A DNA stretch of 64,000 bases, taken from positions 44,924 to 108,923 of the forward strand of contig JBJKXM010000004.1 in NCBI GenBank assembly GCA_045561575.1, read 5' to 3'. Both the position numbers and the translations under genes were made by a program. Under the pieces are notes generated by a model. The model was given only the letters and a program-made list of their open reading frames with translations. It had not been told where the DNA came from and ran no database searches. The DNA comes from Flavobacteriales bacterium. GTDB lineage: Bacteria > Bacteroidota > Bacteroidia > Flavobacteriales > BACL11. Below, one piece after another: positions 1-64,000 of the stretch (within the stretch, counting starts at the first letter, position 1; every line of letters starts with the position of its first letter).

Positions 1-305
1 ATGTAAAATACCACCCTGGAAAATACTTATTTGCTTGGAATCCAAAATCATCAACAGAAAATGAAAGAAATACTGTTGTAATAAAAAACAGTGATATTGA
101 AATTTTATGTAGACAAATTGCAGGTTTTTTAGCAAGAAGAATAGTTTGCTACTCAAAAAAATCTAAAAATGCATCTGCAACTAATGAACTTGGATTTATA
201 AAATTTGGATCTAGAGTTGATTTATTTCTTCCATTAGGTACTAAAATTAACACCAAAATTAATAATAACGTAACTGGTGGTATAAGCATTATAGGCACAT
301 ATTAA
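1..305 (+). CDS. psd: phosphatidylserine decarboxylase, C-terminal part (5' end lies outside the window)
   Basis: Frame 3 is open from the window edge to TAA at 303-305. The translation ...YHPGKYLFAWNPKSSTENERNTVVIKN...IAGFLARRIVCY...ELGFIKFGSRVDLFLPLGT... resembles the C-terminal half of Bacteroidota Psd proenzymes, including the FGS-type processing region. It is absent from the ORF track because it has no start codon. Confidence 0.7.
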   Translation, partial: VKYHPGKYLFAWNPKSSTENERNTVVIKNSDIEILCRQIAGFLARRIVCYSKKSKNASATNELGFIKFGSRVDLFLPLGTKINTKINNNVTGGISIIGTY

Positions 306-322
306 TTTTAAATAAAATTTGA

Positions 323-330
323 TATATTTG
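323..330 (+). promoter_or_regulatory. Bacteroidota -7 promoter box (TAnnTTTG)
   Basis: tatatttg lies 22 nt upstream of the ATG at 353. Confidence 0.45.
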
Positions 331-352
331 TATTGAACAAAACAAAGATATT

Positions 353-823
353 ATGAAAAAATCAACATCAACTATTATTGCTTTTACTCTAGCATTTTTT
401 ATTTCTTTATCAATTAATGCTCAAACAACTGCAACTAATGTTAAAAAAACTACAGAGTCTGAATGTGTAGATAAAAAAGAAAAAGAATGTACAAAATCAA
501 ACAAAGGATTTAGTTTCTCTTCAAAGAAGACTAAATCTGAAAGCTGTTGTAAGTCTAAAAATAATAAATCAGCACAAAAAACATCTTGTGATTCAAAAGC
601 ACAAAAAACATCTTGTGATTCAAAAGCACAAAAAACATCTTGTGATTCAAAAGCACAAAATGCATCAAATAGTAAAGCAAAACAATCTTCTTGCTGTTCA
701 AAAACAGCAAAAGCTTCAAACAGAGATGCTGCTGCCAAAGTAAGACAAGCAATCGCAAAAGGTGAAATAACTCCTGAACAAGGAAATGCTAGATTAGCAA
801 GACTTCAAAAAAGTAATAAATAA
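353..823 (+). CDS. secreted Cys/Lys/Ser-rich repeat protein, function unknown
   Basis: N-terminal signal peptide (MKKSTSTIIAFTLAFFISLSINAQ). The mature part is low-complexity with 9 Cys, including two CC pairs and three perfect KTSCDSKAQ repeats. The C-terminus is helical-looking (AAAKVRQAIAKGEITPEQGNARLARLQ). A promoter box lies upstream and a strong terminator downstream. Confidence 0.6.
   Translation: MKKSTSTIIAFTLAFFISLSINAQTTATNVKKTTESECVDKKEKECTKSNKGFSFSSKKTKSESCCKSKNNKSAQKTSCDSKAQKTSCDSKAQKTSCDSKAQNASNSKAKQSSCCSKTAKASNRDAAAKVRQAIAKGEITPEQGNARLARLQKSNK
572..660 (+). repeat. perfect 27-bp in-frame tandem repeat, 3 full copies plus an 8-nt partial copy
   Basis: The unit gcacaaaaaacatcttgtgattcaaaa occurs at 572-598, 599-625 and 626-652, followed by gcacaaaa at 653-660. 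It encodes the (A)QKTSCDSK(A) repeats. Confidence 0.95.
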
Positions 824-844
824 TTTAATTATTAATTTACAATT

Positions 845-873
845 AAGCCACTTGTTTGAGTGGCTTTTTTTTT
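845..873 (+). terminator. rho-independent terminator
   Basis: Stem aagccac (845-851) pairs with gtggctt (861-867), followed by a T-run to 873. Confidence 0.8.
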
Positions 874-876
874 ATC

Positions 877-1518
877 ATGGAATTTTTAGACAAAAAAATT
901 GAAGAATATATTCAATTAAAAACAACTCAAGAATCAAAATTACTTTCAAAATTAAATAGGGAAACTTGGGCAAAAGTTTTAATGCCTAGAATGTTATCTG
1001 GACATGTTCAAGGAAGGGTCCTAAGCTTATTTAGTAATTTGATAAAGCCTAAAAACATAATAGAGATAGGTACATATACAGGCTACTCAGCTCTATGCTT
1101 AGTAGAAGGTATTTCTGAGATGGGTGAACTTCACACAATTGAAATAAACGAAGAACATGCATTAATTGCTGAAAAATATTTTAAGGAATCCAAATACCAA
1201 AAAAATATCATACAGCATATTGGAAGCGCAATAAATATTATTCCGAAAATTGACAAAAAATTTCAGCTTGCCTTTATAGATGCAGATAAAGAAAATTATT
1301 CGAATTATTTTGATCTCATAATTAATAAAATAGATATCAATGGAATAATCATAGCTGATAATGTTTTATGGAGTGGAAAAGTAATAGAATCAGATATGGA
1401 TAATGAAACTAAACAATTAGATTTGTACAATCAAAAAATTATGAATGACAAAAGGGTAGAAAATGTTTTATTCTCAGTTAGAGATGGTCTTATGATATGT
1501 AGAAAAATTAAAGAATAA
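877..1518 (+). CDS. class I SAM-dependent O-methyltransferase (caffeoyl-CoA OMT-like, family 3)
   Basis: Motifs IIEIGTYTGYSALCL and LAFIDADKENY...IIADNVLWSGKV. The start is moved from the track's TTG at 856, which lies inside the upstream terminator hairpin, to the ATG at 877 (MEFLDKK). Confidence 0.8.
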   Translation: MEFLDKKIEEYIQLKTTQESKLLSKLNRETWAKVLMPRMLSGHVQGRVLSLFSNLIKPKNIIEIGTYTGYSALCLVEGISEMGELHTIEINEEHALIAEKYFKESKYQKNIIQHIGSAINIIPKIDKKFQLAFIDADKENYSNYFDLIINKIDINGIIIADNVLWSGKVIESDMDNETKQLDLYNQKIMNDKRVENVLFSVRDGLMICRKIKE

Positions 1519-2685
1519 ATGGTTGATTTAAACAATAATATTAATGCTTTTAATGACAAATCAAACACTGATTTAAATAGAGCTTGGTTATTATTTTTAA
1601 CAATAAGCAATCCTACAATATCAAAAATTTTAACTAATTTACTTCAAATAGCAATATCTCTTAAACTACCTATTAACTATTTAGTTAAAATATCTATTTT
1701 CAAACAATTTTGTGGAGGAGAAACAATTACAGAAAGTAAAAAAACAATTGATAAACTTTGGAAATCCAAAATTGGATCAATTTTAGACTATTCAGCTGAG
1801 GGAAAACAAAATGATAGTGATTTTAAAAGTGTTTATGATCAAGGAATTAAAATCTTAAATGAATCAGAAAACAAAAATTATATACCATTTGTTGTTTTTA
1901 AATTGACAGGGCTTATAAATTTTGAAATTCTTGAAAAGAAAAATAAAAACATCTTACTAGATCAATCTGAGGAACACACATATAATATATTCTTAAAAAG
2001 ACTAGAACAAATTTGTGATAAAGCAAAAGAAATAAATACTCCTGTTTTTATTGATGCTGAAGAAAGTTGGATTCAAAATGCTGTAGATGAAATTGTCTTA
2101 AATCTTATGAAAAAATATAATCATGAAAATGTTTTAATATTTAATACTATACAAATGTATAGGAAAGATAGAGTAGATTATCTAAACAAGATTATTGATA
2201 TTGGAAATAAAGAGAAATTTAAAATTGGCTTAAAAATAGTTAGAGGCGCATACCATGAAAAGGAAATTGATAGAGCAAAAAAATACAACTATAATATTCC
2301 TGTTCATTTAAAAAAAGAAGATACTGATAAAGATTTTAATAAAGCTTTAGAAATTTGCGTACAAAATATTGATCGAATTTCTATATGCTCAGGAACACAC
2401 AATATAAAAAGTTCTGAATATTTAATTAGATTGATGAAAGAAAATGGCATAAAAAGTAACGATAAAAGAATTTATTCATCTCAACTTCTTGGCATGAGTG
2501 ATAACATTTCTTATAATTTAGCTAAAACTAATTATAATGTATGTAAATATGTTCCATATGGGCCAATCAAAGAAGTTATCCCATATCTTATAAGAAGAGC
2601 TGAGGAAAACAGATCAATTTCAGGACAAATGAGTCGTGAATTATCTAATATTATTAAAGAAAAGAAAAGGAGAAGGGAAATCTAA
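1519..2685 (+). CDS. proline dehydrogenase (monofunctional)
   Basis: FKQFCGGET...ILDYSAEGK near the N-terminus and LLGMSDN...YVPYGP..EVIPYLIRRAEENRSISGQ at the C-terminus are typical of flavobacterial PRODH. Confidence 0.8.
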   Translation: MVDLNNNINAFNDKSNTDLNRAWLLFLTISNPTISKILTNLLQIAISLKLPINYLVKISIFKQFCGGETITESKKTIDKLWKSKIGSILDYSAEGKQNDSDFKSVYDQGIKILNESENKNYIPFVVFKLTGLINFEILEKKNKNILLDQSEEHTYNIFLKRLEQICDKAKEINTPVFIDAEESWIQNAVDEIVLNLMKKYNHENVLIFNTIQMYRKDRVDYLNKIIDIGNKEKFKIGLKIVRGAYHEKEIDRAKKYNYNIPVHLKKEDTDKDFNKALEICVQNIDRISICSGTHNIKSSEYLIRLMKENGIKSNDKRIYSSQLLGMSDNISYNLAKTNYNVCKYVPYGPIKEVIPYLIRRAEENRSISGQMSRELSNIIKEKKRRREI

Positions 2686-3092
2686 TTTTTACAAACTTCA
2701 CTATCATTTAATGAAATATTCATAACCGTTACTTTTTTAGTTTTTGAACAGTATTCAAACATTACTTCAAAAAAATCTTCTTCAATTTGATTTTCAATTA
2801 AATAAAGTTGACATGGTTCTTGTTCCTTATTACTTTTTGAAAAATTAACATCTCCTCCATCTAGAATAGATAATACATCAGATTTATCTATATCGAAATA
2901 AACTAATTGACATTCTGCAGTTGTTGAAAAAAAAGGTTGATCCTTTTTTAAATGATAAATTACTCTTTTATTAATATTAAAATAATCAATATAAGCATAG
3001 AATGTATTTTTCAATCTGTTTTCAGGTCCTAGGGAAAGAAAAAAAATACTAATCAAAGCACCAAAACCAAATAAAACAATTCTTTTTATCAT
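2682..3092 (-). CDS. hypothetical N-terminally membrane-anchored protein
   Basis: 136-aa ORF with one N-terminal hydrophobic helix (IVLFGFGALISIFFLSL) and 4 Cys. It converges on the previous gene with a 4-nt overlap. I do not recognise a family. Confidence 0.5.
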   Translation of the reverse strand: MIKRIVLFGFGALISIFFLSLGPENRLKNTFYAYIDYFNINKRVIYHLKKDQPFFSTTAECQLVYFDIDKSDVLSILDGGDVNFSKSNKEQEPCQLYLIENQIEEDFFEVMFEYCSKTKKVTVMNISLNDSEVCKN

Positions 3093-3094
3093 TT

Positions 3095-3517
3095 TTAATT
3101 GTATTCTTTAATATTGATTATCCTATTATTATCATCTAATTTCATATTAATTTTAAGATAATTAGTTGGAAGCAAATCTTCTAGTTTTTCAGGCCACTCA
3201 ATAAAACAATAAGAAGAACTAAAAAAATACTCTTCATATCCTATATCAAATACCTCATCTTGTTTTTCAGTTCTATAAAAATCAAAATGATATATTATGT
3301 CATCATTTACATTTGAGTACTGATTTACAATAGAAAAAGTTGGGCTAGAGACAACATCAGAAACCCCTAACTCTTTACAAAACTTTTTAATAAATGATGT
3401 TTTGCCTACCCCCATTTCACCATAAAAAAGAAAAACCTTTGAATTATATTTCTCAAGAATCATTTTTGCAACAGCACACAATTCTTCTTCTTGTTTTATA
3501 ATAAATTTTAAACTCAT
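3095..3517 (-). CDS. tsaE: tRNA t6A37 biosynthesis ATPase TsaE
   Basis: P-loop GEMGVGKTSFIK, followed by SPTFSIVNQY and HFDFYR, in a ~140-aa protein. Confidence 0.9.
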   Translation of the reverse strand: MSLKFIIKQEEELCAVAKMILEKYNSKVFLFYGEMGVGKTSFIKKFCKELGVSDVVSSPTFSIVNQYSNVNDDIIYHFDFYRTEKQDEVFDIGYEEYFFSSSYCFIEWPEKLEDLLPTNYLKINMKLDDNNRIINIKEYN

Positions 3518-5059
3518 TATTTTGGTTCCATAACAATTACGGGAAGCAACATCTCCTCTAAAGAAACTCCACCGTGTTGATAAGTATTTTTATAAAATTA
3601 ACGTATTTATTATAGTTATTCTGATATACAAAATACAAATCTTCTTTTGCAAAGATATACTTACTACTTATATTTTGTTTGGGCAAGAAAAATTTTAAAG
3701 GATCATTACTTCAAATACCTCATTTGAATTATAATTTAAATTTTTACCTTGTTTGTATCTTAAATTTGGATTTACTCGCTTATCCCCTATCACTTTTGAT
3801 GGTTTATTTACATTTATTGTACCATGATCAGTTGTTATGACAATTTTAGACCCCTGTTCTGCAATTTTAGAGATAATATCATAAAGTGGTGAATGCTCAA
3901 ACCAAGAAGATGTTAGCGATCTATAAGCAGAGTCATCATCTGCTAATTCCTTTATTACTTTCATCTCTGTTCTTGCATGTGAAAGCATATCAACAAAATT
4001 ATAAACTATAACATTTAAAGCATTATGTTTCATATTTTCAATTTTATTAATAACCTTTCTTCCAAAATCAATATTTGTGATCTTAGTGTAGGTAGATTTA
4101 AATTGATTCAAATTACATCTACTTAAATTATCAATTAAAAAATCTTCTTCAAACATATTTTTTCCGCCTTCATCCTCATCATTTAGCCATTTATCCGGAT
4201 ATTTATTTGCAATTTCTGACGGTTTTAAACCTGAAAAAATAGAGTTCCTGGAGTATTGTGTAGAAGTAGGCAATATACTCATATACATATCATCATCGAT
4301 GATTTTAAATTTTTCTAATACCTTACCTTCAATAACTTTCCACTGATCATATCTTAAGTTATCTATTAATAATAAGTAAACAGGTTTTTCATTACTTAAA
4401 TAAGGAAAAACTTTTTTTTTCAATAAATTATGAGATAATAAAGGGGAATTATTTTCATTAATCCAGTTTTCATAATTTTTAGATATAAATCTGAAAAATT
4501 GAGAATTAGCCTCTGTTTTTTGCATTGAAATAATTTCATCAATGCTATTATCATTTGATTTCTCAAGTTCTAACTCCCAAAAAATTATTCTTTTATACAC
4601 ATCACACCACTCTTCAAATGACAAATTAGAAGATAGTTGTAGAGAAATATTTCTAAATTCTTGCTGATAACCTCTAGCAATCTTTTCATCTACTAATCTT
4701 GATGAATCTAAATTCTTTTTTATAGATAAAAGTATTTGACTAGGATTGACAGGTTTAATTAAATAATCAGATATTTTAGACCCAATAGCTTCCTCCATTA
4801 TACTTTCTTCTTCACTTTTGGTAATCATAACAACTGGAATATTATTAAACTTATCTTTAATTATATATAAAGTTTCAAGCCCAGATAAACCAGGCATATT
4901 CTCATCTAAAAAAATAAGATTAAATGAATTATTTTCAATGATTTCAAGAGCTTCATCACCACTTTTGGCGGTAGTTAAATTATATCCTTTTGACTGTAAA
5001 TAAATTACATGTGGTTTTAGTAATTCTATTTCATCATCTACCCAAAGTATATTATTCAT
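3517..5059 (-). pseudogene. porX: PorX-like T9SS response regulator (CheY receiver + PglZ/alkaline-phosphatase-like domain), interrupted by two 1-nt frameshifts
   Basis: The 454-aa ORF (3695-5059) has a receiver domain (ILWVDDE...LDENMPGLSG) and a PglZ-like body, but ends prematurely at ...NSNEVFEVMIL. A second frame continues with NDPLKFFLPKQNISSKYIFAKEDLYFVYQNNYNKYVNF. A third frame continues with YKNTYQHGGVSLEEMLLPVIVMEPK*, with its stop at 3517-3519 overlapping the tsaE ATG as TAATG. Restoring 2 nt gives about 514 aa, the usual PorX length. Confidence 0.8.
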
Positions 5060-5108
5060 CTTTAAAATATTTTATACGAAAATTAAAAAAAAACATCTAT
5101 TTTAGATT

Positions 5109-6350
5109 ATGCATTCTAATAAAAGAGCAAAAATAATTAATGACCCAATTTACGGATTTATTGAGATAGATAAAGGTATAATAAATGATCTTATTAATCA
5201 TAATTATTTTCAAAGATTAAGAAGAATATCTCAACTTGGACTTTCCTATTTAGTATACCCTGGAGCAGAACATTCTAGATTTCAGCATGCTCTTGGCTGC
5301 TTACACTTGATGAAAAAAGCACTAGATATTCTTGAAAAAAAGGGTCAAAAAATTACATCTGATGAGAAAACGGCAGTTAAAATAGCAATATTACTACATG
5401 ATATAGGGCATTCACCATTTTCGCATGCACTTGAAAGAACATTAATCAAAAATATAAGTCATGAAGAAATAACTCTTCTTTATTTACATAGATTTAACGA
5501 AATTTTTGATGGAAAATTATCTTTAGCTATTAAAATTTTTACTGATAATTATAATAAAAAATTTCTAAATCAATTAGTCTCTTCTCAACTTGATATTGAC
5601 AGATTAGATTACTTAAAAAGAGATAGTTTTTTTACTGGAGTTGCTGAAGGCAATATCGGAGTTGACAGAATCATTAATATGTTGAATGTAGAAAATGATA
5701 TGCTTGTAATCGAAGAAAAAGGAATATATTCTATTGAAAAATTCTTACTTGCCAGAAGATTAATGTATTGGCAAGTCTACCTTCATAAAACTGTTCTTTC
5801 TTCAGAGTTTATGTTGATAAAACTGATTCAACGAGCCGTTTATCTTGTAAAAAATCAACAAAAAATATATTTATCTCCAGAACTTGATTATTTTTTAAAA
5901 AATGAATTCACTCTTGAAGAATTAAAAAATGACAATAGTTTTTTAGAAAAATTCTCAAAAATGGATGATTATGAAATTTTCACATGTTTAAAATACTGGA
6001 TTGGCAGTAATGATTATGTATTATCAAATTTGTCAAAGAAAATTCTCAACAGAGATTTACTTAAGATTAAAATTCAAAAAAATAGTTTTGATATAACAAA
6101 AATTAAAGAATGTAAAGAAATAATGATAAATAACGAAAAAATTACCTCACATGAAGTTGATTTTTTTATTTTTTCTGAAAAAGTAAGTAATAGTCTATAC
6201 ACTACTAACGATGATAATATTAAAATTCTGTTTAAAGACGGTAGTATTAAAGATTTCTCTAATTCATCCGAACAATTTGATAATAAAGTGTTTAGTAAAA
6301 CAATAAATAAATACTTTTTTTGTTTTCCTAAAGAATATTTTATAGAATAA
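5109..6350 (+). CDS. HD-domain phosphohydrolase (dNTP triphosphohydrolase-like)
   Basis: HSRFQHALGCLHLM, LLHDIGHSPFSH and DRLDYLKRDSFFTG motifs. Confidence 0.8.
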   Translation: MHSNKRAKIINDPIYGFIEIDKGIINDLINHNYFQRLRRISQLGLSYLVYPGAEHSRFQHALGCLHLMKKALDILEKKGQKITSDEKTAVKIAILLHDIGHSPFSHALERTLIKNISHEEITLLYLHRFNEIFDGKLSLAIKIFTDNYNKKFLNQLVSSQLDIDRLDYLKRDSFFTGVAEGNIGVDRIINMLNVENDMLVIEEKGIYSIEKFLLARRLMYWQVYLHKTVLSSEFMLIKLIQRAVYLVKNQQKIYLSPELDYFLKNEFTLEELKNDNSFLEKFSKMDDYEIFTCLKYWIGSNDYVLSNLSKKILNRDLLKIKIQKNSFDITKIKECKEIMINNEKITSHEVDFFIFSEKVSNSLYTTNDDNIKILFKDGSIKDFSNSSEQFDNKVFSKTINKYFFCFPKEYFIE

Positions 6351-6356
6351 ACATCA

Positions 6357-6364
6357 TACATTTG
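6357..6364 (+). promoter_or_regulatory. possible -7 box (TAnnTTTG)
   Basis: tacatttg lies only 5 nt before the lpxD ATG, which would imply a near-leaderless transcript. This is a weak call. Confidence 0.25.
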
Positions 6365-6369
6365 TTTTC

Positions 6370-7392
6370 ATGAATTACACTGTAAAAAAAATAGCAGAAA
6401 TTTTAGGTGGTAAAGTCATAGGAAATAGAGAAACTATTATTAACAATATTGGTAAGATTGAAGATGCTAATATTGGTGACATTAGTTTTATATCAAACCC
6501 AAAATATGAAAAGTTTTTATACACAACTAATGCTTCATGTATTGTAATAAACCAAGATCTTAAATTAAATTCAGAAACTAATATGACTAGAATTTTAGTT
6601 AAAGACTCATATGTAGCTTTATCAAAGTTAACAGAACTCTTTTCAGTTCAAGAAATAGAAAAGAATTCAATTTCAGAAAATTCAGTAATAGATTCTTCTT
6701 CTAAAATTGGAATAAATGCACATATTGGGCATTTTTCTATAATTGGAAAAAACTGTTCTATTGGCAAAAACGTTAAAATTTATAATAACTGTATTATTGG
6801 AACAAATGTAATTATCAGAGACAACACCATAATTTATTCTAATGCTTGTATAAAAGACAACTGTATTATTGGTGAAAATAACATTATTCACTCTGGAGCA
6901 GTTATTGGCTCAGATGGTTTTGGATTTGCTAATAATGGAAATCAATTGAATAAAATAAAACACCTGGGTAATGTTATCACAAAAAGAAATGTTGAAATTG
7001 GAGCAAATACAACAATTGACAAAGCTTCTCTAGGTTCTACAATTATTGAAGAAGGTGTAAAATTAGATAATCTTATACAAATTGGTCATAGTGTAAAAAT
7101 TGGAAAGCACACAGCTATTGCAGGACTTACAGCAATTGCTGGCTCTACTGAAATTGGACAAAATTGCTTAATTGGTGGACAATGTGCCATTACAGGTCAT
7201 ATTAAAATAGGCAACAATGTTAGAATAGCTGGAAATAGTGGTATTGGAGGAAATATTAAAGATAATCAAACTGTTCAAGGAATTTATGCATTTAACAAAC
7301 AAGATTTTCAAAGATCATACATTCTATTTAAGAGATTACCAAAAATTGTAGACAAGATTGATCAAATTAAAAAAGATCTTGATAATTCATGA
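6370..7392 (+). CDS. lpxD: UDP-3-O-(3-hydroxyacyl)glucosamine N-acyltransferase
   Basis: N-terminal LpxD domain followed by hexapeptide repeats, in the conserved position before lpxC/fabZ. Confidence 0.9.
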   Translation: MNYTVKKIAEILGGKVIGNRETIINNIGKIEDANIGDISFISNPKYEKFLYTTNASCIVINQDLKLNSETNMTRILVKDSYVALSKLTELFSVQEIEKNSISENSVIDSSSKIGINAHIGHFSIIGKNCSIGKNVKIYNNCIIGTNVIIRDNTIIYSNACIKDNCIIGENNIIHSGAVIGSDGFGFANNGNQLNKIKHLGNVITKRNVEIGANTTIDKASLGSTIIEEGVKLDNLIQIGHSVKIGKHTAIAGLTAIAGSTEIGQNCLIGGQCAITGHIKIGNNVRIAGNSGIGGNIKDNQTVQGIYAFNKQDFQRSYILFKRLPKIVDKIDQIKKDLDNS

Positions 7393-8774
7393 GACAGAAA
7401 ACAATAAAAAAAAAAGCAAGTATAACTGGCTATGGCATACATACTGGAAAAGAATCTAAAATTACTATCTGCCCAGCAAAAGAAGACACAGGCATTTATT
7501 TTCAAAGAGTTGATTTATTAAATAAGCCTTTAATTAAAGCTGATTTCAGAAATGTTGTTTCAACAAACAGAAGTACCAATATAAAAAAAAATCAAGCACA
7601 AGTAAATACAATTGAACATTTAATGGCTTCAATTTCAGCATCAGAAATTGATAATTTATTAATTAAAATAAACAATATTGAAGTCCCTATACTTGATGGT
7701 TCCTCAAAACCATTTACTGATTTAATAAATTCAGTTGGCCTAAAAGAGCAAAACAATAGTAAAAAATACACCGTAATTAAAAAAAAACATGTTATAGAAT
7801 GTGATGAAACTGATGCTACATATATAGTAGAACCCTCTGATAAATATATTGTTAAAGTTAAATTAGATTATGATAAAAGATTTTTAAAAAATCAAATTGC
7901 AGTATTAGAAGATATTAATAAATTTGAAAACGAAATTTCTCCATCAAGAACATTTAGTTTTCTTGATGAAGTAAGTTCTTTAATTAAAAATAATCTAATT
8001 AAAGGTGGGAATCTTGACAATTCAGTAATAATTGTCAATGAAGATGTAAGTGATGATATTAAAGTTTTATTAATTGAAAAATTTGGAAAAGAAAATTTAA
8101 CATTTGATATAGGAAAGTTATTAAATAAAAAAGAATTTAGGTTTGAAAATGAACCCGCAAGACATAAATTACTTGACTTCATGGGTGATTCCTTTTTATT
8201 TGGATCAAATATTAAAGCAAAAATTACTTGTTTTAAACCCGGGCATAAAAGTAATTTAGAATTTGTTAAAAAATTAAATAAAATAATGAATCAAGAAAAT
8301 TTAAAAATTGCTCCTGAAATTAATTTTAATGAAAAGCCTCATTATAATTTAGATGATATAAAAAAAATTCTTCCTCACAGAGAACCTTTTATTTTTATAG
8401 ATGAAATTAGAGAATTAGGAGATGACTATATTATTGGAGTAAAATACGTAAAAAAAGAAGAAGAGTATTTTAAAGGGCATTTCCCTGCTGAGCCTGTTAT
8501 GCCTGGAGTATTACAGCTTGAAACAATGGCACAAGCTGGTGGAGTATTAATCTTAACTACTGTAGAGAATCCCCAGGATTATCTTACTTTCTTTATGAAA
8601 ATAGATAATGCAAAATTTAAGAAAAAAGTTATTCCTGGAGATACTATTATTTTTAGACTAAACCTTATTTCACCTATTAGAAGAGGATTATGTCATATGC
8701 ATGGAAAAGGGTTTGTTAATGGAGATATTGTTGTAGAAGCTGATCTATTAGCTCAAATTGCCAAAAAAAATTAA
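7389..8774 (+). CDS. lpxC-fabZ: bifunctional UDP-3-O-acyl-GlcNAc deacetylase / 3-hydroxyacyl-ACP dehydratase
   Basis: The N-terminal half is LpxC-like (GYGIHTG...TIEHLMA). The C-terminal part is FabZ (LPHREPFIFID...FKGHFP..PVMPGVLQLETMAQ). This fusion is typical of Bacteroidota. Confidence 0.95.
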   Translation: MRQKTIKKKASITGYGIHTGKESKITICPAKEDTGIYFQRVDLLNKPLIKADFRNVVSTNRSTNIKKNQAQVNTIEHLMASISASEIDNLLIKINNIEVPILDGSSKPFTDLINSVGLKEQNNSKKYTVIKKKHVIECDETDATYIVEPSDKYIVKVKLDYDKRFLKNQIAVLEDINKFENEISPSRTFSFLDEVSSLIKNNLIKGGNLDNSVIIVNEDVSDDIKVLLIEKFGKENLTFDIGKLLNKKEFRFENEPARHKLLDFMGDSFLFGSNIKAKITCFKPGHKSNLEFVKKLNKIMNQENLKIAPEINFNEKPHYNLDDIKKILPHREPFIFIDEIRELGDDYIIGVKYVKKEEEYFKGHFPAEPVMPGVLQLETMAQAGGVLILTTVENPQDYLTFFMKIDNAKFKKKVIPGDTIIFRLNLISPIRRGLCHMHGKGFVNGDIVVEADLLAQIAKKN

Positions 8775-9556
8775 TGCATCGTTCACTTTCATATATTGAT
8801 CCTCAAGCTAATCTAGCAAAAAATGTTGTTGTAGAACCTTTTGTTACAATTGAAAAAAATGTTGAAATAGGAAGTGGAACATGGATAGGGTCGAATGTAA
8901 CCATTATGGAGGGAGCTAGAATTGGAAAAAACTGTGAAATTTTTCCAGGTGCAGTAATTTCTGCAATTCCTCAAGATTTAAAATTTGATGGAGAAGATAG
9001 TTTAGTAATAATTGGTGATAATACTGTAATTAGAGAATGTGCTACTGTAAATAGAGCAACAAAAGTAACAGGTAAAACTATTGTTGGAAATAATTGTTTA
9101 ATTATGGCTTATGCTCACGTTGCTCACGACTGCATTATTGGTGATAATTCAATAATTGTAAATAATGTTGCTTTAGGAGGACATGTAGAAATTGGAGAAT
9201 ATGCAATAGTTGGAGGTTTAAGTGCAATTCATCAATTTGTAAAAATTGGAAGACATACGATGATTTCAGGTGGTTCTTTAGTAAGAAAAGATGTCCCCCC
9301 CTTTGTAAAAGCTGGTAGAGAACCTCTATCATTTGTTGGAATCAACTCAATTGGACTAAGAAGAAGGTCTTTTACAGATGTAGAAATAGGAGAAATTCAA
9401 GATATATACAGAGTATTATATCAAAGAAACTTTAATAATACTCAAGCTATTAACAAAATAGAAATTGATTTTAAAGTTTCAAAAAACAGAGATGAAATCA
9501 TTGATTTTGTTAAAAATTCAGGTAGAGGTATAATGAGAGGATACAATCAAAAATAA
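8774..9556 (+). CDS. lpxA: acyl-ACP--UDP-GlcNAc O-acyltransferase
   Basis: Hexapeptide-repeat left-handed beta-helix protein of 260 aa, in the conserved position after lpxC/fabZ. Confidence 0.9.
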   Translation: MHRSLSYIDPQANLAKNVVVEPFVTIEKNVEIGSGTWIGSNVTIMEGARIGKNCEIFPGAVISAIPQDLKFDGEDSLVIIGDNTVIRECATVNRATKVTGKTIVGNNCLIMAYAHVAHDCIIGDNSIIVNNVALGGHVEIGEYAIVGGLSAIHQFVKIGRHTMISGGSLVRKDVPPFVKAGREPLSFVGINSIGLRRRSFTDVEIGEIQDIYRVLYQRNFNNTQAINKIEIDFKVSKNRDEIIDFVKNSGRGIMRGYNQK

Positions 9557-9562
9557 ATAAAT

Positions 9563-10126
9563 ATGGCAACAACAGCAGACTTTAGAAATGGCTTATGTAT
9601 ACAACACAACGGCGAGCCTTGGAAAATTGAAAGCTTTCAACATGTGAAGCCTGGAAAAGGACCAGCATTTGTTCGTACTAAGATTAGAAATCTAAATTCT
9701 GGAAGGCTTTTAGAAAATACATTTACATCAGGTGTTAAAATAGACATAATAAGAATTGAAAACAGAAAATACCAGTTCTTGTATGCTGAAAATAATGACT
9801 ACCATTTAATGAATACTGATGATTATGAACAGATAACACTCCAAAAAGATTTTATAGATAATTCCAATTTTCTTAAAGAGGGTGAAACTGTTGAAGTTTT
9901 ATTTCATGCAGATCAAGGATTACCTCTATCTGCAAATCTGCCTGCTCACATAGTTCTAGAAATACAACATACTGAACCAGGAGTCAAAGGAAATACAGCA
10001 ACAAATACTTTTAAGCCAGCTACAACTGAAACAGGCGCAAATATTCAAGTTCCTTTATTTATTAATGAAGGAGATAAAATTAAAATTGATACTTCAAAAG
10101 GGACATATATTGAAAGAATTAAATAA
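9563..10126 (+). CDS. efp: elongation factor P
   Basis: The sequence ...HVKPGKGPAFVRTKIRNL... in a 187-aa protein. Confidence 0.95.
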   Translation: MATTADFRNGLCIQHNGEPWKIESFQHVKPGKGPAFVRTKIRNLNSGRLLENTFTSGVKIDIIRIENRKYQFLYAENNDYHLMNTDDYEQITLQKDFIDNSNFLKEGETVEVLFHADQGLPLSANLPAHIVLEIQHTEPGVKGNTATNTFKPATTETGANIQVPLFINEGDKIKIDTSKGTYIERIK

Positions 10127-10146
10127 ATTATAATAATAAATCAAGA

Positions 10147-11217
10147 ATGAAAAAACATAATTTCAGCGCTGGGCCGTGCATCCTACCACAAGAAGTTTTA
10201 AAAAAAGCATCAGAATCAATATTAAATTTTAACAATGATAATTTATCATTGATAGAAATATCTCACAGAAGTACTCCCTTTGTAAATGTAATGGAAAATG
10301 CAAAGCAACTTGTTAAAGAACTACTTTCAGTTCCTGATAATTATTCCATTCTTTTTCTTCAAGGAGGAGCAAGTTTAGAATTTTTAATGACTCCATATAA
10401 TTTTTTATCAATAGGAGGGAAATGTGGATACATCAATACAGGAGCATGGTCTGACAAAGCTATTAAAGAAGCTAAAAAACTTGGAGAAACATTAACTATT
10501 GCTAACTCCTCTGATAAAAACTATAATTATATTCCAAAAGAAATAAATGTTCCTAAAGATTTAGATTATCTTCATTATACGTCTAATAACACTATTTATG
10601 GTACTCAATTTAAATCAAACCCAATATCAGAAAACATACTTATATGTGATATGTCTTCAGATATATTTAGCAAAAAAATTGATGTTGAAAAATTTGGATT
10701 GATTTATGCTGGTGCACAAAAAAATATGGGTCCAGCTGGAACTACTCTTGTAATAGTAAATAATGATTTGTTAGGAAATACTGGTAGAGACATACCAACA
10801 ATGCTTGATTACCAAACTCACATAAAAAAAGATAGTATGTTTAACACTCCCCCAGTATTTTCAGTTTATGTATCGATGCTTACACTACAATGGCTTAAAA
10901 AAAATGGAGGAGTTGAAGAAATAGAAAAAATAAATAACCAAAAGGCAAAACTACTATACGATGAAATAGACAGAAACTCTTTATTTGTTGGTTTTGCCAA
11001 TAAAGATGATAGATCAACAATGAATGTTACATTTAATTTAGTTAACAAAGAAAATCAAGAAGAATTTGATTTATTATGTTTCAACAATGGGATTAATGGT
11101 TTAAAAGGTCATAGGTCTGTTGGAGGCTATAGAGCTTCCCTATACAATGCCCTTCCAATTTCTAGTGTTGAACATTTAGTAAACTTAATGCAAAAATTTG
11201 AAAAAAAACATGATTAA
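10147..11217 (+). CDS. serC: phosphoserine aminotransferase
   Basis: The N-terminus MKKHNFSAGPCILPQEVL, IEISHRS and AGAQKNMGPAG (PLP lysine region). Confidence 0.9.
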   Translation: MKKHNFSAGPCILPQEVLKKASESILNFNNDNLSLIEISHRSTPFVNVMENAKQLVKELLSVPDNYSILFLQGGASLEFLMTPYNFLSIGGKCGYINTGAWSDKAIKEAKKLGETLTIANSSDKNYNYIPKEINVPKDLDYLHYTSNNTIYGTQFKSNPISENILICDMSSDIFSKKIDVEKFGLIYAGAQKNMGPAGTTLVIVNNDLLGNTGRDIPTMLDYQTHIKKDSMFNTPPVFSVYVSMLTLQWLKKNGGVEEIEKINNQKAKLLYDEIDRNSLFVGFANKDDRSTMNVTFNLVNKENQEEFDLLCFNNGINGLKGHRSVGGYRASLYNALPISSVEHLVNLMQKFEKKHD

Positions 11218-12169
11218 AGTATTAGCAAATGATGGAATTTCTGAAATAGGAGTTCAAATTTTAGAGGAAAATGGATTTGAGGTTATTACTAAAAAAGTAA
11301 ATCAAGAAAATCTAATAACTGAAATTAACAAAGAAAACTACGAAGTTATATTAGTCAGAAGTGCTACAAAAGTTAGAAAAGATATTATTGATAATTGTCC
11401 AAACTTAAAAATTATTGGCCGTGGTGGTGTTGGAATGGATAACATTGATGTTGAATACGCAAAAGAAAAAAACATATACGTGATTAATACTCCTGCCGCA
11501 TCTTCTTCTTCAGTTGCAGAATTAGTATTTGCACATTTATTTGGAATGGTAAGATATTTATTTTTATCAAATAGACAAATGCCAATGGAGGGAGATACTA
11601 ATTTTAAAGACCTAAAAAAATCATATTCTTCTGGTCAAGAATTAAATGGTAAAACACTTGGTATTATTGGTTTTGGGAAAATAGGGCAAGAAGTAGCAAA
11701 AAAAGGCATTGGACTTGGAATGAAAATTTTAGCACACGATAAATTTATTAAAGAACAAAACATAACACTTAATTTTTTTAACGGCGAAAAAAAAACATTT
11801 ACAATTGAAACAAGTGAATTAAATGAAGTTTTAAAGAACTCAGATTTTATAACATTACATGTTCCAAAAATTGATAATAAAGCCTTAATTGGTGCCGAAG
11901 AAATTGGCATGATGAAAACTGGAGCTGGTATTGTTAATACATCTAGAGGAGGAAACATCGACGAAACAGCACTTATGTTTGCTCTCGATAAAGAAAAATT
12001 ATCTTATGCAGGTCTTGATGTTTTTGAAAATGAACCAACTCCAAGCATACATCTGTTAATGCATAACGCAATATCTATGTCGCCTCACATAGGTGCTGCT
12101 ACCTTAGAAGCACAAGACAGAATAGGTAGTGAACTAGCTGAACAAATTATATCTCTTTTAAAAAAATAA
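11210..12169 (+). CDS. serA: D-3-phosphoglycerate dehydrogenase (short form)
   Basis: 2-hydroxyacid dehydrogenase fold with GIIGFGKIGQEVA and SRGG..DE.AL. I prefer the ATG at 11210 (MIKVLAND) over the track's TTG at 11198. The gene overlaps the serC stop by 8 nt. Confidence 0.85.
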   Translation: MIKVLANDGISEIGVQILEENGFEVITKKVNQENLITEINKENYEVILVRSATKVRKDIIDNCPNLKIIGRGGVGMDNIDVEYAKEKNIYVINTPAASSSSVAELVFAHLFGMVRYLFLSNRQMPMEGDTNFKDLKKSYSSGQELNGKTLGIIGFGKIGQEVAKKGIGLGMKILAHDKFIKEQNITLNFFNGEKKTFTIETSELNEVLKNSDFITLHVPKIDNKALIGAEEIGMMKTGAGIVNTSRGGNIDETALMFALDKEKLSYAGLDVFENEPTPSIHLLMHNAISMSPHIGAATLEAQDRIGSELAEQIISLLKK

Positions 12170-13363
12170 ATGGCAACTATCTTACCTTTTAAAGCTGTAA
12201 GGCCTACTAGGGACAAGGTTGGATTATTTGCAACAAGAACATATTTAAGTTACTCAAAAGAAGGTTTGAAAGAAAAACTAATTAACAACCCATACACATT
12301 TCTTCAAATCATTAATCCAGATTTTAAAGAAACAAACAAGTCAAAAGGTAAAAAAAAACTGGATCTAATAAAGAAGAAATTTCAATCCTTCATACAAAAA
12401 AAAATTATTACAAAAGATAGTCAAGAAGCACTTTACATATATTCTTTGAATCATGAAAATAAAGAATACAAAGGAATTATAGCGACAACTTTAACTGATG
12501 ATTATGGAAATGGAACAATAAAAAAACATGAAAAAACAATAAAAAAAAGAGAAGAACTTTTTACAGAATACTTATCAAAAGTAAATTTTAATGCCGACCC
12601 TGTCCTCCTTTCTTATAAATCAAATGAAAAAATAAATCAAATAATTGAAAGTTTATCATCTACAAGGCCTGAATACGAATTTTCAACTTCAAATATGGCA
12701 CTGCATAAACTATGGATGATTACAAAAAATAAAGATATTTTAAAAATCACTGAAGAATTCAAAAAAATAAATTCTCTATATATTGCTGATGGACACCACA
12801 GAAGTGCATCATCATATAAACTTAGTAAAAATAATGGCCCAAATTATTTTATGAGTTTCTTATTAGATGAAAAACAGATTAATATCTATAGTTTTAATAG
12901 AATTATAAAGAATATAGATATTAATCTTGATAAATTTCTTCAAAAAATTTCGAATTCATTTAAATTAAAAGAAATATCAAACCTTGAATTTCAGTCAGAA
13001 AATGAAAATGAAATTCTTGTTTATTTTAATAACACTTTTTTAAGCATAATTCCAAAAGAAAAAATCAATTCTGGAAATGTTTTATCCAAATTATCCTATT
13101 CAATTTTAAATGATAAAATTCTAAAAGATATTTTAAATTTAGATTTTAATAAACATGATATCCAGTATCAAAATGGAAAAATTAAAAATGAAGAAATAAT
13201 TGAGATTATTAATAGAGAAAAAAAAGCAATTGGTTTCATTTTAAAACCTATTAAAATAGATGTAATAAAGAAGATTGCTGATGAAAACCTAACCCTTCCT
13301 CCAAAAAGCACTTATATAGAACCAAAACTAAGATCAGGAATAACTATTTTAGATTTAAAATGA
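12170..13363 (+). CDS. DUF1015-family protein
   Basis: N-terminus MATILPFKAVRP, the IADGHHR motif, and C-terminal PPKSTYIEPKLRSG. It starts at the nucleotide after the serA stop. Confidence 0.75.
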   Translation: MATILPFKAVRPTRDKVGLFATRTYLSYSKEGLKEKLINNPYTFLQIINPDFKETNKSKGKKKLDLIKKKFQSFIQKKIITKDSQEALYIYSLNHENKEYKGIIATTLTDDYGNGTIKKHEKTIKKREELFTEYLSKVNFNADPVLLSYKSNEKINQIIESLSSTRPEYEFSTSNMALHKLWMITKNKDILKITEEFKKINSLYIADGHHRSASSYKLSKNNGPNYFMSFLLDEKQINIYSFNRIIKNIDINLDKFLQKISNSFKLKEISNLEFQSENENEILVYFNNTFLSIIPKEKINSGNVLSKLSYSILNDKILKDILNLDFNKHDIQYQNGKIKNEEIIEIINREKKAIGFILKPIKIDVIKKIADENLTLPPKSTYIEPKLRSGITILDLK

Positions 13364-14001
13364 ATATAAAATCTAATCTTGAGCAGATTAAAAGTAAAAT
13401 ATCAAAAGATATTAAAGTTATTGCGGTTTCAAAAACTAAAAGTAATAATGAAATTCTTGAAGCATATAATTGTGGACAGCTATCATTTGGCGAAAACAAA
13501 GTACAAGAATTAATAAAGAAAAGCTCAGTTTTACCCAAGGATATTGAATGGCATTTTATTGGTCATTTACAAAGAAATAAAGTGAAATTTATTATTCCTT
13601 TTATTCATTTAATTCAATCTGTTGATTCATTTAGTTTAATTGATGAAATTAATAAAAGAGCTGAAAGGGAAAATAGAATTATTAATTGTTTAATTCAAGT
13701 AAAAATTGCTTCTGAAGAAAGTAAATTTGGATTTCATTACAGCAGAATTGATGAAGTTTTAGAATATTCTAAAAAACTTAATTATATCAATATAAAAGGA
13801 CTAATGGGAATGTCAACTTTTACAAATAATAACAAAATCATTGAAAAAGAATTCTCTCTACTAAATAAGGTTTTTCAAGAAAGAAAAACAGATAATTTTA
13901 AAATTCTTTCAATGGGAATGAGTAACGATTATGAAAAAGCTATTTTAAACGGAAGTAATATGATCAGATTAGGAAGTATTATATTTGGTAAAAGAAATTA
14001 A
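13360..14001 (+). CDS. yggS: YggS-family PLP-binding (PLP homeostasis) protein
   Basis: VIAVSKTK (PLP lysine), HFIGHLQRNK and LSMGMSNDY motifs. It overlaps the upstream gene by 4 nt (ATGA). Confidence 0.85.
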   Translation: MNIKSNLEQIKSKISKDIKVIAVSKTKSNNEILEAYNCGQLSFGENKVQELIKKSSVLPKDIEWHFIGHLQRNKVKFIIPFIHLIQSVDSFSLIDEINKRAERENRIINCLIQVKIASEESKFGFHYSRIDEVLEYSKKLNYINIKGLMGMSTFTNNNKIIEKEFSLLNKVFQERKTDNFKILSMGMSNDYEKAILNGSNMIRLGSIIFGKRN

Positions 14002-14003
14002 TT

Positions 14004-14378
14004 ATGAAAGAAATAATATTTACGAAAAATGCACCATCAGCAATAGGTCCTTACAGTCAAGCTGTTTTGGCAAATAACACATTATATTGTTCAGGTCAAA
14101 TTGCATTAGATAAAAATGGAGTGTTAAAAAACGATAATGTTTCTGAAGAGACAAGTCAAATATTAAAAAACATACTTGCTGTTTTAAATGAAGTTAATAT
14201 GGATTTCTCAAATGTGGTAAAATCAACAATTTTTTTAAAAAATATGGACGATTTTAATTTAGTTAATGAAATCTATGAAAAAAGTTTCAGTCAAAATCCT
14301 CCAGCTAGAGAAACAGTTGAGGTTTCACGTCTTCCAAAAGATGTAAATATTGAAATTTCTGTAATTGCTAGTAAATAA
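14004..14378 (+). CDS. ridA: RidA-family reactive enamine/imine deaminase
   Basis: APSAIGPYSQA...SGQIAL...PARETVEVSRLPKDV..EI in a 124-aa protein. Confidence 0.9.
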   Translation: MKEIIFTKNAPSAIGPYSQAVLANNTLYCSGQIALDKNGVLKNDNVSEETSQILKNILAVLNEVNMDFSNVVKSTIFLKNMDDFNLVNEIYEKSFSQNPPARETVEVSRLPKDVNIEISVIASK

Positions 14379-15319
14379 TGGATTTATTTATTGAGCTTAA
14401 CAAAAGGAATAATAGGGCATTAAGTAAAGCAATAACTCTTGCTGAAAGTTCTCTTGAAAAAGATCAAATTTTAAGTGATAAATTGATTTCTAAATTTCCC
14501 AAAAAAAATGATTCAATTAGAATTGGAATTACAGGAATTCCTGGAGTTGGTAAAAGTTCGTTTATTGAAAAATTTGGACAAAAATTTATTGATCAAGGAA
14601 AAAAAGTGGCCGTTCTTGCAATTGACCCATCAAGTGAAAAATCTCAAGGAAGTATTCTTGGAGACAAAAGTAGGATGGAAAATCTTGCCAAAAATAAAAA
14701 TGCATTTATCAGGCCAAGTGCTAATAAAGGAATTTTAGGTGGTGTAAGTAATAAAACTAGAGATAGTATTTTGCTTTGTGAAGCTGCAGGTTACGATGTA
14801 ATTATTGTAGAAACAGTAGGAGTAGGACAATCAGAAACAACTGTAAGTAAATTAGTTGATATTATGCTTTTACTTACTATTACTGGAGCTGGAGATCAAC
14901 TACAAGCTATCAAAAGAGGAATAATTGAATTGTCACATTTAATAATTGTTACAAAAGACGATGGAGAAAATAAAAATAACGCTAAACAAACATTAATTGA
15001 ATTGAAAAATATTTTATCTATAAAACCTCCTATTGATGGATATTGGGTTCCAAAGGTTCTAAAATGTTCATCTGAACAAAATACTGGAATAAATGAAATT
15101 AATATAATTGTCAACCAATTTATTCAAAAAGCAAAACATGAAAGCTTATTCAATTCAAAAAGAAAAAAACAAGAGATTTTCTGGATTGAAAAAACAATTA
15201 AAGAAGAAATTGGCAACATAAAATTTCAAAAACTAAAGAAAAGCAAAAAGTTAAGAGAAATTGTTGATAGTATTTCAACAAGTAAAAAAACTTTAATTGA
15301 AGTATTAAATAATATTTAA
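14378..15319 (+). CDS. meaB: MeaB/ArgK-type G3E GTPase (methylmalonyl-CoA mutase accessory family)
   Basis: GITGIPGVGKSSFIE, AVLAIDPSS..S.GSILGDKSRM and VETVGVGQSE motifs. It overlaps the ridA stop by 1 nt. Confidence 0.8.
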   Translation: MDLFIELNKRNNRALSKAITLAESSLEKDQILSDKLISKFPKKNDSIRIGITGIPGVGKSSFIEKFGQKFIDQGKKVAVLAIDPSSEKSQGSILGDKSRMENLAKNKNAFIRPSANKGILGGVSNKTRDSILLCEAAGYDVIIVETVGVGQSETTVSKLVDIMLLLTITGAGDQLQAIKRGIIELSHLIIVTKDDGENKNNAKQTLIELKNILSIKPPIDGYWVPKVLKCSSEQNTGINEINIIVNQFIQKAKHESLFNSKRKKQEIFWIEKTIKEEIGNIKFQKLKKSKKLREIVDSISTSKKTLIEVLNNI

Positions 15320-15660
15320 AACATTAAATGTTTTTTTTCATCTTTTTTCCATTTTGCTTGACTTTTATAATCAACAAAATGTATTTTTAAATCTGCTTGA
15401 GAAACATATTTACAGTAAAAAATTTTTTTATCAGCTTGATTCTTATGATTTACAAAATACCATTTTCCATGATTTCCTTTTGCCTGGGATAGATAATCAA
15501 CTTTAAATACTAAAAGGTCAGCTTGACTTGAATATTTTGTAACAAAAACTTTTACATCAGCTTGATTTGCATAATCAACAGAAAATATTTTTTGAGCAAA
15601 AGTAGAATCTGAGCCAATAAAAATTATAAAAAATGGCAATAATATCTTTATTAGAAACAT
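15316..15660 (-). CDS. small secreted repeat protein (six Y-x-x-QA[DK] units), function unknown
   Basis: Signal peptide MFLIKILLPFFIIFIGSDSTFAQ. After it come VDYANQADVKVFV, KYSSQADLLVFKV, DYLSQAKG..WYFV, NHKNQADKKIFYC, KYVSQADLKIHFV and DYKSQAKW. The gene has its own -7 box. Confidence 0.6.
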   Translation of the reverse strand: MFLIKILLPFFIIFIGSDSTFAQKIFSVDYANQADVKVFVTKYSSQADLLVFKVDYLSQAKGNHGKWYFVNHKNQADKKIFYCKYVSQADLKIHFVDYKSQAKWKKDEKKHLMF

Positions 15661-15680
15661 GAATATAAATTAATTATATG

Positions 15681-15688
15681 CAAATATA
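15681..15688 (-). promoter_or_regulatory. -7 box (TAnnTTTG on the minus strand)
   Basis: caaatata on the plus strand reads tatatttg on the minus strand. It lies 20 nt upstream of the ATG at 15660. Confidence 0.45.
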
Positions 15689-15704
15689 TATCATTTCAAT
15701 ATTT

Positions 15705-15712
15705 TATATTTG
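15705..15712 (+). promoter_or_regulatory. -7 box (TAnnTTTG)
   Basis: tatatttg lies 18 nt upstream of the ATG at 15731. Confidence 0.45.
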
Positions 15713-15730
15713 TAGCCCTTATAAGAAAAG

Positions 15731-16927
15731 ATGGAAAAATTATCAGAAAGAATTAATAGACTAGCTGAAAGTGCAACGCTAGCAATGGCTAGAATGAGCC
15801 GTGAATTGAAAGCAGAAGGTAAAGATGTAATTGCACTTAGTTTAGGGGAACCTGATTTTAATACTCCTGAATTTATTAAAAATGCAGCAAAAGAAGCAAT
15901 TACTAACAACTTTTCTCATTACACTCCAGTTGCTGGCTTAGATGATTTAAGAATATCCATTGCAAATAAATTTAAAAGAGATAATAATCTCGATTTTACA
16001 AAAGATGAAATTGTTGTTTCAACAGGAGCAAAACAATCATTAGCAAATATATGCTTGAGCCTTCTTGATCCAGGTGATGAAGTTCTTCTTCCTTGCCCAT
16101 ACTGGGTATCATATGCAGAAATCATTAAACTTGCTGAAGGGACTCCAATTGAAATTTCTTCATCGGTTAAAGATAATTTTAAAGTAAGTGCTAAACAAAT
16201 TGAAAATGCAATTACAGAGAAAACAAAGATGTTTATGTTTAGTTCACCATGTAATCCAAGTGGATCTGTATATACTGAAAATGAGTTAAGAGAAATTGCT
16301 AAAGTTTTTGAAAAACACCCACAAGTTTTTATTGTTTCTGATGAAATATATGAACACATTAATTTTACTAATCAACATTTTAGTATTGGCAGAATTGACT
16401 CTTTGAAAGACAGAGTAATCACCGTTAATGGAGTATCAAAAGGATTCGCAATGACTGGGTGGAGAGTTGGATTTATTGGTGCTCCATTATGGATAGCAAA
16501 AGCTTGTAATAAAATACAAGGACAAGTTACATCAGCAACCTGTGCCATTGCTCAAAAAGCAACGGAAGAAGCTATGAAAGCTGATCCAAAAGAAGTTACT
16601 AATGAAATGAAAAATTCATTTTTTAAAAGACGGGATTTATTATTAGAAAAACTAAGTGGAATAAAAGGAGTTAAATGTAATATCCCTGAAGGTGCATTCT
16701 ATATTTTTCCTGATATTTCATATTTTTTTGGTAAAACTGACGGTAAAAATGTAATTAATGATGCTAACGACTTGTGTATGTATCTACTAAATACATGTTA
16801 TGTTGCACTAGTATCTGGTGCTCCATTTGGAAATCCAGAATGTGTGAGAATTTCTTACGCAGCATCTGAAGAAAATTTATTAGAAGCTGTAAAAAGAATA
16901 AAGTCACAATTAGAAAAACTATATTAA
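15731..16927 (+). CDS. class I PLP-dependent aminotransferase (aspartate/aromatic type)
   Basis: LSLGEPDF, SSPCNPSG and NGVSKGFAMTGWRVG (PLP lysine) motifs in a 398-aa protein. Confidence 0.85.
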   Translation: MEKLSERINRLAESATLAMARMSRELKAEGKDVIALSLGEPDFNTPEFIKNAAKEAITNNFSHYTPVAGLDDLRISIANKFKRDNNLDFTKDEIVVSTGAKQSLANICLSLLDPGDEVLLPCPYWVSYAEIIKLAEGTPIEISSSVKDNFKVSAKQIENAITEKTKMFMFSSPCNPSGSVYTENELREIAKVFEKHPQVFIVSDEIYEHINFTNQHFSIGRIDSLKDRVITVNGVSKGFAMTGWRVGFIGAPLWIAKACNKIQGQVTSATCAIAQKATEEAMKADPKEVTNEMKNSFFKRRDLLLEKLSGIKGVKCNIPEGAFYIFPDISYFFGKTDGKNVINDANDLCMYLLNTCYVALVSGAPFGNPECVRISYAASEENLLEAVKRIKSQLEKLY

Positions 16928-16930
16928 TTT

Positions 16931-17914
16931 ATGAATCTAAATAAATATTTTCATGATTTTAAATCCAAAAGAATTCTAATTGTTGGAGATGCAATTATAG
17001 ATACTTATTTATGGGGAGAAATACACAGAATGTCTCCTGAAGCTCCTGTTCCTGTTGTTGACGTAGCTGTTAACCAAAATGATAGTAGACTTGGTGGTGC
17101 TGCTAATGTTGCGCTAAATTTAAAAGAACTTGGAGCTGAATCTATTCTTTGCACTGTAATTGGAAATGATAATAGAGGAATATTATTTGAACAACTTATG
17201 AAGGATCAAGGTTTAACATTAGAAGGCATGTTAATTTCTAATGGGAGAAAAACTACTACTAAAACTAGAGTAATTGCTGATAACAAACACCAATTGAGAA
17301 TTGATGAAGAAGATACATACCCAATTAAAATTGAAAAACAATTTTATAATTTAATTGAAAAATTAACACATAATATTGATGCAATAATTCTTCAAGATTA
17401 TAATAAGGGAGTATTGACTGAAAGCATCATAGAAAAGATTATTTGTTTAGCAAATAAAAAAAATATCCCAACTATTGTTGATCCAAAAAAGCAAAATTTT
17501 TTATCTTATAAAAACTGTACTCTTTTTAAACCAAATTTAATTGAAATAAAAGAAGGTTTAAAAACTGAAATAGATTTAGATGACATTGATGATATAACTA
17601 AAAATACATCAGAATTAAGGAATCTTATATCTTCAAAAGCAGTTCTTTTAACATTATCTAGCAAAGGAATATTTTTAAATTCAAATAATAATTCTATTCT
17701 AAAAAAATCAACTACTTCAAATGTAATTGATGTCTCTGGTGCTGGTGATACTGTCGTTTCTGTTGCAGCTATCTGTATGGCTTGTAATATTAATTTTGAG
17801 GAACTTGCAATACTAGCCAATATTGCTGGTGGAATTGTATGTGAAAAAGTTGGAGTTGTTCCAATAACTAATAAAGAATTACTTAAAAGAGCTAAAGACA
17901 TTCTTCATGTCTAA
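16931..17914 (+). CDS. PfkB-family sugar kinase (RfaE domain I-like heptose-7-phosphate kinase)
   Basis: ILIVGDAIIDTY...PEAPVPV...GGAANVA and the C-terminal DVSGAGDTV motif. Confidence 0.65.
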   Translation: MNLNKYFHDFKSKRILIVGDAIIDTYLWGEIHRMSPEAPVPVVDVAVNQNDSRLGGAANVALNLKELGAESILCTVIGNDNRGILFEQLMKDQGLTLEGMLISNGRKTTTKTRVIADNKHQLRIDEEDTYPIKIEKQFYNLIEKLTHNIDAIILQDYNKGVLTESIIEKIICLANKKNIPTIVDPKKQNFLSYKNCTLFKPNLIEIKEGLKTEIDLDDIDDITKNTSELRNLISSKAVLLTLSSKGIFLNSNNNSILKKSTTSNVIDVSGAGDTVVSVAAICMACNINFEELAILANIAGGIVCEKVGVVPITNKELLKRAKDILHV

Positions 17915-18629
17915 AAAAATCAAACCTTACAAAAATTCAGAAAGTAAAAAAAATCAGGTTAAACAAATGTTTAACAAAATTGCTTACAGATATGATTTTT
18001 TAAATAGATTTTTAACATTAGGTATTGATAATATTTGGAGAAAAATAGCCGTAAAAAAAATTCAAAACGACCCTAAAAATATTCTTGACATAGCAACTGG
18101 AACTGCAGATTTAGCAATTATTTCTGCTCAAATTACAAATGCACAAATTACAGGAATTGATATTTCAGATCAGATGTTAAAAATTGGAAAACAAAAAATT
18201 TCAAAAAAACAGCTTAACAACAGAATCAAACTCACTAATGAAGATGCTGAAAATCTTTCTTTTAATGATGAATATTTTGATGCAGTAACAGTTGGTTTTG
18301 GTGTTAGGAATTTTGAAAATTTAAATAAAGGATTAGAAGAAATTTATAGAGTTCTCAAAGATGGTGGATATGTGGCTATTTTAGAACCCTCCTACCCTAA
18401 GTATTTTCCAATAAAACAATTATTTAACTTTTATTTTGACTTTGTTACTCCTTTAATTGGCAACCTTATCTCAAAAGATTTTAAAGCATACAGCTATTTA
18501 TCCAAATCAGTTCAAAACTTTCCAACAAATAAAGAATTCACAAAAATTTTAAAAGATACTGGCTTTTCATCATGTAATTATTACCCATTAACATTAGGAG
18601 TTGTATCATTGTATATTGCAATAAAATAA
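17907..18629 (+). CDS. ubiE: demethylmenaquinone/ubiquinone methyltransferase
   Basis: FNKIAYRYDFLNRFLTLGID..WR, ILDIATGTADLA and FGVRNF motifs. It overlaps the upstream gene by 8 nt. Confidence 0.9.
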   Translation: MSKKIKPYKNSESKKNQVKQMFNKIAYRYDFLNRFLTLGIDNIWRKIAVKKIQNDPKNILDIATGTADLAIISAQITNAQITGIDISDQMLKIGKQKISKKQLNNRIKLTNEDAENLSFNDEYFDAVTVGFGVRNFENLNKGLEEIYRVLKDGGYVAILEPSYPKYFPIKQLFNFYFDFVTPLIGNLISKDFKAYSYLSKSVQNFPTNKEFTKILKDTGFSSCNYYPLTLGVVSLYIAIK

Positions 18630-18650
18630 TATTAGAAGCGTTTCTTAAAA

Positions 18651-19361
18651 GTGAAAACTTACAACAAAATTTTTCTGTTAATCATTTTCTTATGTTTTAG
18701 TCTATTTTCTTATGGGCAAAGACATAAAAAACCACAAAATTTACCTAGATATGACTTCAAAAAAATTCATTTTGGATTTACTCTAGGTATAAATTCTCTT
18801 AACTTTAATTTAGCAAAAAATGATGATTTTTTAAATAATGATAGTCTTTTGACTTTGCTTGCAAGTGATCAAAAAGGATTTAATTTAGGAATTGTTTCTA
18901 ATTTTAGACTTGGAAAATATACTGATTTAAGATTTATACCAACTCTTGTTTTTGGTGAAAGAATTTTAAACTATCAATTTAACAATCAAAGCAACTTATC
19001 TTTAACTGATAAAAGGATTGAATCAACATTAATTGATTTTCCAGTATCATTAAAATATAAATCAGCTAGATATAATAATTTCCGTACATATGTAATGTGT
19101 GGAGTAAAATATAGTCTAGATATAGCCTCTCAATCGGAAATTGATGATGAAGGTCAAGAATTAGTCAAGTTAAATAACCATGATTTCATGATTGAAGGGG
19201 GCTTTGGCATAGATTTTTATTTACAGTATTTTAAATTTTCTCCACAAATCAAAATATCTCACGGTATTATTAATATTTTATCAAAAGACAAAACATTATA
19301 CACTCAAACTATTGATAATTTAAAAACAAATAGTTGGATGATTTCATTTACATTTGAATAA
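18651..19361 (+). CDS. porT: PorT/SprT-family outer-membrane beta-barrel protein (T9SS-associated)
   Basis: GTG start, signal peptide, a 236-aa beta-barrel-like sequence ending ...WMISFTFE, and the conserved position immediately after ubiE seen in Bacteroidota. Confidence 0.6.
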   Translation: MKTYNKIFLLIIFLCFSLFSYGQRHKKPQNLPRYDFKKIHFGFTLGINSLNFNLAKNDDFLNNDSLLTLLASDQKGFNLGIVSNFRLGKYTDLRFIPTLVFGERILNYQFNNQSNLSLTDKRIESTLIDFPVSLKYKSARYNNFRTYVMCGVKYSLDIASQSEIDDEGQELVKLNNHDFMIEGGFGIDFYLQYFKFSPQIKISHGIINILSKDKTLYTQTIDNLKTNSWMISFTFE

Positions 19362-19362
19362 A

Positions 19363-20103
19363 TTACTTTGTTAGTTCGTAAAGTAAAATACTTGTTGCAG
19401 TCGACACATTTAATGAATCAATATCCTCTGATTTCTTATTAATTGTAATTTTTTGTGTTACTATTTCAGAAACCTCATTTGAAATACCCTTCGATTCATT
19501 TCCAACTATCAATATCAAATTTGATTTACTTTTAATTAGTTTACAGTCAACTCCATCCAAAAAGGCTCCAAATATTTCATGTGATTTTTTACATGATTCT
19601 AAAAAAGGAACTAAATCCTCATAATAAACATTTAATTTAAACAAGGACCCCATTGTTGACTGAATTACCTTTGGGTTATAGACATCAACTGTATTTTTTG
19701 AACATATAATATTTGACACATTAAACCAATGAGAAGATCTAATTATTGTACCTAAATTACCTGGATCTTGTAAATTATCTAGCACAAGTGTTATCTTACC
19801 TAATGCATCAAGATTTATAGATAAATTTCTTTTTTTAACAACAGCTAAAACATTATTAGGTGATTTAAGACTACTTATCCTTTTTAATTCTTTTGGAGAA
19901 ACTTTATAAAATAAATCACTATCTATCTTTGAAAAATTAATGTCATACCAATCAGTAGTTGCAAAAATTTTTTCAATTAAAAAATCAGATTCAATTAGTT
20001 CATTAACTACTTTTTCTCCCTCAACAATAAACAATGAATTTTTATCTCTATATTTTTTTAACTGAAGTGATTTTATAAATTTAATTTCATTGTTTGTCAA
20101 CAT
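19363..20103 (-). CDS. TrmH/SpoU-family RNA 2'-O-methyltransferase
   Basis: DNLQDPGNLGTIIRS and GNESKGIS...I...ESLNVS.A motifs. I prefer the ATG at 20103 over the track's TTG at 20121. Confidence 0.8.
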   Translation of the reverse strand: MLTNNEIKFIKSLQLKKYRDKNSLFIVEGEKVVNELIESDFLIEKIFATTDWYDINFSKIDSDLFYKVSPKELKRISSLKSPNNVLAVVKKRNLSINLDALGKITLVLDNLQDPGNLGTIIRSSHWFNVSNIICSKNTVDVYNPKVIQSTMGSLFKLNVYYEDLVPFLESCKKSHEIFGAFLDGVDCKLIKSKSNLILIVGNESKGISNEVSEIVTQKITINKKSEDIDSLNVSTATSILLYELTK

Positions 20104-20169
20104 AAAAATAATTTTAATCAATTATAAGAAAATAATGAATAAAAAACTGTTTCATTAACAACAATATTC

Positions 20170-20177
20170 TAATTTTG
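20170..20177 (+). promoter_or_regulatory. -7 box (TAnnTTTG)
   Basis: taattttg lies 23 nt upstream of the fbaA ATG. Confidence 0.45.
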
Positions 20178-20200
20178 TTCTAAACAATAAAATATAAAAA

Positions 20201-21265
20201 ATGTCAAAATTTCCACATGGTGTTTTAACCAATGATTTAGTCCAAGAGGTGTTTGAAGATGCTAAGAAAAATCAGTATGCCTTACCTGCCGTTAATGTAA
20301 CTAATACAAGCACTGTTAATTCAGTATTAGAAGCTGCAGCTGAGGTAAATTCTCCAGTAATTATTCAATTTTCTGCTGGAGGATGTCAATTCTTTGCCGG
20401 CAAAGGACTTAGTAATGAAAATCAATTAGCTGCAATTGCAGGAGGAATCTCTGGCGCAAATCATGTTCATGAAATGGCTAAATTATATGGAGCAAGTGTT
20501 ATTCTTCATACAGATCATTGTGCTAGAAAACTTCTACCTTGGGTTGATGGTTTATTAGATGCCGGTGAAAAACATTTTAAATCTCATGGAATACCTCTTT
20601 ATAGTTCGCATATGATTGATCTATCTGACGAACCAATTAAAGATAACATAGAGACATGTAAGCAATATCTTCAAAGAATGAGTAAAATTGGCATGACTTT
20701 AGAAATTGAATTAGGAGTAACTGGTGGAGAAGAAGATGGTGTAGATAATACAAATATCGATAGTAGTAAACTGTATACTCAACCAGAAGAAGTTGCATAT
20801 GCTTACGAAGAATTAATGAAAATAAGTGCTAAATTTACAATAGCAGCTGCATTTGGAAATGTACATGGAGTTTATCGTCCTGGAAATGTAAAATTAACAC
20901 CTATAATATTGAATAACTCTCAAAAATTTGTTCAAAGTAAATTTAATACAGTAGAAAAACCAATTAATTTTGTGTTCCATGGTGGTTCGGGATCTTCTTT
21001 TGATGAAATTAGAGAGGCAATTTCTTATGGAGCTATAAAAATGAATATAGACACTGATCTTCAATGGGGATTTACAACTGGAATAAGAGATTATTTTGAT
21101 GAGTATGGAGCTTATGTTAAAACCCAAATAGGAAATCCTGATGGAGATGATGTGCCCAACAAAAAATATTATGATCCCAGAAAATGGATAAGAGAAGGTG
21201 AACTTACTTTTAAGAAAAGATTAATTAAATCTTTTGAAGACCTAAACAATATAAATAGAAACTAA
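20201..21265 (+). CDS. fbaA: class II fructose-bisphosphate aldolase
   Basis: [23 protein letters not shown] and FVFHGGSG motifs. Confidence 0.95.
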
Positions 21266-21269
21266 AAAA

Positions 21270-22115
21270 GTGGATTGGTTTAAAAGAATTAAAGAAGGAA
21301 TAACTACAAAAACTTCTCAAAAGAAGGAAACAGCTGATGGTTTATGGGTTAAATGTCCAAAATGTAAAACAATTACATCTAAAGATGATTTAATCAATAA
21401 CTTATTTGTTTGTGAAAATTGTGATCATCATCATAGAATTGGTTCTGATGAGTATTTTAAGATTTTCTTTGACAATAATAAATTTAAAGAGTTAGATAAG
21501 AATTTACAATCTGCAGATCCATTAAAATTTGAAGACACTAAAAAATATGCAGATAGATTAACTACAATGAAAAAAAAGACTGGCCTAAATGATGCAATAA
21601 GGTGTGCTTATGGTAAAATAAATAAAGAAAATGTAGTTATTGCATCAATGGATTTTAGTTTTATTGGTGGATCAATGGGATCAGTTGTTGGCGAAAAAAT
21701 TGCTAGAGCAATTGATCATGCCAAAAAGAAAAAATATCCACTCATCATTATTTCAAAATCTGGAGGTGCAAGAATGATGGAAGCTGCAATTTCATTAATG
21801 CAGTTGGCCAAAACATCTGCTAAATTGGCTCAATTAGATGAATTAAAAATTCCATACATATCACTTTTAACTGATCCAACCTTTGGAGGTGCAACAGCTT
21901 CATTTTCAATGCTAGGTGATATGAATATTGCTGAACCAAATGCATTAATTGGTTTTGCTGGTCCAAGAGTAGTTAAAGAAACTATTGGAAAGGATCTACC
22001 TGAAGGATTTCAGACCTCTGAATTTCTTAAAGAACATGGTTTTATCGACTTGATTGTACATAGAAAAAACTTAAAAGAAAAATTAAGTCAATTATTAAGA
22101 ATGATTAAATCGTAA
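21270..22115 (+). CDS. accD: acetyl-CoA carboxylase carboxyltransferase beta subunit
   Basis: GTG start, the Zn ribbon CPKCK...CENCDHH, and [11 protein letters not shown]...SGGARMMEA. Confidence 0.95.
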
Positions 22116-22156
22116 CGATTTATAATAATAATCATGTAAAAGCAAAAAGTTTTTAC

Positions 22157-22164
22157 TAAATTTG
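22157..22164 (+). promoter_or_regulatory. -7 box (TAnnTTTG)
   Basis: taaatttg lies 32 nt upstream of the rpsO ATG. Confidence 0.45.
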
Positions 22165-22196
22165 CAGCCCAAATTGCATAATGATAAAAATAAATT

Positions 22197-22460
22197 ATGA
22201 GTAATATAAACAAACAAGAAATTTTTAAAAAACACGGAAGTAGTGAAACTGATACTGGATCTGTATACAGCCAGGTAGCATTATTTACTTCTAGAATTAA
22301 ACACCTAACTGATCATCTAAAGAACAACAAAAAAGATTTTGGTACTCAAAAATCATTGCAAGTAATGGTAGGTAAAAGAAGAAAATTACTTGATTATCTA
22401 ATGAATAAGGATATTATCAAATACAGAGAGCTTGTAAAAGATCTCGGGTTAAGAAGATAA
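22197..22460 (+). CDS. rpsO: 30S ribosomal protein S15
   Basis: DTGS...QVALFT.RI..LT.HLK..KKD and the C-terminal LGLRR in an 87-aa protein. Confidence 0.95.
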   Translation: MSNINKQEIFKKHGSSETDTGSVYSQVALFTSRIKHLTDHLKNNKKDFGTQKSLQVMVGKRRKLLDYLMNKDIIKYRELVKDLGLRR

Positions 22461-22476
22461 TATCCATCTATAAACG

Positions 22477-22501
22477 AAGGCAACTAAAATTGCCTTTTTT
22501 A
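22477..22501 (+). terminator. rho-independent terminator/attenuator between rpsO and pnp
   Basis: Stem aaggcaa (22477-83) pairs with ttgcctt (22490-96), followed by a T-run. Confidence 0.75.
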
Positions 22502-22520
22502 TTTTACACACACAAATACA

Positions 22521-24650
22521 ATGATTAAAGAAGAAAAAGAAATAATTAAACTAGATGATGGACGAGAAATCACAATATCAACTGGTAAATTAGCAAAACA
22601 AGCACACGGTTCAGTAGAAGTTAGAATGGGAAAAACCCATCTCTTGGCTACTGTAGTTTCAAATAAAGAAGCAAGAGAAGGAGTCGATTTCTTACCACTA
22701 ACAGTCGACTACAGAGAAAAATTTGCTGCTGACGGAAGGTTTCCAGGAGGATTCCTAAAAAGAGAAGCAAGACCAACTGATCAAGAAATATTAGTTATGA
22801 GATTAGTTGACAGAATACTTAGACCAATGTTCCCAAGTGATTATCATGCAGAAGTACAAATTATGATTTCACTTAACTCTCATGATGAAAACGTAAAACC
22901 TGATGCATTAGCTGCATTAGCTGCTTCATCAGCAATTGCAATATCTGACATACCATTTAATGGTCCAATTTCTGAGGTTAGAGTTGCACGAATTAACAAT
23001 AAATATGTTATCAATCCTTCATCAGAAGATCTAGAATCAGCTGATATAGATATGATGGTAGGAGCATCTGCTGACAGCGTTGCTATGGTTGAAGGAGAAA
23101 TGAATGAGGTTTCAGAAAGCGAAATGATTGAAGCTATTAAAACTGCTCATGAAGCTATTAAAATTCAATGTGCAGCTCAATTAAATCTTGCTAAGAAAAT
23201 AGCTAAATCAAGTCCAAAGAGAGAATATTGTCACGAAACTCATGATGAAGATTTAAGAAAAAATATTAAAGAAGCTACTTACGACAAAGTATATGATGTT
23301 GCAAGACAAGGACTTTCAAAAGAAGAAAGATCTGAAAAGTTCAGAGCTGTAAAAGAAGAATATATAAGCACATTAACTGAAGAAGAAGCATCTGAAAATG
23401 CAAATCTAATTGGGGTATACTATCATGATGTTGAAAAAGAAGCTGTTAGAAACCTTGTATTAAATGAAGGTGTTAGATTAGATGGAAGGAAAACAGATGA
23501 AATCAGACCAATTTGGTGTGAGATTGACTACCTATCTTCCCCACACGGATCTGCAGTTTTTACTAGAGGAGAAACACAATCATTAACTACAGTAACACTT
23601 GGCTCAAGTACTGATGTAAACAGATTAGATGGAGTTACATATCAAGGACATGAAGACTTTTATTTACATTATAACTTCCCTCCATTTTCGACAGGAGAAG
23701 CTAGGATGTTAAGAGGAACAAGTAGAAGAGAAATTGGACATGGAAATTTAGCGCAAAGAGCATTAAAGAAAATGATTCCTGCTGATAACCCATATACTGT
23801 AAGAATAGTTTCTGATATATTAGAATCAAATGGGTCATCTTCAATGGCAACTGTATGTGCTGGAACATTAGCACTGATGGATGCCGGAGTTAAAATAAGC
23901 AAACCTGTATCTGGAATAGCAATGGGACTTATTACAGATTATAACAATGCTGATAAATTTGCAGTTCTCTCTGATATTTTAGGAGACGAAGATCACCTTG
24001 GTGATATGGATTTTAAAGTAACTGGAACTAAAGATGGAATTACAGCTTGTCAAATGGATATTAAAGTTCAAGGTTTATCATATGAAATCCTTGAAAAAGC
24101 TTTAAATCAAGCAAGAGACGGTAGGTTACATATTTTAGAAAAATTAACTGATACAATCTATGAACCTAGAGTAAAATTAAAAGATCATACTCCAAAGATT
24201 ATAAAACTGGAAGTTCCAAAATCAACAATTGGTGGAATAATAGGTCCTGGTGGAAAGATTATTCAAGAAATGCAAGCAACTACTGAAACAGTAATTTCTA
24301 TTGAAGAAGTTGATGAAAAGGGAGTTGTAGAAATTCTTGGAACAAATCAAGAGAAAATTGATTTAGCAATTGAAAAGATTAGATCTATTGCCTTTATACC
24401 TGAAAAAGGAAAAACTTATAAAGGAAAGGTTAAATCAATAATGCCTTATGGTGCATTTATTGGAATATCTTCAAATACTGATGGACTTTTACATGTTTCT
24501 GAAATTTCTTGGGAGAGAGTTGAAAATGTAGAAGATGTTTTAAAAGAAGGACAAGAAATTGAAGTTAAATTAATTGATATTGATGAAAGAAGTGGAAAAC
24601 TAAAATTATCAAGGAAAGTATTACTTCCTAAACCTGAAAAGAAAAAATAA
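22521..24650 (+). CDS. pnp: polyribonucleotide nucleotidyltransferase (PNPase)
   Basis: Two RNase PH domains, then KH (GGIIGPGGK) and S1 ([13 protein letters not shown]) domains, in a 709-aa protein. Confidence 0.95.
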
Positions 24651-24683
24651 TTTATTTTTAATTTTCATAATATTTAAAGGAAT

Positions 24684-25547
24684 ATGAGACAACTAAAAAT
24701 CACAAAACAAGTTACTAATAGAGAGACTGCATCTCTAGATAAATACTTACAAGAAATTGGTAGAGTTGATTTAATTACTGCTGAGGAAGAAGTAGAATTA
24801 GCTCAAAAAATTAAAGCTGGTGATGAAAAAGCTTTAGATAAAATGACAAAAGCCAATCTTAGATTTGTGGTTTCAGTTGCTAAACAATATCAAAATCAAG
24901 GTCTTACATTACCTGATTTAATTAATGAAGGAAATCTTGGGTTAATTAAAGCTGCAAAAAGATTTGATGAAACAAGAGGATTTAAATTCATTTCATATGC
25001 AGTATGGTGGATTAGACAATCTATTTTACAAGCATTAGCTGAACAATCAAGGATTGTAAGACTTCCATTAAATAAAATTGGATCAATCAATAAAATCAAT
25101 AAAGCTTATGCTGTGTTAGAACAGAAATTTGAAAGACCTCCAACTGCAGAAGAAATTGCTGAACTTGTTGATTTATCACTTACAGAAGTTAAACAATCAT
25201 TAAAAAATACAGGAAGACACGTTTCTATGGATGCTCCATTAATTGAAGGTGAAGATAGTAACCTTTATGATGTAATGGGAAGTGATGAAAGTCCTAGCCC
25301 AGATACCCAATTAATGTTAGATTCACTAAGAGAAGAAATCAGAAGAGCTTTAGATACGCTTACACCTAGAGAAGCCGATGTTGTCTCTTCTTATTTTGGT
25401 CTTAATGCAGGGCATGCAATGACACTTGAAGAAATTGGTGAAAAATTTGATTTAACAAGAGAGAGAGTTAGACAAATTAAAGAAAAAGCAGTTAGACGAT
25501 TAAAACACACTACAAGAAGCAAAATTCTAAAAACTTATTTAGGATAA
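24684..25547 (+). CDS. rpoD: primary sigma-70 factor (short Bacteroidota sigma-A)
   Basis: Regions 1.2-4 are present ([50 protein letters not shown]) in a 287-aa protein. Confidence 0.95.
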
Positions 25548-25550
25548 AGA

Positions 25551-25578
25551 AAAGAGGACTGATGTCCTCTTTTTTTTT
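25551..25578 (+). terminator. rho-independent terminator
   Basis: aaagaggac (25551-59), loop tgat, gtcctcttt (25564-72), then a T-run. Confidence 0.85.
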
Positions 25579-25590
25579 AATTTTATAATT

Positions 25591-26241
25591 ATGAAACATT
25601 TAATCGCACCATCAATATTAGCAGCAGATTTCGGAAATCTTAAAAGAGATTGTGAAATGGTTAATAATAGTAACGCTGATTGGTTTCATATTGATGTAAT
25701 GGATGGAGTATTTGTTCCAAACATTTCGTTTGGAATGCCTGTAATTAAAAGTATTAAAGAAACTGCCAATAAAGTTCTTGATGTTCATTTAATGATTGTT
25801 GATCCAGACAGATATATTACAAAATTTAAAGAATTAGGCTCTGATATATTAACTGTTCATGTTGAGGCATGTAATCACTTAAATAGAACAATACATGCAA
25901 TTAAACAAGAAGGTATGAAAGCTGGTGTTGCGCTTAATCCTCATACTCCTGTAAATTCAATTAGTGATGTACTAAATGATTTAGATCTAGTGTGTATTAT
26001 GTCCGTAAATCCTGGATTTGGAGGACAATCTTTTATAGAAAATACATACAATAAAGTTAAACAATTAAGAGATCTAAGGAATAAAACTAATAGCAATTTT
26101 TTAATCGAAATTGATGGAGGTGTAAATCTTCAAAATGCTCCAAAATTACTGTCTAGTGGTGCTGATGTACTAGTTGCAGGAAGTTTTGTGTTCAAATCAG
26201 AAAATCCTACTCAAACTATTTCTGAATTGAAATCAATTTAA
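25591..26241 (+). CDS. rpe: ribulose-phosphate 3-epimerase
   Basis: IAPSILAADF, HIDVMDG.FVPN and MSVNPGFGGQ motifs. Confidence 0.95.
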   Translation: MKHLIAPSILAADFGNLKRDCEMVNNSNADWFHIDVMDGVFVPNISFGMPVIKSIKETANKVLDVHLMIVDPDRYITKFKELGSDILTVHVEACNHLNRTIHAIKQEGMKAGVALNPHTPVNSISDVLNDLDLVCIMSVNPGFGGQSFIENTYNKVKQLRDLRNKTNSNFLIEIDGGVNLQNAPKLLSSGADVLVAGSFVFKSENPTQTISELKSI

Positions 26242-27431
26242 GAATTTATATAATTCCTTAAATATTCAAATTCTTCAGACAAATCTCCATTCTGACAAAT
26301 TGTAGCTCCATTTACAATTTTATTATCATTGCCAATTATTGGAATTATATTTTTAATGAGATTTTCACCAAAATCCTCTGATGAATCCTTTGGCAATTCA
26401 CAAGGTAAATTATCAACAGCCATTACAGCTACAACATCATTAGACTTAAAATCATCTTCACTTTCAGTATGAGGATTATAACCATAAATTGGATTATCAA
26501 TTGTAGAGGGTTTAATTGTAGTTGCAACAGGCCCGTCAATATCACATGAAATATCTGCCACAACAGAAATATTAAAATCATCTGATTTAACATCATTTCT
26601 TGTAAATAAATAAGGTGCGCCACTTCCATAGAAATGACCTGCAAAAAATATATCAGTCACATTAGCATATTTCATAAAAGTAGATTTGTAATCAGATGAA
26701 TTATTAATAAAATCAGAAAAATCAGATTGCTTACCATCTATTCTTTCATTATAGTCTAATACATCAATATTTAAATAAACTGGGTAATCAAATGAATTGT
26801 TAATGTAATCATCAATTCCTACTTCAATTATATTTAATTTTTTAATTGTTTCTAATATTCCTGCACCTACTCTACCTTTTCCAGTAACTAAAATTTTTTC
26901 ATTTGATAAATGAACTTTATTTAACTCGGTATCCATTTCAATTCTATTTAGACACTTGTTAGCTGGTTTTAAAGAATATAAATCATTTTTTAAACCGTAT
27001 GTAAGTAAACCATTGTATGCTCCGATAATACCAGCGTATCTACCAAAACCAAGTATTCTGCTCCCATTTTCATATTTTAAAACTTCGTAATCAACCATTG
27101 TAATATTTAGTTCAATCATTTTTTTTAAAAGACCTCGATTATATTCTTGCTCTTTGATTGTATGTGAAAAAAAGAAATATGTTTTATTGGAAATTAATTT
27201 ATCCTTCGGAACCTCTTTAATTCCAAATAAGACATCACATGATTCTAAATTATCTAATACAGTTATACCTTGATCAATATATTCTTGGTCTGAAAAACAT
27301 CTTATGTTACTAGATTGAACATAAATTTGAAGATTATGGAAATTATCTTCAATTCTCTTGCATTGAGATGGTGAAAATGGCACTCTTCTATCAACGGGAA
27401 CTTTTTCTTCTCTTAAAATGCCTATTTTCAT
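26238..27431 (-). CDS. alanine dehydrogenase/PNT-family oxidoreductase (lysine-ketoglutarate reductase/saccharopine dehydrogenase-like)
   Basis: N-terminus MKIGILREEKVPVDRRVPFSP plus a Rossmann motif (VTGKGRVGAG). I prefer the ATG at 27431, because the track's TTG at 27476 would place the -7 box (27447-54) inside the ORF. Confidence 0.55.
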   Translation of the reverse strand: MKIGILREEKVPVDRRVPFSPSQCKRIEDNFHNLQIYVQSSNIRCFSDQEYIDQGITVLDNLESCDVLFGIKEVPKDKLISNKTYFFFSHTIKEQEYNRGLLKKMIELNITMVDYEVLKYENGSRILGFGRYAGIIGAYNGLLTYGLKNDLYSLKPANKCLNRIEMDTELNKVHLSNEKILVTGKGRVGAGILETIKKLNIIEVGIDDYINNSFDYPVYLNIDVLDYNERIDGKQSDFSDFINNSSDYKSTFMKYANVTDIFFAGHFYGSGAPYLFTRNDVKSDDFNISVVADISCDIDGPVATTIKPSTIDNPIYGYNPHTESEDDFKSNDVVAVMAVDNLPCELPKDSSEDFGENLIKNIIPIIGNDNKIVNGATICQNGDLSEEFEYLRNYINS

Positions 27432-27446
27432 TTTCCTATTTTTATA

Positions 27447-27454
27447 CAAAAGTA
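27447..27454 (-). promoter_or_regulatory. -7 box (TAnnTTTG on the minus strand)
   Basis: caaaagta on the plus strand reads tacttttg on the minus strand. It lies 15 nt upstream of the ATG at 27431. Confidence 0.4.
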
Positions 27455-27486
27455 AACATTGAAAGGGCGAAAGCAATTGAATTTAC

Positions 27487-27494
27487 TAATTTTG
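27487..27494 (+). promoter_or_regulatory. -7 box (TAnnTTTG) for ssrA
   Basis: taattttg lies 23 nt upstream of the mature tmRNA 5' end. Confidence 0.45.
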
Positions 27495-27517
27495 CAAAAA
27501 AAAGTTCATTATTTCAT

Positions 27518-27881
27518 GGGGCTGACTGGATTTGACTGCAAGTTGAGTTGACTAATAAGCATGTCGAGCTTTGTGTTTTGGCTCGTTAAAATTAAAATTC
27601 AATTTTTTAATTGGCGAAAATAATTACGCTTTAGCTGCCTAATTTATAAATTAGAATAGCTTTTGTCTCTTTTAAAGGAACTCCTGAATCCTTTAATCTT
27701 GAGGCATCATTAATATCAGGATAGTTTATTTAGAGCTTCGATAAATGAACGAAACTTTTGAAGATAAGGATAAGAATTGGGTGCTATTTACCAGTCTTAT
27801 TTCGAAAATTAACAGTAGATATGCATGTAGAAAATTATTTGACACCTTGTTAGGACGTGGGTTCGAAACCCACCAGCTCCA
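27518..27881 (+). ncRNA. ssrA: tmRNA (SsrA)
   Basis: The 5' end ggggctgactggatttgac pairs with the 3' acceptor ...cagctcc-a. The T-arm is gtgggttcgaaacccac. The internal tag frame ggc gaa aat aat tac gct tta gct gcc taa (27613-27642) encodes GENNYALAA*. The terminal CCA is not fully encoded. Confidence 0.95.
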
Positions 27882-27914
27882 CAAGAAATAAACCCACTCA
27901 ATTGAGTGGGTTTT
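27879..27914 (+). repeat. direct repeat copy 1 (tmRNA 3' end plus terminator)
   Basis: ccacaagaaataaacccactcaattgagtgggtttt matches 28463-28498 at 30 of 36 positions in an ungapped alignment. Confidence 0.75.
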
Positions 27915-27916
27915 TT
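27889..27916 (+). terminator. rho-independent terminator of ssrA
   Basis: aacccactc (27891-99), loop aatt, gagtgggtt (27904-12), then a T-run. Confidence 0.85.
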
Positions 27917-27930
27917 ATTAATTTTACGTA

Positions 27931-28437
27931 ATGAAAATCAACATAGTCCCATATAGTGATGAATGGCCTTTACTATTTGAAACGATAAAAAAAGAAATAA
28001 AAAAAAGTATTGTTGATAATGAAGTTATAATTGAGCATATTGGTAGTACTTCTGTTGATAAACTTGCTTCAAAACCAATTATTGATATTTTAATTGGAGT
28101 TAGTTCAAATAATCTAGATATGTATATAGAACCTATCAAAAATTTAGGATATACACACATTAAAGAATATGAAATAGAAACACCTAATAGAAGATTCTTC
28201 TTTTTTGAAAAAAACAAGAAAAGAACAGCACAAGTTCATTTAGTAAAAAAGAATAGTAGATGGTTTAAAAGACATATAGCATTTAGAAATGAATTAAGAT
28301 CAAATGAAATTATTAGAAAAAAATATCAAAGCTTAAAATATTCACTTTCAAAAAAGGAATGGAAAGATGGAAATGAATATGCTGATGCAAAAACAACATT
28401 TATTAAATCTGTTGAGAAGATGCTAAAATTTGATTAA
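27931..28437 (+). CDS. GrpB-family (UPF0157) protein
   Basis: IEHIGSTSV..LASKPIIDILIGV and HLV......W..HIAFR..LR motifs in a 168-aa protein. Confidence 0.75.
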   Translation: MKINIVPYSDEWPLLFETIKKEIKKSIVDNEVIIEHIGSTSVDKLASKPIIDILIGVSSNNLDMYIEPIKNLGYTHIKEYEIETPNRRFFFFEKNKKRTAQVHLVKKNSRWFKRHIAFRNELRSNEIIRKKYQSLKYSLSKKEWKDGNEYADAKTTFIKSVEKMLKFD

Positions 28438-28462
28438 AAAGTTCGAACTTAGGACCGAGAGG

Positions 28463-28498
28463 CCACAAAAAAGAAACCCACTCTTATGGGTGGGTTTT
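28463..28498 (+). repeat. direct repeat copy 2 (degenerate copy of the tmRNA 3' end plus terminator)
   Basis: ccacaaaaaagaaacccactcttatgggtgggtttt. It is preceded at 28441-47 by gttcgaa, the tmRNA T-loop heptamer. Confidence 0.7.
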
Positions 28499-28499
28499 A
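28474..28499. terminator. bidirectional terminator (GrpB gene / typA)
   Basis: Stem aaacccac pairs with gtgggttt. It is flanked by an A-run on the left and a T-run on the right, between convergent genes. Confidence 0.7.
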
Positions 28500-28521
28500 A
28501 TTACTTACAATCTGTTTTAAA

Positions 28522-30300
28522 TCAAGAAAATGATCTATAATTAATTTTTCGCATTCTTAATGATTCAGGAGTAATTTCTAAATATTCATCTGCTTGTATA
28601 TATTCCATACATTCTTCAAGTGAAAAATCAATTTTTGGGGCAATTTGTATAGCAGCATCTGACCCTGACTTACGCATATTGGTTAATTGTTTGCCTTTAA
28701 CAACATTAACGTCCAGATCATTATCTCTGTTATTTTCCCCTATTACTTGTCCTTTATATATATTAGTTCCAGGAGAAATAAAAAACCTACCTCTATCTTG
28801 TAATTTTCCAATTGAAAATGCTGTTGAACTACCAGATTCAATAGAAATTAGTGAACCTTTCATTCTTTCAGGAATATCTCCTTTAAATGGAGCATATTCT
28901 CTAAACCTATGCGTCATAATTGCATTTCCAGAAGTTGTTGTTAAAATATTATTTCTTAATCCAATTAATCCTCTAGAAGGAATGTCAAATTCTAAATGTT
29001 GTAAGTCGCCTTTTGGCTCCATTACAAGCATGTCCCCTTTTCTTTGAGTAACAAGTTCTATTACCTTTCCGGAAAAATCTGCAGGAACATCAATTACTAA
29101 TGTTTCCATTGGCTCACATTTTACACCATCTATGTCTTTGAAAATAACTTGAGGTTTACCAACTTGTAATTCAAAACCTTCTCTTCTCATGGTTTCTATA
29201 AGTACAGATAAATGAAGAATACCTCTTCCAAACACATTGAATTTATCTTCAGAAGCTCCGTCCTCTACTTTTAGAGCAAGATTCTTTTCAAGTTCTGCAT
29301 ATAATCTATCTCTTAAATGTCTAGAAGTACAATACTTACCTTCTTTTCCAAAAAAAGGAGAATTATTTATTGTAAACAACATACTAATTGTAGGTTCATC
29401 AATAGAAATTCTTGGTAATTCTTCAGGTTTTTCAAGATCAGAAATAGTATCTCCAATTTCAAAATCTTCTAAGCCAACTATCGAACAAATATCTCCAGAT
29501 TTCAAATATTTTACTTGAGATTTTCCCATACCTTCAAAAACATATAATTCTTTAATTCTAACTTTCTTTTTTACACCATTTGCTTTACAAAGCATATAAT
29601 CTTTGCCTTCTTGCAACTCACCTCTAAAGATTCGCCCAATAGCAATACGTCCTACAAATTTAGAATAGTCTAAAGAAGTAATTTGCATCTGTGGAGTACC
29701 TTCGTTGTATGGTGCAGCAGGAATATTTTCAATAACAGCATCAAGTAAAGGAAAAATATTTTCTGTTTTTTCTTGCCAATCTAAACTCATCCAGCCTTCT
29801 TTTGAAGAACCAAATACTGTTGTAAAATCTAATTGATCTTCTGAAGCTTCTAAGTTAAACATTAAATCAAAAATTGCATCTTGTACTAAATCAGGTGTAC
29901 AATTTTCTTTATCTACCTTATTTACTACAACAATTGGCTTTAAACCTAAAGAAATAGCCTTACTTAGAACAAATCTAGTTTGGGGCATTGCTCCCTCAAA
30001 AGCATCTACAAGTAATAATACCCCATCAGCCATTTTTAGTACTCGCTCTACCTCACCACCAAAATCAGCATGTCCAGGTGTATCAATAACGTTAATTTTT
30101 ATTCCTTTATAATTTACAGATACATTTTTAGAAAGTATTGTAATGCCTCTTTCACGTTCTAAATCATTGTTATCTAATAACAACTCCGTACGTTCTTTAC
30201 GATCATCAAGTACTTTACATTGATCGATAATTTTATCAACTAATGTTGTTTTTCCATGATCAACATGAGCAATTATAGCAATATTTCTAATTGAATTCAT
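28522..30300 (-). CDS. typA: translational GTPase TypA/BipA
   Basis: IRNIAIIAHVDHGKTTLVD, DTPGHADFGGEVER and NKVD motifs in a 592-aa protein. Confidence 0.95.
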   Translation of the reverse strand: MNSIRNIAIIAHVDHGKTTLVDKIIDQCKVLDDRKERTELLLDNNDLERERGITILSKNVSVNYKGIKINVIDTPGHADFGGEVERVLKMADGVLLLVDAFEGAMPQTRFVLSKAISLGLKPIVVVNKVDKENCTPDLVQDAIFDLMFNLEASEDQLDFTTVFGSSKEGWMSLDWQEKTENIFPLLDAVIENIPAAPYNEGTPQMQITSLDYSKFVGRIAIGRIFRGELQEGKDYMLCKANGVKKKVRIKELYVFEGMGKSQVKYLKSGDICSIVGLEDFEIGDTISDLEKPEELPRISIDEPTISMLFTINNSPFFGKEGKYCTSRHLRDRLYAELEKNLALKVEDGASEDKFNVFGRGILHLSVLIETMRREGFELQVGKPQVIFKDIDGVKCEPMETLVIDVPADFSGKVIELVTQRKGDMLVMEPKGDLQHLEFDIPSRGLIGLRNNILTTTSGNAIMTHRFREYAPFKGDIPERMKGSLISIESGSSTAFSIGKLQDRGRFFISPGTNIYKGQVIGENNRDNDLDVNVVKGKQLTNMRKSGSDAAIQIAPKIDFSLEECMEYIQADEYLEITPESLRMRKINYRSFS

Positions 30301-30318
30301 TTTCTAATTTAAAGGGGG

Positions 30319-30326
30319 CAAAAATA
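30319..30326 (-). promoter_or_regulatory. -7 box (TAnnTTTG on the minus strand) for typA
   Basis: caaaaata on the plus strand reads tatttttg on the minus strand. It lies 18 nt upstream of the ATG at 30300. Confidence 0.45.
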
Positions 30327-30460
30327 CTCTTATTTATTTCATAAAGCTGGAAATCATTACAAATGTCTAATCATTTGTTAATGTAATATGACAATCCATT
30401 TACATTAAAGACATTAGAAAAGGATTTGTACTTTTACGAATAAATTTTTATAATATTTTA

Positions 30461-31168
30461 ATGGAATTTTTTGAGGTTGTAGAAAAAAGAAGATCAGTTA
30501 GAAGATTTACTAATCAGGAAATTCCTGAAAATGTAATGAGAAAATGCTTAAAGGCTGCTACACTAGCTCCTAATTCATCTAATCTGCAAACATGGGAATT
30601 TTATTGGGTAAGAAATTCAGAAAATAAAAAGAAAGTTGTAGAGGCATGTTTTTCTCAAAATGCTGCAAAAACTGCTAAAGAGATAGTAATAGCAGTAGGT
30701 AGAATTGATACGTGGAAAAGAAATAGAGATTTAATAATTGAAGATTACAAAAAGAAAGATAAGTTGATTCCACTAGTAAAAAAATACTATCAAAAACTAA
30801 TACCATTTGCATACTCACACGATAGATTTGGTTTTTATGGAATTTTAAAAAGAATATTTTATCTCTTTTTTAATGTTGTTGGATTTTTCAGGCCAATTAT
30901 TAGAGGTCCAATATATAAACATCAATTATTTGAAACTGTCAGCAAATCAACAGCACTAGCATGTCAAAACTTCATGATGGCTCTAGTTGCAGAGGGATAT
31001 GATTCATGTCCTATGGAAGGCTTTGATGAAAAAAGAATTAAAAAAATTCTTAATCTAAACTGGCAGTCACATGTTGTTATGATATTTGGTATTGGACAGG
31101 CTGATAAAAATGGTATTTACGGAGAAAGGTTTAGAATAGATGACAATTTAGTTATAAAAGAAGTTTAA
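30461..31168 (+). CDS. nitroreductase-family protein
   Basis: The N-terminus VVEKRRSVRRFT, then LKAATLAPNSSNLQ.W, with MEGFDE near the C-terminus. Confidence 0.75.
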   Translation: MEFFEVVEKRRSVRRFTNQEIPENVMRKCLKAATLAPNSSNLQTWEFYWVRNSENKKKVVEACFSQNAAKTAKEIVIAVGRIDTWKRNRDLIIEDYKKKDKLIPLVKKYYQKLIPFAYSHDRFGFYGILKRIFYLFFNVVGFFRPIIRGPIYKHQLFETVSKSTALACQNFMMALVAEGYDSCPMEGFDEKRIKKILNLNWQSHVVMIFGIGQADKNGIYGERFRIDDNLVIKEV

Positions 31169-31171
31169 AAA

Positions 31172-33448
31172 TTATTTAATAATTATTCTTTTTTCTATCC
31201 TGCCATCATCAAAATGGAAAAACAAAGTTTTATTAAGCTTGAACAACACTTCTTTTCCAAGAACATCTGTTATTTTAACGACACTTCTTTTATCGAAATC
31301 ATAATAATTATAAGACGATGTAATATCAAGAGTAAAATTGATGTTTGTAATACTATCACATCCAATTGAATTTGTTAATATTATAGAATAATCTCCTGAA
31401 ACATATAACACTATTCCGTTCCAACTTATACTACTATTTGAAACTAAGGTATCATATGAATATGAATCATAAATACAACTTCCATCATCATAATTAGCAA
31501 ATTGATTAAAATTACAGGCAATTGGATCAGTACATCCAGTAATCCCATAGCAATTACCTAGTAAATTATTATCTATCCATACAAGTCTAAATTCTATCCA
31601 ATTTTTCAAAAAACCTATTTCATCTTGGTATGTATTTCCAACATAAAAGTTTGGCCAAACATAAGTATCTAAAATATCCCATTTCTGAAAATTTCTATCA
31701 CTTGCATCTTCTAAATAAAAAACAACACTATCTATAAAATTAAAAATAGAATCTTTATGAAAGCTATTAGCTCTTAAATACTCCCATCTACATTTTAATT
31801 TATTTACATAATTGGAGTCCTCTAAAAGCCTTTCAAACCAAAACGGATTGTTCCATGCACATCCCTGCCCTCCATCATCGACTTCCCATCCATTAGTTAG
31901 TCCTCCATTACAAAAATTAGCATTTCCAAAAGCTAAATTATAGTCCCAAAAAGGTCCCATGGTTAGCTTTCCTGCATTATCATCTCTATCCTTATACATG
32001 TAAGTACTAAGTCTATATCCATCAATATTTCTAGAAAGTTCATTAATTATATATAAGTCAATAAAAGAATTTACATCAATATACTTTGAATAGCCTATAA
32101 GTGTATCATTAAAGTTAGGGCCTGATAAAGCATTTTCAAAACTATCTACAAAGTTTTCTATGTAATTTTTTTGAATAGGATGTAATGCTGGTCCCTCAGG
32201 ATAATGATATTGAATAAAAATTGAACCTCCTCCTAAATTTGGGAAATTTGATTGCCAATTACTTCCTCCTGAACCAGTGAATTTATCAATCTTAACTATG
32301 TAACCTCCTGTTAAACTATCACCATTTAAATCATCTGAATCTAAAGCTGCAATATCAACTCTGTTTTTATCTCTTTTTATTTTTTCCATTAAAATATAAA
32401 CTCCTTGATAATCTCCATTTATTACTAATTCACAATAAATAGTTCTTGAACAATAATTCCCCATCTTACGCCCCAAATCAAAAGTTAAGAAATTACGCAT
32501 TAGACTCTTATCTGTATATGGAGCATATAAAATCCAATCATTTTCAATAGGCATGCCTAATAATGACACATTATTGTTATTACCTAAAGAATCTTGAGTT
32601 TCAAAACCATATGACTTTTTTGGAAAAGATTGAGAAGAACTTCCTCTGTATTCAATACTAATTTTACCGTTATAATCATTAAAAGTATCATTAATTGAAT
32701 TTAAATTTCCAAAACCATTGTCAATTATTCCCATATCACAAATTATTCTAGCACTATCTAATATGTTTTGATTATTTGTATTTATCATTACAATAGGAAG
32801 GTTAGATGATGTGAAAATTAATGGTGGATTAAACCATGAATGAGGGGAGGAATAATTTAAGTTAGTTGATGTTATACCTAAAGATATAAAAACACGAGCT
32901 GTTAAATCTGATGAAGAAATATCTTGATTATGAATCTGGACAGATAGTACATTAACTCCTTGTTTTAAAATAGTATCTATTAACTGTGGATCAATAATAA
33001 ATTGATCCGGAGAACCTCCTTGATACATTTGTGCCTCTTTATAAGTATTTGCAACTTGATTATATGCTGGATGATCCCCATAAATACCAATATTTGACCT
33101 TGCTATTTCAACATCATTTAAATAAGCAACAAACGCATCATCAAAATCAATATCCAAAACTAAAGAACCAATTTCTGATGTATCAATAATTGAAAACTCA
33201 TTTCTTAGATATAAAGAAATTGTTGGGTTTATAATTGTAGAATCATCTCCATCTCCATACCCAAAACCACCTTGCCCATTTTGCCACAGAGAATCATCAT
33301 AAGAAATAGTTCTCCAATTTGAATCTGGCTCACTTATTCCAACATAATATTTCCAAAATTCACTCTCAAAAACTACTGTTTCCCAATGATCTACAGATTG
33401 AGATAAAAGAGTAAAAGGAAAAAAAACAAGAAATAATAATTTTTTCAC
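31172..33448 (-). CDS. secreted CotH-family (atypical kinase fold) protein with a T9SS-type C-terminal tail
   Basis: CotH-like core (LYAPYTDKSLMRNFLTFDLGRKMG, GVYILMEKIKRDKNRVDI, GPFWDYNLAFGNA). I prefer the GTG start at 33448, which gives a classic signal peptide (MKKLLFLVFFPFTLLSQS), over the track's TTG at 33478. The C-terminal tail is ...ITDVLGKEV...FHFDDGRIEKRIIIK. Confidence 0.7.
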   Translation of the reverse strand: MKKLLFLVFFPFTLLSQSVDHWETVVFESEFWKYYVGISEPDSNWRTISYDDSLWQNGQGGFGYGDGDDSTIINPTISLYLRNEFSIIDTSEIGSLVLDIDFDDAFVAYLNDVEIARSNIGIYGDHPAYNQVANTYKEAQMYQGGSPDQFIIDPQLIDTILKQGVNVLSVQIHNQDISSSDLTARVFISLGITSTNLNYSSPHSWFNPPLIFTSSNLPIVMINTNNQNILDSARIICDMGIIDNGFGNLNSINDTFNDYNGKISIEYRGSSSQSFPKKSYGFETQDSLGNNNNVSLLGMPIENDWILYAPYTDKSLMRNFLTFDLGRKMGNYCSRTIYCELVINGDYQGVYILMEKIKRDKNRVDIAALDSDDLNGDSLTGGYIVKIDKFTGSGGSNWQSNFPNLGGGSIFIQYHYPEGPALHPIQKNYIENFVDSFENALSGPNFNDTLIGYSKYIDVNSFIDLYIINELSRNIDGYRLSTYMYKDRDDNAGKLTMGPFWDYNLAFGNANFCNGGLTNGWEVDDGGQGCAWNNPFWFERLLEDSNYVNKLKCRWEYLRANSFHKDSIFNFIDSVVFYLEDASDRNFQKWDILDTYVWPNFYVGNTYQDEIGFLKNWIEFRLVWIDNNLLGNCYGITGCTDPIACNFNQFANYDDGSCIYDSYSYDTLVSNSSISWNGIVLYVSGDYSIILTNSIGCDSITNINFTLDITSSYNYYDFDKRSVVKITDVLGKEVLFKLNKTLFFHFDDGRIEKRIIIK

Positions 33449-33529
33449 TATACGAAGATATAAATAATGAAAAAACAACAGATAAGTAATTATATCTATT
33501 TGATTTATTTAATTTTGAGTAAAAAAATT

Positions 33530-33886
33530 ATGTGGATAATTAAAACTGGTATAATCTTTTCTCTAATATCAATAATTTTAGGAGCATTTGGAGCTCATGC
33601 ATTAGAGAATATTATTGCAGATAAAATTGAAGTTTTTAAAACTGGAGTTCAATATCAAATTTTTCATGCTCTTGGGCTAATTTTAATCGGAATTTTATCT
33701 AAAACATTTTCTGTTGATCTAAATACAGTAGCTTACTTGATTATAGCAGGTATAATTTTATTTTCTGGATCTCTTTATCTTATTTCGATTTTTAAAACAA
33801 CATCAATAGGAATAATAACTCCTATTGGAGGTACACTGTTTATTATAGGATGGTCAGTTTTATTATTTAGGTTAAGTAATATCTAA
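33530..33886 (+). CDS. DUF423-family membrane protein
   Basis: Four hydrophobic helices and the LGAFGAHAL motif. I prefer the ATG at 33530 (MWIIKTG) because the 33467 start would overlap the CotH gene's 5' region. The start remains uncertain. Confidence 0.65.
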   Translation: MWIIKTGIIFSLISIILGAFGAHALENIIADKIEVFKTGVQYQIFHALGLILIGILSKTFSVDLNTVAYLIIAGIILFSGSLYLISIFKTTSIGIITPIGGTLFIIGWSVLLFRLSNI

Positions 33887-33892
33887 ATAACT

Positions 33893-34957
33893 CTACATTT
33901 CATCATAATCAACATAAATACTTTCTGAAGTTGGATGAGCTTGACAAGTTAATATAAAGCCTTCTTCAACATCGTCTTCAGATAATGAATAATTCAAATC
34001 CATTGAAGCTGTTCCCTCAATAACTTTTGCTTTACACACAGAACATACTCCACCTTTACATGAAAAAGGAACATCAGCACCTGCCTCAGTTGCTGCATCT
34101 AAAATTGATTGTCCACTTGTAGATAAAGTAAATTCAAAATCATCACCATCAACACATACTGTAACATTTGAAATAAGATCTGATTGGGAGTAATTTTCCT
34201 TTTTCTCATCGCTATTTTTAGGGGCAGAAAAAAGTTCAAATTTGATTTTACTACTATCAATTTCAATTAACTCTAAAAATTCGCTAACATTTTCAATCAT
34301 ATCCCCAGGACCACACATTAAAAATAAATTAGCATTTTTTAGATGAATATTTGTATCAAATAGATCTTTGAGTAATTCTCCAGAAATACGACCATTTAAG
34401 GAGCCATCAATTTTTTCCTTGGAATAAAAGTTGTAAAGATAGAAACGTTCATTGTATTTTTCTTTAAATAAATCTATTTCTTCAGAGTACATTGTAGATG
34501 AAAATGTTCTATTACCATAAATTAAGGTAAATGTACTTGAAGGTTCATTTGTTAATACGTTTTTAATCATTGACATGACAGGAGTAATTCCGCTACCCGC
34601 ACAGATTCCAACATAATGATTACTATTTTTCGTGTCAATATCAATAAAAAAGTTGCCTGTTGGAGGCATAATATTTAAAGTATCTCCTTGATTTAAATTT
34701 GAGGTTAAAAATGTAGACATTTTACCATTTTGAACAAGCTTCACTCCTATTTCAATGCCAGATTCAGGAGATGAGGAAATAGAATAAGATCTTCTTACCA
34801 TTTCATCATTAATTTTTTGTTCAACAGTAATGTATTGACCAGATTTAAATTTGAAAGTATCTGTGTCAACAGATGACAAATCAATTTCAATATTGACGGC
34901 ATCTTCAGTTAAATTTCTTATAGATTTTACAGGAACAGAAAAAAATTTATTCATCAT
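33893..34957 (-). CDS. paaE: 1,2-phenylacetyl-CoA epoxidase reductase subunit (FNR-like domain plus plant-type 2Fe-2S)
   Basis: FAD/NAD-binding motifs (RSYSISS, GAGSGITPVMS) and the C-terminal ferredoxin motif C.GG.CS.CKAK. It is divergent from paaABCD. Confidence 0.85.
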   Translation of the reverse strand: MMNKFFSVPVKSIRNLTEDAVNIEIDLSSVDTDTFKFKSGQYITVEQKINDEMVRRSYSISSSPESGIEIGVKLVQNGKMSTFLTSNLNQGDTLNIMPPTGNFFIDIDTKNSNHYVGICAGSGITPVMSMIKNVLTNEPSSTFTLIYGNRTFSSTMYSEEIDLFKEKYNERFYLYNFYSKEKIDGSLNGRISGELLKDLFDTNIHLKNANLFLMCGPGDMIENVSEFLELIEIDSSKIKFELFSAPKNSDEKKENYSQSDLISNVTVCVDGDDFEFTLSTSGQSILDAATEAGADVPFSCKGGVCSVCKAKVIEGTASMDLNYSLSEDDVEEGFILTCQAHPTSESIYVDYDEM

Positions 34958-34966
34958 TTTTTTTTA

Positions 34967-34974
34967 CAAAAATA
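34967..34974 (-). promoter_or_regulatory. -7 box (TAnnTTTG on the minus strand) for paaE
   Basis: caaaaata on the plus strand reads tatttttg on the minus strand. It lies 9 nt upstream of the ATG at 34957, implying a very short leader. Confidence 0.35.
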
Positions 34975-35035
34975 AAATATTGAAAACTTTTTTTTGCTGA
35001 AAAAATATTAAATTGATAAAATGACATATTTTCAA

Positions 35036-35043
35036 TAAATTTG
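35036..35043 (+). promoter_or_regulatory. -7 box (TAnnTTTG) for paaABCD
   Basis: taaatttg lies 19 nt upstream of the paaA ATG. A TTG at 35013-15 sits at about the spacing expected for a -33 element. Confidence 0.5.
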
Positions 35044-35062
35044 CAAAAACACAATATCTCCA

Positions 35063-35983
35063 ATGGAAGAAGCAATATTTCAAGAAAAAATTAACGCAGA
35101 AAAAAAAATTGAACCAAAAGACTGGATGCCCGAAGGCTATAGAAGTCATTTAATCAGACAAATTTCTCAACATGCTCATTCAGAAATCATTGGAATGCAA
35201 CCTGAAGGAAATTGGATTACAAGAGCTCCTTCTTTAAGAGCTAAAATGATATTACTTGCAAAAGTTCAAGATGAAGCTGGTCATGGCCTTTATCTTTACA
35301 GTGCATGTGAAACTCTAGGTATAACAAGAGAAGAATTAAACCAGCAACTACACGAAGGAAAAGCAAAATATTCAAGTATTTTTAACTATCCTACTTTAAG
35401 TTGGGCAGATATGGGTGCAATTGGCTGGTTAGTTGATGGTGCAGCTATTGTGAACCAAGTTTCTCTACAAAAGACTTCATATGGGCCATATTCAAGAGGA
35501 ATGATAAAAATATGTAAAGAAGAAAGCTTTCATCAAAGACAAGGTTATGAAATTATGGCTCAAATGGCTAATGGTACTAAAGAACAAAAAGAAATGGCTC
35601 AAGATGCTCTTAACAGATTCTGGTGGCCATCAATAATGATGTTTGGTCCTCATGATGCTGATTCTCCAAGAACTGGAAATGCCATGAAATGGAAAATAAA
35701 ACGTAAAACAAATGACGAGTTGAGGCAAAGTTTTATTGACAAAACTGTTGAGCAAGCTGAATTAATTGGACTTAAAATTCCAGATCCTGACTTAAAATGG
35801 AATGAAGAAAAAGGTTCATATGACTTTGGGGAAATTGATTGGGAGGAATTTTGGAATGTTGTTAATGGAAATGGACCTTGTAATGAACAAAGGCTAGACC
35901 ATCATAAAAAAGCACATAATGAAGGAGAATGGGTAAGAGATGCAGCTAGAGCTTATTCACAAAAACAAACTACAAATGAATAA
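35063..35983 (+). CDS. paaA: 1,2-phenylacetyl-CoA epoxidase catalytic subunit
   Basis: Di-iron ligand regions ([28 protein letters not shown]) in a 306-aa protein. Confidence 0.9.
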
Positions 35984-36260
35984 AGCTGCTACAATTTGGG
36001 AAGTATTTATACAAAGTAAAAACGGGCTTGCTCACAAACATGTTGGAAATGTTCATGCTGAAGATAAAGAAATGGCACTTCAAAATGCTAGAGATTTATA
36101 TACAAGAAGAAATGAAGGGTCATGTATTTGGGTAGTTAAATCAGAGCATATTGTATCTTCTGTTCCTGAAGATGAAGAATCATTTTTTGACCCTTCAAAT
36201 GATAAGGTTTATAGGCATCCAACCTTCTATAATCTTCCTGATGGAGTCAAACACATTTAG
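35976..36260 (+). CDS. paaB: 1,2-phenylacetyl-CoA epoxidase subunit B
   Basis: [21 protein letters not shown]...[19 protein letters not shown]...[16 protein letters not shown] aligns end to end with the ~95-aa PaaB family. I prefer the ATG at 35976 over 35940. Confidence 0.9.
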
Positions 36261-37007
36261 ATGCAAGATTTAGAAAAATACATTTTAAGAATAGCAGACA
36301 GCTCATTAATTCTTTCCCACAGATTATCTGAATGGTGCTCAAAAGGTCCAACACTAGAAGAAGATATTGCTATTTCAAACATCTCTCTTGATTTACTAGG
36401 CCGAGCTAATTCACTTTTAGAGTACTGCGCAAAAGTTAATGGAAATAAGTCAGCTGATGACTTGGCTTTCAAAAGAGATGAAAGAGAATTTTATAACTTT
36501 CAAATTTGCGAGCTTGAAAATGGTCATTTTGGAGACACAATTATTAGACAATTTTTATTTGATAGTTATGCCTCTTTATTTTTTAAGAAATTAAGTGAAA
36601 GTAAAGATGAAACATTAAGTGCAATTGCATTAAAATCCATTAAAGAAATAAATTATCATTTAAGACATTCTAGTAATTGGGTTATTAGGCTTGGAGATGG
36701 AACTAAATTAAGTAAAGAAAAAATTCAAGATTCATTAAATAAAATTTGGAAGTATACTGGAGAATTTTTTGAAATGGATGAATTAGATAATGAAATGCTA
36801 AAAAAACAAATTGGAGTAGATAATAAAGAACTTAAAAATCAATGGGATATAATTGTTAATGAAACTTTAGAAAAAGCTAAGTTAAATAGACCTAAAGATG
36901 GTTTCATGATGACAGGAAGTAAAAAAGGTATTCATACAGAACTTTTAGGTAAAATCCTTAGTGAGATGCAATATATCCCAAGAGCATATCCTGATGCAAA
37001 ATGGTAA
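36261..37007 (+). CDS. paaC: 1,2-phenylacetyl-CoA epoxidase subunit C
   Basis: The sequence LRIADSSLILSHRLSEWCSKGPTLEEDIAISNISLDLLG in a 248-aa protein, in the position between paaB and paaD. Confidence 0.85.
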   Translation: MQDLEKYILRIADSSLILSHRLSEWCSKGPTLEEDIAISNISLDLLGRANSLLEYCAKVNGNKSADDLAFKRDEREFYNFQICELENGHFGDTIIRQFLFDSYASLFFKKLSESKDETLSAIALKSIKEINYHLRHSSNWVIRLGDGTKLSKEKIQDSLNKIWKYTGEFFEMDELDNEMLKKQIGVDNKELKNQWDIIVNETLEKAKLNRPKDGFMMTGSKKGIHTELLGKILSEMQYIPRAYPDAKW

Positions 37008-37446
37008 TATAGATAAAATTTGGAATATATTAGAATCTGTTCCTGACCCCGAAATACCTGTTATTTCAGTTGTTGAGCTTGGTGTTATAAGAAAAGTTGA
37101 ATTTTTTGAAAATAACTATATTATTTCTGTTACTCCAACATATTCAGGTTGCCCTGCCGTAAAGACATTCCAAGATGATATAAAAGCTCAACTAAGAGAA
37201 AATAACATTCATAATTTTCATCTTGAAATTGTCTATAAACCAGCATGGACTACTGATTGGATGACAAGTAAAACAAAACAAAAATTAAAAGACTATGGCA
37301 TATCTCCACCAGAGAAAACCATTGAATGTCCACAATGCAATTCAACTAATATTGAGCTGATTAGTGAATTTGGTGCAACTGCTTGTAAATCTATGCATAA
37401 ATGTGTTGATTGTTTAGAACCTTTTGAACATTTCAAATGTATATAG
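36994..37446 (+). CDS. paaD: phenylacetyl-CoA epoxidase assembly subunit (SUF/MIP18-like)
   Basis: VPDPEIPVISVVELGVIR, TPTYSGCPA and a C-terminal Cys cluster (CPQC...C..C). I prefer the ATG at 36994 over the GTG at 36961. Confidence 0.8.
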   Translation: MQNGNIDKIWNILESVPDPEIPVISVVELGVIRKVEFFENNYIISVTPTYSGCPAVKTFQDDIKAQLRENNIHNFHLEIVYKPAWTTDWMTSKTKQKLKDYGISPPEKTIECPQCNSTNIELISEFGATACKSMHKCVDCLEPFEHFKCI

Positions 37447-37497
37447 GAACGTTTTAAGGCTCATTTATTATTTTTACAAAGGATTAAATCATACGAA

Positions 37498-38268
37498 ATG
37501 ATTATAAAAGAAATAAAAAATCAAATAGCTTTTCTAAAATTTGATCGACCCGATAAATACCATTCATTTATTAAAGAGATGGCTTTTGATTTACAAGAAA
37601 AGTTAGATGAATGTAAAAATGATGATAACATAAGATGTATTGTGATAACAGCTGAAGGTAAAGCTTTTTGTGCTGGTCAAGATTTGTCTGAAGCTACTAA
37701 TCCTAATGGTCCTTCATTAGAAACAATTGTCAATACTCATTATAATCCAATAGTAAGAAAAATTCGCAGTATTGAAAAACCAATAATTGCAGCTGTTAAT
37801 GGAGTCGCAGCTGGTGCAGGTGCATCTATAGCACTATGTTGCGATATAGTATTAGCAAAAAAAAGTGCTGTTTTTGTTCAAGCCTTTAGTAAAATTGGTT
37901 TAATTCCAGATAGCGCTGCTACTTTTTTTCTGCCTAGAATTATAGGATTGCAAAAAGCTGCGGGATTAATGATGACAGCAGAACCAATTTCAGCTGAAGA
38001 AGCTTGCAAAATAGGAATGATATATAAAGCTTTTGATGATGACAAGTTTGAAAGTGAGGTGCAAAAACTTGCTGAAAAACTTAGTCAAATGCCTACAAAA
38101 GGGATTGGATTAACAAAAAGACTACTTAATAAATCATTAACGAGTAATCTAAACGAACAGCTAGAAAAAGAATTAGATTATCAAATCATTGCTGGACAAA
38201 CAAATGATTTCAAAGAAGGTGTTAGTGCATTTTTAGAAAAAAGAAAACCAAATTTTAAAGGAAATTAG
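37498..38268 (+). CDS. paaG: crotonase-family enzyme, PaaG-like (1,2-epoxyphenylacetyl-CoA isomerase)
   Basis: ITAEGKAFCAGQDL and AAVNGVAAGAGASIAL motifs plus operon position. The split between PaaG and PaaF roles is inferred from gene order only. Confidence 0.6.
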   Translation: MIIKEIKNQIAFLKFDRPDKYHSFIKEMAFDLQEKLDECKNDDNIRCIVITAEGKAFCAGQDLSEATNPNGPSLETIVNTHYNPIVRKIRSIEKPIIAAVNGVAAGAGASIALCCDIVLAKKSAVFVQAFSKIGLIPDSAATFFLPRIIGLQKAAGLMMTAEPISAEEACKIGMIYKAFDDDKFESEVQKLAEKLSQMPTKGIGLTKRLLNKSLTSNLNEQLEKELDYQIIAGQTNDFKEGVSAFLEKRKPNFKGN

Positions 38269-39420
38269 ATGACAATAGGAATTATAGGCTCAGGAACAAT
38301 GGGTATTAGTATTGCTCATTTTACTTCATTAAAAAATCATAAAACAGTAGTTTATGATTCATCCAAAAAAGCATTAACTAAATCTCAAGAAGGTTTAGAT
38401 AAATTATTAGACAAACTTCATGCTAAGGATAAATATTCAAAAGAAGATATTAATAAAATAAAAAGCAATCTAAAGTTTACAAACAAAATAGAAGATCTAA
38501 AAAATTCTGAACTATTAATAGAAGCAATAATTGAAAATTTAGAAATTAAAAAAGAGGTTTTCTCTGAAATTGAAAAAATAGTAAGTAAAGAATGTATTAT
38601 TGCCTCAAATACCTCATCATTATCAATTACGGCACTTGCAAGTTCATTAAATTTAAATAATAGATTCATTGGACTACACTTTTTCAATCCTGCAAATCTA
38701 ATGCCACTAGTTGAGGTTATTCCAGCAATTCAAACATCTGAAAAAACAATCAAGAATTCTCAAGACCTTTTAAGAGAAATGGGTAAGGTTGTTGTTACTG
38801 CAAAAGATACACCAGGTTTTATTGTAAACAGAGTAGCTAGACCTTTTTACGGAGAAGCAATAAGAATATATGAAGAAGGTATTGCCAATTTTGCTACAAT
38901 AGATTGGGCATTAAAAGAATTTGGAGGGTTTAAAATGGGTCCATTTGAACTTATGGATTTTATTGGTAATGACATTAACTATACAGTTACAGAAACCGTT
39001 TTTAAAGAATTTTATTTTGACCCAAGATACAAGCCTTCATTTACCCAAAAAAAATTAAAAGAAGCTGGATATTATGGTAGAAAAAGTGGAATAGGTTTTT
39101 ATAATTATAAAAATGAAGAACCAAAGGAAATAAACAAAAACAGAGAGTTAGCTAAAAAAATAGTTTTAAGAATTTTATCAATGTTAATTAATGAAGCTGC
39201 AGATGCACTTTATCTAAACATAGCTTCCAAAGAAGATATTGATTTAGCTATGACAAAAGGTGTTAATTATCCAAAAGGTTTACTTTATTGGGCTGACGAA
39301 ATTGGAATAGAAACAGTACATACAACTTTAGTTTCACTTAAAAATAAATACAGTGAAGATAGATACAGGCCGTCCCCAATATTCCAAAATATGTTAAATC
39401 AAAACAAAAAATTTTATTAA
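38269..39420 (+). CDS. paaH: 3-hydroxyacyl-CoA dehydrogenase (PaaH-like)
   Basis: IGIIGSGTMG, ASNTSSLSIT, HFFNPA and PGFIVNR motifs. Confidence 0.8.
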   Translation: MTIGIIGSGTMGISIAHFTSLKNHKTVVYDSSKKALTKSQEGLDKLLDKLHAKDKYSKEDINKIKSNLKFTNKIEDLKNSELLIEAIIENLEIKKEVFSEIEKIVSKECIIASNTSSLSITALASSLNLNNRFIGLHFFNPANLMPLVEVIPAIQTSEKTIKNSQDLLREMGKVVVTAKDTPGFIVNRVARPFYGEAIRIYEEGIANFATIDWALKEFGGFKMGPFELMDFIGNDINYTVTETVFKEFYFDPRYKPSFTQKKLKEAGYYGRKSGIGFYNYKNEEPKEINKNRELAKKIVLRILSMLINEAADALYLNIASKEDIDLAMTKGVNYPKGLLYWADEIGIETVHTTLVSLKNKYSEDRYRPSPIFQNMLNQNKKFY

Positions 39421-39830
39421 TGTTATCTCCCTCTGATATAGTTAATAAAATGATGAGCAAGGATGCTTTTAGTAAGTGGCTTGGAATTAAAATATTAAAA
39501 ATAGAAAAAGGATATTGTCAACTGGAAATGAAAATTTCTGAAAGTATGACTAATGGATTTCAAATAGCACATGGAGGAATATGTTATTCATTGGCAGATA
39601 GTGCACTTGCTTTCGCTTCTAACTCTCATGGTAAAATGGCATTATCAATAGAAACATCTATATCTCACACCAAAAAAGTAAAGCTAAATGATACTTTAAT
39701 AGCTGAAACAGAAGAATTAAATTTAAATACAAAAACTGGATTGTATAATATTAAAATTAAAAATCAGAACTCGGAGGAAATAGCCTTCTTTAAAGGAACA
39801 GTATATTTTTCTGATAAGATTTGGAAATAA
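39420..39830 (+). CDS. paaI: hotdog-fold hydroxyphenylacetyl-CoA thioesterase
   Basis: NGFQIAHGGICYSLADSA motif in a 136-aa protein within the paa operon. Confidence 0.8.
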   Translation: MLSPSDIVNKMMSKDAFSKWLGIKILKIEKGYCQLEMKISESMTNGFQIAHGGICYSLADSALAFASNSHGKMALSIETSISHTKKVKLNDTLIAETEELNLNTKTGLYNIKIKNQNSEEIAFFKGTVYFSDKIWK

Positions 39831-39838
39831 AAAATTAA

Positions 39839-41041
39839 ATGAACACATATATAATTGATGCTATACGAACTCCAATAGGAAATTTTGGAGGAACATTAAA
39901 AGATGTAAGGACTGATGATCTCGCTGCAATTCCAATAAAAGAACTAATAAAGAGAACAAAGATTAATCCTGAAAAAATTAATGACGTTATTTTGGGTTGT
40001 GCAAATCAGGCTGGAGAGGATAATAGAAATATTGCAAGAATGGCATTATTATTGGCTGGACTACCTTTTAGTGTTCCAGGAGAAACAGTAAATAGACTAT
40101 GTGCATCTGGAATGTCAGCTATCATTAATGCTCATAGAGCAATTAAATCTGGAGATGGGGATCTTTTTATTGCTGGAGGAATAGAAAACATGACAAGAGG
40201 ACCATGGGTTTTTTCAAAAGCTTCAAAAGCATTTGGAAGAGATTCTCAAATGTTTGATTCATCTTTTGGATGGCGTTTTATAAATCCCAAGATGAAAGAA
40301 TTATATGGTACCGATGGAATGGGAACAACTGCTGAGAATCTTGCTGAAAAATTTAATATTTCAAGAGAAGATCAAGATCTTTTTGCATATAATTCACAAA
40401 AAAAAGCTTTTAGTGCCCAATCTTCTGGCAGATTTAGTGAAGAAATTGTAACTGTTAGCATTCCACAAAGAAAAAAAGAACCAATTCTCTTTAAAGATGA
40501 TGAATTTATTAAAGGAAATACATCTCTCGAAGTACTTGCTAAACTTAGAACAGCATTTAAAAAAGAAGGAGGAACAGTAACTGCTGGTAATGCTTCAGGA
40601 CTAAATGATGGGGCTGCTGCTATGTTATTAGCTTCAGATAAAGGAATTAAAGAAAATAACCTCTCTCCTATGGCAAAAATTTTAAGTTCAGCAGTTATTG
40701 GTGTTGAACCTAGAATAATGGGGATAGGTCCAGTTGAGGCTTCAAATATTGCTTTAAAAAGAGCTGGATTATCATTAGATGATATAGATATAATTGAGTT
40801 AAATGAAGCATTCTCTGCACAGGCTTTAGCTTGTATAAGATCTTGGGGATTAAAAGATGATGATTCTAGAATTAATCCAAATGGGGGTGCAATAGCACTT
40901 GGACATCCATTGGGGGTAAGTGGTACAAGAATAGTTCAAACAGCTGCGCTTGAGCTTCAAAAACAAAATAAAAAATATGCATTAATTACAATGTGTATCG
41001 GAGTAGGTCAAGGATATGCAACTGTAATAGAAAAAGTATAA
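39839..41041 (+). CDS. paaJ: 3-oxoadipyl-CoA/3-oxo-5,6-dehydrosuberyl-CoA thiolase
   Basis: Thiolase motifs NRLCASGMSA, NEAFSAQ, GGAIALGHPLG.SG and CIGVGQG. Confidence 0.9.
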   Translation: MNTYIIDAIRTPIGNFGGTLKDVRTDDLAAIPIKELIKRTKINPEKINDVILGCANQAGEDNRNIARMALLLAGLPFSVPGETVNRLCASGMSAIINAHRAIKSGDGDLFIAGGIENMTRGPWVFSKASKAFGRDSQMFDSSFGWRFINPKMKELYGTDGMGTTAENLAEKFNISREDQDLFAYNSQKKAFSAQSSGRFSEEIVTVSIPQRKKEPILFKDDEFIKGNTSLEVLAKLRTAFKKEGGTVTAGNASGLNDGAAAMLLASDKGIKENNLSPMAKILSSAVIGVEPRIMGIGPVEASNIALKRAGLSLDDIDIIELNEAFSAQALACIRSWGLKDDDSRINPNGGAIALGHPLGVSGTRIVQTAALELQKQNKKYALITMCIGVGQGYATVIEKV

Positions 41042-41042
41042 T

Positions 41043-41636
41043 ATGATTTATGAATTTAATGGGTATACTCCTGTAATTGATCCATCTTCTTATATTCACA
41101 AAGAAGCTACTATTATTGGTAACGTAATAATTGGTAAAAACGTTTATGTAGGCCCAGGGGCATCAATAAGGGGTGATTGGGGTAAAATTACTATTATGGA
41201 TGGATGTAACGTACAAGATAATTGTACTATTCATATTTTTCCTGGAAAGGATGTAATACTTGAAGAAAATGCTCACATTGGACATGGAGCAATAATTCAT
41301 GGAAGTCATATTGGAAAAAATACTTTAATTGGAATGAACTCAGTAATAATGGACGATGTAATAATTGGTGAAGAATGTATTATTGGAGCTTTATGTTTTG
41401 TTAAAGGTGAAATGAAAATTCCTAAAAGAAAAATTGTTGTAGGAAACCCTGCAGTAATAAAAGGAGAAGTTACTGATAATATGCTTGAATGGAAAAAACA
41501 AGGCACTAAACTTTATCAAAAATTACCTGATGAATGTAAAAATTTAATGTCAGAATGTAATCCACTTAGCAAAAAAGAAAAAAACAGAAAAGAAAAGCAA
41601 AAAATATCTTTTAAAACTTGGAAAAAAACAAAATGA
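41043..41636 (+). CDS. paaY: hexapeptide-repeat (gamma-carbonic-anhydrase-like) protein PaaY
   Basis: Left-handed beta-helix repeats and operon position. It has a Lys-rich C-terminal tail. Confidence 0.75.
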   Translation: MIYEFNGYTPVIDPSSYIHKEATIIGNVIIGKNVYVGPGASIRGDWGKITIMDGCNVQDNCTIHIFPGKDVILEENAHIGHGAIIHGSHIGKNTLIGMNSVIMDDVIIGEECIIGALCFVKGEMKIPKRKIVVGNPAVIKGEVTDNMLEWKKQGTKLYQKLPDECKNLMSECNPLSKKEKNRKEKQKISFKTWKKTK

Positions 41637-43672
41637 AAAATTACGAGAATTATGTATTAGGAAGTTGGATTAAAGGAGATGGAGATTTTAAATCACTACA
41701 TAATGCAATTACAGGAAAAATCATAGGACAAGCTTCAACCAAAGGACTTGATTTTAAAGATATTTTAAATTATGCAAGAAACGTTGGTGGACCTAATTTA
41801 AGAAAAATGACTTTTCAAGAAAGAGGTTTAATGCTTAAAAAGCTTGCTCTTCATTTACATGCAAAAAAAAATCTATTTTATCCAATTAGCTATTTAAGCG
41901 GTGCAACAAAAATTGACTCATGGATTGATATTGAAGGAGGTATAGGTAATCTTTTTACTAATGCTTCTTTAAGAAGACAATTTCCAGATCTCCCATTTCA
42001 CGTTGAAGGAAATGCTGCAGGACTTTCCAAAAATGGATCTTTTATTGGTCACCACATCATGGTTCCTAAGCAGGGAGCTGCTATACATATAAATGCATTT
42101 AATTTCCCAATTTGGGGAATGCTTGAGAAGATAGCTGTGAATTTAATGGCAGGAATGCCAGCAATCATTAAGCCTGCAACTATAACATGCTATTTAACTA
42201 ATGTTATGTTTGAAGAAATAATAAATTCAAAAATTCTTCCTGAAGGAAGCTTACAACTTATTTGTGGAAGTGCAAGAGGAATTCTTGATCATATTTCATC
42301 AGAAGATGTTGTTACATTTACCGGAAGCGCATCTACAGGAAAAAAATTAAAATCTCACCCAAATATTGTTGATAAAGCTGTTCCATTTAACATGGAAGCA
42401 GATTCTTTAAACTGCTCAGTTCTTGGAAAAGATTCTATTCCAGGGACAGCTGATTTTGATATTTTTATAAAAGAGGTTTTAAAAGAAATGACCGTAAAAG
42501 CTGGTCAAAAATGTACAGCAATTAGAAGAATTATTGTTCCAAGTGAATTAGTGAATGATGTAAATAAAGCACTATCATTAAAACTATCTAAAACTAGTAT
42601 TGGAGATCCTCAAGTTGAAGGTGTAAGAATGGGAAGTCTAGCTGGTAAAGAACAAGTTGAAGAAGTATCTGAAAAAATTAATCAACTAAGCAATTCTCAA
42701 AAAATCATATTCCAAAAAAATCTTGAGCTAGTTGGAGTAGAAAATGAAGATGGCGCTTTTATATCTCCTACTCTATTTTTAAATGAAAAACCATTTCAAA
42801 ATACAGATTGTCATGATATTGAGGCATTTGGTCCAGTAGCTACTATAATGCCCTATGATAATTTAGATGAAGCTATAGAACTTAGTAGGATGGGGAAAGG
42901 TTCATTAGTATCTTCAATTATTACAAATGATATGAAAACTGCTAATGAATTTGTTTTAGGTGCTGCCAGCTTGCATGGAAGAATTTTAGTGTTAAATGAA
43001 TCTTGTGCAAAAGAAAGTACTGGTCATGGATCTCCAATGCCACTACTTACCCATGGTGGTCCTGGACGAGCAGGAGGAGGTGAAGAAATGGGGGGTATAA
43101 GGGGAATAAAACATTATCTTCAAAGAACAGCTATTCAGGGTCATCCAACAACAATAACTGCAATAACAAAACAATATCAAGTAGGTGCAAAACAAAATAC
43201 TAAAGGTCCACATGTGTTTTACAAACATTTTGATGAAATAGAAATAGGAGACACTGTAATAACTGAAAAACATACTGTAACTCTTGATGATATTGAAAAT
43301 TTTGCAGATCTAAGTGGAGATAAGTTTTATGCACATATGGATGAAAATTCACTTGAAGACACTATCTTTACGGAAAGAGTTGCTCATGGATATTTTATCA
43401 TGTCTAAAGCAGCTGGATTATTTGTTAAGCCTGAAAAGGGTCCGGTTCTTTTAAATTATGGAATTGATGAATGTAGATTTACCAAACCTGTATACCCTGG
43501 AATGACAATTGGAGTAAAATTTACAGCAAAAGAAAAAATAGTGCAAGAAAAAAAAGAAGATGAAAATTTTGAAAAAGGAATTGTAAAGTTTTTAGTTGAT
43601 GTTTATGATGATGAAAATGAAACCGTAATGCTTGCAACTATATTAACAATGGTTAAAAAAAATAAAATATGA
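41633..43672 (+). CDS. paaZ: bifunctional oxepin-CoA hydrolase / 3-oxo-5,6-dehydrosuberyl-CoA semialdehyde dehydrogenase
   Basis: N-terminal ALDH domain (catalytic GQKCTAIRR) and a C-terminal MaoC hotdog domain (FADLSGDKFYAHMD). The ATG at 41633 overlaps the paaY stop as ATGA. Confidence 0.9.
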   Translation: MKNYENYVLGSWIKGDGDFKSLHNAITGKIIGQASTKGLDFKDILNYARNVGGPNLRKMTFQERGLMLKKLALHLHAKKNLFYPISYLSGATKIDSWIDIEGGIGNLFTNASLRRQFPDLPFHVEGNAAGLSKNGSFIGHHIMVPKQGAAIHINAFNFPIWGMLEKIAVNLMAGMPAIIKPATITCYLTNVMFEEIINSKILPEGSLQLICGSARGILDHISSEDVVTFTGSASTGKKLKSHPNIVDKAVPFNMEADSLNCSVLGKDSIPGTADFDIFIKEVLKEMTVKAGQKCTAIRRIIVPSELVNDVNKALSLKLSKTSIGDPQVEGVRMGSLAGKEQVEEVSEKINQLSNSQKIIFQKNLELVGVENEDGAFISPTLFLNEKPFQNTDCHDIEAFGPVATIMPYDNLDEAIELSRMGKGSLVSSIITNDMKTANEFVLGAASLHGRILVLNESCAKESTGHGSPMPLLTHGGPGRAGGGEEMGGIRGIKHYLQRTAIQGHPTTITAITKQYQVGAKQNTKGPHVFYKHFDEIEIGDTVITEKHTVTLDDIENFADLSGDKFYAHMDENSLEDTIFTERVAHGYFIMSKAAGLFVKPEKGPVLLNYGIDECRFTKPVYPGMTIGVKFTAKEKIVQEKKEDENFEKGIVKFLVDVYDDENETVMLATILTMVKKNKI

Positions 43673-44415
43673 AAAAAATTATACTAATATTTTTAATAAT
43701 ACCTAGCTTTTTAATAGGACAAAACGGACCGACTGCAAGTTTCATTTATAATCCAGTATGTCTTGGAACTAACATAGTATTAACAGATTTTTCATATCCT
43801 GATTTTAATACAAACTCTCCTATTGTGTCATGGGATTGGGAATATAATGGGAATATTATTTCGACTCAACAAAATGCAGATTATCTTTTTTCTCAGTGTG
43901 GACTTTACGATATTATTTTGACTGTTACAGACGCAGATGGTTTTTCAGATGACACTACTATTAATGTAGAAATATTTTGCCCACCAACAGCTGATTTTAT
44001 TAATGATGTTGTATGCTTTGGAGATCCAACAAACTTTGTTGATGTTTCATCACCAGGTGATGGAACTCCACCATTAAATTCTGGATCAACATGGATGTAT
44101 GTTTTTGGAGATGCGGACCCTCCAAATGCTGTAAATCCAAATTGCACTGCTACTTTTAACTATGCAGGTATACACCCTGTCACCTTTATTGTTTCTGAAA
44201 TTCAGTTTAACGGACAATATTGTATAGACTCCATTGTAAAAGATGTTCAAGTAGACTCATGTACTGTTGGGATAGAAAACATATTTAATGTTCAAAAGAA
44301 AAAAATTATTAATAACTATAATATATTAGGAAAATCCAGAAAAATTAATTCAAGAGATTTAAATATTATTATTTACAGTGATGGTACAGTAGAAAAAAAG
44401 ATAATAATTAAATAA
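43669..44415 (+). CDS. secreted PKD-like repeat protein with a T9SS-type C-terminal tail
   Basis: Signal peptide MKKIILIFLIIPSFLIGQ. Two PKD-like modules follow (PTASFIYNPVCLGT...WDWEYNG...GLYDIILTVTDADG and PPTADFINDVVCFGD...). The tail is ...YNILGKSRK...IIYSDGTVEKKIIIK. Its start overlaps the paaZ stop as ATGA, and the next gene starts 1 nt after its stop. Confidence 0.7.
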   Translation: MKKIILIFLIIPSFLIGQNGPTASFIYNPVCLGTNIVLTDFSYPDFNTNSPIVSWDWEYNGNIISTQQNADYLFSQCGLYDIILTVTDADGFSDDTTINVEIFCPPTADFINDVVCFGDPTNFVDVSSPGDGTPPLNSGSTWMYVFGDADPPNAVNPNCTATFNYAGIHPVTFIVSEIQFNGQYCIDSIVKDVQVDSCTVGIENIFNVQKKKIINNYNILGKSRKINSRDLNIIIYSDGTVEKKIIIK

Positions 44416-45171
44416 ATGGAAGGGTCAGTAGAACTAAATATCAATAACAATATTGGTACAATTGAATTTTACCATCCACAAAGTAATTCACTTCCTTCAA
44501 ACATACTAGAAAAGCTAGCAAAAACTATTGAAGAATGTGGCGATAATGATAATATTAGTGTTATTATTATGAAGAGCAAAGGAGATAGAGTATTCTGCGC
44601 AGGAGCTTCATTTGATGAACTTTCTAGCATCTCAAATTTTAATGAAGGTAAATCTTTTTTTATGGGTTTTGCTAATGTGATCAATGCTTGTAGAAAATGT
44701 CCAAAACTAATTATCTGTAGAGTTCAAGGAAAAGCAGTAGGTGGTGGTGTTGGAATGGCTTGTGCTGGTGATTATTGTTTTGCCACAAAATTCTCTGCAA
44801 TAAAGTTAAGTGAACTTGCAGTAGGGATTGGACCATTTGTAGTTGGACCTGCTGTAGAAAGAAAATCTGGACTGTCAGCATATTCAACATTATCAATAAA
44901 TGCAACCAAATGGTTTAGCGCTGAGTGGGCACAACAAAAGGGAATATATGCTGAAGTTTATGAATCTAACGATTTAATGGACGAGGCTATAAATAAGTTA
45001 GCTCATGAACTAGTAAATTCAAATCCTGAAGCCACTAAAAAATTAAAAGAAGTCTTTTGGGAAAATGCTAATAATTGGGATGAATTATTGAAAGAGAGAG
45101 CGGAATATAGTGGTCAATTAGTTCTCTCAGAATTTACAAAACAAGCCATAGCTAGATTCAAAAAAAAATAA
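44416..45171 (+). CDS. enoyl-CoA hydratase/isomerase family protein (possible PaaF role)
   Basis: Crotonase motifs (KGDRVFCAGASFDEL, GKAVGGGVGMACAGD). Confidence 0.7.
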   Translation: MEGSVELNINNNIGTIEFYHPQSNSLPSNILEKLAKTIEECGDNDNISVIIMKSKGDRVFCAGASFDELSSISNFNEGKSFFMGFANVINACRKCPKLIICRVQGKAVGGGVGMACAGDYCFATKFSAIKLSELAVGIGPFVVGPAVERKSGLSAYSTLSINATKWFSAEWAQQKGIYAEVYESNDLMDEAINKLAHELVNSNPEATKKLKEVFWENANNWDELLKERAEYSGQLVLSEFTKQAIARFKKK

Positions 45172-47226
45172 GTGGCAAACATTAAAAAAGAAATACTAGA
45201 AAAAGCATATCGTTTAATTTGCACTGCTCGTTCTCTAAGTTCAATTTATGAAGAGAATAAAGAAATAACATCAAAATACGTTCATGCAACGTCTAAAGGT
45301 CATGAAGTAATTCAAATTGCACTGGCATTACAATTAAAAAAACATGATTGGGTTTCACCATATTACAGAGACGATTCAATTTTACTTGGAATTGGGATAA
45401 AACCTTATGAACTTATGCTACAATTGATGTGTAAAAAAGATGATCCTTTCTCTGGAGGAAGAACATATTACTCTCATCCATCATTAAAGAGAGAAAATAT
45501 GCCAAAAATTATTCACCAATCATCTGCTACTGGAATGCAAGCAATACCAACAACCGGAATTGCACTAGGCTTGAGATATAAATTTAAAAATAACTTTAAA
45601 GATACAGAATTAGAAAAAAATCCTATTGTTGTATGCTCATTTGGTGATGCATCAATTACTGAAGGAGAAGTTGCTGAGGCATTCCAAATGGCATCTCTAA
45701 AAAAACTTCCAATTTTATATCTTGTGCAAGATAATGAATGGGATATTTCTGCTCATTCATCAGAAACAAGAGCAGTTGATGCTGCAACATATGCAAAAGG
45801 ATTCGGAATAAAAAGCTACTCTATTGATGGAACAAATTTTGAAGAATCATACAACATTATTTCTAAGTCAATTTCTGAAATAAGAAAAAATTCTTACCCA
45901 ATACTAATACACGCTAAAGTTCCTCTACTTAATCATCATACTTCTGGAGTGAGAATGGAATGGTATAGAGATGATCTTGAACAAGCAAAAAAAGATGATC
46001 CCTTTCCAAAACTTGAAAAATTACTAATTGATAATAATTTTCAAGAATCTAAATTAAATGAGATAAAAAAAGAAATTGATAAGGAAATTGTTGAAGAATT
46101 TAAAAAAGCAATGGAGGCTGCTGATCCAGAACCTGAAGATTTATTTAAATATAAATTTTCTCCAACTGATATAAATAAGGAAGTTGGTAATAGAAGCCCT
46201 GAAAACAAAGAGAGTATTTTTATGGTAGATGCAGGAATCTGTGCCATAAAAGAATTAATGGAAGATCATCCAGAATGTCTTTTATATGGGCAAGATGTTG
46301 GAAAAAGATTAGGAGGTGTATTTAGAGAAGCAGCAACACTTGGGGAGCATTTTGGAGATGAAAGAGTTTTTAATACTCCTATTCAGGAGGCATTTATAAT
46401 TGGAAGTACTGTAGGTATGTCTGCTATTGGTTTAAAACCTATAGTTGAAATTCAATTTGCTGATTATATTTGGCCAGGTCTGAACCAATTATTTACTGAA
46501 GTAAGTAGATCGTATTATCTTTCAAATGGAAAATGGCCTGTGAGTTGTGTTATTAGAGTTCCAACAGGGGCATACGGAAGTGGAGGGCCATATCACTCTT
46601 CATCTGTTGAATCTATACTAACAAATATCCACGGTATTAAAATAGCATACCCATCAAATGCAGCGGATTTAAAAGGGTTGTTGAAAGCTGCTTATTATGA
46701 CCCTAACCCAGTAGTAATACTTGAGCATAAAGGACTTTACTGGGGAAAAATAAAAGGAACTGAAGACACAAAAACAATTGAACCATCCAAGGATTATATT
46801 ATACCTCTTGGAAAGGCAATATCAGTTTTACAAGCAAATAAACAAAACATTGATTTAGGAAAAAGCTTGTGTATTATTACTTATGGAATGGGTGTTTACT
46901 GGGCTAAACAAGCAGCAAATAACTACAAAGGTCAAATAGAAATTATCGATCTTAGAAGTCTCTACCCTTTAGATGAAGAATATATCTACAGCAAAGTAAA
47001 AGAACATAGCAATTGTATTGTAGTAAGTGAAGAACCTAGTCAAAACTCATTTGCTCAATCGCTTGCATCAAAGATCTATAAAAACTGTTTTGAATTTCTA
47101 GATAATTCTATATCTGTTATAGGATCAGAAAATCTTCCAGCAATTCCTTTAAATTCAATTTTAGAAGAAAGAATGTTACCAAGTTCTAAAAAAATAGAAA
47201 TTGAAATAAAAAAGATCCTTGAATAA
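45172..47226 (+). CDS. fused E1 alpha/beta subunit of a TPP-dependent 2-oxoacid dehydrogenase
   Basis: GTG start directly after the upstream stop. The N-terminal half is E1-alpha-like (FGDASITEGEVAEAFQMA) and the C-terminal half is E1-beta-like (FNTPIQEAFIIGSTVGMS, IVEIQFADYIWPG). The protein is 684 aa. Confidence 0.8.
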   Translation: MANIKKEILEKAYRLICTARSLSSIYEENKEITSKYVHATSKGHEVIQIALALQLKKHDWVSPYYRDDSILLGIGIKPYELMLQLMCKKDDPFSGGRTYYSHPSLKRENMPKIIHQSSATGMQAIPTTGIALGLRYKFKNNFKDTELEKNPIVVCSFGDASITEGEVAEAFQMASLKKLPILYLVQDNEWDISAHSSETRAVDAATYAKGFGIKSYSIDGTNFEESYNIISKSISEIRKNSYPILIHAKVPLLNHHTSGVRMEWYRDDLEQAKKDDPFPKLEKLLIDNNFQESKLNEIKKEIDKEIVEEFKKAMEAADPEPEDLFKYKFSPTDINKEVGNRSPENKESIFMVDAGICAIKELMEDHPECLLYGQDVGKRLGGVFREAATLGEHFGDERVFNTPIQEAFIIGSTVGMSAIGLKPIVEIQFADYIWPGLNQLFTEVSRSYYLSNGKWPVSCVIRVPTGAYGSGGPYHSSSVESILTNIHGIKIAYPSNAADLKGLLKAAYYDPNPVVILEHKGLYWGKIKGTEDTKTIEPSKDYIIPLGKAISVLQANKQNIDLGKSLCIITYGMGVYWAKQAANNYKGQIEIIDLRSLYPLDEEYIYSKVKEHSNCIVVSEEPSQNSFAQSLASKIYKNCFEFLDNSISVIGSENLPAIPLNSILEERMLPSSKKIEIEIKKILE

Positions 47227-47264
47227 GTTTTTATATTTTGTATAATAAAATTATCAAATAGTTA

Positions 47265-47272
47265 TATATTTG
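47265..47272 (+). promoter_or_regulatory. -7 box (TAnnTTTG)
   Basis: tatatttg lies 16 nt upstream of the ATG at 47289. Confidence 0.45.
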
Positions 47273-47288
47273 TGCAATTATCTGATTA

Positions 47289-49671
47289 ATGAAAAAAACA
47301 CACTTTATTTTCTTATTGTTAACCTTATTATGTTACTACAGTTATGGTCAAAAAAATTACACCATTAGCGGATATGTTCAAGAATCTGAAAGTGGTGAAA
47401 ATTTAATTGGAGTATCTATTTACGATAAAGAAACATTTAAAGGTACAGTAACTAATCAATACGGATTCTACTCACTAACCTTAGAAGAAGGAAATTATGA
47501 AATTATCTATTCTTTTATAGGTCTAGAATCGACAACTAAAAAGGTTAACCTAAGCAAAAATTTAAGAATCAACATTTCTCTTGAGAGTAATGCTATCATT
47601 ACTGAAGAAGTAATAGTTACAGGAGAAAAACTTGACAAAAACGTAAGTAGTTCAAAAATGAGTCAAGTCAAAATTGAAGTAAATAACATCAAACAACTTC
47701 CTGTTATTTTAGGTGAAGTAGATGTATTAAAATCTGCTCAATTATTACCAGGAATCACATCAAATGGAGAGGGAAGTTCAGGATTATATGTAAGAGGCGG
47801 AGGACCTGATCAAAATCTTATTCTTTTAGATGAAGCGGTTGTTTACAATGCCTCGCATTTGTTTGGCTTCTTTTCTGTCTTCAATGCAGATGCAATTAAG
47901 GATATAAACATAATTAAGAGGAGGAATGCCTGCAGAATATGGAGGACGACTATCATCAGTTTTAGATATAACAATGAATGATGGAAATAATAAAAAATAT
48001 CAGGCAGATGGAGGTATTGGATTACTTTCATCTAGATTAACTTTACAAGGGCCTATTCAAAAAGAAAAAAGCTCGTTTATTGTTTCAGCAAGAAGAACAT
48101 ATATTGATGTACTATCAAAGCCTTTTCTTAACAGAAAAGACCCTGAAACTGGAGAACCTAATGCATTTGCCGGATCAGGATACTTCTATGATCTAACAAC
48201 TAAAATTAACTATAGATTATCTGATAAAGACAGATTATATCTAAGTGGATATTTTGGAAGAGATGTTTTCAGTTTTGCCAATGCAGACAATGGTTTTGCT
48301 ATTGAAATTCCATGGGGAAATGCTACTGGATCATTAAGATGGAATCATTTATTTAATGATAAATTATTCATGAACACATCTGTAATTTTCAGTGATTATA
48401 GATTTGAATTTAATCTTGCTCAAAGTGAATTTGAATTCAAAATATTTTCAGGAATTAATGATTGGAATACAAAAGTTGATTTTTTATATCAACCAAATCA
48501 AAGACATACAATTAAATTTGGAACCAACTATACATATCATGTCTTTACTCCTGGAAATGCAACAGGGCGATCTGGAGATGTAGAATTTGCACCAGATGAG
48601 ATATTTAGACAATACTCAAATGAAGGTGCCTTATATTTTTCTGATGATTTTGAATTAAGTGATGATATTAAAATTAATGCTGGTTTGAGGTATTCATCAT
48701 TTCAACACAGAGTAGATATTAATTTATTAAGATATGTTTCAAATGATTTAACTTTTAGTTCAGATAATTACAGAAATATTGAACCTAGATTTTCTCTTAG
48801 ATATAAACTAAATCCAACAAGTTCAATTAAAACTTCTTACACAGAAAACTATCAATATATTCATCTTGCATCTACTTCCTCTGTTAGTTTACCAACTGAC
48901 CTTTGGGTTCCAAGTTCTACAGCTATTAAACCTAAATTCTCTAAGCAGTACGCAATTGGATACTTTAAGAACTTTAAGGAAAATATGTATGAGACTTCAT
49001 TAGAAGCTTATTACAAGGAAATGACTAATTTAATTGAATATAAAGAAGGTTTTTTACCTGAAGACAATACAAATCAAAGTAGTGACAATTCTTTTACATT
49101 TGGTGATGGAGACTCTTATGGAATTGAATTATTACTTAAAAAAAATCAAGGAAAAACAACGGGTTGGATTGGTTATACATTATCAAAAACAACTAGATAT
49201 TTTGATGAAGTAAATAATGGAATTGAATTTCCAGCAAAATATGATAGGAGACATGATTTATCCATTACTGCAACTCATAAATTATCAAAAGCATGGGTAT
49301 TGAGTGGAGTTTTTGTTTATGCAACAGGAAATGCTATAACTCTTCCTACAGAAAGATATGTTATTGGTGGTGATGTTTATACCCAATTTACATCAAGAAA
49401 TGGATATAGAATGGATCCATACCATCGTATGGATATTGGTGCAACTTACACACCTTCAAAAAAGAAGAAAAAGAAGTTTAAATCAACATGGAATTTTTCT
49501 ATCTATAATGTATACTCAAGAAAAAACCCATACTTTATTTATTTTGCTCTAGAAGGTTTAGAAGAAAACGGTGAAAATCAAAATATCCAAAACGGAAATG
49601 TTGAACCTAAAGCATACCAAGTTTCTATTTTCCCAATATTACCGTCCGTAACATGGAACTTTAATTTTTAA
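47289..49671 (+). pseudogene. TonB-dependent receptor (CarboxypepD_reg-like N-domain + plug + barrel) split by a +1 frameshift near 47918
   Basis: ORF 47289-47981 carries the signal peptide, the carboxypeptidase-regulatory-like domain and the start of the plug, and ends in the out-of-frame sequence ...NIIKRRNACRIW. ORF 47926-49671 begins within the conserved plug motif, (G)GMPAEYGGRLSSVLDI, and ends ...TWNFNF. Removing 1 nt at attaag|a|ggaggaatg restores IIKGGMPAEYGG. Confidence 0.8.
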
Positions 49672-49673
49672 CT

Positions 49674-50717
49674 ATGAGAAAACTACTATTTATTTTTTTA
49701 TGTTTTTTATCTTGTCAAGATGAAATCTCATTAGAATTTCCTATCGAGTCTCAAAGGCTAGTTGTTGAAGGAGGAATAGAACCAAATATGCCTCCATATG
49801 TTATTCTTTCAAAAAATCAGGGATATTTTGATGAAATTAATGCAAACACATACAATGATTTATTTATTTATGATGCAGAAGTAGTTGTTTGGACATTAGA
49901 TCAAAATGGAGTTGCTGATTCAGTTTATTTACAACCGCTCCCTCCTCCCCTGGATTCAATTCCAGTATTCACTGATATTAATTACTTATTCTCATTAACT
50001 AATCCACCATATGCAAATTCAAATGGCTATCCTTTTAGTAAAGAAAATAAAACATATAATTTAATTGTGAGATGGAATAATCAGGAAATAACAAGTCAAA
50101 CTACAATACCAACCACAACTCCATTAGATTGTTTATGGGTAGAAAAAAATGAATTTACTGATAAAGATTATGAATTTGACATTAGAGCCATATATGATGA
50201 TCCTGCTGAAGTAGCAAATAATATTTTATTAAAATACAGAAAACCTATTCACTGGAAAGTTGACACTATAAATTGGGTATTAGAGGAAAATAATGATGAT
50301 TTAATGGAATTAATTGATGCAGGCACAGATATTTTAATAAATGGAACTCGTTTTGAAACTTATTTTCCCCAAAAAGGAGATGGAAACTTCCCTCAATTTC
50401 CATATAATTCCGATAGATATCGAACATTCGAAATAAATGGACAAACTGATAGCATCTTTGTTCCTCATGATGAAGTAATAATTAAATTCTGTCAAATTGA
50501 TGAACCTTCATTAAAATTTTGGAGAAGTCTTGTGAGACAATTTGGTTCAAATGGTAATCCATTTCAAGAACCCTTAAACATTGTAAGTAATGTAAATGGA
50601 GGTTACGGTGGTTGGACTGGATATGGAAGTGTTTATTATAGAATCCCAATTATTGATGGTTTTTCAACAAATTCTCCATTACCTATTGATTCCATTGAAA
50701 TAACTGATGTTTTTTAA
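49674..50717 (+). CDS. DUF4249-like lipoprotein (partner of this TonB-receptor type)
   Basis: Lipoprotein signal MRKLLFIFLCFLSCQDE. It starts 2 nt after the receptor stop. The family call rests on recalled gene context and is not verified. Confidence 0.5.
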   Translation: MRKLLFIFLCFLSCQDEISLEFPIESQRLVVEGGIEPNMPPYVILSKNQGYFDEINANTYNDLFIYDAEVVVWTLDQNGVADSVYLQPLPPPLDSIPVFTDINYLFSLTNPPYANSNGYPFSKENKTYNLIVRWNNQEITSQTTIPTTTPLDCLWVEKNEFTDKDYEFDIRAIYDDPAEVANNILLKYRKPIHWKVDTINWVLEENNDDLMELIDAGTDILINGTRFETYFPQKGDGNFPQFPYNSDRYRTFEINGQTDSIFVPHDEVIIKFCQIDEPSLKFWRSLVRQFGSNGNPFQEPLNIVSNVNGGYGGWTGYGSVYYRIPIIDGFSTNSPLPIDSIEITDVF

Positions 50718-50742
50718 TAATTTAGCCAAAAATTAAAACATC

Positions 50743-51690
50743 ATGGCTGAAGAAATTGAAAAGATAGAAACGTTAATAATTGGATCTGGACCTGCAGGAT
50801 ATACAGCTGCAATTTATGCTGCTAGAGCAGATTTAAATCCTGTTGTTATTCAAGGACTTCAACCAGGTGGACAATTAACCACTACAACTGATGTTGATAA
50901 TTACCCAGGATATCCTAATGGAGTTGACGGAACAAAAATGATGGAAGATTTTAAAGCACAAGCTGAAAGGTTTGATACAGACACAAGATGGGGAATGGTA
51001 ACTAAAGTAGACTTAAGCGAAAGACCTTTTAAAGTAGAAATTGATGAGAAAAATAACGTTTTAGCTGAAACAATAATTATTGCTACTGGGGCTTCAGCAA
51101 AATGGTTAGGTATTGATGATGAAAAAAGACTGAATGGTTATGGTGTTTCTGCATGCGCAACTTGTGATGGATTTTTCTATAAAGGAATGGATGTAGTAGT
51201 AGTTGGTGGTGGTGATACTGCAGCTGAAGAAGCTACATATCTAGCTAAATTATGTACCAAAGTAACTTTACTTGTTAGGCGAGATGAAATGCGAGCATCT
51301 AAAGCCATGCAAAAAAGAGTCTTCAACACAAAAAACCTTGAAGTACTTTTTAATCATGAAACTAAAAGTATTAATGGTGAGCCAGGTGAAATTGGTGTTG
51401 AAAGTGTAACTGCAGTAAATAATTATACCGGTGAAGAAACTGTTATTCCTGCAAAAGGTTTTTTTGTTGCTATTGGACACACCCCAAACACATCTTTATT
51501 TAAAGGGCAATTAGACATGGATGAAAATGGTTATTTGATTATTGAAGCTGGAACTTCAAAAACAAAAATTCCTGGTGTTTTTGCTGCTGGTGATGTCGCT
51601 GACCATGTTTATAGACAGGCAGTTACATCTGCAGGTACTGGATGTATGGCTGCTCTTGATGCTGAAAGATTTTTAGCTTCACAGGAGTAA
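50743..51690 (+). CDS. trxB: thioredoxin-disulfide reductase
   Basis: GSGPAGYTAAIYAAR, the CATCDG redox centre and GGGDTAAEEA. Confidence 0.95.
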   Translation: MAEEIEKIETLIIGSGPAGYTAAIYAARADLNPVVIQGLQPGGQLTTTTDVDNYPGYPNGVDGTKMMEDFKAQAERFDTDTRWGMVTKVDLSERPFKVEIDEKNNVLAETIIIATGASAKWLGIDDEKRLNGYGVSACATCDGFFYKGMDVVVVGGGDTAAEEATYLAKLCTKVTLLVRRDEMRASKAMQKRVFNTKNLEVLFNHETKSINGEPGEIGVESVTAVNNYTGEETVIPAKGFFVAIGHTPNTSLFKGQLDMDENGYLIIEAGTSKTKIPGVFAAGDVADHVYRQAVTSAGTGCMAALDAERFLASQE

Positions 51691-51737
51691 ACTTCATTTC
51701 AATTAAAGGTGTTTATTTATGCTTATATTCGTAGTAT

Positions 51738-53645
51738 ATGCAAGCTATTGATATTTTAAAAAAATATTGGGGTTACACTTCTTTTAAATCAAAACAAGAA
51801 GAAATAATAAATTCTGTAATTGATAAAAAAGATACATTAGCATTATTACCAACATCAGGTGGAAAATCAATATGCTTTCAAATTCCTGCATTAATGAGTG
51901 AAGGAATATGCATAGTAGTATCTCCTCTTATTTCTTTAATGCAAGATCAAACAAAGTTTCTAAAATCAAAAGGTGTAAATACAATAGCAATTTCATCAAT
52001 AATGAATTTAAATGAAATTGATACGGCTTTAACAAATTGTATTTATGGCAATATCAAATTTTTATATATCTCTCCTGAAAGATTAAGAAACAAAAATATT
52101 AAAGAAAAAATCCTGAAGATGAATGTAAATCTCATAGCAGTTGACGAGGCACATTGTATCTCAGAATGGGGACACAATTTTCGACCATCTTACCGATTAA
52201 TTAATGAGCTTAGGGAAATAAAAAAAGAAGTTCCAATTATAGCGTTAACTGCTACAGCAAATAAACAAGTAGCTAAGGACATTCAAACTAATTTAAATTT
52301 TAAAGATAGTAATGTAATCACATCAAGTTTTTTTAGAAAAAACCTATCATACGTTGCCCTAGAATGCAAAAACAAAAACCAAACATTAATAAATCTTTGT
52401 AATAAAATTAAAAGTTCAATTATTATATATGTCGGTTCTAGAAAAGAAAGTAATCTAATTAGTCAAATGTTAAATAAGCACTCAATTTCTGCTGCTGCTT
52501 ATCATGCCGGAATTGAAATTGGGAAAAGAGAAGTAATTCAACAACAATGGATAGAAAATAGTATCAGAGTAATAGTAGCTACTAATGCTTTTGGTATGGG
52601 AGTAAATAAATTAGATGTTAGATTAGTTGTTCATTTAAATTTACCGCTCAATATAGAATCATATTTCCAAGAATCAGGAAGAGCAGGAAGAGATAACAAA
52701 ACTGCTTATTCTTTCATTCTTTATAATAACATAGATATAAAAAGTTCATACAAAATAATTAATGATAGGTTTCCTTTAAAGATTGATTTACAAAATACAT
52801 ACCAAAAGATATGTGACGACCTTCAAATAGCAGTAAATACATTTCCAGAGGATGACTTTAACTTTAACATCAAAGATTTTTGTGAAAAATATAACTTGGA
52901 TATAATAAAAACATACAATGTTATTAAATATTTAGAAAAAGAGGAATTAATAAAATTAAATAATCAACATAAAAAATCTTCAAGAATTAAAATTTTACTT
53001 AATAGTTCTGAATTATATAAATTTCAAATTGCGAATAGTTATTTTGATAATATCATTAAATTATTATTAAGAAAATTTCCAAATATTTTTAAGAATTATG
53101 TGAAAATAAATGAAAATGAGCTGCAAAAGAATATCAATTCAGATAAACAAAGTATTAAGGAAATTTTTATCAAATTAGATCAAAAGGGTGTAATAAGCTA
53201 TTTAGAGAAAACATCTGATACAAGTATTAAATTTATTCAAAACAGAAAAGATGCAAAATATTTAGAATTTTCAGAATCTGATATTGAAAAAGAAAGAGTA
53301 CAGGCAAAGGAAAAACTTAAAAATATAATTGATTATATCAAAAATAAAAAAAGATGTAGAAATCAAATTTTATTAGAATACTTTAACGAAGAAAAATTAG
53401 AGAACTGTAAAATATGTGATAATTGTATAAAGTTAAATAAAGAAAAAATGAGGAAAGAGTTATTTAATTCAATTTCCAAAAAAATTATTGATATACTTAA
53501 AAATAAAGAATTCACATATAATGAAATAAAGAATGAAATTGAAGAGGAAGATGAAGAAACTTTAAAAAATGTTTTAAATTATCTTTTTGATAACGATTTG
53601 ATCAATAAATTTGGAAACAAATACACTATAAATACAAATAAATAA
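51738..53645 (+). CDS. RecQ-family ATP-dependent DNA helicase (non-canonical, 635 aa)
   Basis: Helicase motifs PTSGGKS, DEAHCISEWGHNFRPSY, LTATA and QESGRAGRD. The RecQ-type zinc motif CRNQILLEYFNEEKLENCKICDNC lies far downstream. Confidence 0.8.
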   Translation: MQAIDILKKYWGYTSFKSKQEEIINSVIDKKDTLALLPTSGGKSICFQIPALMSEGICIVVSPLISLMQDQTKFLKSKGVNTIAISSIMNLNEIDTALTNCIYGNIKFLYISPERLRNKNIKEKILKMNVNLIAVDEAHCISEWGHNFRPSYRLINELREIKKEVPIIALTATANKQVAKDIQTNLNFKDSNVITSSFFRKNLSYVALECKNKNQTLINLCNKIKSSIIIYVGSRKESNLISQMLNKHSISAAAYHAGIEIGKREVIQQQWIENSIRVIVATNAFGMGVNKLDVRLVVHLNLPLNIESYFQESGRAGRDNKTAYSFILYNNIDIKSSYKIINDRFPLKIDLQNTYQKICDDLQIAVNTFPEDDFNFNIKDFCEKYNLDIIKTYNVIKYLEKEELIKLNNQHKKSSRIKILLNSSELYKFQIANSYFDNIIKLLLRKFPNIFKNYVKINENELQKNINSDKQSIKEIFIKLDQKGVISYLEKTSDTSIKFIQNRKDAKYLEFSESDIEKERVQAKEKLKNIIDYIKNKKRCRNQILLEYFNEEKLENCKICDNCIKLNKEKMRKELFNSISKKIIDILKNKEFTYNEIKNEIEEEDEETLKNVLNYLFDNDLINKFGNKYTINTNK

Positions 53646-53661
53646 ATTGAATTTTTGAAAG

Positions 53662-54621
53662 ATGAAAATAATCTGCTTTGGCACTCCAAGCTTTACAAGT
53701 GAAATAATCAAAAATATTGAAAGATGCAATGATATTGTTTGTATTGTTACAACCGAGGATACTCAAAAAGGAAGAGGAAAAAAAATGTTACCTTCAGATG
53801 TCAAAAAAACTGCTTTTGAGCTAAATATTCCTATACTTCAACCAAATAAATTAGATGATAAAGAATTTATTGAAAAACTTGAAGAATATAATGCAGATCT
53901 ATTTCTGGTAATTGCATTTAGAAAACTACCAAAAGTTGTTTGGGAACTACCTAAAAAAGGAACAATCAATCTACATACATCATTATTACCTGAATACAGA
54001 GGAGCTGCCCCTATTAATTGGGTATTAATAAATGGTGAAAATAAAACTGGTGTTACCACATTCTTTATAAATGAAAAAATTGATCAGGGTGATATTATTT
54101 TACAAAAGAAAATAAATCTAGATCAAAATATTACTGCAGGTCAACTTCATAACCTTATGATTAATGATGGAATAGAAATTGTCAATAAAACAATAAATTT
54201 AATTGATGAAAACGATGTACAGCTGATCTATCAATCTAAAAAAGATGAATTTAAAGCTGCACCAAAGTTAAATAAAGAATTACAAAAAATAAATTGGCAA
54301 AAATCTATAATTGAAATACACAATAAAATTAGAGGACTATCCCCTTTTATTGATCAAACTACTATGCTTAAAGATGTTTCAATTTGTCCATGCGCATGGT
54401 TTTTTTTAAACAGCAAAAGGGTAAAAATTCAAAAATCTTCAGTTGTTGAAATAGTAAATAAAGTGAGGTATTTAGATACTGATAATAAAAATTATTTAAA
54501 TGTAAATTTTAAGAATAAAGCATTATCATTAGAGATTATTCAACCTGAAGGAAAAAAACCAATGAACATCAAACAATTTCTTCAAGGAAATAAAATTGAA
54601 AGTTCTGATATTATAAAATAA
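53662..54621 (+). CDS. fmt: methionyl-tRNA formyltransferase
   Basis: INLHTSLLPEYRGAAPINW and IQPEGKKPM motifs. Confidence 0.9.
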   Translation: MKIICFGTPSFTSEIIKNIERCNDIVCIVTTEDTQKGRGKKMLPSDVKKTAFELNIPILQPNKLDDKEFIEKLEEYNADLFLVIAFRKLPKVVWELPKKGTINLHTSLLPEYRGAAPINWVLINGENKTGVTTFFINEKIDQGDIILQKKINLDQNITAGQLHNLMINDGIEIVNKTINLIDENDVQLIYQSKKDEFKAAPKLNKELQKINWQKSIIEIHNKIRGLSPFIDQTTMLKDVSICPCAWFFLNSKRVKIQKSSVVEIVNKVRYLDTDNKNYLNVNFKNKALSLEIIQPEGKKPMNIKQFLQGNKIESSDIIK

Positions 54622-54622
54622 T

Positions 54623-55273
54623 CTATGGAGATTTTCTAGAAATTTTCCACTCACTTCTTTCTAAAGTATAACATAATCTGTCATGTAGTCTAGATGGTCT
54701 TCCCTGCCAAAACTCAAAATAACTTATTACAACTCTAAAGCCACCCCAATTATTGGGTCTTTTAGGAGATGTAGTTTTATTTTCTGTTTTTAAAATATTT
54801 AATTTTTTGCTAAAATCATAATCTAGTGATATCTCTGATGACTGATCACTAATTATAGCTCCAAACTTACTCTCCAAAGGTCTATTATTAAAATATTCAT
54901 CAGATTCTTTAGCTGAAATTCTCTCAACCTTTCCAATTATTCTAATTTGCTTTTCTAATTGAGGCCAAAAGAAATTAACTGAAACATTATTATTAAATAA
55001 AATATCTTTAGATTTATTACTATCATAATTAGTGTAAAACACCAGTCCTTTTTCATTAAACCCTCTCATTAGAACTACTCTTGATGATGGAATCATGTTG
55101 TTTGAAACTGTTGATAAAACAAAAGCATTAGCATTATCCTTATCAATTACAAAGGCCTGTTCTATCCATTTATCAAATAAATCAAAAGGAGACTTATTAA
55201 TTGATTTAAAATCGATTAATGACTTATCATAATCAACTCTAACATTTTCAATATTCTTTTTTGGATTAGACAT
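54623..55273 (-). CDS. pdxH: pyridoxamine 5'-phosphate oxidase
   Basis: The sequence ...FEFWQGRPSRLHDR. I prefer the ATG at 55273 over the track's TTG at 55294. Confidence 0.9.
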   Translation of the reverse strand: MSNPKKNIENVRVDYDKSLIDFKSINKSPFDLFDKWIEQAFVIDKDNANAFVLSTVSNNMIPSSRVVLMRGFNEKGLVFYTNYDSNKSKDILFNNNVSVNFFWPQLEKQIRIIGKVERISAKESDEYFNNRPLESKFGAIISDQSSEISLDYDFSKKLNILKTENKTTSPKRPNNWGGFRVVISYFEFWQGRPSRLHDRLCYTLERSEWKISRKSP

Positions 55274-55306
55274 AAACAAGCTATAATTTAGCAATTAAAA
55301 TTAAAG

Positions 55307-55314
55307 CAAATATA
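55307..55314 (-). promoter_or_regulatory. -7 box (TAnnTTTG on the minus strand) for pdxH
   Basis: caaatata on the plus strand reads tatatttg on the minus strand. It lies 33 nt upstream of the ATG at 55273. Confidence 0.4.
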
Positions 55315-55323
55315 TCCTTATTT

Positions 55324-55875
55324 ATGCAAAAAATTCAAAATGGATCATTCTTAATTGCACACCCAACTATGCTAGATGATACGTTTTTTAAAAGTATTAT
55401 ATTAATAACTCATCACAATAGTGAAGAAACAATTGGTTTAATAATAAATAATCCTTCAAAAATTAAACTTTATGAAATTATTGATGATCTACCAAAATCA
55501 GATTTCCCTGTATATATCGGAGGGCCAGTAGCAAAAAATTCAATACACTATATTCATAATATAGGTGATGCTGTCCCCAACTCGATAAAAATAATTGAAG
55601 GATTATATTTTGGTGGAGATTTTAATACTGTAAAAGATTTAATTTGGAATAAAAAAATAAATAAAAATCAAATTAGATTTTTTGCCGGATATTCTGGATG
55701 GGAGGCTAATCAACTTCAAAATGAACTAAAAGAAGATAGTTGGTTGATTAAAGAAAAAAATAAAATATTGAGCATGAAATATTCAAACTTAGAACTTTGG
55801 AGTAAAGTATTAAGAAAAATGGAAAAAAAATATGCTATTTGGTCTAACCTACCAAAAAACCCAAGCTTAAATTAA
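55324..55875 (+). CDS. YqgE/AlgH-family (UPF0301) protein
   Basis: GSFLIAHP...D..F..S.ILI..H, GGPV and FAGYSGWEANQLQNELKEDSW motifs. Confidence 0.85.
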   Translation: MQKIQNGSFLIAHPTMLDDTFFKSIILITHHNSEETIGLIINNPSKIKLYEIIDDLPKSDFPVYIGGPVAKNSIHYIHNIGDAVPNSIKIIEGLYFGGDFNTVKDLIWNKKINKNQIRFFAGYSGWEANQLQNELKEDSWLIKEKNKILSMKYSNLELWSKVLRKMEKKYAIWSNLPKNPSLN

Positions 55876-56691
55876 CTTATTTAAAGATTGAAGTAAATAG
55901 TTATAAAAACTATCTTCATTAAATGCTTTATCTCTAAAAAAAGAAACTTTTTTAATGCCTGAAATTGCATTTGATAAAATTATTTCATCAGATTCTGATA
56001 CATCTTCAACCTTAAGTGATTTGTATGTTAACTTATATTTCCTTTCTATAATTGAAATTAATAATTTTCTCATCGATCCATCAACACAACCATCTGAGAT
56101 AGGTGGAGTAAATACAGTATTTTTTGATTTTAAAAATAAATTTGAATTTGTTGATTCAATGATATTGTTACTAGAGTTATATAATAAAACATCATCAAAT
56201 CCATTACTTTTTGCATACTTACTAGCTAATATATATAAAAGTGAATTAAGAGATTTAATGTTTGAAAGTTTTGATGGTGATTTTAAATTATCTGTGTAAA
56301 CTCCAAGAGATAATCTATCATTATTTATAAATGATGAGTTTTGATCTTTTACACTAGTAATTATATAAGATGATTTATTATTAATTGGATAGTACTTTCC
56401 ATCAGAACACCTAAAAATTGTAATTCTAACAGAACCGTTTACAATATCATTTTGGAGTAATAATTCTTTGATTTTTTTTAATAATTCTTCTTTTGATATT
56501 AGAAATTCTAAATTCAAAAAGTCAGCACTAAATTTTAATCTATTATAATGATTATTAAAATTAAATGGAGATTGATTGAAGATTTTGATAGATTCAAAAA
56601 AACCGTCGCCATATAAAAAACCTCTATTCTTATTGTTAAGGTAGATTCCTTTATCGCTGATTAGTTTATTATTTAGAACAACAAAATTCAT
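55867..56691 (-). CDS. class IV aminotransferase (branched-chain/ADC-lyase family)
   Basis: N-terminal NRGFLYGDGFFESI in a 274-aa fold-type IV-like protein. Confidence 0.7.
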   Translation of the reverse strand: MNFVVLNNKLISDKGIYLNNKNRGFLYGDGFFESIKIFNQSPFNFNNHYNRLKFSADFLNLEFLISKEELLKKIKELLLQNDIVNGSVRITIFRCSDGKYYPINNKSSYIITSVKDQNSSFINNDRLSLGVYTDNLKSPSKLSNIKSLNSLLYILASKYAKSNGFDDVLLYNSSNNIIESTNSNLFLKSKNTVFTPPISDGCVDGSMRKLLISIIERKYKLTYKSLKVEDVSESDEIILSNAISGIKKVSFFRDKAFNEDSFYNYLLQSLNKLI

Positions 56692-56734
56692 ATAATTAAA
56701 AATAGTAAATTGCGAACTTATTTAAATAATTCTA

Positions 56735-59581
56735 ATGTATAGAATTTTAGTTTTACTTTTCATAACAAAATTTGGATTTGGACAAACAAATTTAAGAGGA
56801 ACTGTTTATGATGGACAAACTAAAGAAACATTAATTGGTGCCAATGTTTTAATCAAAGGGGAAAATACTGGAACTTCTACAAATGTAAATGGTAAATTTT
56901 CGATTTCTACAAATAAAAATTTTCCAATTGATTTAGTGATTTCATATTTAGGATATGAAAATAAAAATCTAACAATTACTAAAAATGAAAATATTAGTGT
57001 TAATTTATTTCCAAACACAAAAAAATTAAAAGAAGTAAAGGTTGTTGATAGTAGAATCACTCAAAAACAAAAAGAGGCTGCACTCACTGTTGAAGCTCTT
57101 GATATAATTGCAATTAAGTCTACCCCTTCAGCAAATTTTTATGATGCTTTAGGTTCACTTAAAGGTGTAGATATTTCTTCTGCCAGTTTAGGTTTTAAAG
57201 TAATAAATACAAGAGGATTCAATAGCACATCTCCAGTAAGATCATTACAAATAATTGATGGTGTTGATAACCAAGCACCAGGTCTTAACTTTTCATTAGG
57301 TAATTTTCTGGGAGCTTCTGAACTTGATATAATGAAAGTTGAAATTATTCAAGGTGCTAGCTCCGCATACTATGGCCCAAGTGCTTTTAATGGAGTAATT
57401 AGTATGACAACGCGAAGTCCTTTTCTGCAACCTGGACTAACAATTCAATACAAATTTGGATCAAGAAGGTTGTTTGAAAACTCATTCAGATTTGCTGATG
57501 TTATAAAAGATAAAGAAGGAAACAATAAATTCGGATACAAAATAAACTTCTCTTTCCTGCAAGCAGATGATTGGGAAGCAAATAATTTATCAGCTGTTGA
57601 TGGAAGTCCACTATCAACAAATCCAGGAGGTTATGATGCAGTAAACATTTATGGTGATGAAGATTTAACTGGTAGTGTAAATGATTATGAAAGTGAAACG
57701 GATAATAAGTATTATATAGGAGAAGGATTAGGTATTTTTCACAGAACGGGTTATCAAGAAAAAGATATCGTTGACTACAACACAAATAATTTAAAATTTG
57801 CTGCAGGAATTCATTATTTAATAGATGAAGATTTAGAATTAATTTACTCATTAAATTATGGTACTGGAACAACAGTGTACCAAGGAGATAATAGATTCAG
57901 TTTAAAAGGAATTGAATTTTTGCAAAATAAACTTGAATTAAATAAAAAAGATAAATTTTTTATACGTGCATACAGATCTCAGGAAGACGCAGGTGAATCT
58001 TATGATGCCGTTGCAACCGCAATAAGACTGCAAGACTATAATACTATTAATCCTAATGAATGGTTTTCAGATTATTCTAGTGAATTTATACAAAATTTTA
58101 ATTTTGATATGTTAGGATGGTCAAACCCTACTCCACTTCTTACTTTTGATCCAAACCTAGGTTTTCAAAATACCGGTTGGATTTTCGAAGGAGATACATT
58201 TGACATAAGTTGGATGACTCAGTGGTATTCAATGTCAGACTCGGTATTAAATGCAAATACAGATTTAATTATTGCAACTCATAACCAAGCGCGTGATTGG
58301 GCTGATAATCAATCCAATGTATTAGTTCCTGGAACGCAAGCATTTGAGGATGCATTCAATGATATAACATCAAAAATATCTTATTTAGAAGGTGGGACAG
58401 GATTTTATGATAAATCTGCGTTAAATCACATTCATACTGAATATCAATTTGAAATTGATAAATCAAAAATTAAAGTTGGAGCAAATTTCAGACAATATCA
58501 ACCAGATTCAAAAGGAAGTATTTTTATGGATACGGCATCCAGTATAACAAATAATGAATTTGGTGTTTACACTGGAGCTGAAATTAATTTTTTAGGTGAA
58601 GTATTAAAATTAAATACAACTTTACGTGCTGATAAAAATGAAAATTTTGATCTAAATTTTTCTCCTGCAGCTTCTATTGTTTATAAACCTAACAAAAGTG
58701 ATGTTTTAAGACTATCATTTGGATCAGCTATTAGAAATCCTACATTAAGTGATCAGTATTTATATTATAATGTTGGAAGAGCTATATTAATTGGAAACCT
58801 TTACGGTCATGGTGAAAAATATGGAGAAAATCTAGTTACTATTGAATCATTGTATGAATATTTTACTCCTTCTGTTCCAGTTTATGATAGTTTGAGGTTT
58901 TTTAGTGTTGACCCAATTAGGCCTGAAAAGGCAAAATCAATTGAAGTCGGATATAGATCCACATTTTCTAATAAACTATATTTAGATGCAAATTTTTATT
59001 ATTCTGAGTATGAAGATTTTATAGGATATAAAATTGGAGCAAAGTTTTTAGCTGACACATCAAATGGAGGATTTTCTATAGCACTTCCTTCAATTCAAGC
59101 ATATAGAATGGCAGCTAATGCTGAAAATAAAGTTACTACAAAAGGAGCATCAGTCGGATTAAATTATTACCCAAATAGTGATATTAGTTTAAGTGGAAAT
59201 TATTCTTGGAATTCTCTTAATGAGAAAGGCACAAATGACCCTATCATTCCAGCATATAATACTCCAGAGCACAAATTTAATCTAGGTTGTTTAGTGAAAA
59301 ACATTCATCTGGATCAAAAACATTCATTCTTAAGAAATTATAGCTTTAGCATAAATTATAAATGGGTTCAAGGTTTTTTATATGAGGGCTCCCCTCAATT
59401 TACTGGATTTATTCCTACATATGATCTTGTTGATTTACAATTAAGCAAAGAAATTATTGATTTAGGGGCTACAGTAAAAATCGGAGCTACTAATATTTTC
59501 AACAATCTTCACTATGAAGTTTACGGGGGGCCATACATTGGTAGAATGACTTATTGTTCAATACTATTTAATATAAATTAG
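56735..59581 (+). CDS. TonB-dependent receptor (CarboxypepD_reg-like N-domain + plug + 22-strand barrel)
   Basis: N-terminal GTVYDGQTKETLIGANVLIKG, plug IEIIQGASSAYYGPSAFNGVI, and an aromatic-rich C-terminal barrel, in a 948-aa protein. Confidence 0.8.
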   Translation: MYRILVLLFITKFGFGQTNLRGTVYDGQTKETLIGANVLIKGENTGTSTNVNGKFSISTNKNFPIDLVISYLGYENKNLTITKNENISVNLFPNTKKLKEVKVVDSRITQKQKEAALTVEALDIIAIKSTPSANFYDALGSLKGVDISSASLGFKVINTRGFNSTSPVRSLQIIDGVDNQAPGLNFSLGNFLGASELDIMKVEIIQGASSAYYGPSAFNGVISMTTRSPFLQPGLTIQYKFGSRRLFENSFRFADVIKDKEGNNKFGYKINFSFLQADDWEANNLSAVDGSPLSTNPGGYDAVNIYGDEDLTGSVNDYESETDNKYYIGEGLGIFHRTGYQEKDIVDYNTNNLKFAAGIHYLIDEDLELIYSLNYGTGTTVYQGDNRFSLKGIEFLQNKLELNKKDKFFIRAYRSQEDAGESYDAVATAIRLQDYNTINPNEWFSDYSSEFIQNFNFDMLGWSNPTPLLTFDPNLGFQNTGWIFEGDTFDISWMTQWYSMSDSVLNANTDLIIATHNQARDWADNQSNVLVPGTQAFEDAFNDITSKISYLEGGTGFYDKSALNHIHTEYQFEIDKSKIKVGANFRQYQPDSKGSIFMDTASSITNNEFGVYTGAEINFLGEVLKLNTTLRADKNENFDLNFSPAASIVYKPNKSDVLRLSFGSAIRNPTLSDQYLYYNVGRAILIGNLYGHGEKYGENLVTIESLYEYFTPSVPVYDSLRFFSVDPIRPEKAKSIEVGYRSTFSNKLYLDANFYYSEYEDFIGYKIGAKFLADTSNGGFSIALPSIQAYRMAANAENKVTTKGASVGLNYYPNSDISLSGNYSWNSLNEKGTNDPIIPAYNTPEHKFNLGCLVKNIHLDQKHSFLRNYSFSINYKWVQGFLYEGSPQFTGFIPTYDLVDLQLSKEIIDLGATVKIGATNIFNNLHYEVYGGPYIGRMTYCSILFNIN

Positions 59582-59635
59582 TGTTATTTTAAGTAAAAAC
59601 ACTTATTTTAGCCCGTCTAACAAATAAATTAATTT

Positions 59636-61312
59636 ATGAAAACACATTTACTTAAGTATATTGCTATTTTTCTAATTTTCATTGGATTAAATGCAAATGC
59701 TCAAACTAGGTATATTGACAATATGTTTGATAGTGTAACTGTTACATCAAATGTAGCTTATGGTCAAAATATTTCAATACTACCTCTATTACAAGGTCTT
59801 CCACCAGTAATGGACACACTTTTATGTGATATTTATGAGCCAAAAAACGATACATTAACCGATAGACCCGTTATTGTTCTGATTCATACTGGTAGTTTTT
59901 TACCACCTGTTTTAAATGGTCAAGCTACTGGTTCAAAAAATGATAATTCTATAGTTGAAAACTGCATGAGATGGGCTAAAAAAGGATATGTTGCTGTTGC
60001 AATGACATATAGACAAGGATGGAATCCAACATCTCCTAGTCAAGCGGTTAGAACTGCTACTATCCTACAAGCTGCCTACAGAGGTATTCATGATACAAAA
60101 GCAATGGTTAGATATCTAAGAAAGACTGTTGCTGAAGATGGAAATTCATATGGAATCGATGATAGCAAAATTGTTGTAGGAGGACAAGGAACTGGAGCAT
60201 ATCTTTCAATGGGATATATAACTCTTGATACCGTTTCTGAACTATTTATCTATCCTAAATTCTGGGATACATCAGATCCAGATCCAGCAAATCATGTTCC
60301 ATTAATTTCTCCTCAATTCCCAATTCCAGGTCCTATAACTTATGGATATGGAAATATTGACGGAACTGATACAACTTATTATCCAGCCAACTTCCCACCA
60401 TTTAATTTCCCTGTTGACGTTCTTTGGAACTTCCCAAATAACCCATCATACAGTAATGATGTAAGCATGGCATTTAATTTAGGTGGAACTCTTGCTGACC
60501 TTGACTGGTTAGATGGAGGACAAGTACCACATGTTTCATTCCATTGTGAAAATGACCCATTTGCTTCAATAGACGAAGGTGTTATTATTGTACCTACTAC
60601 AGGAGATATTGTAATTCCTGACGTTATTGGTTCAAGAGTTGCAAATCATTACAACACATTATGGGGAAATAATAGTGGATTTAATCAAGCTGGTTTAAAT
60701 GATACATTATCTCAAATCTCAAATTCATATAACAGTAATTGGAATCACCCATTAAATGATGGTTCTCTGGTTTATGATGGTTTATACGTTTTTGATACTC
60801 CGGCACCTGACACTGTTCCTAATGCATTTGGTGAAATGCCTTATCATGAATCATCACCATGGGATTGGTGGGATCTAGCTACTTATGATATGATGTTTGC
60901 TGCTGTAAACGGTGCACCAGCTGGATATGGAGCTGCTAATTCATTACTAGGTTCTCCAAATTCAGGATCAGACTCAATTCCAATGCTTTACTTAGATACT
61001 ATTCATGGGTACTTAAACCCAAGAATGTATGAAGTACTTGGACTAGGAGGGTCATCTGATTTTAATGAAGTAATTGAAAAAACAACTCAAGTTTATCCAA
61101 ACCCTGCAAAAGATAATATTAACATAGTTAGTTATGCTGAATTAATTAACAGTGTTGATGTATATAATCTATCAGGACAAAAGGTATTAAGTAAAAAAGT
61201 TAATAATGGAACAACAACAAAACTTAATACAAGTGGATTATCAAAAGGAGTATATATAATTGATGTTAAATCAAGAGTTTCATCAGTTAAAAAGAAAGTT
61301 ATTATAGAATAA
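59636..61312 (+). CDS. secreted alpha/beta-hydrolase-like protein with a canonical T9SS type A C-terminal sorting domain
   Basis: Signal peptide, esterase-like segments (PVIVLIHTGSF, IVVGGQGTGAYLS, VSFHCENDPFA), and the CTD VYPNPAKDNINIV...VDVYNLSGQKV...LSKGVYIIDVKS...KKKVIIE. Confidence 0.65.
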   Translation: MKTHLLKYIAIFLIFIGLNANAQTRYIDNMFDSVTVTSNVAYGQNISILPLLQGLPPVMDTLLCDIYEPKNDTLTDRPVIVLIHTGSFLPPVLNGQATGSKNDNSIVENCMRWAKKGYVAVAMTYRQGWNPTSPSQAVRTATILQAAYRGIHDTKAMVRYLRKTVAEDGNSYGIDDSKIVVGGQGTGAYLSMGYITLDTVSELFIYPKFWDTSDPDPANHVPLISPQFPIPGPITYGYGNIDGTDTTYYPANFPPFNFPVDVLWNFPNNPSYSNDVSMAFNLGGTLADLDWLDGGQVPHVSFHCENDPFASIDEGVIIVPTTGDIVIPDVIGSRVANHYNTLWGNNSGFNQAGLNDTLSQISNSYNSNWNHPLNDGSLVYDGLYVFDTPAPDTVPNAFGEMPYHESSPWDWWDLATYDMMFAAVNGAPAGYGAANSLLGSPNSGSDSIPMLYLDTIHGYLNPRMYEVLGLGGSSDFNEVIEKTTQVYPNPAKDNINIVSYAELINSVDVYNLSGQKVLSKKVNNGTTTKLNTSGLSKGVYIIDVKSRVSSVKKKVIIE

Positions 61313-61331
61313 TTTAATAATAATCTAAAAT

Positions 61332-61362
61332 AAAAAAGGGAAGCAATTGCTTCCCTTTTTTT
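61332..61362. terminator. bidirectional rho-independent terminator
   Basis: A6-gggaagc (61338-44), loop aatt, gcttccc (61349-55), then a T-run, between convergent transcription units. Confidence 0.85.
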
Positions 61363-61571
61363 ATAATAGTCCTGCACTAAGTACAAATTAAACTCCATAT
61401 TAAAACGGATAGAGCTACTAACGTATCGCAAACTTCCACTGTCATTGAAAAATCAATGAAAAATAAATTATTGAGGCCTGTTTTTAACACACTAAGATAA
61501 ACTCCAATTAGTACTAGTGTTGAGTTTAATAGTAAAAATAATGCAGGAATATAAAAAGAACTTTTTTTTAG

Positions 61572-61856
61572 CTATTTAAAGTCAGCTAATAACTCATCTA
61601 AATTAGTTAATTTTTCAGAAATACCATCATCAGAAATAAACTTATTTTGATTAATTTTTTCAAGTTTAGAAGCATATTCAATCAAACACATTGCTAGAAT
61701 ATCTTGTTTATCTTTTATTGCGTAATTCTCTTCATAAAACTTTAGACGATCATCAATTTTCTTGACAGAATTTCGAATAATTTCCTCAGAACTTCTATCA
61801 ATTTTCATTGGATAGAATCTGTTTGCAATATTTAATTTAATTGATAGTTTGTCCAT
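61572..61856 (-). CDS. zapA: cell division protein ZapA
   Basis: IKLNIANRFYPMKIDRSSEEIIRNSVKKIDDRLKFYEENY..KDKQDILAMCLIEY follows the Bacteroidota ZapA pattern, in a 94-aa protein. Confidence 0.7.
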   Translation of the reverse strand: MDKLSIKLNIANRFYPMKIDRSSEEIIRNSVKKIDDRLKFYEENYAIKDKQDILAMCLIEYASKLEKINQNKFISDDGISEKLTNLDELLADFK

Positions 61857-61858
61857 AA

Positions 61859-62146
61859 TTAATTATTTAGTTGAGCAATACATTTATCAATTTCTCTGAT
61901 ATATTCGTTAATCTTCAATTTGGTTTGTCTAATATCACCCTTTGATACATCTACAGATTTTGATATACTAATGATTTTTATTTTGTCCTTAAGAGTATTT
62001 ATCTCAATATTTTTTTGTTCAATATCTAATAAGAGATTAGCGTTTTCCTGCTTTAAATTGGAATTAATTGATTTTACTTTTTTATAAGATGAAAGCAAAT
62101 TATTCAATTTTATTTCAATACTGGATATTAGATTATTTAAAGACAT
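61859..62146 (-). CDS. small coiled-coil protein upstream of zapA
   Basis: A 95-aa ORF rich in heptad-like Leu/Ile/Asn/Lys. Its stop is 2 nt before the zapA start. The function is not recognised. Confidence 0.5.
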   Translation of the reverse strand: MSLNNLISSIEIKLNNLLSSYKKVKSINSNLKQENANLLLDIEQKNIEINTLKDKIKIISISKSVDVSKGDIRQTKLKINEYIREIDKCIAQLNN

Positions 62147-62155
62147 ATATTAAGA

Positions 62156-62163
62156 CAAATTTA
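62156..62163 (-). promoter_or_regulatory. -7 box (TAnnTTTG on the minus strand)
   Basis: caaattta on the plus strand reads taaatttg on the minus strand. It lies 9 nt upstream of the ATG at 62146. Confidence 0.35.
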
Positions 62164-62241
62164 ATATTTTTGATTAATTAAAAAATGAATTTTGATTTCA
62201 TTTAATTAGTCAACTTTTTTATAATTCTTTCAAAAATATTA

Positions 62242-63927
62242 ATGAAAAAAATTCTGATTTTACTGATAATTTTATTCTCCAGTAATTTAACTTTCTCACA
62301 AGATTATATAAACCCCTTAGACTTTAGATTACTACTTTCAGGTACATTTGGAGAATTAAGGGGAAATCATTTTCACGCAGGAATTGATTTTAAAACCAAA
62401 GGTGTTGAAGGGCAAAATATCTATGCTATAGCTGATGGTTACATATCAAGAATAAAAGTATCCTCGTATGGCTATGGAAAAGCACTTTATATTAACCATC
62501 CTGATGGAAAAACGTCTGTTTATGCACATCTTCAAAAATTCTCTAAAAAAATAGATACTATTGTTAAAAAAGAGCATTATAAAAGAAAACAATTTGAAAT
62601 AAATATTTTTCCAAAAGCTTATAGCATTCAAGTAAAGCAGGGGGAAATAATTGCACTTTCAGGAAATAGTGGAAGTAGCCAAGGAGCTCATCTACATTTT
62701 GAAATTAGAGACACAAAAACTGAACATCCTCTTGACCCACTTGATTATGGATTTAAAGTCATTGATAACATCTCTCCTATTTTAAAAGAAATTAAAATTT
62801 TTGATATAGATAATCATGATTTGTCATCGACTTATAAAATATCTAAGAAAAATAAGAAATATTATACGCAAGATACAATCTATTCCAATTCAAAAGTTGG
62901 AATTGGCATATATACATTCGACCAATCTAATGATGCATATAATAAAAATGGAGTTAATGATATAAAAGTTTATATTGATAGTGTTTTGATATATCATTTC
63001 GAATTAGATCAACTTGATTTTAGTAAAAATAAATATATTAACGCACATATCGATTATGAAGAAAAAGTATTAAGTAAAAGAAAATTTCATAAATGCTTTA
63101 GACTTCCAAACAACTCACTAAAAAATTATAAAACACTAATAAATAATGGTTATTACAAATTAGATGATAATAAAAATCATTTAGTAGAAATTGAAGTTAG
63201 TGATTCTTATGATAATATATCTAACTTATCATTCATATTAAAAAAATCAATAACAGCTTCAGAAAATAAAACAATAACAAATATTGATAAGCCTGATGCT
63301 TCAACAACAAAGCTGTTTTATTGGTATAATGAAAATAACTTTAATACAGATAATTTTAAATTATCAATAAATAAAAATTATCTATATGAAACCATAGATT
63401 TTAATTACCTTGAAAAAGACTCCATAAAAGGCACATATGGCAAGATTCATCAGTGTCATTTTGAAACTGTTCCACTTCACAAGGCTGCCAAAATATCAAT
63501 TAGAGCAAATATTCCCTCCAGATTAAAAGATAAAGTCTACATAGCCAAGGTTAAAGATAATAAGTATATATATTTCGGAAATAAATGGGAAAATAGTTAC
63601 TTAAGTGCAAAAATTAGTCAATTTGGAGATTTTGCAGTTGCTGCAGATTCAATTAAACCAAAAATAACTGGAGTAAATATTTATCCTGCAAAAGAAATTA
63701 AAAATCAAACAACTATTAAATGTTTAATTGAAGATAAAGAAAGTGGAATTAAAAAGTTTGAAGGCAAGATAAATGGCCAATGGGTGTTAATGGAATATGA
63801 TCATAAAAGAAAATTATTAGAATATGATTTTAATGAAATCATAAAAAAAGGAGAAAACCTATTTAATCTTGAAGTCACTGATATGCTTGGAAATGTAAAA
63901 AAATATTCTGCTAAATTTTATTATTAA
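62242..63927 (+). CDS. M23-family metallopeptidase with a long C-terminal extension
   Basis: Signal peptide, then HFHAGIDF...HPDG..SVYAHL...GNSGSSQGAHLHFEIR. Confidence 0.85.
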   Translation: MKKILILLIILFSSNLTFSQDYINPLDFRLLLSGTFGELRGNHFHAGIDFKTKGVEGQNIYAIADGYISRIKVSSYGYGKALYINHPDGKTSVYAHLQKFSKKIDTIVKKEHYKRKQFEINIFPKAYSIQVKQGEIIALSGNSGSSQGAHLHFEIRDTKTEHPLDPLDYGFKVIDNISPILKEIKIFDIDNHDLSSTYKISKKNKKYYTQDTIYSNSKVGIGIYTFDQSNDAYNKNGVNDIKVYIDSVLIYHFELDQLDFSKNKYINAHIDYEEKVLSKRKFHKCFRLPNNSLKNYKTLINNGYYKLDDNKNHLVEIEVSDSYDNISNLSFILKKSITASENKTITNIDKPDASTTKLFYWYNENNFNTDNFKLSINKNYLYETIDFNYLEKDSIKGTYGKIHQCHFETVPLHKAAKISIRANIPSRLKDKVYIAKVKDNKYIYFGNKWENSYLSAKISQFGDFAVAADSIKPKITGVNIYPAKEIKNQTTIKCLIEDKESGIKKFEGKINGQWVLMEYDHKRKLLEYDFNEIIKKGENLFNLEVTDMLGNVKKYSAKFYY

Positions 63928-64000
63928 TCATCGGTAAAAATTCACTTTTTAAAAAATTGTGAATTTGATCTCTAATCTTCTTATAAACTACTATTTTTTG

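Follow-up and report, generated by a model that had tools for sequence, protein, structure and literature searches.

The gene for a PorX-like T9SS regulator is broken in the 64-kb stretch of a Flavobacteriales MAG contig that was analysed here (the window). The question is whether the organism has lost this regulator, or whether it makes a normal PorX and only the assembled sequence is at fault. A preliminary description, made from the letters of the window, had offered both readings. We combined three-frame translation, profile and structure searches and nucleotide alignment to relatives with a screen of the other genes of the window.

A PorX gene read in three frames

Direct reading and three-frame translation showed that the minus-strand ORF at 3695-5059 encodes 454 aa, ends in ...NSNEVFEVMIL* and has its stop codon at 3695-3697. 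Translation of the 178 nt between this stop and tsaE revealed that the protein goes on in two other frames. The second frame reads SNDPLKFFLPKQNISSKYIFAKEDLYFVYQNNYNKYVNF..., and the third reads YKNTYQHGGVSLEEMLLPVIVMEPK* up to a TAA at 3519-3517 that overlaps the ATG of tsaE at 3517-3515. The ORF stop, both continuation strings and the TAATG junction given in the preliminary description were thus reproduced exactly. The sole Rfam match in the window is a tmRNA, and therefore no RNA element accounts for the 178-nt "intergenic" stretch.

Joining the three pieces yields a protein of 514 aa, and the same 514-aa PorX is obtained when a single base is inserted at each of two places, 3707/3708 and the A4 run at 3594-3597. 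The full frame that had been called recoverable was therefore recovered, and its product aligns end to end to solved PorX structures. As assembled, the locus has no single uninterrupted ORF of ~514-520 codons; it consists of the 454-aa ORF and two out-of-frame pieces. The two 1-nt deletions are 113 nt apart and do not compensate each other, and the last 64 PorX codons are out of frame in the MAG assembly.

Segment 1 (3708-5059, minus strand) keeps the original frame and encodes residues 1 to ~450, comprising the CheY-like receiver, the helical linker and most of the PglZ domain, as defined by the ORF list, translation, Pfam and alignment to 7PV7 and 8TED. Frameshift site 1, where one base is missing, lies at 3707-3708 (minus strand) according to the alignments to relatives. 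Segment 2 (3598-3707, minus strand) is shifted by one base and encodes residues ~452-487, NDPLKFFLPKQNISSKYIFAKEDLYFVYQNNYNKYVNF, as seen by translation and gap-free alignment to PorX structures. Frameshift site 2 (3594-3597, minus strand) is followed by segment 3 (3517-3593, minus strand), which is shifted by two bases and encodes residues ~488-514 (YKNTYQHGGVSLEEMLLPVIVMEPK*; translation and alignment). The adjoining tsaE (3095-3517, minus strand) is intact, with 140 aa covering positions 2-131 of the 135 in the NCBIfam profile TIGR00150. The overlap of its start with the ancestral PorX stop in TAATG is common to all relatives, with the same arrangement in L001-L007.

Both lesions were placed by nucleotide alignment to the orthologous genes of relatives that are 82-98% identical, against which the window PorX has exactly two 1-nt gaps. 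At site 1 the coding strand reads GAAGT-AATGAT in the window and GAAGTTAATGAT in the closest relatives (L001, L089, L095 and L108); other relatives read GAAGTTGATGAT (L097) or GAAATGAATGA (L002/L003). A Val codon lacks its third base there (TT->T). At site 2 the plus-strand run at 3594-3597 is A4 in the window and A5 in the nucleotide-aligned relatives, that is, T4 versus T5 on the coding strand. The proposal of two single-base frameshifts that split a PorX-like T9SS regulator is thus borne out by translation and by the relatives' alignments, and both are 1-nt deletions. The first had been predicted near 3705-3707, which is close to the observed gap, but in an A-run and not in the Val codon where it lies; the second falls in one of the A/T-run candidates within the predicted 3560-3600.

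The repaired 514-aa protein matches PorX of Porphyromonas gingivalis (7PV7) with E=1.7e-186 over residues 3-514, and PorX of F. johnsoniae with E=4.3e-186 (8TED) and E~1e-186 (8P6F, also full length). On these scores, the similarity is far beyond chance. Pfam assigns Response_reg to residues 4-113 (E=5e-24) and PglZ to residues 227-419 (E=8e-26), in agreement with the structure alignments and with the receiver-plus-PglZ identity first suggested for the ORF. The C-terminal part aligns to both 7PV7 and 8TED without gaps, and the translations of 3517-3694 are therefore similar to PorX C-termini, as had been supposed. The locus is an ordinary PorX orthologue with a CheY-like receiver, a three-helix bundle and a predicted PglZ/alkaline-phosphatase-like phosphodiesterase domain.

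The metal-coordinating residues of PorX are D239, T272, D361, H365, D415, H416 and H500, and its conserved PglZ core residues include F481, G501, G502, E507 and P511 (PMC9757075). All metal-ligand and core residues named in that work are conserved in the window PorX by alignment. The phospho-acceptor D52, in the motif FLDENMPG, aligns with D58 of P. gingivalis PorX, and D233 and T267 align with D239 and T272 (the catalytic Thr). The D and H of DMLSH correspond to D361 and H365, those of TDHG to D415 and H416, and the H of QHGG to H500, which is encoded only in a shifted frame. The C-terminal HGG thus belongs to the PglZ metal site, as stated in the preliminary description. Since the equivalents of the Zn ligand H500 and of G501, G502, E507 and P511 all fall in the out-of-frame tail, a 454-aa product would be without this ligand and would miss the final core elements of its alkaline-phosphatase fold.

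P. gingivalis PorX (PGN_1019; PDB 7PV7/7PVA/7PVK) has the same three-part architecture and length as the window PorX, which keeps its D58, T272, D239, D361, H365, D415, H416 and H500; the two differ in that the frame of the window gene is broken twice, with the equivalents of H500, G501, G502, E507 and P511 out of frame. F. johnsoniae PorX (8TED, 8P6F) is alike in class (Flavobacteriia) and in domain boundaries (PMC10951265), whereas the window copy is frameshifted and has different neighbours, an HD hydrolase upstream and the overlapping tsaE downstream. Phosphodiesterase activity, phosphorylation-driven dimerisation and binding to PorL/GldL or SigP have been described for the P. gingivalis and F. 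johnsoniae proteins (PMC9757075, PMC10951265). Judged by its sequence, the locus belongs to the PorX family by descent, and as given in the assembly the gene is not intact. The one family feature that it lacks is an uninterrupted ORF; its architecture, neighbourhood and sequence are ordinary.

In the deposited record of the source MAG (locus-tag prefix ACJ0P8_, proteins MFL2572899-2572949), protein accessions run consecutively along the 133,655-bp contig. TsaE (MFL2572902) and the HD-domain protein (MFL2572903) lie on either side of PorX, and the record holds no PorX accession between these two numbers. This gap is consistent with a pseudogene flag in the source record.

PorX in relatives and substitutions beyond the frameshifts

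The lesions are absent from all relatives examined. Each of the best 100 listed PorX homologues is exactly 514 aa long, close to the ~515 aa that had been cited for PorX orthologues, and the listed members of the cluster at >=90% are 514-515 aa. Among 80 species-representative loci, which include the nearest SAGs and MAGs, 79 match PorX in a single frame, and the lone exception lies at a contig edge. Moreover, PorX is intact, within the same HD-PorX-TsaE synteny, on five independent metagenome contigs, which come from different samples and were built with different assemblers. The clade itself belongs to the marine Flavobacteriales, is AT-rich (28.7% GC) and uncultured, and has been recovered as SAGs and MAGs.

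The closest intact relatives are 96.7% (L001), 96.9% (L089), ~97.6% (L097), 97.9% (L108) and 98.4% (L095) identical to the window at the nucleotide level. Over 16.8 kb aligned with L095, the two PorX gaps are the only indels, and over 15.8 kb aligned with L096 there are no gaps. The junction k-mers at the frameshift alleles include TTTGAAGTAATGATCCTTTAAAATTTTTCTT and AAATACGTTAATTTTATAAAAATACTTATCA. The T4 variant of site 2 was not found in the public genome and metagenome contig collections, and a site-1 pattern accepting either state matched three metagenome contigs, all with the extra base. No same-strain contig (>99.5% identity) was found, the closest intact allele being 98.4% identical. 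Exact look-ups of the truncated 454-aa PorX, the repaired 514-aa PorX and the repaired 793-aa receptor described below returned no match, and such null exact-protein look-ups are uninformative on whether the same strain occurs in other assemblies. The exact TsaE and HD proteins are present in the protein collection as NCBI-only entries, although contig look-ups that used them as neighbours gave no match. Because no relative shares the two deletions, they most likely reflect either an error in the consensus or a private mutation of very recent date, and not an evolutionary loss of the regulator.

The substitutions in the tail bear on how long the frame could have been broken. In the repaired frame, the codons after the shifts differ from those of a 97%-identical relative by 6 synonymous changes and 1 non-synonymous change, and more distant relatives show the same synonymous bias past the first shift. 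Polarisation against three close relatives assigned changes in five tail codons to the window itself: 4 are synonymous, one of them a Leu->Leu change in two steps, and 1 is a conservative V->L that is present in other clade members too. Upstream of the shifts, the same polarisation gave 14 synonymous versus 5 non-synonymous changes. The tail substitutions are thus almost all synonymous in the repaired frame, and carry no decay signal. The ancestral PorX frame was therefore under selection in the window's own lineage until essentially the present, and the deletions are either artefacts or extremely recent.

Five independent short-read contigs of close relatives (L089, L095, L096, L103 and L108) end in or beside PorX/tsaE, between window 3300 and 4600 (at 3300, 3852, 4203, 4353 and 4582). 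This clustering hints at strain microdiversity that breaks assemblies there and could also disturb the MAG consensus; the contigs were picked for carrying neighbouring genes, so the cluster may be an ascertainment bias.

Other frame-breaking indels in the window

A screen of all ~65 ORFs for splits, comparing gene length with syntenic relatives and considering profile coverage, identified one further broken gene besides PorX. This gene (47289-49671, plus strand) encodes a TonB-dependent receptor with CarboxypepD_reg, Plug and barrel domains, and is split into a 230-aa ORF (47289-47981) and a 581-aa ORF (47926-49671), such that Pfam places Plug and barrel on separate ORFs. Alignment to L091 (98.6% identical) revealed one inserted nucleotide, a G at 47918 that is not part of a homopolymer; the window reads ATTAAGAGGAGG there versus ATTAA-AGGAGG. 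The repaired 793-aa receptor is 99% identical to an intact 794-aa protein, and the receptor is intact (793-794 aa) in relatives 93-99% identical, including L105 and L106, whose contigs have the identical downstream neighbour. The two halves were deposited as separate proteins (MFL2572946 and MFL2572947). A 597-kb ENA contig (P0402/L107) also carries a 230-aa receptor fragment; a shared frameshift was ruled out there, since that contig has an indel of its own at 47961.

Taken together, 2 of the ~65 genes in the 64-kb window are hit by three private frame-breaking indels, in a streamlined genome that is ~95% coding. The tmRNA or short spacers, most of which separate divergently transcribed genes, account for the remaining non-coding gaps. 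The widest gap without apparent coding sequence holds the tmRNA gene (27518-27884, plus strand), whose tag peptide is GENNYALAA. Two of the three indels lie within 113 nt of each other, which has P~0.01 under uniform placement. None of the three is in a long homopolymer, and ~140 runs of at least 5 nt (up to 9) have lengths unchanged between the window and close relatives.

L107 (ENA ERZ28548085, contig_14881_pilon, 597 kb) is a long-read, Pilon-polished contig of a 96.5%-identical strain, and serves as a comparison. In 20.7 kb, about 26 indel events were counted; most of them shorten A-runs of 5-8, and together they fragment at least eight genes. As in the window, single-base indels split conserved genes of the clade; however, the window has only 3 in 64 kb, a rate about 40 times lower, and none of these is in a long run. 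The truncated proteins of L107, such as 230-aa receptor and 243-aa AccD fragments, populate public clusters.

Two other length differences from relatives were also seen near the start of the window. At 336, in the intergenic sequence upstream of the ORF at 353-823 (plus strand), the window differs by 1 nt from L097 only (ATTG-AAC versus ATTGTAAC); this is probably a polymorphism or an error in L097, since L089 agrees with the window. Within that ORF, which encodes a 156-aa protein without a family match, an in-frame 27-nt segment at 571-597 is absent from L089 (96.9% identical) and resembles a tandem repeat of a AGCACAAAAAAC-containing unit. L109 also aligns poorly around this segment.

Origin of the lesions and other genes of the window

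On balance, we regard the PorX frameshifts as a probable consensus error. In this explanation, the two deletions would be consensus or assembly errors private to the MAG contig. It is supported by the privacy of the lesions, the lack of a decay signal, the third private frame-breaking indel and the occurrence of two indels within 113 nt. Two broken genes among ~65 is a high number for a densely coding, streamlined genome, and the clustering within 113 nt points to a local consensus problem. L107 is a precedent, in that indel-ridden assemblies exist for this clade.

Several observations count against an artefact. The indel at 47918 is an insertion outside any run, and single-nucleotide consensus deletions would be unusual artefacts in an Illumina-only MAG. 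By analogy, both broken genes fall into classes (T9SS control and outer-membrane receptors) in which real losses may be selected under phage in Flavobacterium. Moreover, since ~140 long runs are unchanged, the error profile is unlike a raw long-read or 454-type one. The suggestion of a sequencing or assembly error in the preliminary description is therefore favoured by the private lesions, the lack of relaxed selection and the third indel, but its qualifier "homopolymer-type" fits loosely: the sites are T5->T4 and TT->T, while the many longer runs are unchanged. Weighing an artefact against a very recent real mutation, we infer that the lesions are most probably errors; as such, the organism would most likely make a normal 514-aa PorX.

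The frameshifts may instead be real, very recent and private to the strain or population, with PorX freshly inactivated, which we consider possible though not the expected outcome. The second deletion would then have been tolerated because the tail was already dead, and selection would be expected to let through a second lesion in such a place, shortly after the first; the receptor would have been lost genuinely and in parallel, both genes being surface- or secretion-related. The avoidance of long homopolymers by the indels and the agreement of long runs with relatives, unlike typical platform error, also fit this explanation. However, the tail has no signal of relaxed selection, even among window-specific changes, so that both deletions would have to be near-simultaneous. 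Additionally, neither allele was seen in other assemblies, either in contig collections or in exact protein look-ups, PorX is intact in every relative examined, and two broken genes in ~65 are many for a genome that is streamlined and free-living.

Real losses of this kind are known from F. psychrophilum, in which phage-resistant isolates carry nonsense or frameshift mutations in T9SS and gliding genes, and lesions in gldK/L/M, sprA and gldD/H/J were reported for phage-exposed cultured isolates (PMC9804748). Those phage-selected mutants resemble the window in having frameshift or nonsense mutations in secretion and motility genes with a stop shortly after; they differ in being cultured isolates under phage, a context that is theirs, and PorX and TonB receptors are unmentioned in that work (PMC9804748). 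By this analogy, both the PorX and the receptor lesions might be real, the outcome of recent selection for loss of surface functions and conferring phage resistance, but we consider this unlikely. If real, the lesions would illustrate, on a small scale, how secretion and surface genes vary in nature by loss of function.

Loss at the level of the lineage, in which the T9SS regulator is being lost or rewired in a streamlined clade while PorT and cargo persist, is very improbable. It is true that PorX is broken in a window whose PorT/SprT equivalog (18651-19361) is complete, as the preliminary description stated, and whose T9SS cargo gene (59636-61312, Por_Secre_tail/TIGR04183) is intact. However, PorX is intact in strains 96-98.4% identical and in 79 of the 80 species genomes, it has 514 aa in the best 100 listed homologues, and synonymous changes dominate the whole gene. 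The proposed decay or rewiring of the regulator at this level is thus contradicted. The count of at least three T9SS cargo genes also has to be lowered to one detectable with Pfam and NCBIfam models: a lenient search with both collections found no further T9SS sorting domain in the CotH, PKD, M23 and small proteins of the window. PorY and PorK-N do not occur in the 64-kb window. Apparently among the earlier cargo count was the 768-aa protein at 31172-33478 (minus strand), in which about 270 N-terminal residues without annotation precede a complete CotH kinase domain (275-634) and no T9SS sorting domain was detected.

Programmed recoding, in which ribosome or RNA polymerase slips at both sites and full-length PorX is made, is excluded for practical purposes: site 2 (AAU UUU AUA) would let tRNA-Phe re-pair in the -1 frame on U-UUU, as read from the sequence, but site 1 (GAA GUA AUG) has no slippery sequence for -1 re-pairing and meets a stop five codons on, transcriptional slippage would need longer runs than those of 2-4 nt present here, the ribosome would have to shift to -1 twice in succession, and the shifts occur in no relative, all of which encode PorX in one frame.

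PorX is already well characterised, and finding it frameshifted in one MAG is routine, so the result carries little biological weight. Its main lesson is methodological, namely that gene loss should not be inferred from a single MAG: because strains 96-98% identical carry an intact PorX, claims of gene loss or "rewiring" from one MAG need read-level confirmation.

Two loci elsewhere in the window were also recorded. At 33893-43672 lies an apparently complete phenylacetate-catabolism cluster, kept in the relative L092, which comprises a PaaE-like reductase, PaaA, PaaB, PaaC, PaaD, an enoyl-CoA hydratase, a 3-hydroxyacyl-CoA dehydrogenase, a thioesterase, a thiolase, a hexapeptide transferase and a PaaZ-like Aldedh+MaoC fusion; it is notable for a small, AT-rich marine flavobacterial genome. 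The ORF at 51738-53645 (plus strand) encodes a RecQ-like helicase of 635 aa (634 aa in relatives), in which RecQ_Zn_bind (514-563) begins about 190 residues past Helicase_C (213-319), and this spacing suggests that a large insertion without annotation separates the helicase core from the zinc-binding domain.

Follow-up and report, generated by a model that had tools for sequence, protein, structure and literature searches.

A phenylacetyl-CoA catabolic operon in marine Flavobacteriales with a fused E1 as a possible substitute for the PaaK ligase

Among the main routes by which bacteria process aromatic carbon is the paa pathway, which in its textbook form begins with an ATP-consuming ligase. 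We have examined a 64-kb stretch of DNA from a Flavobacteriales bacterium (64,000 nucleotides, hereafter the window), in which a compact paa cluster at 33893–47226 is accompanied by neither the PaaK ligase nor a PaaX or PaaR regulator. The question that this locus raises is how its substrate, phenylacetyl-CoA, would be supplied.

Composition and expression of the paa cluster

The cluster consists of a divergent paaE, the genes paaA-B-C-D, a 51-nt gap (37447–37497) between paaD and the paaG-like gene, and then paaG-H-I-J-Y-Z, a PKD-domain ORF, a second crotonase (ECH2), and a fused E1 alpha/beta gene; all but paaE are on the + strand. Genes were identified by ORF calling together with NCBIfam and Pfam profile scans, and the E. 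coli Paa proteins were used for identity comparisons. These scans reproduce, for every named gene, the list and order given in an earlier reading made without database searches (the sequence-only reading), as well as the tight packing it described, the ORFs 3′ of the 51-nt gap being either overlapping or 0–8 nt apart (spacers, in order, of 0, −1, 8, 1, an overlap, −4, 0, and 0 nt). All 15 genes of the cluster are full length, and the PaaZ and E1 proteins are 63–100% identical across many independent metagenome contigs. The GC content of the window is 28.7% overall and 24–33% across 2-kb windows. Judged by its gene content, the region is a complete, intact operon with which an uncultured marine Flavobacteriales lineage of AT-rich genome would break down phenylacetyl-CoA aerobically, and the ring-degradation part of this explanation is backed by strong family matches.

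The multicomponent epoxidase set is present, with PaaA, B, C, and D exceeding the curated cut-offs and PaaE giving its best match below the cut-off. The catalytic subunit gene paaA (35063–35983) matches TIGR02156 with 513 bits (cut-off 280), and it is followed by paaB (35940–36260; TIGR02157, 135 bits), paaC (36261–37007; TIGR02158, 290 bits), and paaD (36961–37446; TIGR02159, 161 bits). The coordinates of paaB and paaD are those of the longest ORFs; the start of paaD is uncertain, and that of paaB is probably about 18 codons further downstream, as the TIGR02157 alignment begins at residue 19. The reductase subunit of the phenylacetyl-CoA 1,2-epoxidase is encoded by paaE (33893–34957, − strand), for which TIGR02160 is the best match at 353 bits, under the cut-off of 420; the product aligns with E. 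coli PaaE along its whole length, at 38% identity over 353 aa, and the divergent position of the gene is kept in the related loci L001, L003, and L021.

The spacer between paaE and paaA (34958–35062) is a putative divergent promoter region, recognized by motifs only. It contains Bacteroidetes-type −7 boxes on both strands, TAAATTTG at 35036–35043 (+) and TATTTTTG at 34967–34974 (−), both of which are kept in L001 and L003, and an inverted 9-mer, TATTGAAAA at 34978–34986 and TTTTCAATA at 35029–35037. Intergenic TAnnTTTG boxes on the + strand occur only 5′ of paaA and then again 5′ of the downstream TonB receptor, and a scan for sigma-70-type promoters and terminators gave matches no more frequent than in shuffled sequence. 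A single Bacteroidetes-type promoter in this spacer probably drives the operon, and a specific regulator, if any, would be encoded elsewhere; expression may be constitutive or controlled in trans, as the sequence-only reading suggested.

The ring-opening pair, a bifunctional PaaZ and a PaaG isomerase, is also present. The paaG-like gene (37498–38268) encodes a protein of crotonase fold with 46% identity to E. coli PaaG (TIGR02280, 308 bits), while paaZ (41618–43672; TIGR02278, 872 bits, cut-off 563) encodes an oxepin-CoA hydrolase and semialdehyde dehydrogenase with both the ALDH and the MaoC domains. In the lower pathway, the 3-oxoadipyl-CoA thiolase gene paaJ/pcaF (39839–41041; NF006551, 618 bits, cut-off 605) and paaH (38269–39420; TIGR02279, 411 bits), a short, 383-aa form of the 3-hydroxyadipyl-CoA dehydrogenase with 41% identity to E. 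coli PaaH, are clear by profile. Two thioesterases are encoded, the hot-dog protein PaaI (39420–39830; TIGR02286, 104 bits) and the hexapeptide-repeat protein PaaY (41043–41636; TIGR02287, 240 bits; 48% identity to E. coli PaaY). The ring of phenylacetyl-CoA would be epoxidized by PaaABCDE, the epoxide converted to oxepin-CoA through PaaG, and the ring opened and then oxidized by PaaZ, with PaaI and PaaY clearing dead-end thioesters.

The only candidate for PaaF is the divergent crotonase ECH2 (44416–45171), which was identified by profile scans and has a glycine at the position of the first catalytic glutamate, so that one of the two hydratase glutamates is missing. An assignment as canonical PaaF is unsupported, given this substitution and because the one match of E. 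coli PaaF in the window is the paaG-like gene, not ECH2. ECH2 lies 3′ of paaZ in 21 of the 84 sequences searched (the window included), and it is a probable stand-in for PaaF; since it lacks one catalytic glutamate, we infer this step of the pathway rather than assign it. The small PKD-domain ORF (43669–44415; PKD_4, 41 bits) encodes a secreted protein that has a signal peptide and whose C-terminal tail looks T9SS-like by eye, with no Por_Secre_tail Pfam match. It is restricted to the nearest relatives (L001, L002, L081, and L082), other relatives having different genes in the slot, and it is a passenger gene at a variable position.

Next to the cluster is a TonB-dependent receptor gene, which has a 1-nt frameshift in the window. 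The downstream TonB receptor/DUF4249 pair was considered as a phenylacetate uptake system and set aside, since its synteny is confined to the nearest relatives and the copy in the window is frameshifted.

Ligase and regulator genes in the window and its relatives

The sequence-only reading had reported no CoA ligase and no PaaX or PaaR in the 64 kb, and this was borne out: a Pfam scan of every ORF of 100 aa or longer in the window finds no AMP-binding ligase, CoA-transferase, or GntR or TetR protein. E. coli PaaK and PaaX give no tblastn match at E ≤ 1e-3 in the window and 83 related loci (1.47 Mb), and a ligase and regulator are likewise absent from the variable inserted ORFs of the related clusters and from the Pfam-annotated neighborhoods of L082 and L083. 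The only regulatory-type proteins in the window are a sigma-70 factor (24684–25547) and a receiver/PglZ protein (3695–5059).

Several places in which a ligase might be hidden were also searched. Unassigned ORFs of 420–450 aa near paaZ in 80 PaaZ-anchored loci are, by eye, an MFS transporter, kynureninase, amidohydrolase, E2, photolyase, and NqrF, and the inserted ORFs of related clusters match DUF6428, BaxI, metallo-beta-lactamase, transglutaminase-like, or T9SS cargo proteins or have no Pfam match. A lone AMP-binding protein (649 aa, with ACAS_N) in L008 is acetoacetyl-CoA synthetase-like and part of an adjacent homogentisate module.

The absence of paaK and a regulator is a statement about the 64 kb and does not by itself extend to the genome. 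Among 25 genomes with paaABCD, paaK was found in the paa cluster in 21 of 37 occurrences and outside it in 16, and paaX and tetR homologues were present only 13 and 14 times, respectively (PMC2653477); by these counts, a cluster with neither ligase nor regulator is not unusual per se.

A fused E1 as a possible source of phenylacetyl-CoA

The last gene of the operon (45172–47226) encodes a fused 2-oxoacid dehydrogenase E1 alpha/beta of the branched-chain (BCKDH) type, with E1_dh, Transket_pyr, and Transketolase_C domains. Both halves are full length within the single 684-aa chain, and the TPP/Mg motif is intact, GDAS and QDN separated by 28 residues aligning with GDGATSEGD...ENN of 1UM9. Annotations of the family are inconsistent, including "thiamine pyrophosphate-dependent enzyme," "tungsten formylmethanofuran dehydrogenase," and "2-oxoisovalerate dehydrogenase E1"; at JGI the homologues carry the name 2-oxoisovalerate dehydrogenase E1 component, given to a fused form that we take to be KEGG K11381.

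Of the 15 loci with a multi-gene paa cluster, 13 carry this gene within the cluster, and these are all of those with enough sequence (the window, L001–L004, L006–L009, L021, L039, L082, and L083); in addition, it accompanies paaZ-ECH2 in L005 and is found close to paaZ-ECH2 in L029. It is kept in three gene orders: most loci have Z-ECH2-E1, L003 has Z-E1-G-J-ECH2, and L021 has Z-E1. In eight loci, the stop codon of ECH2 directly adjoins or overlaps the start codon of E1. The fused E1 is no chance neighbor of the paa genes, a connection that is new here, as the sequence-only reading listed the gene without relating it to the pathway. The same ligase-less arrangement recurs mainly in a marine Flavobacteriales clade, with additional MAGs labelled Neomarinimicrobiota and Saprospiraceae. 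In the three MAGs represented by L007–L009, the cluster and its E1 adjoin genes for 4-hydroxyphenylpyruvate dioxygenase, homogentisate dioxygenase, and fumarylacetoacetase, together with an acetoacetyl-CoA-synthetase-like ligase and a class I/II aminotransferase; this context is an aromatic amino-acid catabolic island.

Our preferred reading, to which we give not quite an even chance, is that an intact paa operon is joined to E1-fed catabolism of phenylalanine, with phenylpyruvate converted to phenylacetyl-CoA. Phenylalanine would be converted to phenylpyruvate by a transaminase, and E1, from its gene context, would oxidatively decarboxylate phenylpyruvate; the phenylacetyl group would then be transferred onto the lipoyl arm of an E2, from which phenylacetyl-CoA would be released, both E2 and E3 being encoded elsewhere. 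Entry of substrate as free phenylacetate through PaaK would most likely not be used. If phenylacetyl-CoA were made by E1, the whole unit would be a phenylalanine-degradation operon. As a tentative proposal, the gene is a candidate for the E1 of a phenylpyruvate (aromatic 2-oxoacid) dehydrogenase complex that replaces PaaK and provides ATP-free, oxygen-tolerant entry from phenylalanine in these Flavobacteriales and in the Neomarinimicrobiota- and Saprospiraceae-labelled MAGs. Were this so, abundant ocean Flavobacteriales that feed on protein and peptides would degrade phenylalanine free of the ligase, surveys anchored on PaaK would overlook the variant, and a function would be assigned to a widespread but inconsistently annotated fused E1 family. 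Our literature searches found no paper on a phenylpyruvate dehydrogenase complex feeding paa, nor on this cluster in Flavobacteria.

The strongest alternative, doubtful but with a substantial claim, is that this is an ordinary paa cluster with PaaK and a regulator encoded elsewhere, and that E1 is a housekeeping branched-chain enzyme supplying iso-fatty-acid primers that is the last gene by chance; a PaaK elsewhere in the genome would indeed make the cluster an ordinary one. The survey counts given above (PMC2653477) agree with this, as do the JGI name and the nearest solved structures, which are BCKDH E1 enzymes of Pseudomonas putida (2BP7/1QS0) and Thermus thermophilus (1UM9). Orthologues of E1 are highly conserved, at about 80% among families, and other Flavobacteriales MAGs, one of them labelled Vicingus serpentipes, have stand-alone orthologues with 62–64% identity in unrelated surroundings. 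We therefore reject a paralogue dedicated to paa: there is a single orthologous family (62–87% identity), and in a neighbor-joining tree the paa-linked copies are not monophyletic, so that the family may be a general branched-chain E1 merely located here. E2 and E3 genes are absent from the window and from beside every paa-linked E1; an E2 and a 908-aa E1 near paaZ in L045 and L053 are SucA/SucB and most likely coincidental. Against chance placement are the retention of E1 within the cluster through three gene orders and three taxon labels, its translational coupling to ECH2, its position beside tyrosine-catabolic genes in L007–L009, and the failure to find PaaK in 1.47 Mb of sequence from the window and related loci. 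The housekeeping role could instead belong to another fused E1 paralogue, of 809 aa, which is encoded in a related MAG (L022) at a distance of two genes from a class IV aminotransferase. The suggestion of the sequence-only reading that the pathway is fed other than by PaaK is partly supported: it is plausible and now has a concrete candidate in the embedded E1, and it is weakened by how often paaK lies outside paa clusters.

A Phaeobacter-like supply of phenylacetyl-CoA, through an indolepyruvate/phenylpyruvate:ferredoxin oxidoreductase whose gene lies elsewhere and with E1 in an unrelated role, is unlikely. No POR/IOR-type gene is present in the 64 kb and none was seen in the scanned or Pfam-annotated neighbors; moreover, ferredoxin oxidoreductases are oxygen-sensitive and less expected in an aerobic surface-ocean flavobacterium. 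Nonetheless, Ior1-dependent, PaaK-independent entry has been shown experimentally (PMC5577590). That the cluster is a decaying, non-functional remnant that has lost its entry enzyme is very improbable, for although the adjacent receptor gene is frameshifted, the cluster genes themselves are full length and PaaZ and E1 are conserved across independent contigs.

Comparison with known systems

The paa systems of E. coli K-12 and P. putida (paaZ, paaABCDEFGHIJK, and paaXY) share with the window the enzymes of epoxidation, isomerization, hydrolytic opening, and beta-oxidation-like steps, with PaaA–E, G, H, I, J, Y, and Z in common and PaaE, G, H, and Y 38–48% identical to those of E. coli. The window cluster differs in having no PaaK, PaaX, or PaaR, in having a divergent single-glutamate crotonase in place of canonical PaaF, in the divergent orientation of paaE and the location of paaZ within the operon, and in the additional PKD ORF and fused E1 alpha/beta.

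A survey anchored on the ligase (PAL) reports, for Flavobacteriia with PaaK, full-pathway clusters in which PaaY and PaaR are associated (PMC13186573). The window shares with them the order Flavobacteriales and the presence of PaaY, but it lacks the ligase and the TetR-type PaaR and has the E1 gene, and in this it departs from the flavobacterial arrangement described there.

The Ior1 bypass of Phaeobacter (PMC5577590) follows the same logic that we propose, phenylpyruvate from phenylalanine being turned directly into the CoA thioester with neither free phenylacetate nor ATP involved; it uses a ferredoxin oxidoreductase, whereas the window has a lipoamide-dependent E1, inside the paa operon and with a candidate role only. 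The BCKDH E1 enzymes (2BP7/1QS0 and 1UM9) are the best sequence matches to this E1 and have the same three domains and intact TPP motif, although substrate specificity is not readable from sequence; the window E1 is distinguished from them by its fused 684-aa chain, by having no adjacent E2 or E3, and by its location in an aromatic catabolic operon.

Organization and probable promoter region of the paa operon

The paa operon is a solid observation, and the gene list of the sequence-only reading is borne out by the ORF map and family scans. The paaE gene (33893-34957) is on the minus strand, and a 105-bp spacer separates it from a plus-strand run of paaA, paaB, paaC, paaD, a 51-nt gap, a PaaG-like crotonase gene, paaH, paaI, paaJ, paaY and paaZ, followed by a 248-aa PKD-domain ORF, a second crotonase gene (ECH2), and a gene for a 684-aa fused 2-oxoacid dehydrogenase E1 alpha/beta protein (E1), with the run ending at 47226. 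PaaA-D, PaaJ and PaaZ exceed the NCBIfam curated cut-offs, while PaaE, PaaG, PaaH and PaaY have 38-48% identity to their E. coli K-12 counterparts. Downstream of the 51-nt gap neighbouring genes touch, overlap, or have spacers of no more than 8 nt; the G+C content of the whole window is 28.7%.

The PKD ORF (43669-44415), whose start overlaps the preceding stop by 4 nt, lies within an operon for cytoplasmic catabolism and encodes a signal peptide, PKD domain(s), and by eye a T9SS-like tail, without a match to the Pfam family Por_Secre_tail. In relatives, the slot near paaY, paaZ and ECH2 is occupied by unrelated passengers, including DUF6428, BaxI, metallo-beta-lactamase and transglutaminase-like proteins, as well as YdeI-like and VOC/glyoxalase-like ORFs (the latter two named by eye only). 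Upstream of paaE are a small DUF423 gene (33467-33886) and, beyond it, a minus-strand gene (31172-33478) for a 768-aa CotH-kinase-domain protein that matches no NCBIfam family. One extra T at 47914 divides the TonB-dependent receptor gene downstream of the operon (47289-49671) into ORFs at 47289-47981 and 47926-49671; its orthologues in the related loci L001 (793 aa) and L082 (794 aa) are unbroken, and either the window copy is a pseudogene or the extra base is an error of the assembly. The sole Rfam/ARAGORN match in the window is a plus-strand tmRNA gene (27518-27884) with the tag peptide GENNYALAA.

The paaE/paaA spacer contains two Bacteroidetes-type -7 boxes, TAAATTTG on the plus strand (35036-35043) and TATTTTTG on the minus strand (34967-34974), both of which are conserved in the related loci L001 and L003. 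The next plus-strand intergenic -7 box is found only past E1, before the TonB receptor, which fits a single transcript from paaA to E1. The spacer is also bracketed by an inverted 9-mer, TATTGAAAA / TTTTCAATA (34978-34986 and 35029-35037), which overlaps the paaA -7 box and is also conserved in L001; the corresponding site of L003 carries another perfect palindrome, ATATCATATGATAT. Such repeats might serve as operators for a regulator acting in trans. With 12 occurrences of the 9-mer in the window, against an expectation of 7.8, the evidence for such a role is weak.

Conservation of a layout lacking ligase and regulator genes

A PaaZ-anchored scan using one genome per species yielded 80 loci, none of them from the window's own genome. 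The closest locus, L001, is from a MAG labelled uncultured Weeksellaceae; its PaaZ is 87% identical to that of the window, and synteny is complete from paaE to E1 and further. Two long marine contigs found via E1 (L082 and L083) were added to a tblastn survey with the window proteins, in which a multi-gene paa cluster is present in the window, L001-L004, L006-L009, L021, L039, L082 and L083, and a shorter paaI-J-Y-Z block in L045 and L053. Most other Flavobacteriales loci (within L010-L080) have a full-length PaaZ alone or a PaaZ-VOC-ECH2 arrangement, with PaaZ identities of 66-71% and labels such as Crocinitomicaceae, Vicingaceae and Parvicellaceae. In most loci with these or similar labels paaABCD is not found within 10 kb of PaaZ, and either the paa genes are scattered in these lineages or PaaZ has another role.

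In a Pfam scan of all window ORFs of at least 100 aa, AMP-binding ligases, CoA-transferases, pyruvate/indolepyruvate ferredoxin oxidoreductases, E2 and E3 components, and GntR or TetR regulators are all absent; proteins of a regulatory type are limited to a sigma-70 factor (24684-25547) and a receiver/PglZ protein (3695-5059). The absence of a CoA ligase and regulator from the 64 kb, as described in the sequence-only reading, is therefore confirmed as written. Neither E. coli PaaK nor PaaX has a match at E ≤ 1e-3 in the window and 83 loci (1.47 Mb), and there is no ligase among the variable ORFs inserted in related clusters. A layout with neither ligase nor regulator is thus the norm in this marine clade, whose members abound in ocean metagenomes, those of Tara among them. 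Among 25 genomes with paaABCD, paaX was found only 13 times and tetR only 14 (PMC2653477).

The fused E1 and proposed entry into the pathway

The main addition to the earlier reading is that the fused E1 is part of the paa unit. It is present in all 13 multi-gene clusters with enough sequence, accompanies paaZ-ECH2 in a further locus (L005), and lies 6 kb downstream of paaZ-ECH2 in another (L029). The linkage is independent of gene order, being Z-(insert)-ECH2-E1 in most loci and Z-E1 in L021, and the E1 start abuts or overlaps the ECH2 stop in eight loci. The alpha and beta halves are both full length, the TPP/Mg motif is intact (GDAS...QDN, aligned to GDGATSEGD...ENN of T. thermophilus 1UM9), and the closest relatives of solved structure are E1s of branched-chain 2-oxoacid dehydrogenases. 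Three Neomarinimicrobiota-labelled MAGs (L007-L009; ~40% G+C) have the paa, ECH2 and E1 cluster beside a tyrosine/homogentisate pathway, with genes for 4-hydroxyphenylpyruvate dioxygenase, homogentisate 1,2-dioxygenase, fumarylacetoacetase, a flavin reductase, an acetoacetyl-CoA-synthetase-like ligase and a class I/II aminotransferase, suggesting that the entire module was transferred between phyla or that the contigs are mis-binned. PaaZ in these MAGs is 74-75% identical to that of the window, and there is no paaE near the cluster.

ECH2 comes after paaZ in 21 of 84 sequences, counting the window, and E1 is missing from some of these; ECH2 thus belongs with paaZ and, as a putative hydratase, is the sole candidate for the hydration step of PaaF. 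Within the window, the paaG-like gene alone, and not ECH2, is matched by E. coli PaaF; in ECH2 a glycine occupies the position of the hydratases' first catalytic glutamate and the second glutamate alone is kept.

Family membership shows that PaaABCDE epoxidises phenylacetyl-CoA, that PaaG isomerises the product, and that PaaZ opens and oxidises the ring, with PaaI and PaaY as CoA-rescuing thioesterases. The substrate would derive from phenylalanine, which a transaminase would convert to phenylpyruvate; the operon E1 would decarboxylate this and acylate the lipoyl arm of an E2 whose gene lies elsewhere, and this E2 would release phenylacetyl-CoA. This reading is the most economical because phenylpyruvate is the only 2-oxoacid obviously linked to the pathway, and we regard entry via the operon E1, with only moderate confidence, as a specific and testable lead. 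No E2 or E3 gene is found near the paa-linked E1.

A paa-specific E1 paralogue is ruled out by orthologues that stand alone, in unrelated contexts, in MAGs of other Flavobacteriales, one of them labelled Vicingus serpentipes. These have 62-64% identity to the window E1 and ~80% to each other. In a neighbour-joining tree, the copies linked to paa genes do not group as a clade of their own, so that the family could be that of a general 2-oxoacid E1, perhaps one of broad specificity. L022, a related locus, encodes a distant second fused E1 alpha/beta (19137-21566, minus strand; 809 aa, 27% identity to the window E1), two genes from a class IV aminotransferase; this second E1 is possibly the genuine branched-chain enzyme of Flavobacteriales. 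The housekeeping branched-chain role thus may, but need not, fall to the paa-linked family. In two Flavobacteriales-type contigs, the stand-alone orthologue is directly followed by a conserved gene for a 227-aa alpha/beta-hydrolase/thioesterase (L085, 10102-10785; L086, 10127-10810), and in L086 a 4HBT thioesterase gene comes next.

It is also possible that PaaK or an indolepyruvate:ferredoxin oxidoreductase is encoded elsewhere in the source genome. The proposal that the pathway is fed by an alternative route is upheld in part, the embedded E1 providing a candidate. A paaK outside the paa cluster is common in the literature (16 of 37 occurrences in a survey of 25 genomes with paaABCD; PMC2653477).

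Relationship to known paa systems

The literature searched, an incomplete collection, gave no account of a 2-oxoacid dehydrogenase E1 that belongs to a paa cluster or supplies phenylacetyl-CoA. The entry proposed here, from phenylpyruvate via the operon E1, has an experimental precedent in its logic with a different enzyme class, the indolepyruvate:ferredoxin oxidoreductase Ior1 of Phaeobacter. The enzymology is that of the known paa pathway, but the layout differs both from the paa clusters of E. coli and Pseudomonas and from those with PaaK, PaaY and PaaR that have been reported in Flavobacteriia (PMC13186573).

Follow-up and report, generated by a model that had tools for sequence, protein, structure and literature searches.

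The 248-aa ORF that lies between paaZ and a crotonase-family gene, in the paa operon of the window (the whole 64,000-nt stretch of DNA that was analysed), is a true gene, and its small product is a non-enzymatic protein of the envelope or surface. Comparison of related loci indicates that this gene was gained once, long ago, by the ancestor of a single clade of marine Flavobacteriales that are AT-rich and uncultured. We hold, with moderate confidence, that its product is a surface-exposed or secreted binding protein with two PKD modules and a sorting-type tail, inserted once and carried as a passenger on the paa transcript. The relevant features are collected in Table 1.

Table 1. Features of the window that bear on the two-PKD-domain ORF and its surroundings
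Feature	Coordinates	Strand	Evidence
CotH-domain protein with a second copy of the short C-terminal tail	31172..33478	-	PF08757, 219 bits
Bacteroidetes-type -7 promoter motif (candidate), TAAATTTG, 27 nt before the paaA ATG	35036..35043	+	Motif match only
paaZ, 5' neighbour, stop overlapping the ORF ATG	41633..43672	+	TIGR02278, 872 bits
Two-PKD-domain ORF, exported protein, 248 aa	43669..44415 (stop codon included)	+	ORF list and sequence
Sec/SPI signal peptide, aa 1-17, predicted cut before Gln18	43669..43719	+	MKKIILIFLIIPSFLIG followed by Q; Q-rule
PKD module 1, aa 19-103	43723..43977	+	PF18911, 41.3 bits; PF00801, 30.7 bits
PKD-like module 2, aa 104-198	43978..44262	+	Homology to module 1; beta-sandwich model
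C-terminal tail module, aa 200-248, ~49 aa, ending in IIIYSDGTVEKKIIIK	44266..44412	+	Tail profile; AF2
Crotonase-family gene ECH2 (ECH_1 family), 3' neighbour	44416..45171	+	PF00378, 112 bits
Fused E1 alpha/beta 2-oxoacid dehydrogenase	45172..47226	+	PF00676, PF02779, PF02780
Second motif of the form TAnnTTTG, 24 nt ahead of the TonB-dependent receptor gene	47265..47272	+	Motif scan
TonB-dependent receptor gene (frameshifted in the window) and DUF4249 gene	47289..50717	+	Pfam

The sequence-only reading had described a 248-aa ORF that begins within the end of paaZ and stops directly before a crotonase gene, and the ORF and both of its junctions were found in the sequence. The ATG shares the ATGA at 43669-43672 with the paaZ stop (a 4-nt overlap), and the TAA at 44413-44415 is followed, with a 0-nt gap, by the crotonase ATG at 44416; the identity of paaZ was confirmed by its TIGR02278 match. 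The significance attached to the overlap did not hold, however, as the window has 39 same-strand gene pairs, with a median gap of 2 bp, of which 17 show an overlap or no gap at all; ATGA overlaps occur at four junctions. In genomes that are so tightly packed, a base-to-base operon position is weak evidence of shared function.

Around the ORF we found paaABCD, paaH, paaI, paaJ, paaY, paaZ and two crotonase genes, a set that looks complete when compared with canonical paa clusters (paaABCDE, G, Z, J, F, H, I, Y). The described pathway has no extracytoplasmic component, and the clusters of sister lineages are devoid of the ORF gene, with ECH2 coming directly after paaZ (synteny in L007 and L009-L012). 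The paaZ-ECH2-E1 order is kept in relatives, E1 being the final gene of the predicted paa transcription unit. The claim that all neighbouring genes encode cytoplasmic enzymes stood for the nearest neighbours, but not beyond them, since the TonB-dependent receptor and DUF4249 genes begin 2.9 kb 3' of the ORF.

Evidence at the motif level weakly suggested that the ORF belongs to this transcription unit: it is on the same strand, is separated from its neighbours by no intergenic space and has no recognised promoter or terminator. The ORF-containing unit has a candidate promoter in the motif preceding paaA, a short motif in an AT-rich genome. Between this motif and that at 47265, the + strand has TAnnTTTG at one site only, 42205, which lies within paaZ and lacks an upstream TTG, and a script scan found none within 1.4 kb 5' of the ORF. 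One terminator-like site lies inside the ORF, at 44164; over the 18-kb region, the scans for sigma-70 promoters and for intrinsic terminators both yielded fewer sites than shuffled versions of it, and are thus not informative in a Bacteroidetes genome. Given the base-to-base packing and no recognisable promoter or terminator of its own, the ORF would be expressed on the paa transcript. The motif at 47265 suggests that the receptor/DUF4249 pair may have a promoter of its own.

The clear signal peptide proposed from the sequence alone was corroborated. By inspection, it consists of MKK, IILIFLIIPSFLI and then G, with Q following the predicted cut, and has an n-region and an h-region and no lipobox Cys. 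Gln18 is invariant in 26/26 family sequences, and position -1 is always G, S or A. Signal peptidase I substrates of Bacteroidetes have Gln at +1, the "Q-rule" (PMC5837995). The basic N-terminus, hydrophobic core, small -1 residue, Gln at +1 and missing lipobox Cys are thus all those of a Sec/SPI substrate, and we infer signal peptidase I cleavage before Gln18.

The presence of two PKD modules was also borne out, although the two differ in how readily they are recognised. Module 1 clears the Pfam cut-offs of both PKD_4 (PF18911, 27 bits) and PKD (PF00801, 23.5 bits) and carries the WDW and TVTDxDG motifs. Its AF2 model has a pLDDT above 90 for aa 20-110, and Foldseek superposed it on the solved PKD domains 4TN9, 2Y72, 4L9D and 6AEM with TM-scores of 0.84-0.86 and an rmsd of 1.5-1.9 Å. 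The matches included the PKD domains of ColG and PrtV by structure and those of ColH and ColG by sequence. Module 2 taken alone scored 17.6 bits with PKD_4, under the cut-off of 27, yet hhalign showed its homology to module 1 (97%, E = 8.4e-11), and it was modelled as a second beta-sandwich with block-mean pLDDT values of 57-89. Profile comparison combined with structure prediction shows that the tandem PKD beta-sandwiches, as modelled, arose by internal duplication. Module 2 has two conserved inserted loops, PGDGTPPLNSGSTW and GDADPPNAVNPN, which are unusual in PKD domains. The top Foldseek match, the B12-binding lipoprotein 7BIZ (TM-score of 0.30), reflected tandem Ig-like domains only and was not regarded as a lead to function.

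Module 1 is like the PKD domains of the ColG/ColH collagenases and Vibrio PrtV both in fold and in Pfam profiles. The protein encoded by the ORF differs from these in consisting of only two PKD modules and a tail, without any catalytic or other functional domain, in having a divergent module 2 with conserved loops, and in being encoded inside a catabolic operon.

We have then considered the C-terminal tail, for which a T9SS sorting function had been claimed. In the AF2 model a low-confidence linker is followed by three short beta-strands, with a pLDDT of 54-69 in the full-length model and of 75-82 in a tail-only model (40 diverse tails). An exhaustive representative search with the tail profile matched 2020 cluster representatives, and the best 150 of these 2020 matches all end within ~5 residues of the C-terminus; it superseded a word-indexed protein search with the same profile, which gave only fragments of 45-88 aa without domain context. 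Carriers include CARDB, LRR, plastocyanin-like, FG-GAP, CotH and ASST proteins. The full-length ones mostly begin with an MKK...[GAS]Q signal peptide, and the NCBI names of carriers are "hypothetical protein" only. In the CotH protein of the window the profile scored 71.5 bits at aa 570-618. This shows that the tail is a modular, strictly C-terminal element found on ~2000 protein clusters with typical extracellular domains. The tail family is a large, uncatalogued set of sorting-type tails of marine Flavobacteriales.

The part of the claim that named T9SS fared less well, as the tail has only a weak, collinear similarity to known signals. The last 56 aa and the whole protein gave no match at E ≤ 10 with Pfam and NCBIfam T9SS models of type A (PF18962, TIGR04183), type B (TIGR04131, PF13585) or type C (NF033708), and the last 56 aa alone matched no Pfam or NCBIfam model of any kind at that threshold. 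A positive control from the same window (ORF 59636-61312) scored 56.5 bits with Pfam and 47.2 bits with TIGR04183. Comparing 72 tails with 32 canonical type A CTDs from related loci by hhalign, we obtained a weak but collinear similarity (P ~1e-3, probability of 10-21%), in which "kvvDiLGRe" pairs with "i.iyD..Gk.V" and the alignment ends at the terminal K-rich, basic and hydrophobic motif. A PDB sequence search with the tail returned one chance match (E = 0.37) and no related solved structure, and the tail motif string was not found in the literature.

Like T9SS type A CTD cargo, the protein combines a signal peptide with an extreme C-terminal module that occurs on diverse extracellular-type proteins of Flavobacteriales, and the tail shares with type A CTDs the weak collinear similarity and the basic/hydrophobic ending. 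It departs from them in length (~45 aa rather than 70-100), in lacking the N-terminal region with the PNP-type motif and in being invisible to curated models. Type A CTDs form a compact seven-stranded (3+4) Ig-like beta-sandwich (PMC11285876, PMC10202324), which has been reported to be essential (PMC11285876), whereas the tail is predicted to have three strands. Since the window also codes for a protein with a canonical type A CTD, a T9SS is expected in the organism; T9SS machinery genes were not seen in the window. Taken together, these data point to the tail being probably a reduced type-A-like sorting signal.

The lack of a curated type A, B or C match while the control from the same window was detected, the three strands instead of seven, the lack of a related solved structure and the uninformative names of the carriers would also be compatible with an unrelated module, such as a periplasmic or outer-membrane tether or an oligomerisation element, on a protein exported independently of T9SS to the periplasm or the inner face of the outer membrane. 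We consider this unlikely. The tail is strictly C-terminal and occurs on cargo-like extracellular domains, its resemblance to type A CTDs runs collinearly through to the basic/hydrophobic ending, and a CTD remnant can be short, as GFP was secreted with no more than the final 22 aa of a type A CTD (PMC10202324).

The history of the gene was addressed by comparing paa loci. The ORF family comprises 25 clusters, 50-98% identical, in which certain Cys, Trp and Gly residues never vary. Looking for the gene at the same position in related paa clusters, as had been proposed, gave a divided answer. In all 13 places where it was found, the ORF was intact and in the slot between paaZ and the crotonase gene (13/13: the window, L001/L002, L003, L004, L005, L084-L086, L088-L090 and the P0019 contig); these places belong to one clade. 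The gene was absent from the paa clusters of L006-L012, L021 and L049 and from all more distant loci. In sister and outgroup loci without the gene, paaZ and the crotonase gene are 3-20 bp apart; L008 has a 160-bp gap, which holds no remnant of the gene. The gene-bearing loci were monophyletic in 500/500 bootstraps with PaaZ+E1 and in 300/300 with E1 alone. A PaaZ-only NJ tree had placed L001 outside the other PKD-bearing loci, which would imply a loss, and was overridden by the bootstrapped concatenated PaaZ+E1 tree.

As sister lineages have paaZ directly beside the crotonase gene, a single old insertion is indicated, its age following from the divergence within the ORF family. The suggestion that the gene had been inserted into the operon was thus supported, but not the idea of a selfish or a neutral insertion. 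The GC and GC3 of the ORF equal those of its neighbours. Repeats around it amount to A/T-rich chance matches of 12-13 nt, with no target-site duplication; no transposase was found, PHROGs gave no match and Rfam gave none over 33-51 kb. Its dN/dS with orthologues is 0.07-0.34, an approximate range because dS is saturated (0.99-1.9), and for closer pairs falls within that of the flanking enzymes. The sequence-only reading had stated that absence from all related clusters together with signs of recent insertion would speak against a functional link; we found the gene in related clusters and its insertion to be old.

The lack of the gene in sister lineages and in canonical paa clusters would agree with a chance ORF, with gene decay or with a selfish or mobile element inserted recently. 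We regard this reading as very improbable, since retention in an intact form in every place where the gene occurs, a dN/dS well below 1, native composition, the lack of repeats, transposase or phage family matches and the old age of the insertion all contradict it.

Other genes have also entered these clusters. The paa clusters of relatives hold unrelated genes (HicAB, DUF6428, DUF1801/OmdA, transglutaminase-like and VOC-like) and also genes for an ASST-like protein and for a T9SS cargo protein. L131, a sister-group locus, has the slot between paaZ and the crotonase gene filled by that of an unrelated, secreted arylsulfotransferase-like protein with the same tail. A relative of the ORF product with three PKD modules, the same signal peptide and the same tail (33-35% identity, E = 9e-29) is encoded on a 1.1-kb contig with no paaZ before it, no crotonase gene after it and a TAAGTTTG motif of its own ahead of it. 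The receptor/DUF4249 pair follows E1 in 7/7 ORF-bearing loci that reach past E1 (the window, L001, L004, L005, L085, L086 and L090) and on the P0019 contig, and is absent after E1 in 5/5 readable sister loci (L007 and L009-L012); the L021 contig ends ~200 bp past E1 and gives no information on the pair.

These observations led us to weigh a functional link, in which the protein helps to capture an aromatic substrate or bridges it to the receptor/DUF4249 pair, the paa operon of this clade having become an uptake-plus-catabolism module whose co-expression explains the position of the gene. The position is fixed in 13/13 places and the gene is retained across the 50-98% identity range, the receptor/DUF4249 pair follows E1 only where the gene is present (7/7 loci and P0019 vs 0/5 sister loci), the protein that holds the slot in L131 is secreted, bears the tail and belongs to a family acting on phenolic compounds, and module 2 has conserved loops of a kind unusual among PKD domains. 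There is also a precedent: in marine flavobacterial PULs, PKD-domain proteins are co-induced with TonB-dependent receptors and have been proposed as a bridge from substrate to receptor (PMC4069401). The co-distribution with the receptor is nevertheless fully confounded by phylogeny, as one clade means one event. The receptor is two genes away with its own promoter motif and is frameshifted in the window, where the PKD gene is intact; other paa clusters contain the plainly unrelated HicAB and DUF1801; and phenylacetate is small, with no evident binding pocket in the protein. Hence, we judge this link to be possible but rather unlikely. Still, the retention of the gene in every clade member seen, the co-distribution with the receptor/DUF4249 pair and the L131 slot fit a functional link better than pure hitch-hiking.

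Known systems offer partial parallels. The Gramella forsetii proteins GFO_1155 and GFO_3465 (PMC4069401) are likewise small PKD envelope proteins whose genes lie close to that of a TonB-dependent receptor, within a cluster for substrate utilisation. In our case there is no SusD, the receptor belongs to a CarboxypepD_reg/DUF4249-type pair, the cluster is for an aromatic acid and not for a glycan, and two cytoplasmic enzyme genes lie between the PKD gene and the receptor gene. The protein does not resemble a PUL-type surface binding protein (SusE/F-like) either, as there is no SusD and no lipobox Cys, and the receptor lies 2.9 kb downstream. Nor does it behave as a pathway component, which would be present in paa clusters across lineages, its gene being found in one clade only. 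The statement that no extracellular PKD component was known for paa clusters remained valid: we found no literature linking PKD proteins to paa clusters or to phenylacetic acid in Flavobacteria, and PMC8027193 mentions phenylacetate for a roseobacter only.

The passenger reading is favoured by the tight packing that is normal in this genome, the unrelated inserts in the paa clusters of relatives, the TAnnTTTG motifs before both paaA and the receptor gene, and the three-PKD relative outside the paaZ/crotonase context. Its sorting-signal part has to be set against the lack of a curated T9SS match, the three instead of seven strands and the low profile probability. According to this model, a single insertion into the paaZ-crotonase junction would have occurred at the base of one clade. 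The product would be made as a Sec precursor and cut by signal peptidase I before the invariant Gln18, yielding a mature protein of ~25 kDa with two PKD beta-sandwiches, a flexible linker and a three-strand tail of ~40 aa. The tail would most likely act as a shortened type-A-like T9SS sorting/anchoring signal, and the protein, on the cell surface or released from it, may serve for binding or as a spacer. Its gene would ride as a passenger on the paa transcript; the protein would not perform a step of phenylacetate catabolism, any link to the pathway being one of co-expression.

A wider and more speculative view, to which we give little credence, is that genes of surface proteins with an uncatalogued "mini-CTD" (~45 aa) have docked repeatedly at the paaZ-crotonase junction in streamlined marine Flavobacteriales. 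The PKD protein and the L131 ASST-like protein would then be extracellular parts for aromatic foraging, co-regulated with the pathway and partnering the receptor/DUF4249 pair. In this view the paa operon would form a module that spans the envelope, and the mini-CTD would be a natural minimal T9SS signal.

The paa clusters of this group tolerate many foreign inserts. Secreted proteins nonetheless occur repeatedly beside paaZ (the PKD protein, the ASST-like protein and a type A CTD protein), which hints at selection for co-expression with aromatic catabolism. The tail is a more useful by-product of this study than the operon position. Should it work as a T9SS signal, cargo inventories that rely on TIGR04183 and TIGR04131 would undercount the secretomes of abundant uncultured marine lineages, and the tail would represent a natural minimal sorting signal, bearing on which parts of a CTD are needed for recognition.

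Inspection of the sequence and of the ORF list bore out the description of the gene in the sequence-only reading. A 248-aa ORF occupies 43669..44415 (+), its ATG overlaps the stop codon of paaZ in an ATGA, and an ECH_1 crotonase gene starts at 44416, directly after the TAA of the ORF. The window has a G+C content of 28.7% and the tightly packed genes of a Flavobacteriales-type genome. The upstream paaZ is genuine (TIGR02278, 872 bits; Aldedh and MaoC domains), and the order on the + strand is paaA, B, C, D, crotonase, paaH, paaI, paaJ, paaY, paaZ, the ORF, a second crotonase gene and a fused E1 alpha/beta 2-oxoacid dehydrogenase gene (E1). A reductase-like gene upstream on the - strand is probably paaE. 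Among the annotated genes of the cluster, none for a phenylacetate-CoA ligase was noticed; E1 could conceivably supply phenylacetyl-CoA from phenylpyruvate. The claim that all neighbours are cytoplasmic held for the immediate ones but failed beyond them, with a TonB-dependent receptor gene (CarboxypepD_reg, Plug and barrel domains) starting 62 bp past E1 and a DUF4249 gene following it.

The N-terminus of the protein reads MKKIILIFLIIPSFLIG followed by QNGPTA. Across 26 aligned family members Gln18 never varies, the residue before it is G, S or A, and there is no conserved lipobox Cys. A Gln after a small residue is the "Q-rule" pattern of Bacteroidetes signal peptidase I substrates (PMC5837995), and the end of the signal peptide resembles that of other exported proteins in the window; we infer cleavage before Gln18. 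Module 1 (aa 19-103), a PKD domain, passed both the PKD_4 (41.3 bits) and PKD (30.7 bits) models and matches the PKD domains of ColH and ColG in sequence. In the AlphaFold model of the whole protein (mean pLDDT 78, >90 across aa 20-110), it superposes on solved PKD domains at a TM of 0.84-0.86 and an rmsd of 1.5-1.9 A. Module 2 (aa 104-198) is PKD-like but divergent, and alone scores 17.6 bits, under the Pfam threshold. Comparison by hhalign shows it to be a homologue of module 1 (probability 97%, E 8.4e-11); it is predicted to fold as a second sandwich and has two inserted loops that are conserved, PGDGTPPLNSGSTW and GDADPPNAVNPN. The protein belongs to the PKD family and has no catalytic domain. 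A linker with pLDDT <50 (aa 200-209) leads to the tail.

The "T9SS tail" assigned to the ORF was not borne out as it stood: it is a conserved C-terminal module, not idiosyncratic to this protein, but no curated model matched it at E<=10. Neither the whole protein nor the tail alone matched PF18962, TIGR04183, TIGR04131 or NF033708 at that cutoff (positive control, window ORF 59636-61312: 56.5 and 47.2 bits), none of the Pfam/NCBIfam models detects the module, and its motif is absent from the searched literature. A tail profile of 49 positions retrieved 2020 proteins at E<=1e-3 among 1.84 billion cluster representatives, and in each of the 150 best of these the match ended at most about 5 residues from the C-terminus. 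The consensus, of roughly 45 aa, is kllKvvDiLGREtk..kN..LFYIYDDGTVEKrIvIE. Tail carriers (cluster representatives P0089-P0231) bear CARDB, LRR, plastocyanin-like, FG-GAP, CotH, ASST or PKD domains, and the full-length ones begin with MKKLLLILLCLPMIGFGQ-type signal peptides. Por_Secre_tail matched none of ten longer carriers, of which the one named in NCBI is listed as "hypothetical protein [Cryomorphaceae bacterium]".

By profile and by predicted fold, the tail falls outside the type A, B and C C-terminal domains (CTDs) of T9SS cargo, which leaves a new variant or something different. The type A CTD is a sandwich of seven strands (PMC11285876), whereas the tail has three short predicted strands. 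Aligned profile to profile, 72 tails and 32 canonical type A CTDs taken from related loci matched weakly but collinearly (P about 1e-3, probability 10-21%), with "kvvDiLGRe" opposite the canonical "i.iyD..Gk.V" strand and the two C-termini opposite each other. The final 22 residues of the HBP35 CTD were reported to be sufficient for GFP secretion (PMC10202324). Despite its place outside the CTD classes, the tail behaves like a sorting tail; we take it to be, probably, a shortened type-A-like sorting signal, and it may represent a reduced T9SS sorting signal of marine Flavobacteriales. That the tail is no T9SS signal at all and the protein remains within the envelope, a second alternative partly independent of the one weighed below for the receptor genes, seems quite unlikely to us.

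The ORF family is made up of 25 clusters (235-255 aa, plus fragments; 50-98% identity), every one from marine metagenomes, and the next matches beyond it are generic PKD proteins. The proposed check for the same position in orthologous clusters gave a divided answer: wherever a family member had readable flanks, the order was paaZ, ORF, crotonase, but the closest lineages beyond its clade lack the ORF. This applied to 13 places, namely the window, the contig of cluster representative P0019, the related loci L001/L002, L003, L084, L085 and L086, the genome loci L004 and L005, and the metagenome loci L088-L090. The junctions measure -4 to +8 nt, and E1 comes next after the crotonase gene where the contig continues. 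A PaaZ scan of 185,579 species genomes yielded 80 loci. Among the closest of these, the ORF is absent from L007, L009, L010, L011 and L012 (PaaZ 74-77% identical), with paaZ-crotonase gaps of 3-20 bp, and no remnant of it was found in the 160-bp gap of L008. ORF-bearing loci were monophyletic in 500/500 neighbour-joining bootstraps of concatenated PaaZ and E1 (1247 columns), a tree superseding the paraphyly suggested by PaaZ only and no bootstraps, and in 300/300 bootstraps with E1 alone. A single gain at the base of the ORF-bearing clade is the simplest history.

The GC (0.301) and GC3 (0.165) of the ORF are the same as those of its neighbours, no flanking repeats or mobile-element genes were found around it, and no phage family matched. 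Its dN/dS is 0.07-0.34 (four orthologues) vs 0.08-0.13 in the flanking enzymes, with dS saturated. These values and the lack of repeats and mobile genes indicate that the ORF is old, native in composition and under purifying selection. It is thus neither the selfish nor the neutral insertion that had been suggested; a recent mobile insertion, a pseudogene and a chance ORF are effectively excluded. A three-PKD relative, P0157 (L087 56-1012; 33-35% identity, E 9e-29), shares the signal peptide and tail. It lies on a 1.1-kb contig with no paaZ before it and no crotonase gene after it, and has a promoter-like motif, TAAGTTTG, 21 nt upstream of its ATG. On these sequences, the operon-embedded family looks to have branched off from ordinary PKD-plus-tail genes that stand alone, with P0157 as a possible model for the ancestor.

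The genome is extremely compact: 17/39 same-strand gene pairs in the window touch or overlap, with a median gap of 2 bp, and four of the same-strand junctions (7389, 13360, 41633 at paaY/paaZ, and 43669) are ATGA overlaps. The Bacteroidetes -7 motif TAnnTTTG lies 27 nt upstream of paaA and 24 nt upstream of the receptor gene; in between, the + strand has just one further copy, at 42205 within paaZ, with no upstream TTG. A terminator scan found one site in the ORF (44164), but the whole 18-kb region has fewer sites than its shuffles. Since no internal promoter is visible, the ORF is probably transcribed with the paa genes; at the same motif level, the receptor pair probably has its own transcription start. 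Unrelated genes also interrupt the paa clusters of relatives at gene junctions (see the table), and a conserved ORF of about 128 aa, presumably glyoxalase/VOC-like from its appearance by eye, lies between paaZ and the crotonase gene in L013, L014, L016, L023 and L025, several of which are labelled Vicingus/Vicingaceae. Given the tight packing, the lack of an internal promoter and these many unrelated inserts, the operon position of the ORF carries less weight, and genome compaction and permissive junctions largely explain the embedding.

Features of the window and inserts in related paa clusters (L-numbered loci)
Feature	Locus	Position	Strand	Remark
Tail module of the ORF protein	window	44266-44412	+	tail profile
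Tail copy on CotH protein (31172-33478, -)	window	31172-31320	-	tail profile
Fused E1 alpha/beta 2-oxoacid dehydrogenase gene	window	45172-47226	+	last paa operon gene across whole group (paaZ, crotonase, E1; relatives L001-L012)
HicA/HicB toxin-antitoxin pair	L012	8858-9378		between crotonase gene and E1
DUF6428 insert	L008	3664-4134		
DUF1801/OmdA insert	L010	4790-5404		
Transglutaminase-like and metallo-beta-lactamase genes	L049			in paa cluster
Type A CTD protein, 510 aa	L007	3293-4825		7 bp upstream of paaZ; Por_Secre_tail 51.9 bits
Signal-peptide protein, 603 aa	L006	4177-5988		between paaY and paaZ

Exported proteins among the inserts of relatives (L007, L006 and L131) restore weight to the operon position. 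At L131 (418-1944), the exact paaZ-crotonase slot is occupied by an arylsulfotransferase-family protein of 508 aa (PF05935, 99.6 bits), which has a signal peptide and ends in the same short tail as the ORF protein. L131 belongs to the sister group, outside the PKD clade (joined in 0/300 bootstraps), so its insert arose independently.

The receptor/DUF4249 pair (47289-50717 in the window) is found after E1 in every locus with the ORF that reaches that far (window, L001, L004, L005, L085, L086 and L090) and in 0/5 sister loci with readable sequence past E1. In the main alternative to the reading preferred below, the PKD protein would be a surface capture or bridging element working with this pair. 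The case would be comparable to Gramella forsetii, in whose utilisation loci PKD proteins are co-induced with TonB-dependent receptors (PMC4069401). Being restricted to one clade, the pair counts as a single event, and we hold such a role to be possible but rather improbable. Receptor identity (93-95%, window vs L004 and L086) exceeds that of the paa enzymes (80-95%). In the window the receptor gene (47289-49671) is split over two frames by a 1-nt insertion near 47911-47913 relative to L004 and L086, which would be a true frameshift (pseudogene) or a fault of the assembly.

The analysis shows a real gene under selection, with a resolved domain architecture and a modular tail, that goes back to a single old insertion. 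The PKD gene is likely a member of the paa transcription unit; its absence from other lineages places it outside the paa pathway. We lean, by a small degree, towards an exported, non-enzymatic two-PKD protein that would be processed before Gln18 and taken by its reduced sorting tail to the cell surface or medium, there to serve in binding or as a spacer. Its gene would be a long-established passenger on the paa transcript, contributing no pathway step. No PKD proteins linked with paa clusters were found in the searched literature. The protein is of an ordinary surface-protein class, in an unusual conserved position and with an uncatalogued short sorting-type tail; the abundance of this mini-tail and the recurrence of secreted proteins beside paaZ are the points worth pursuing.
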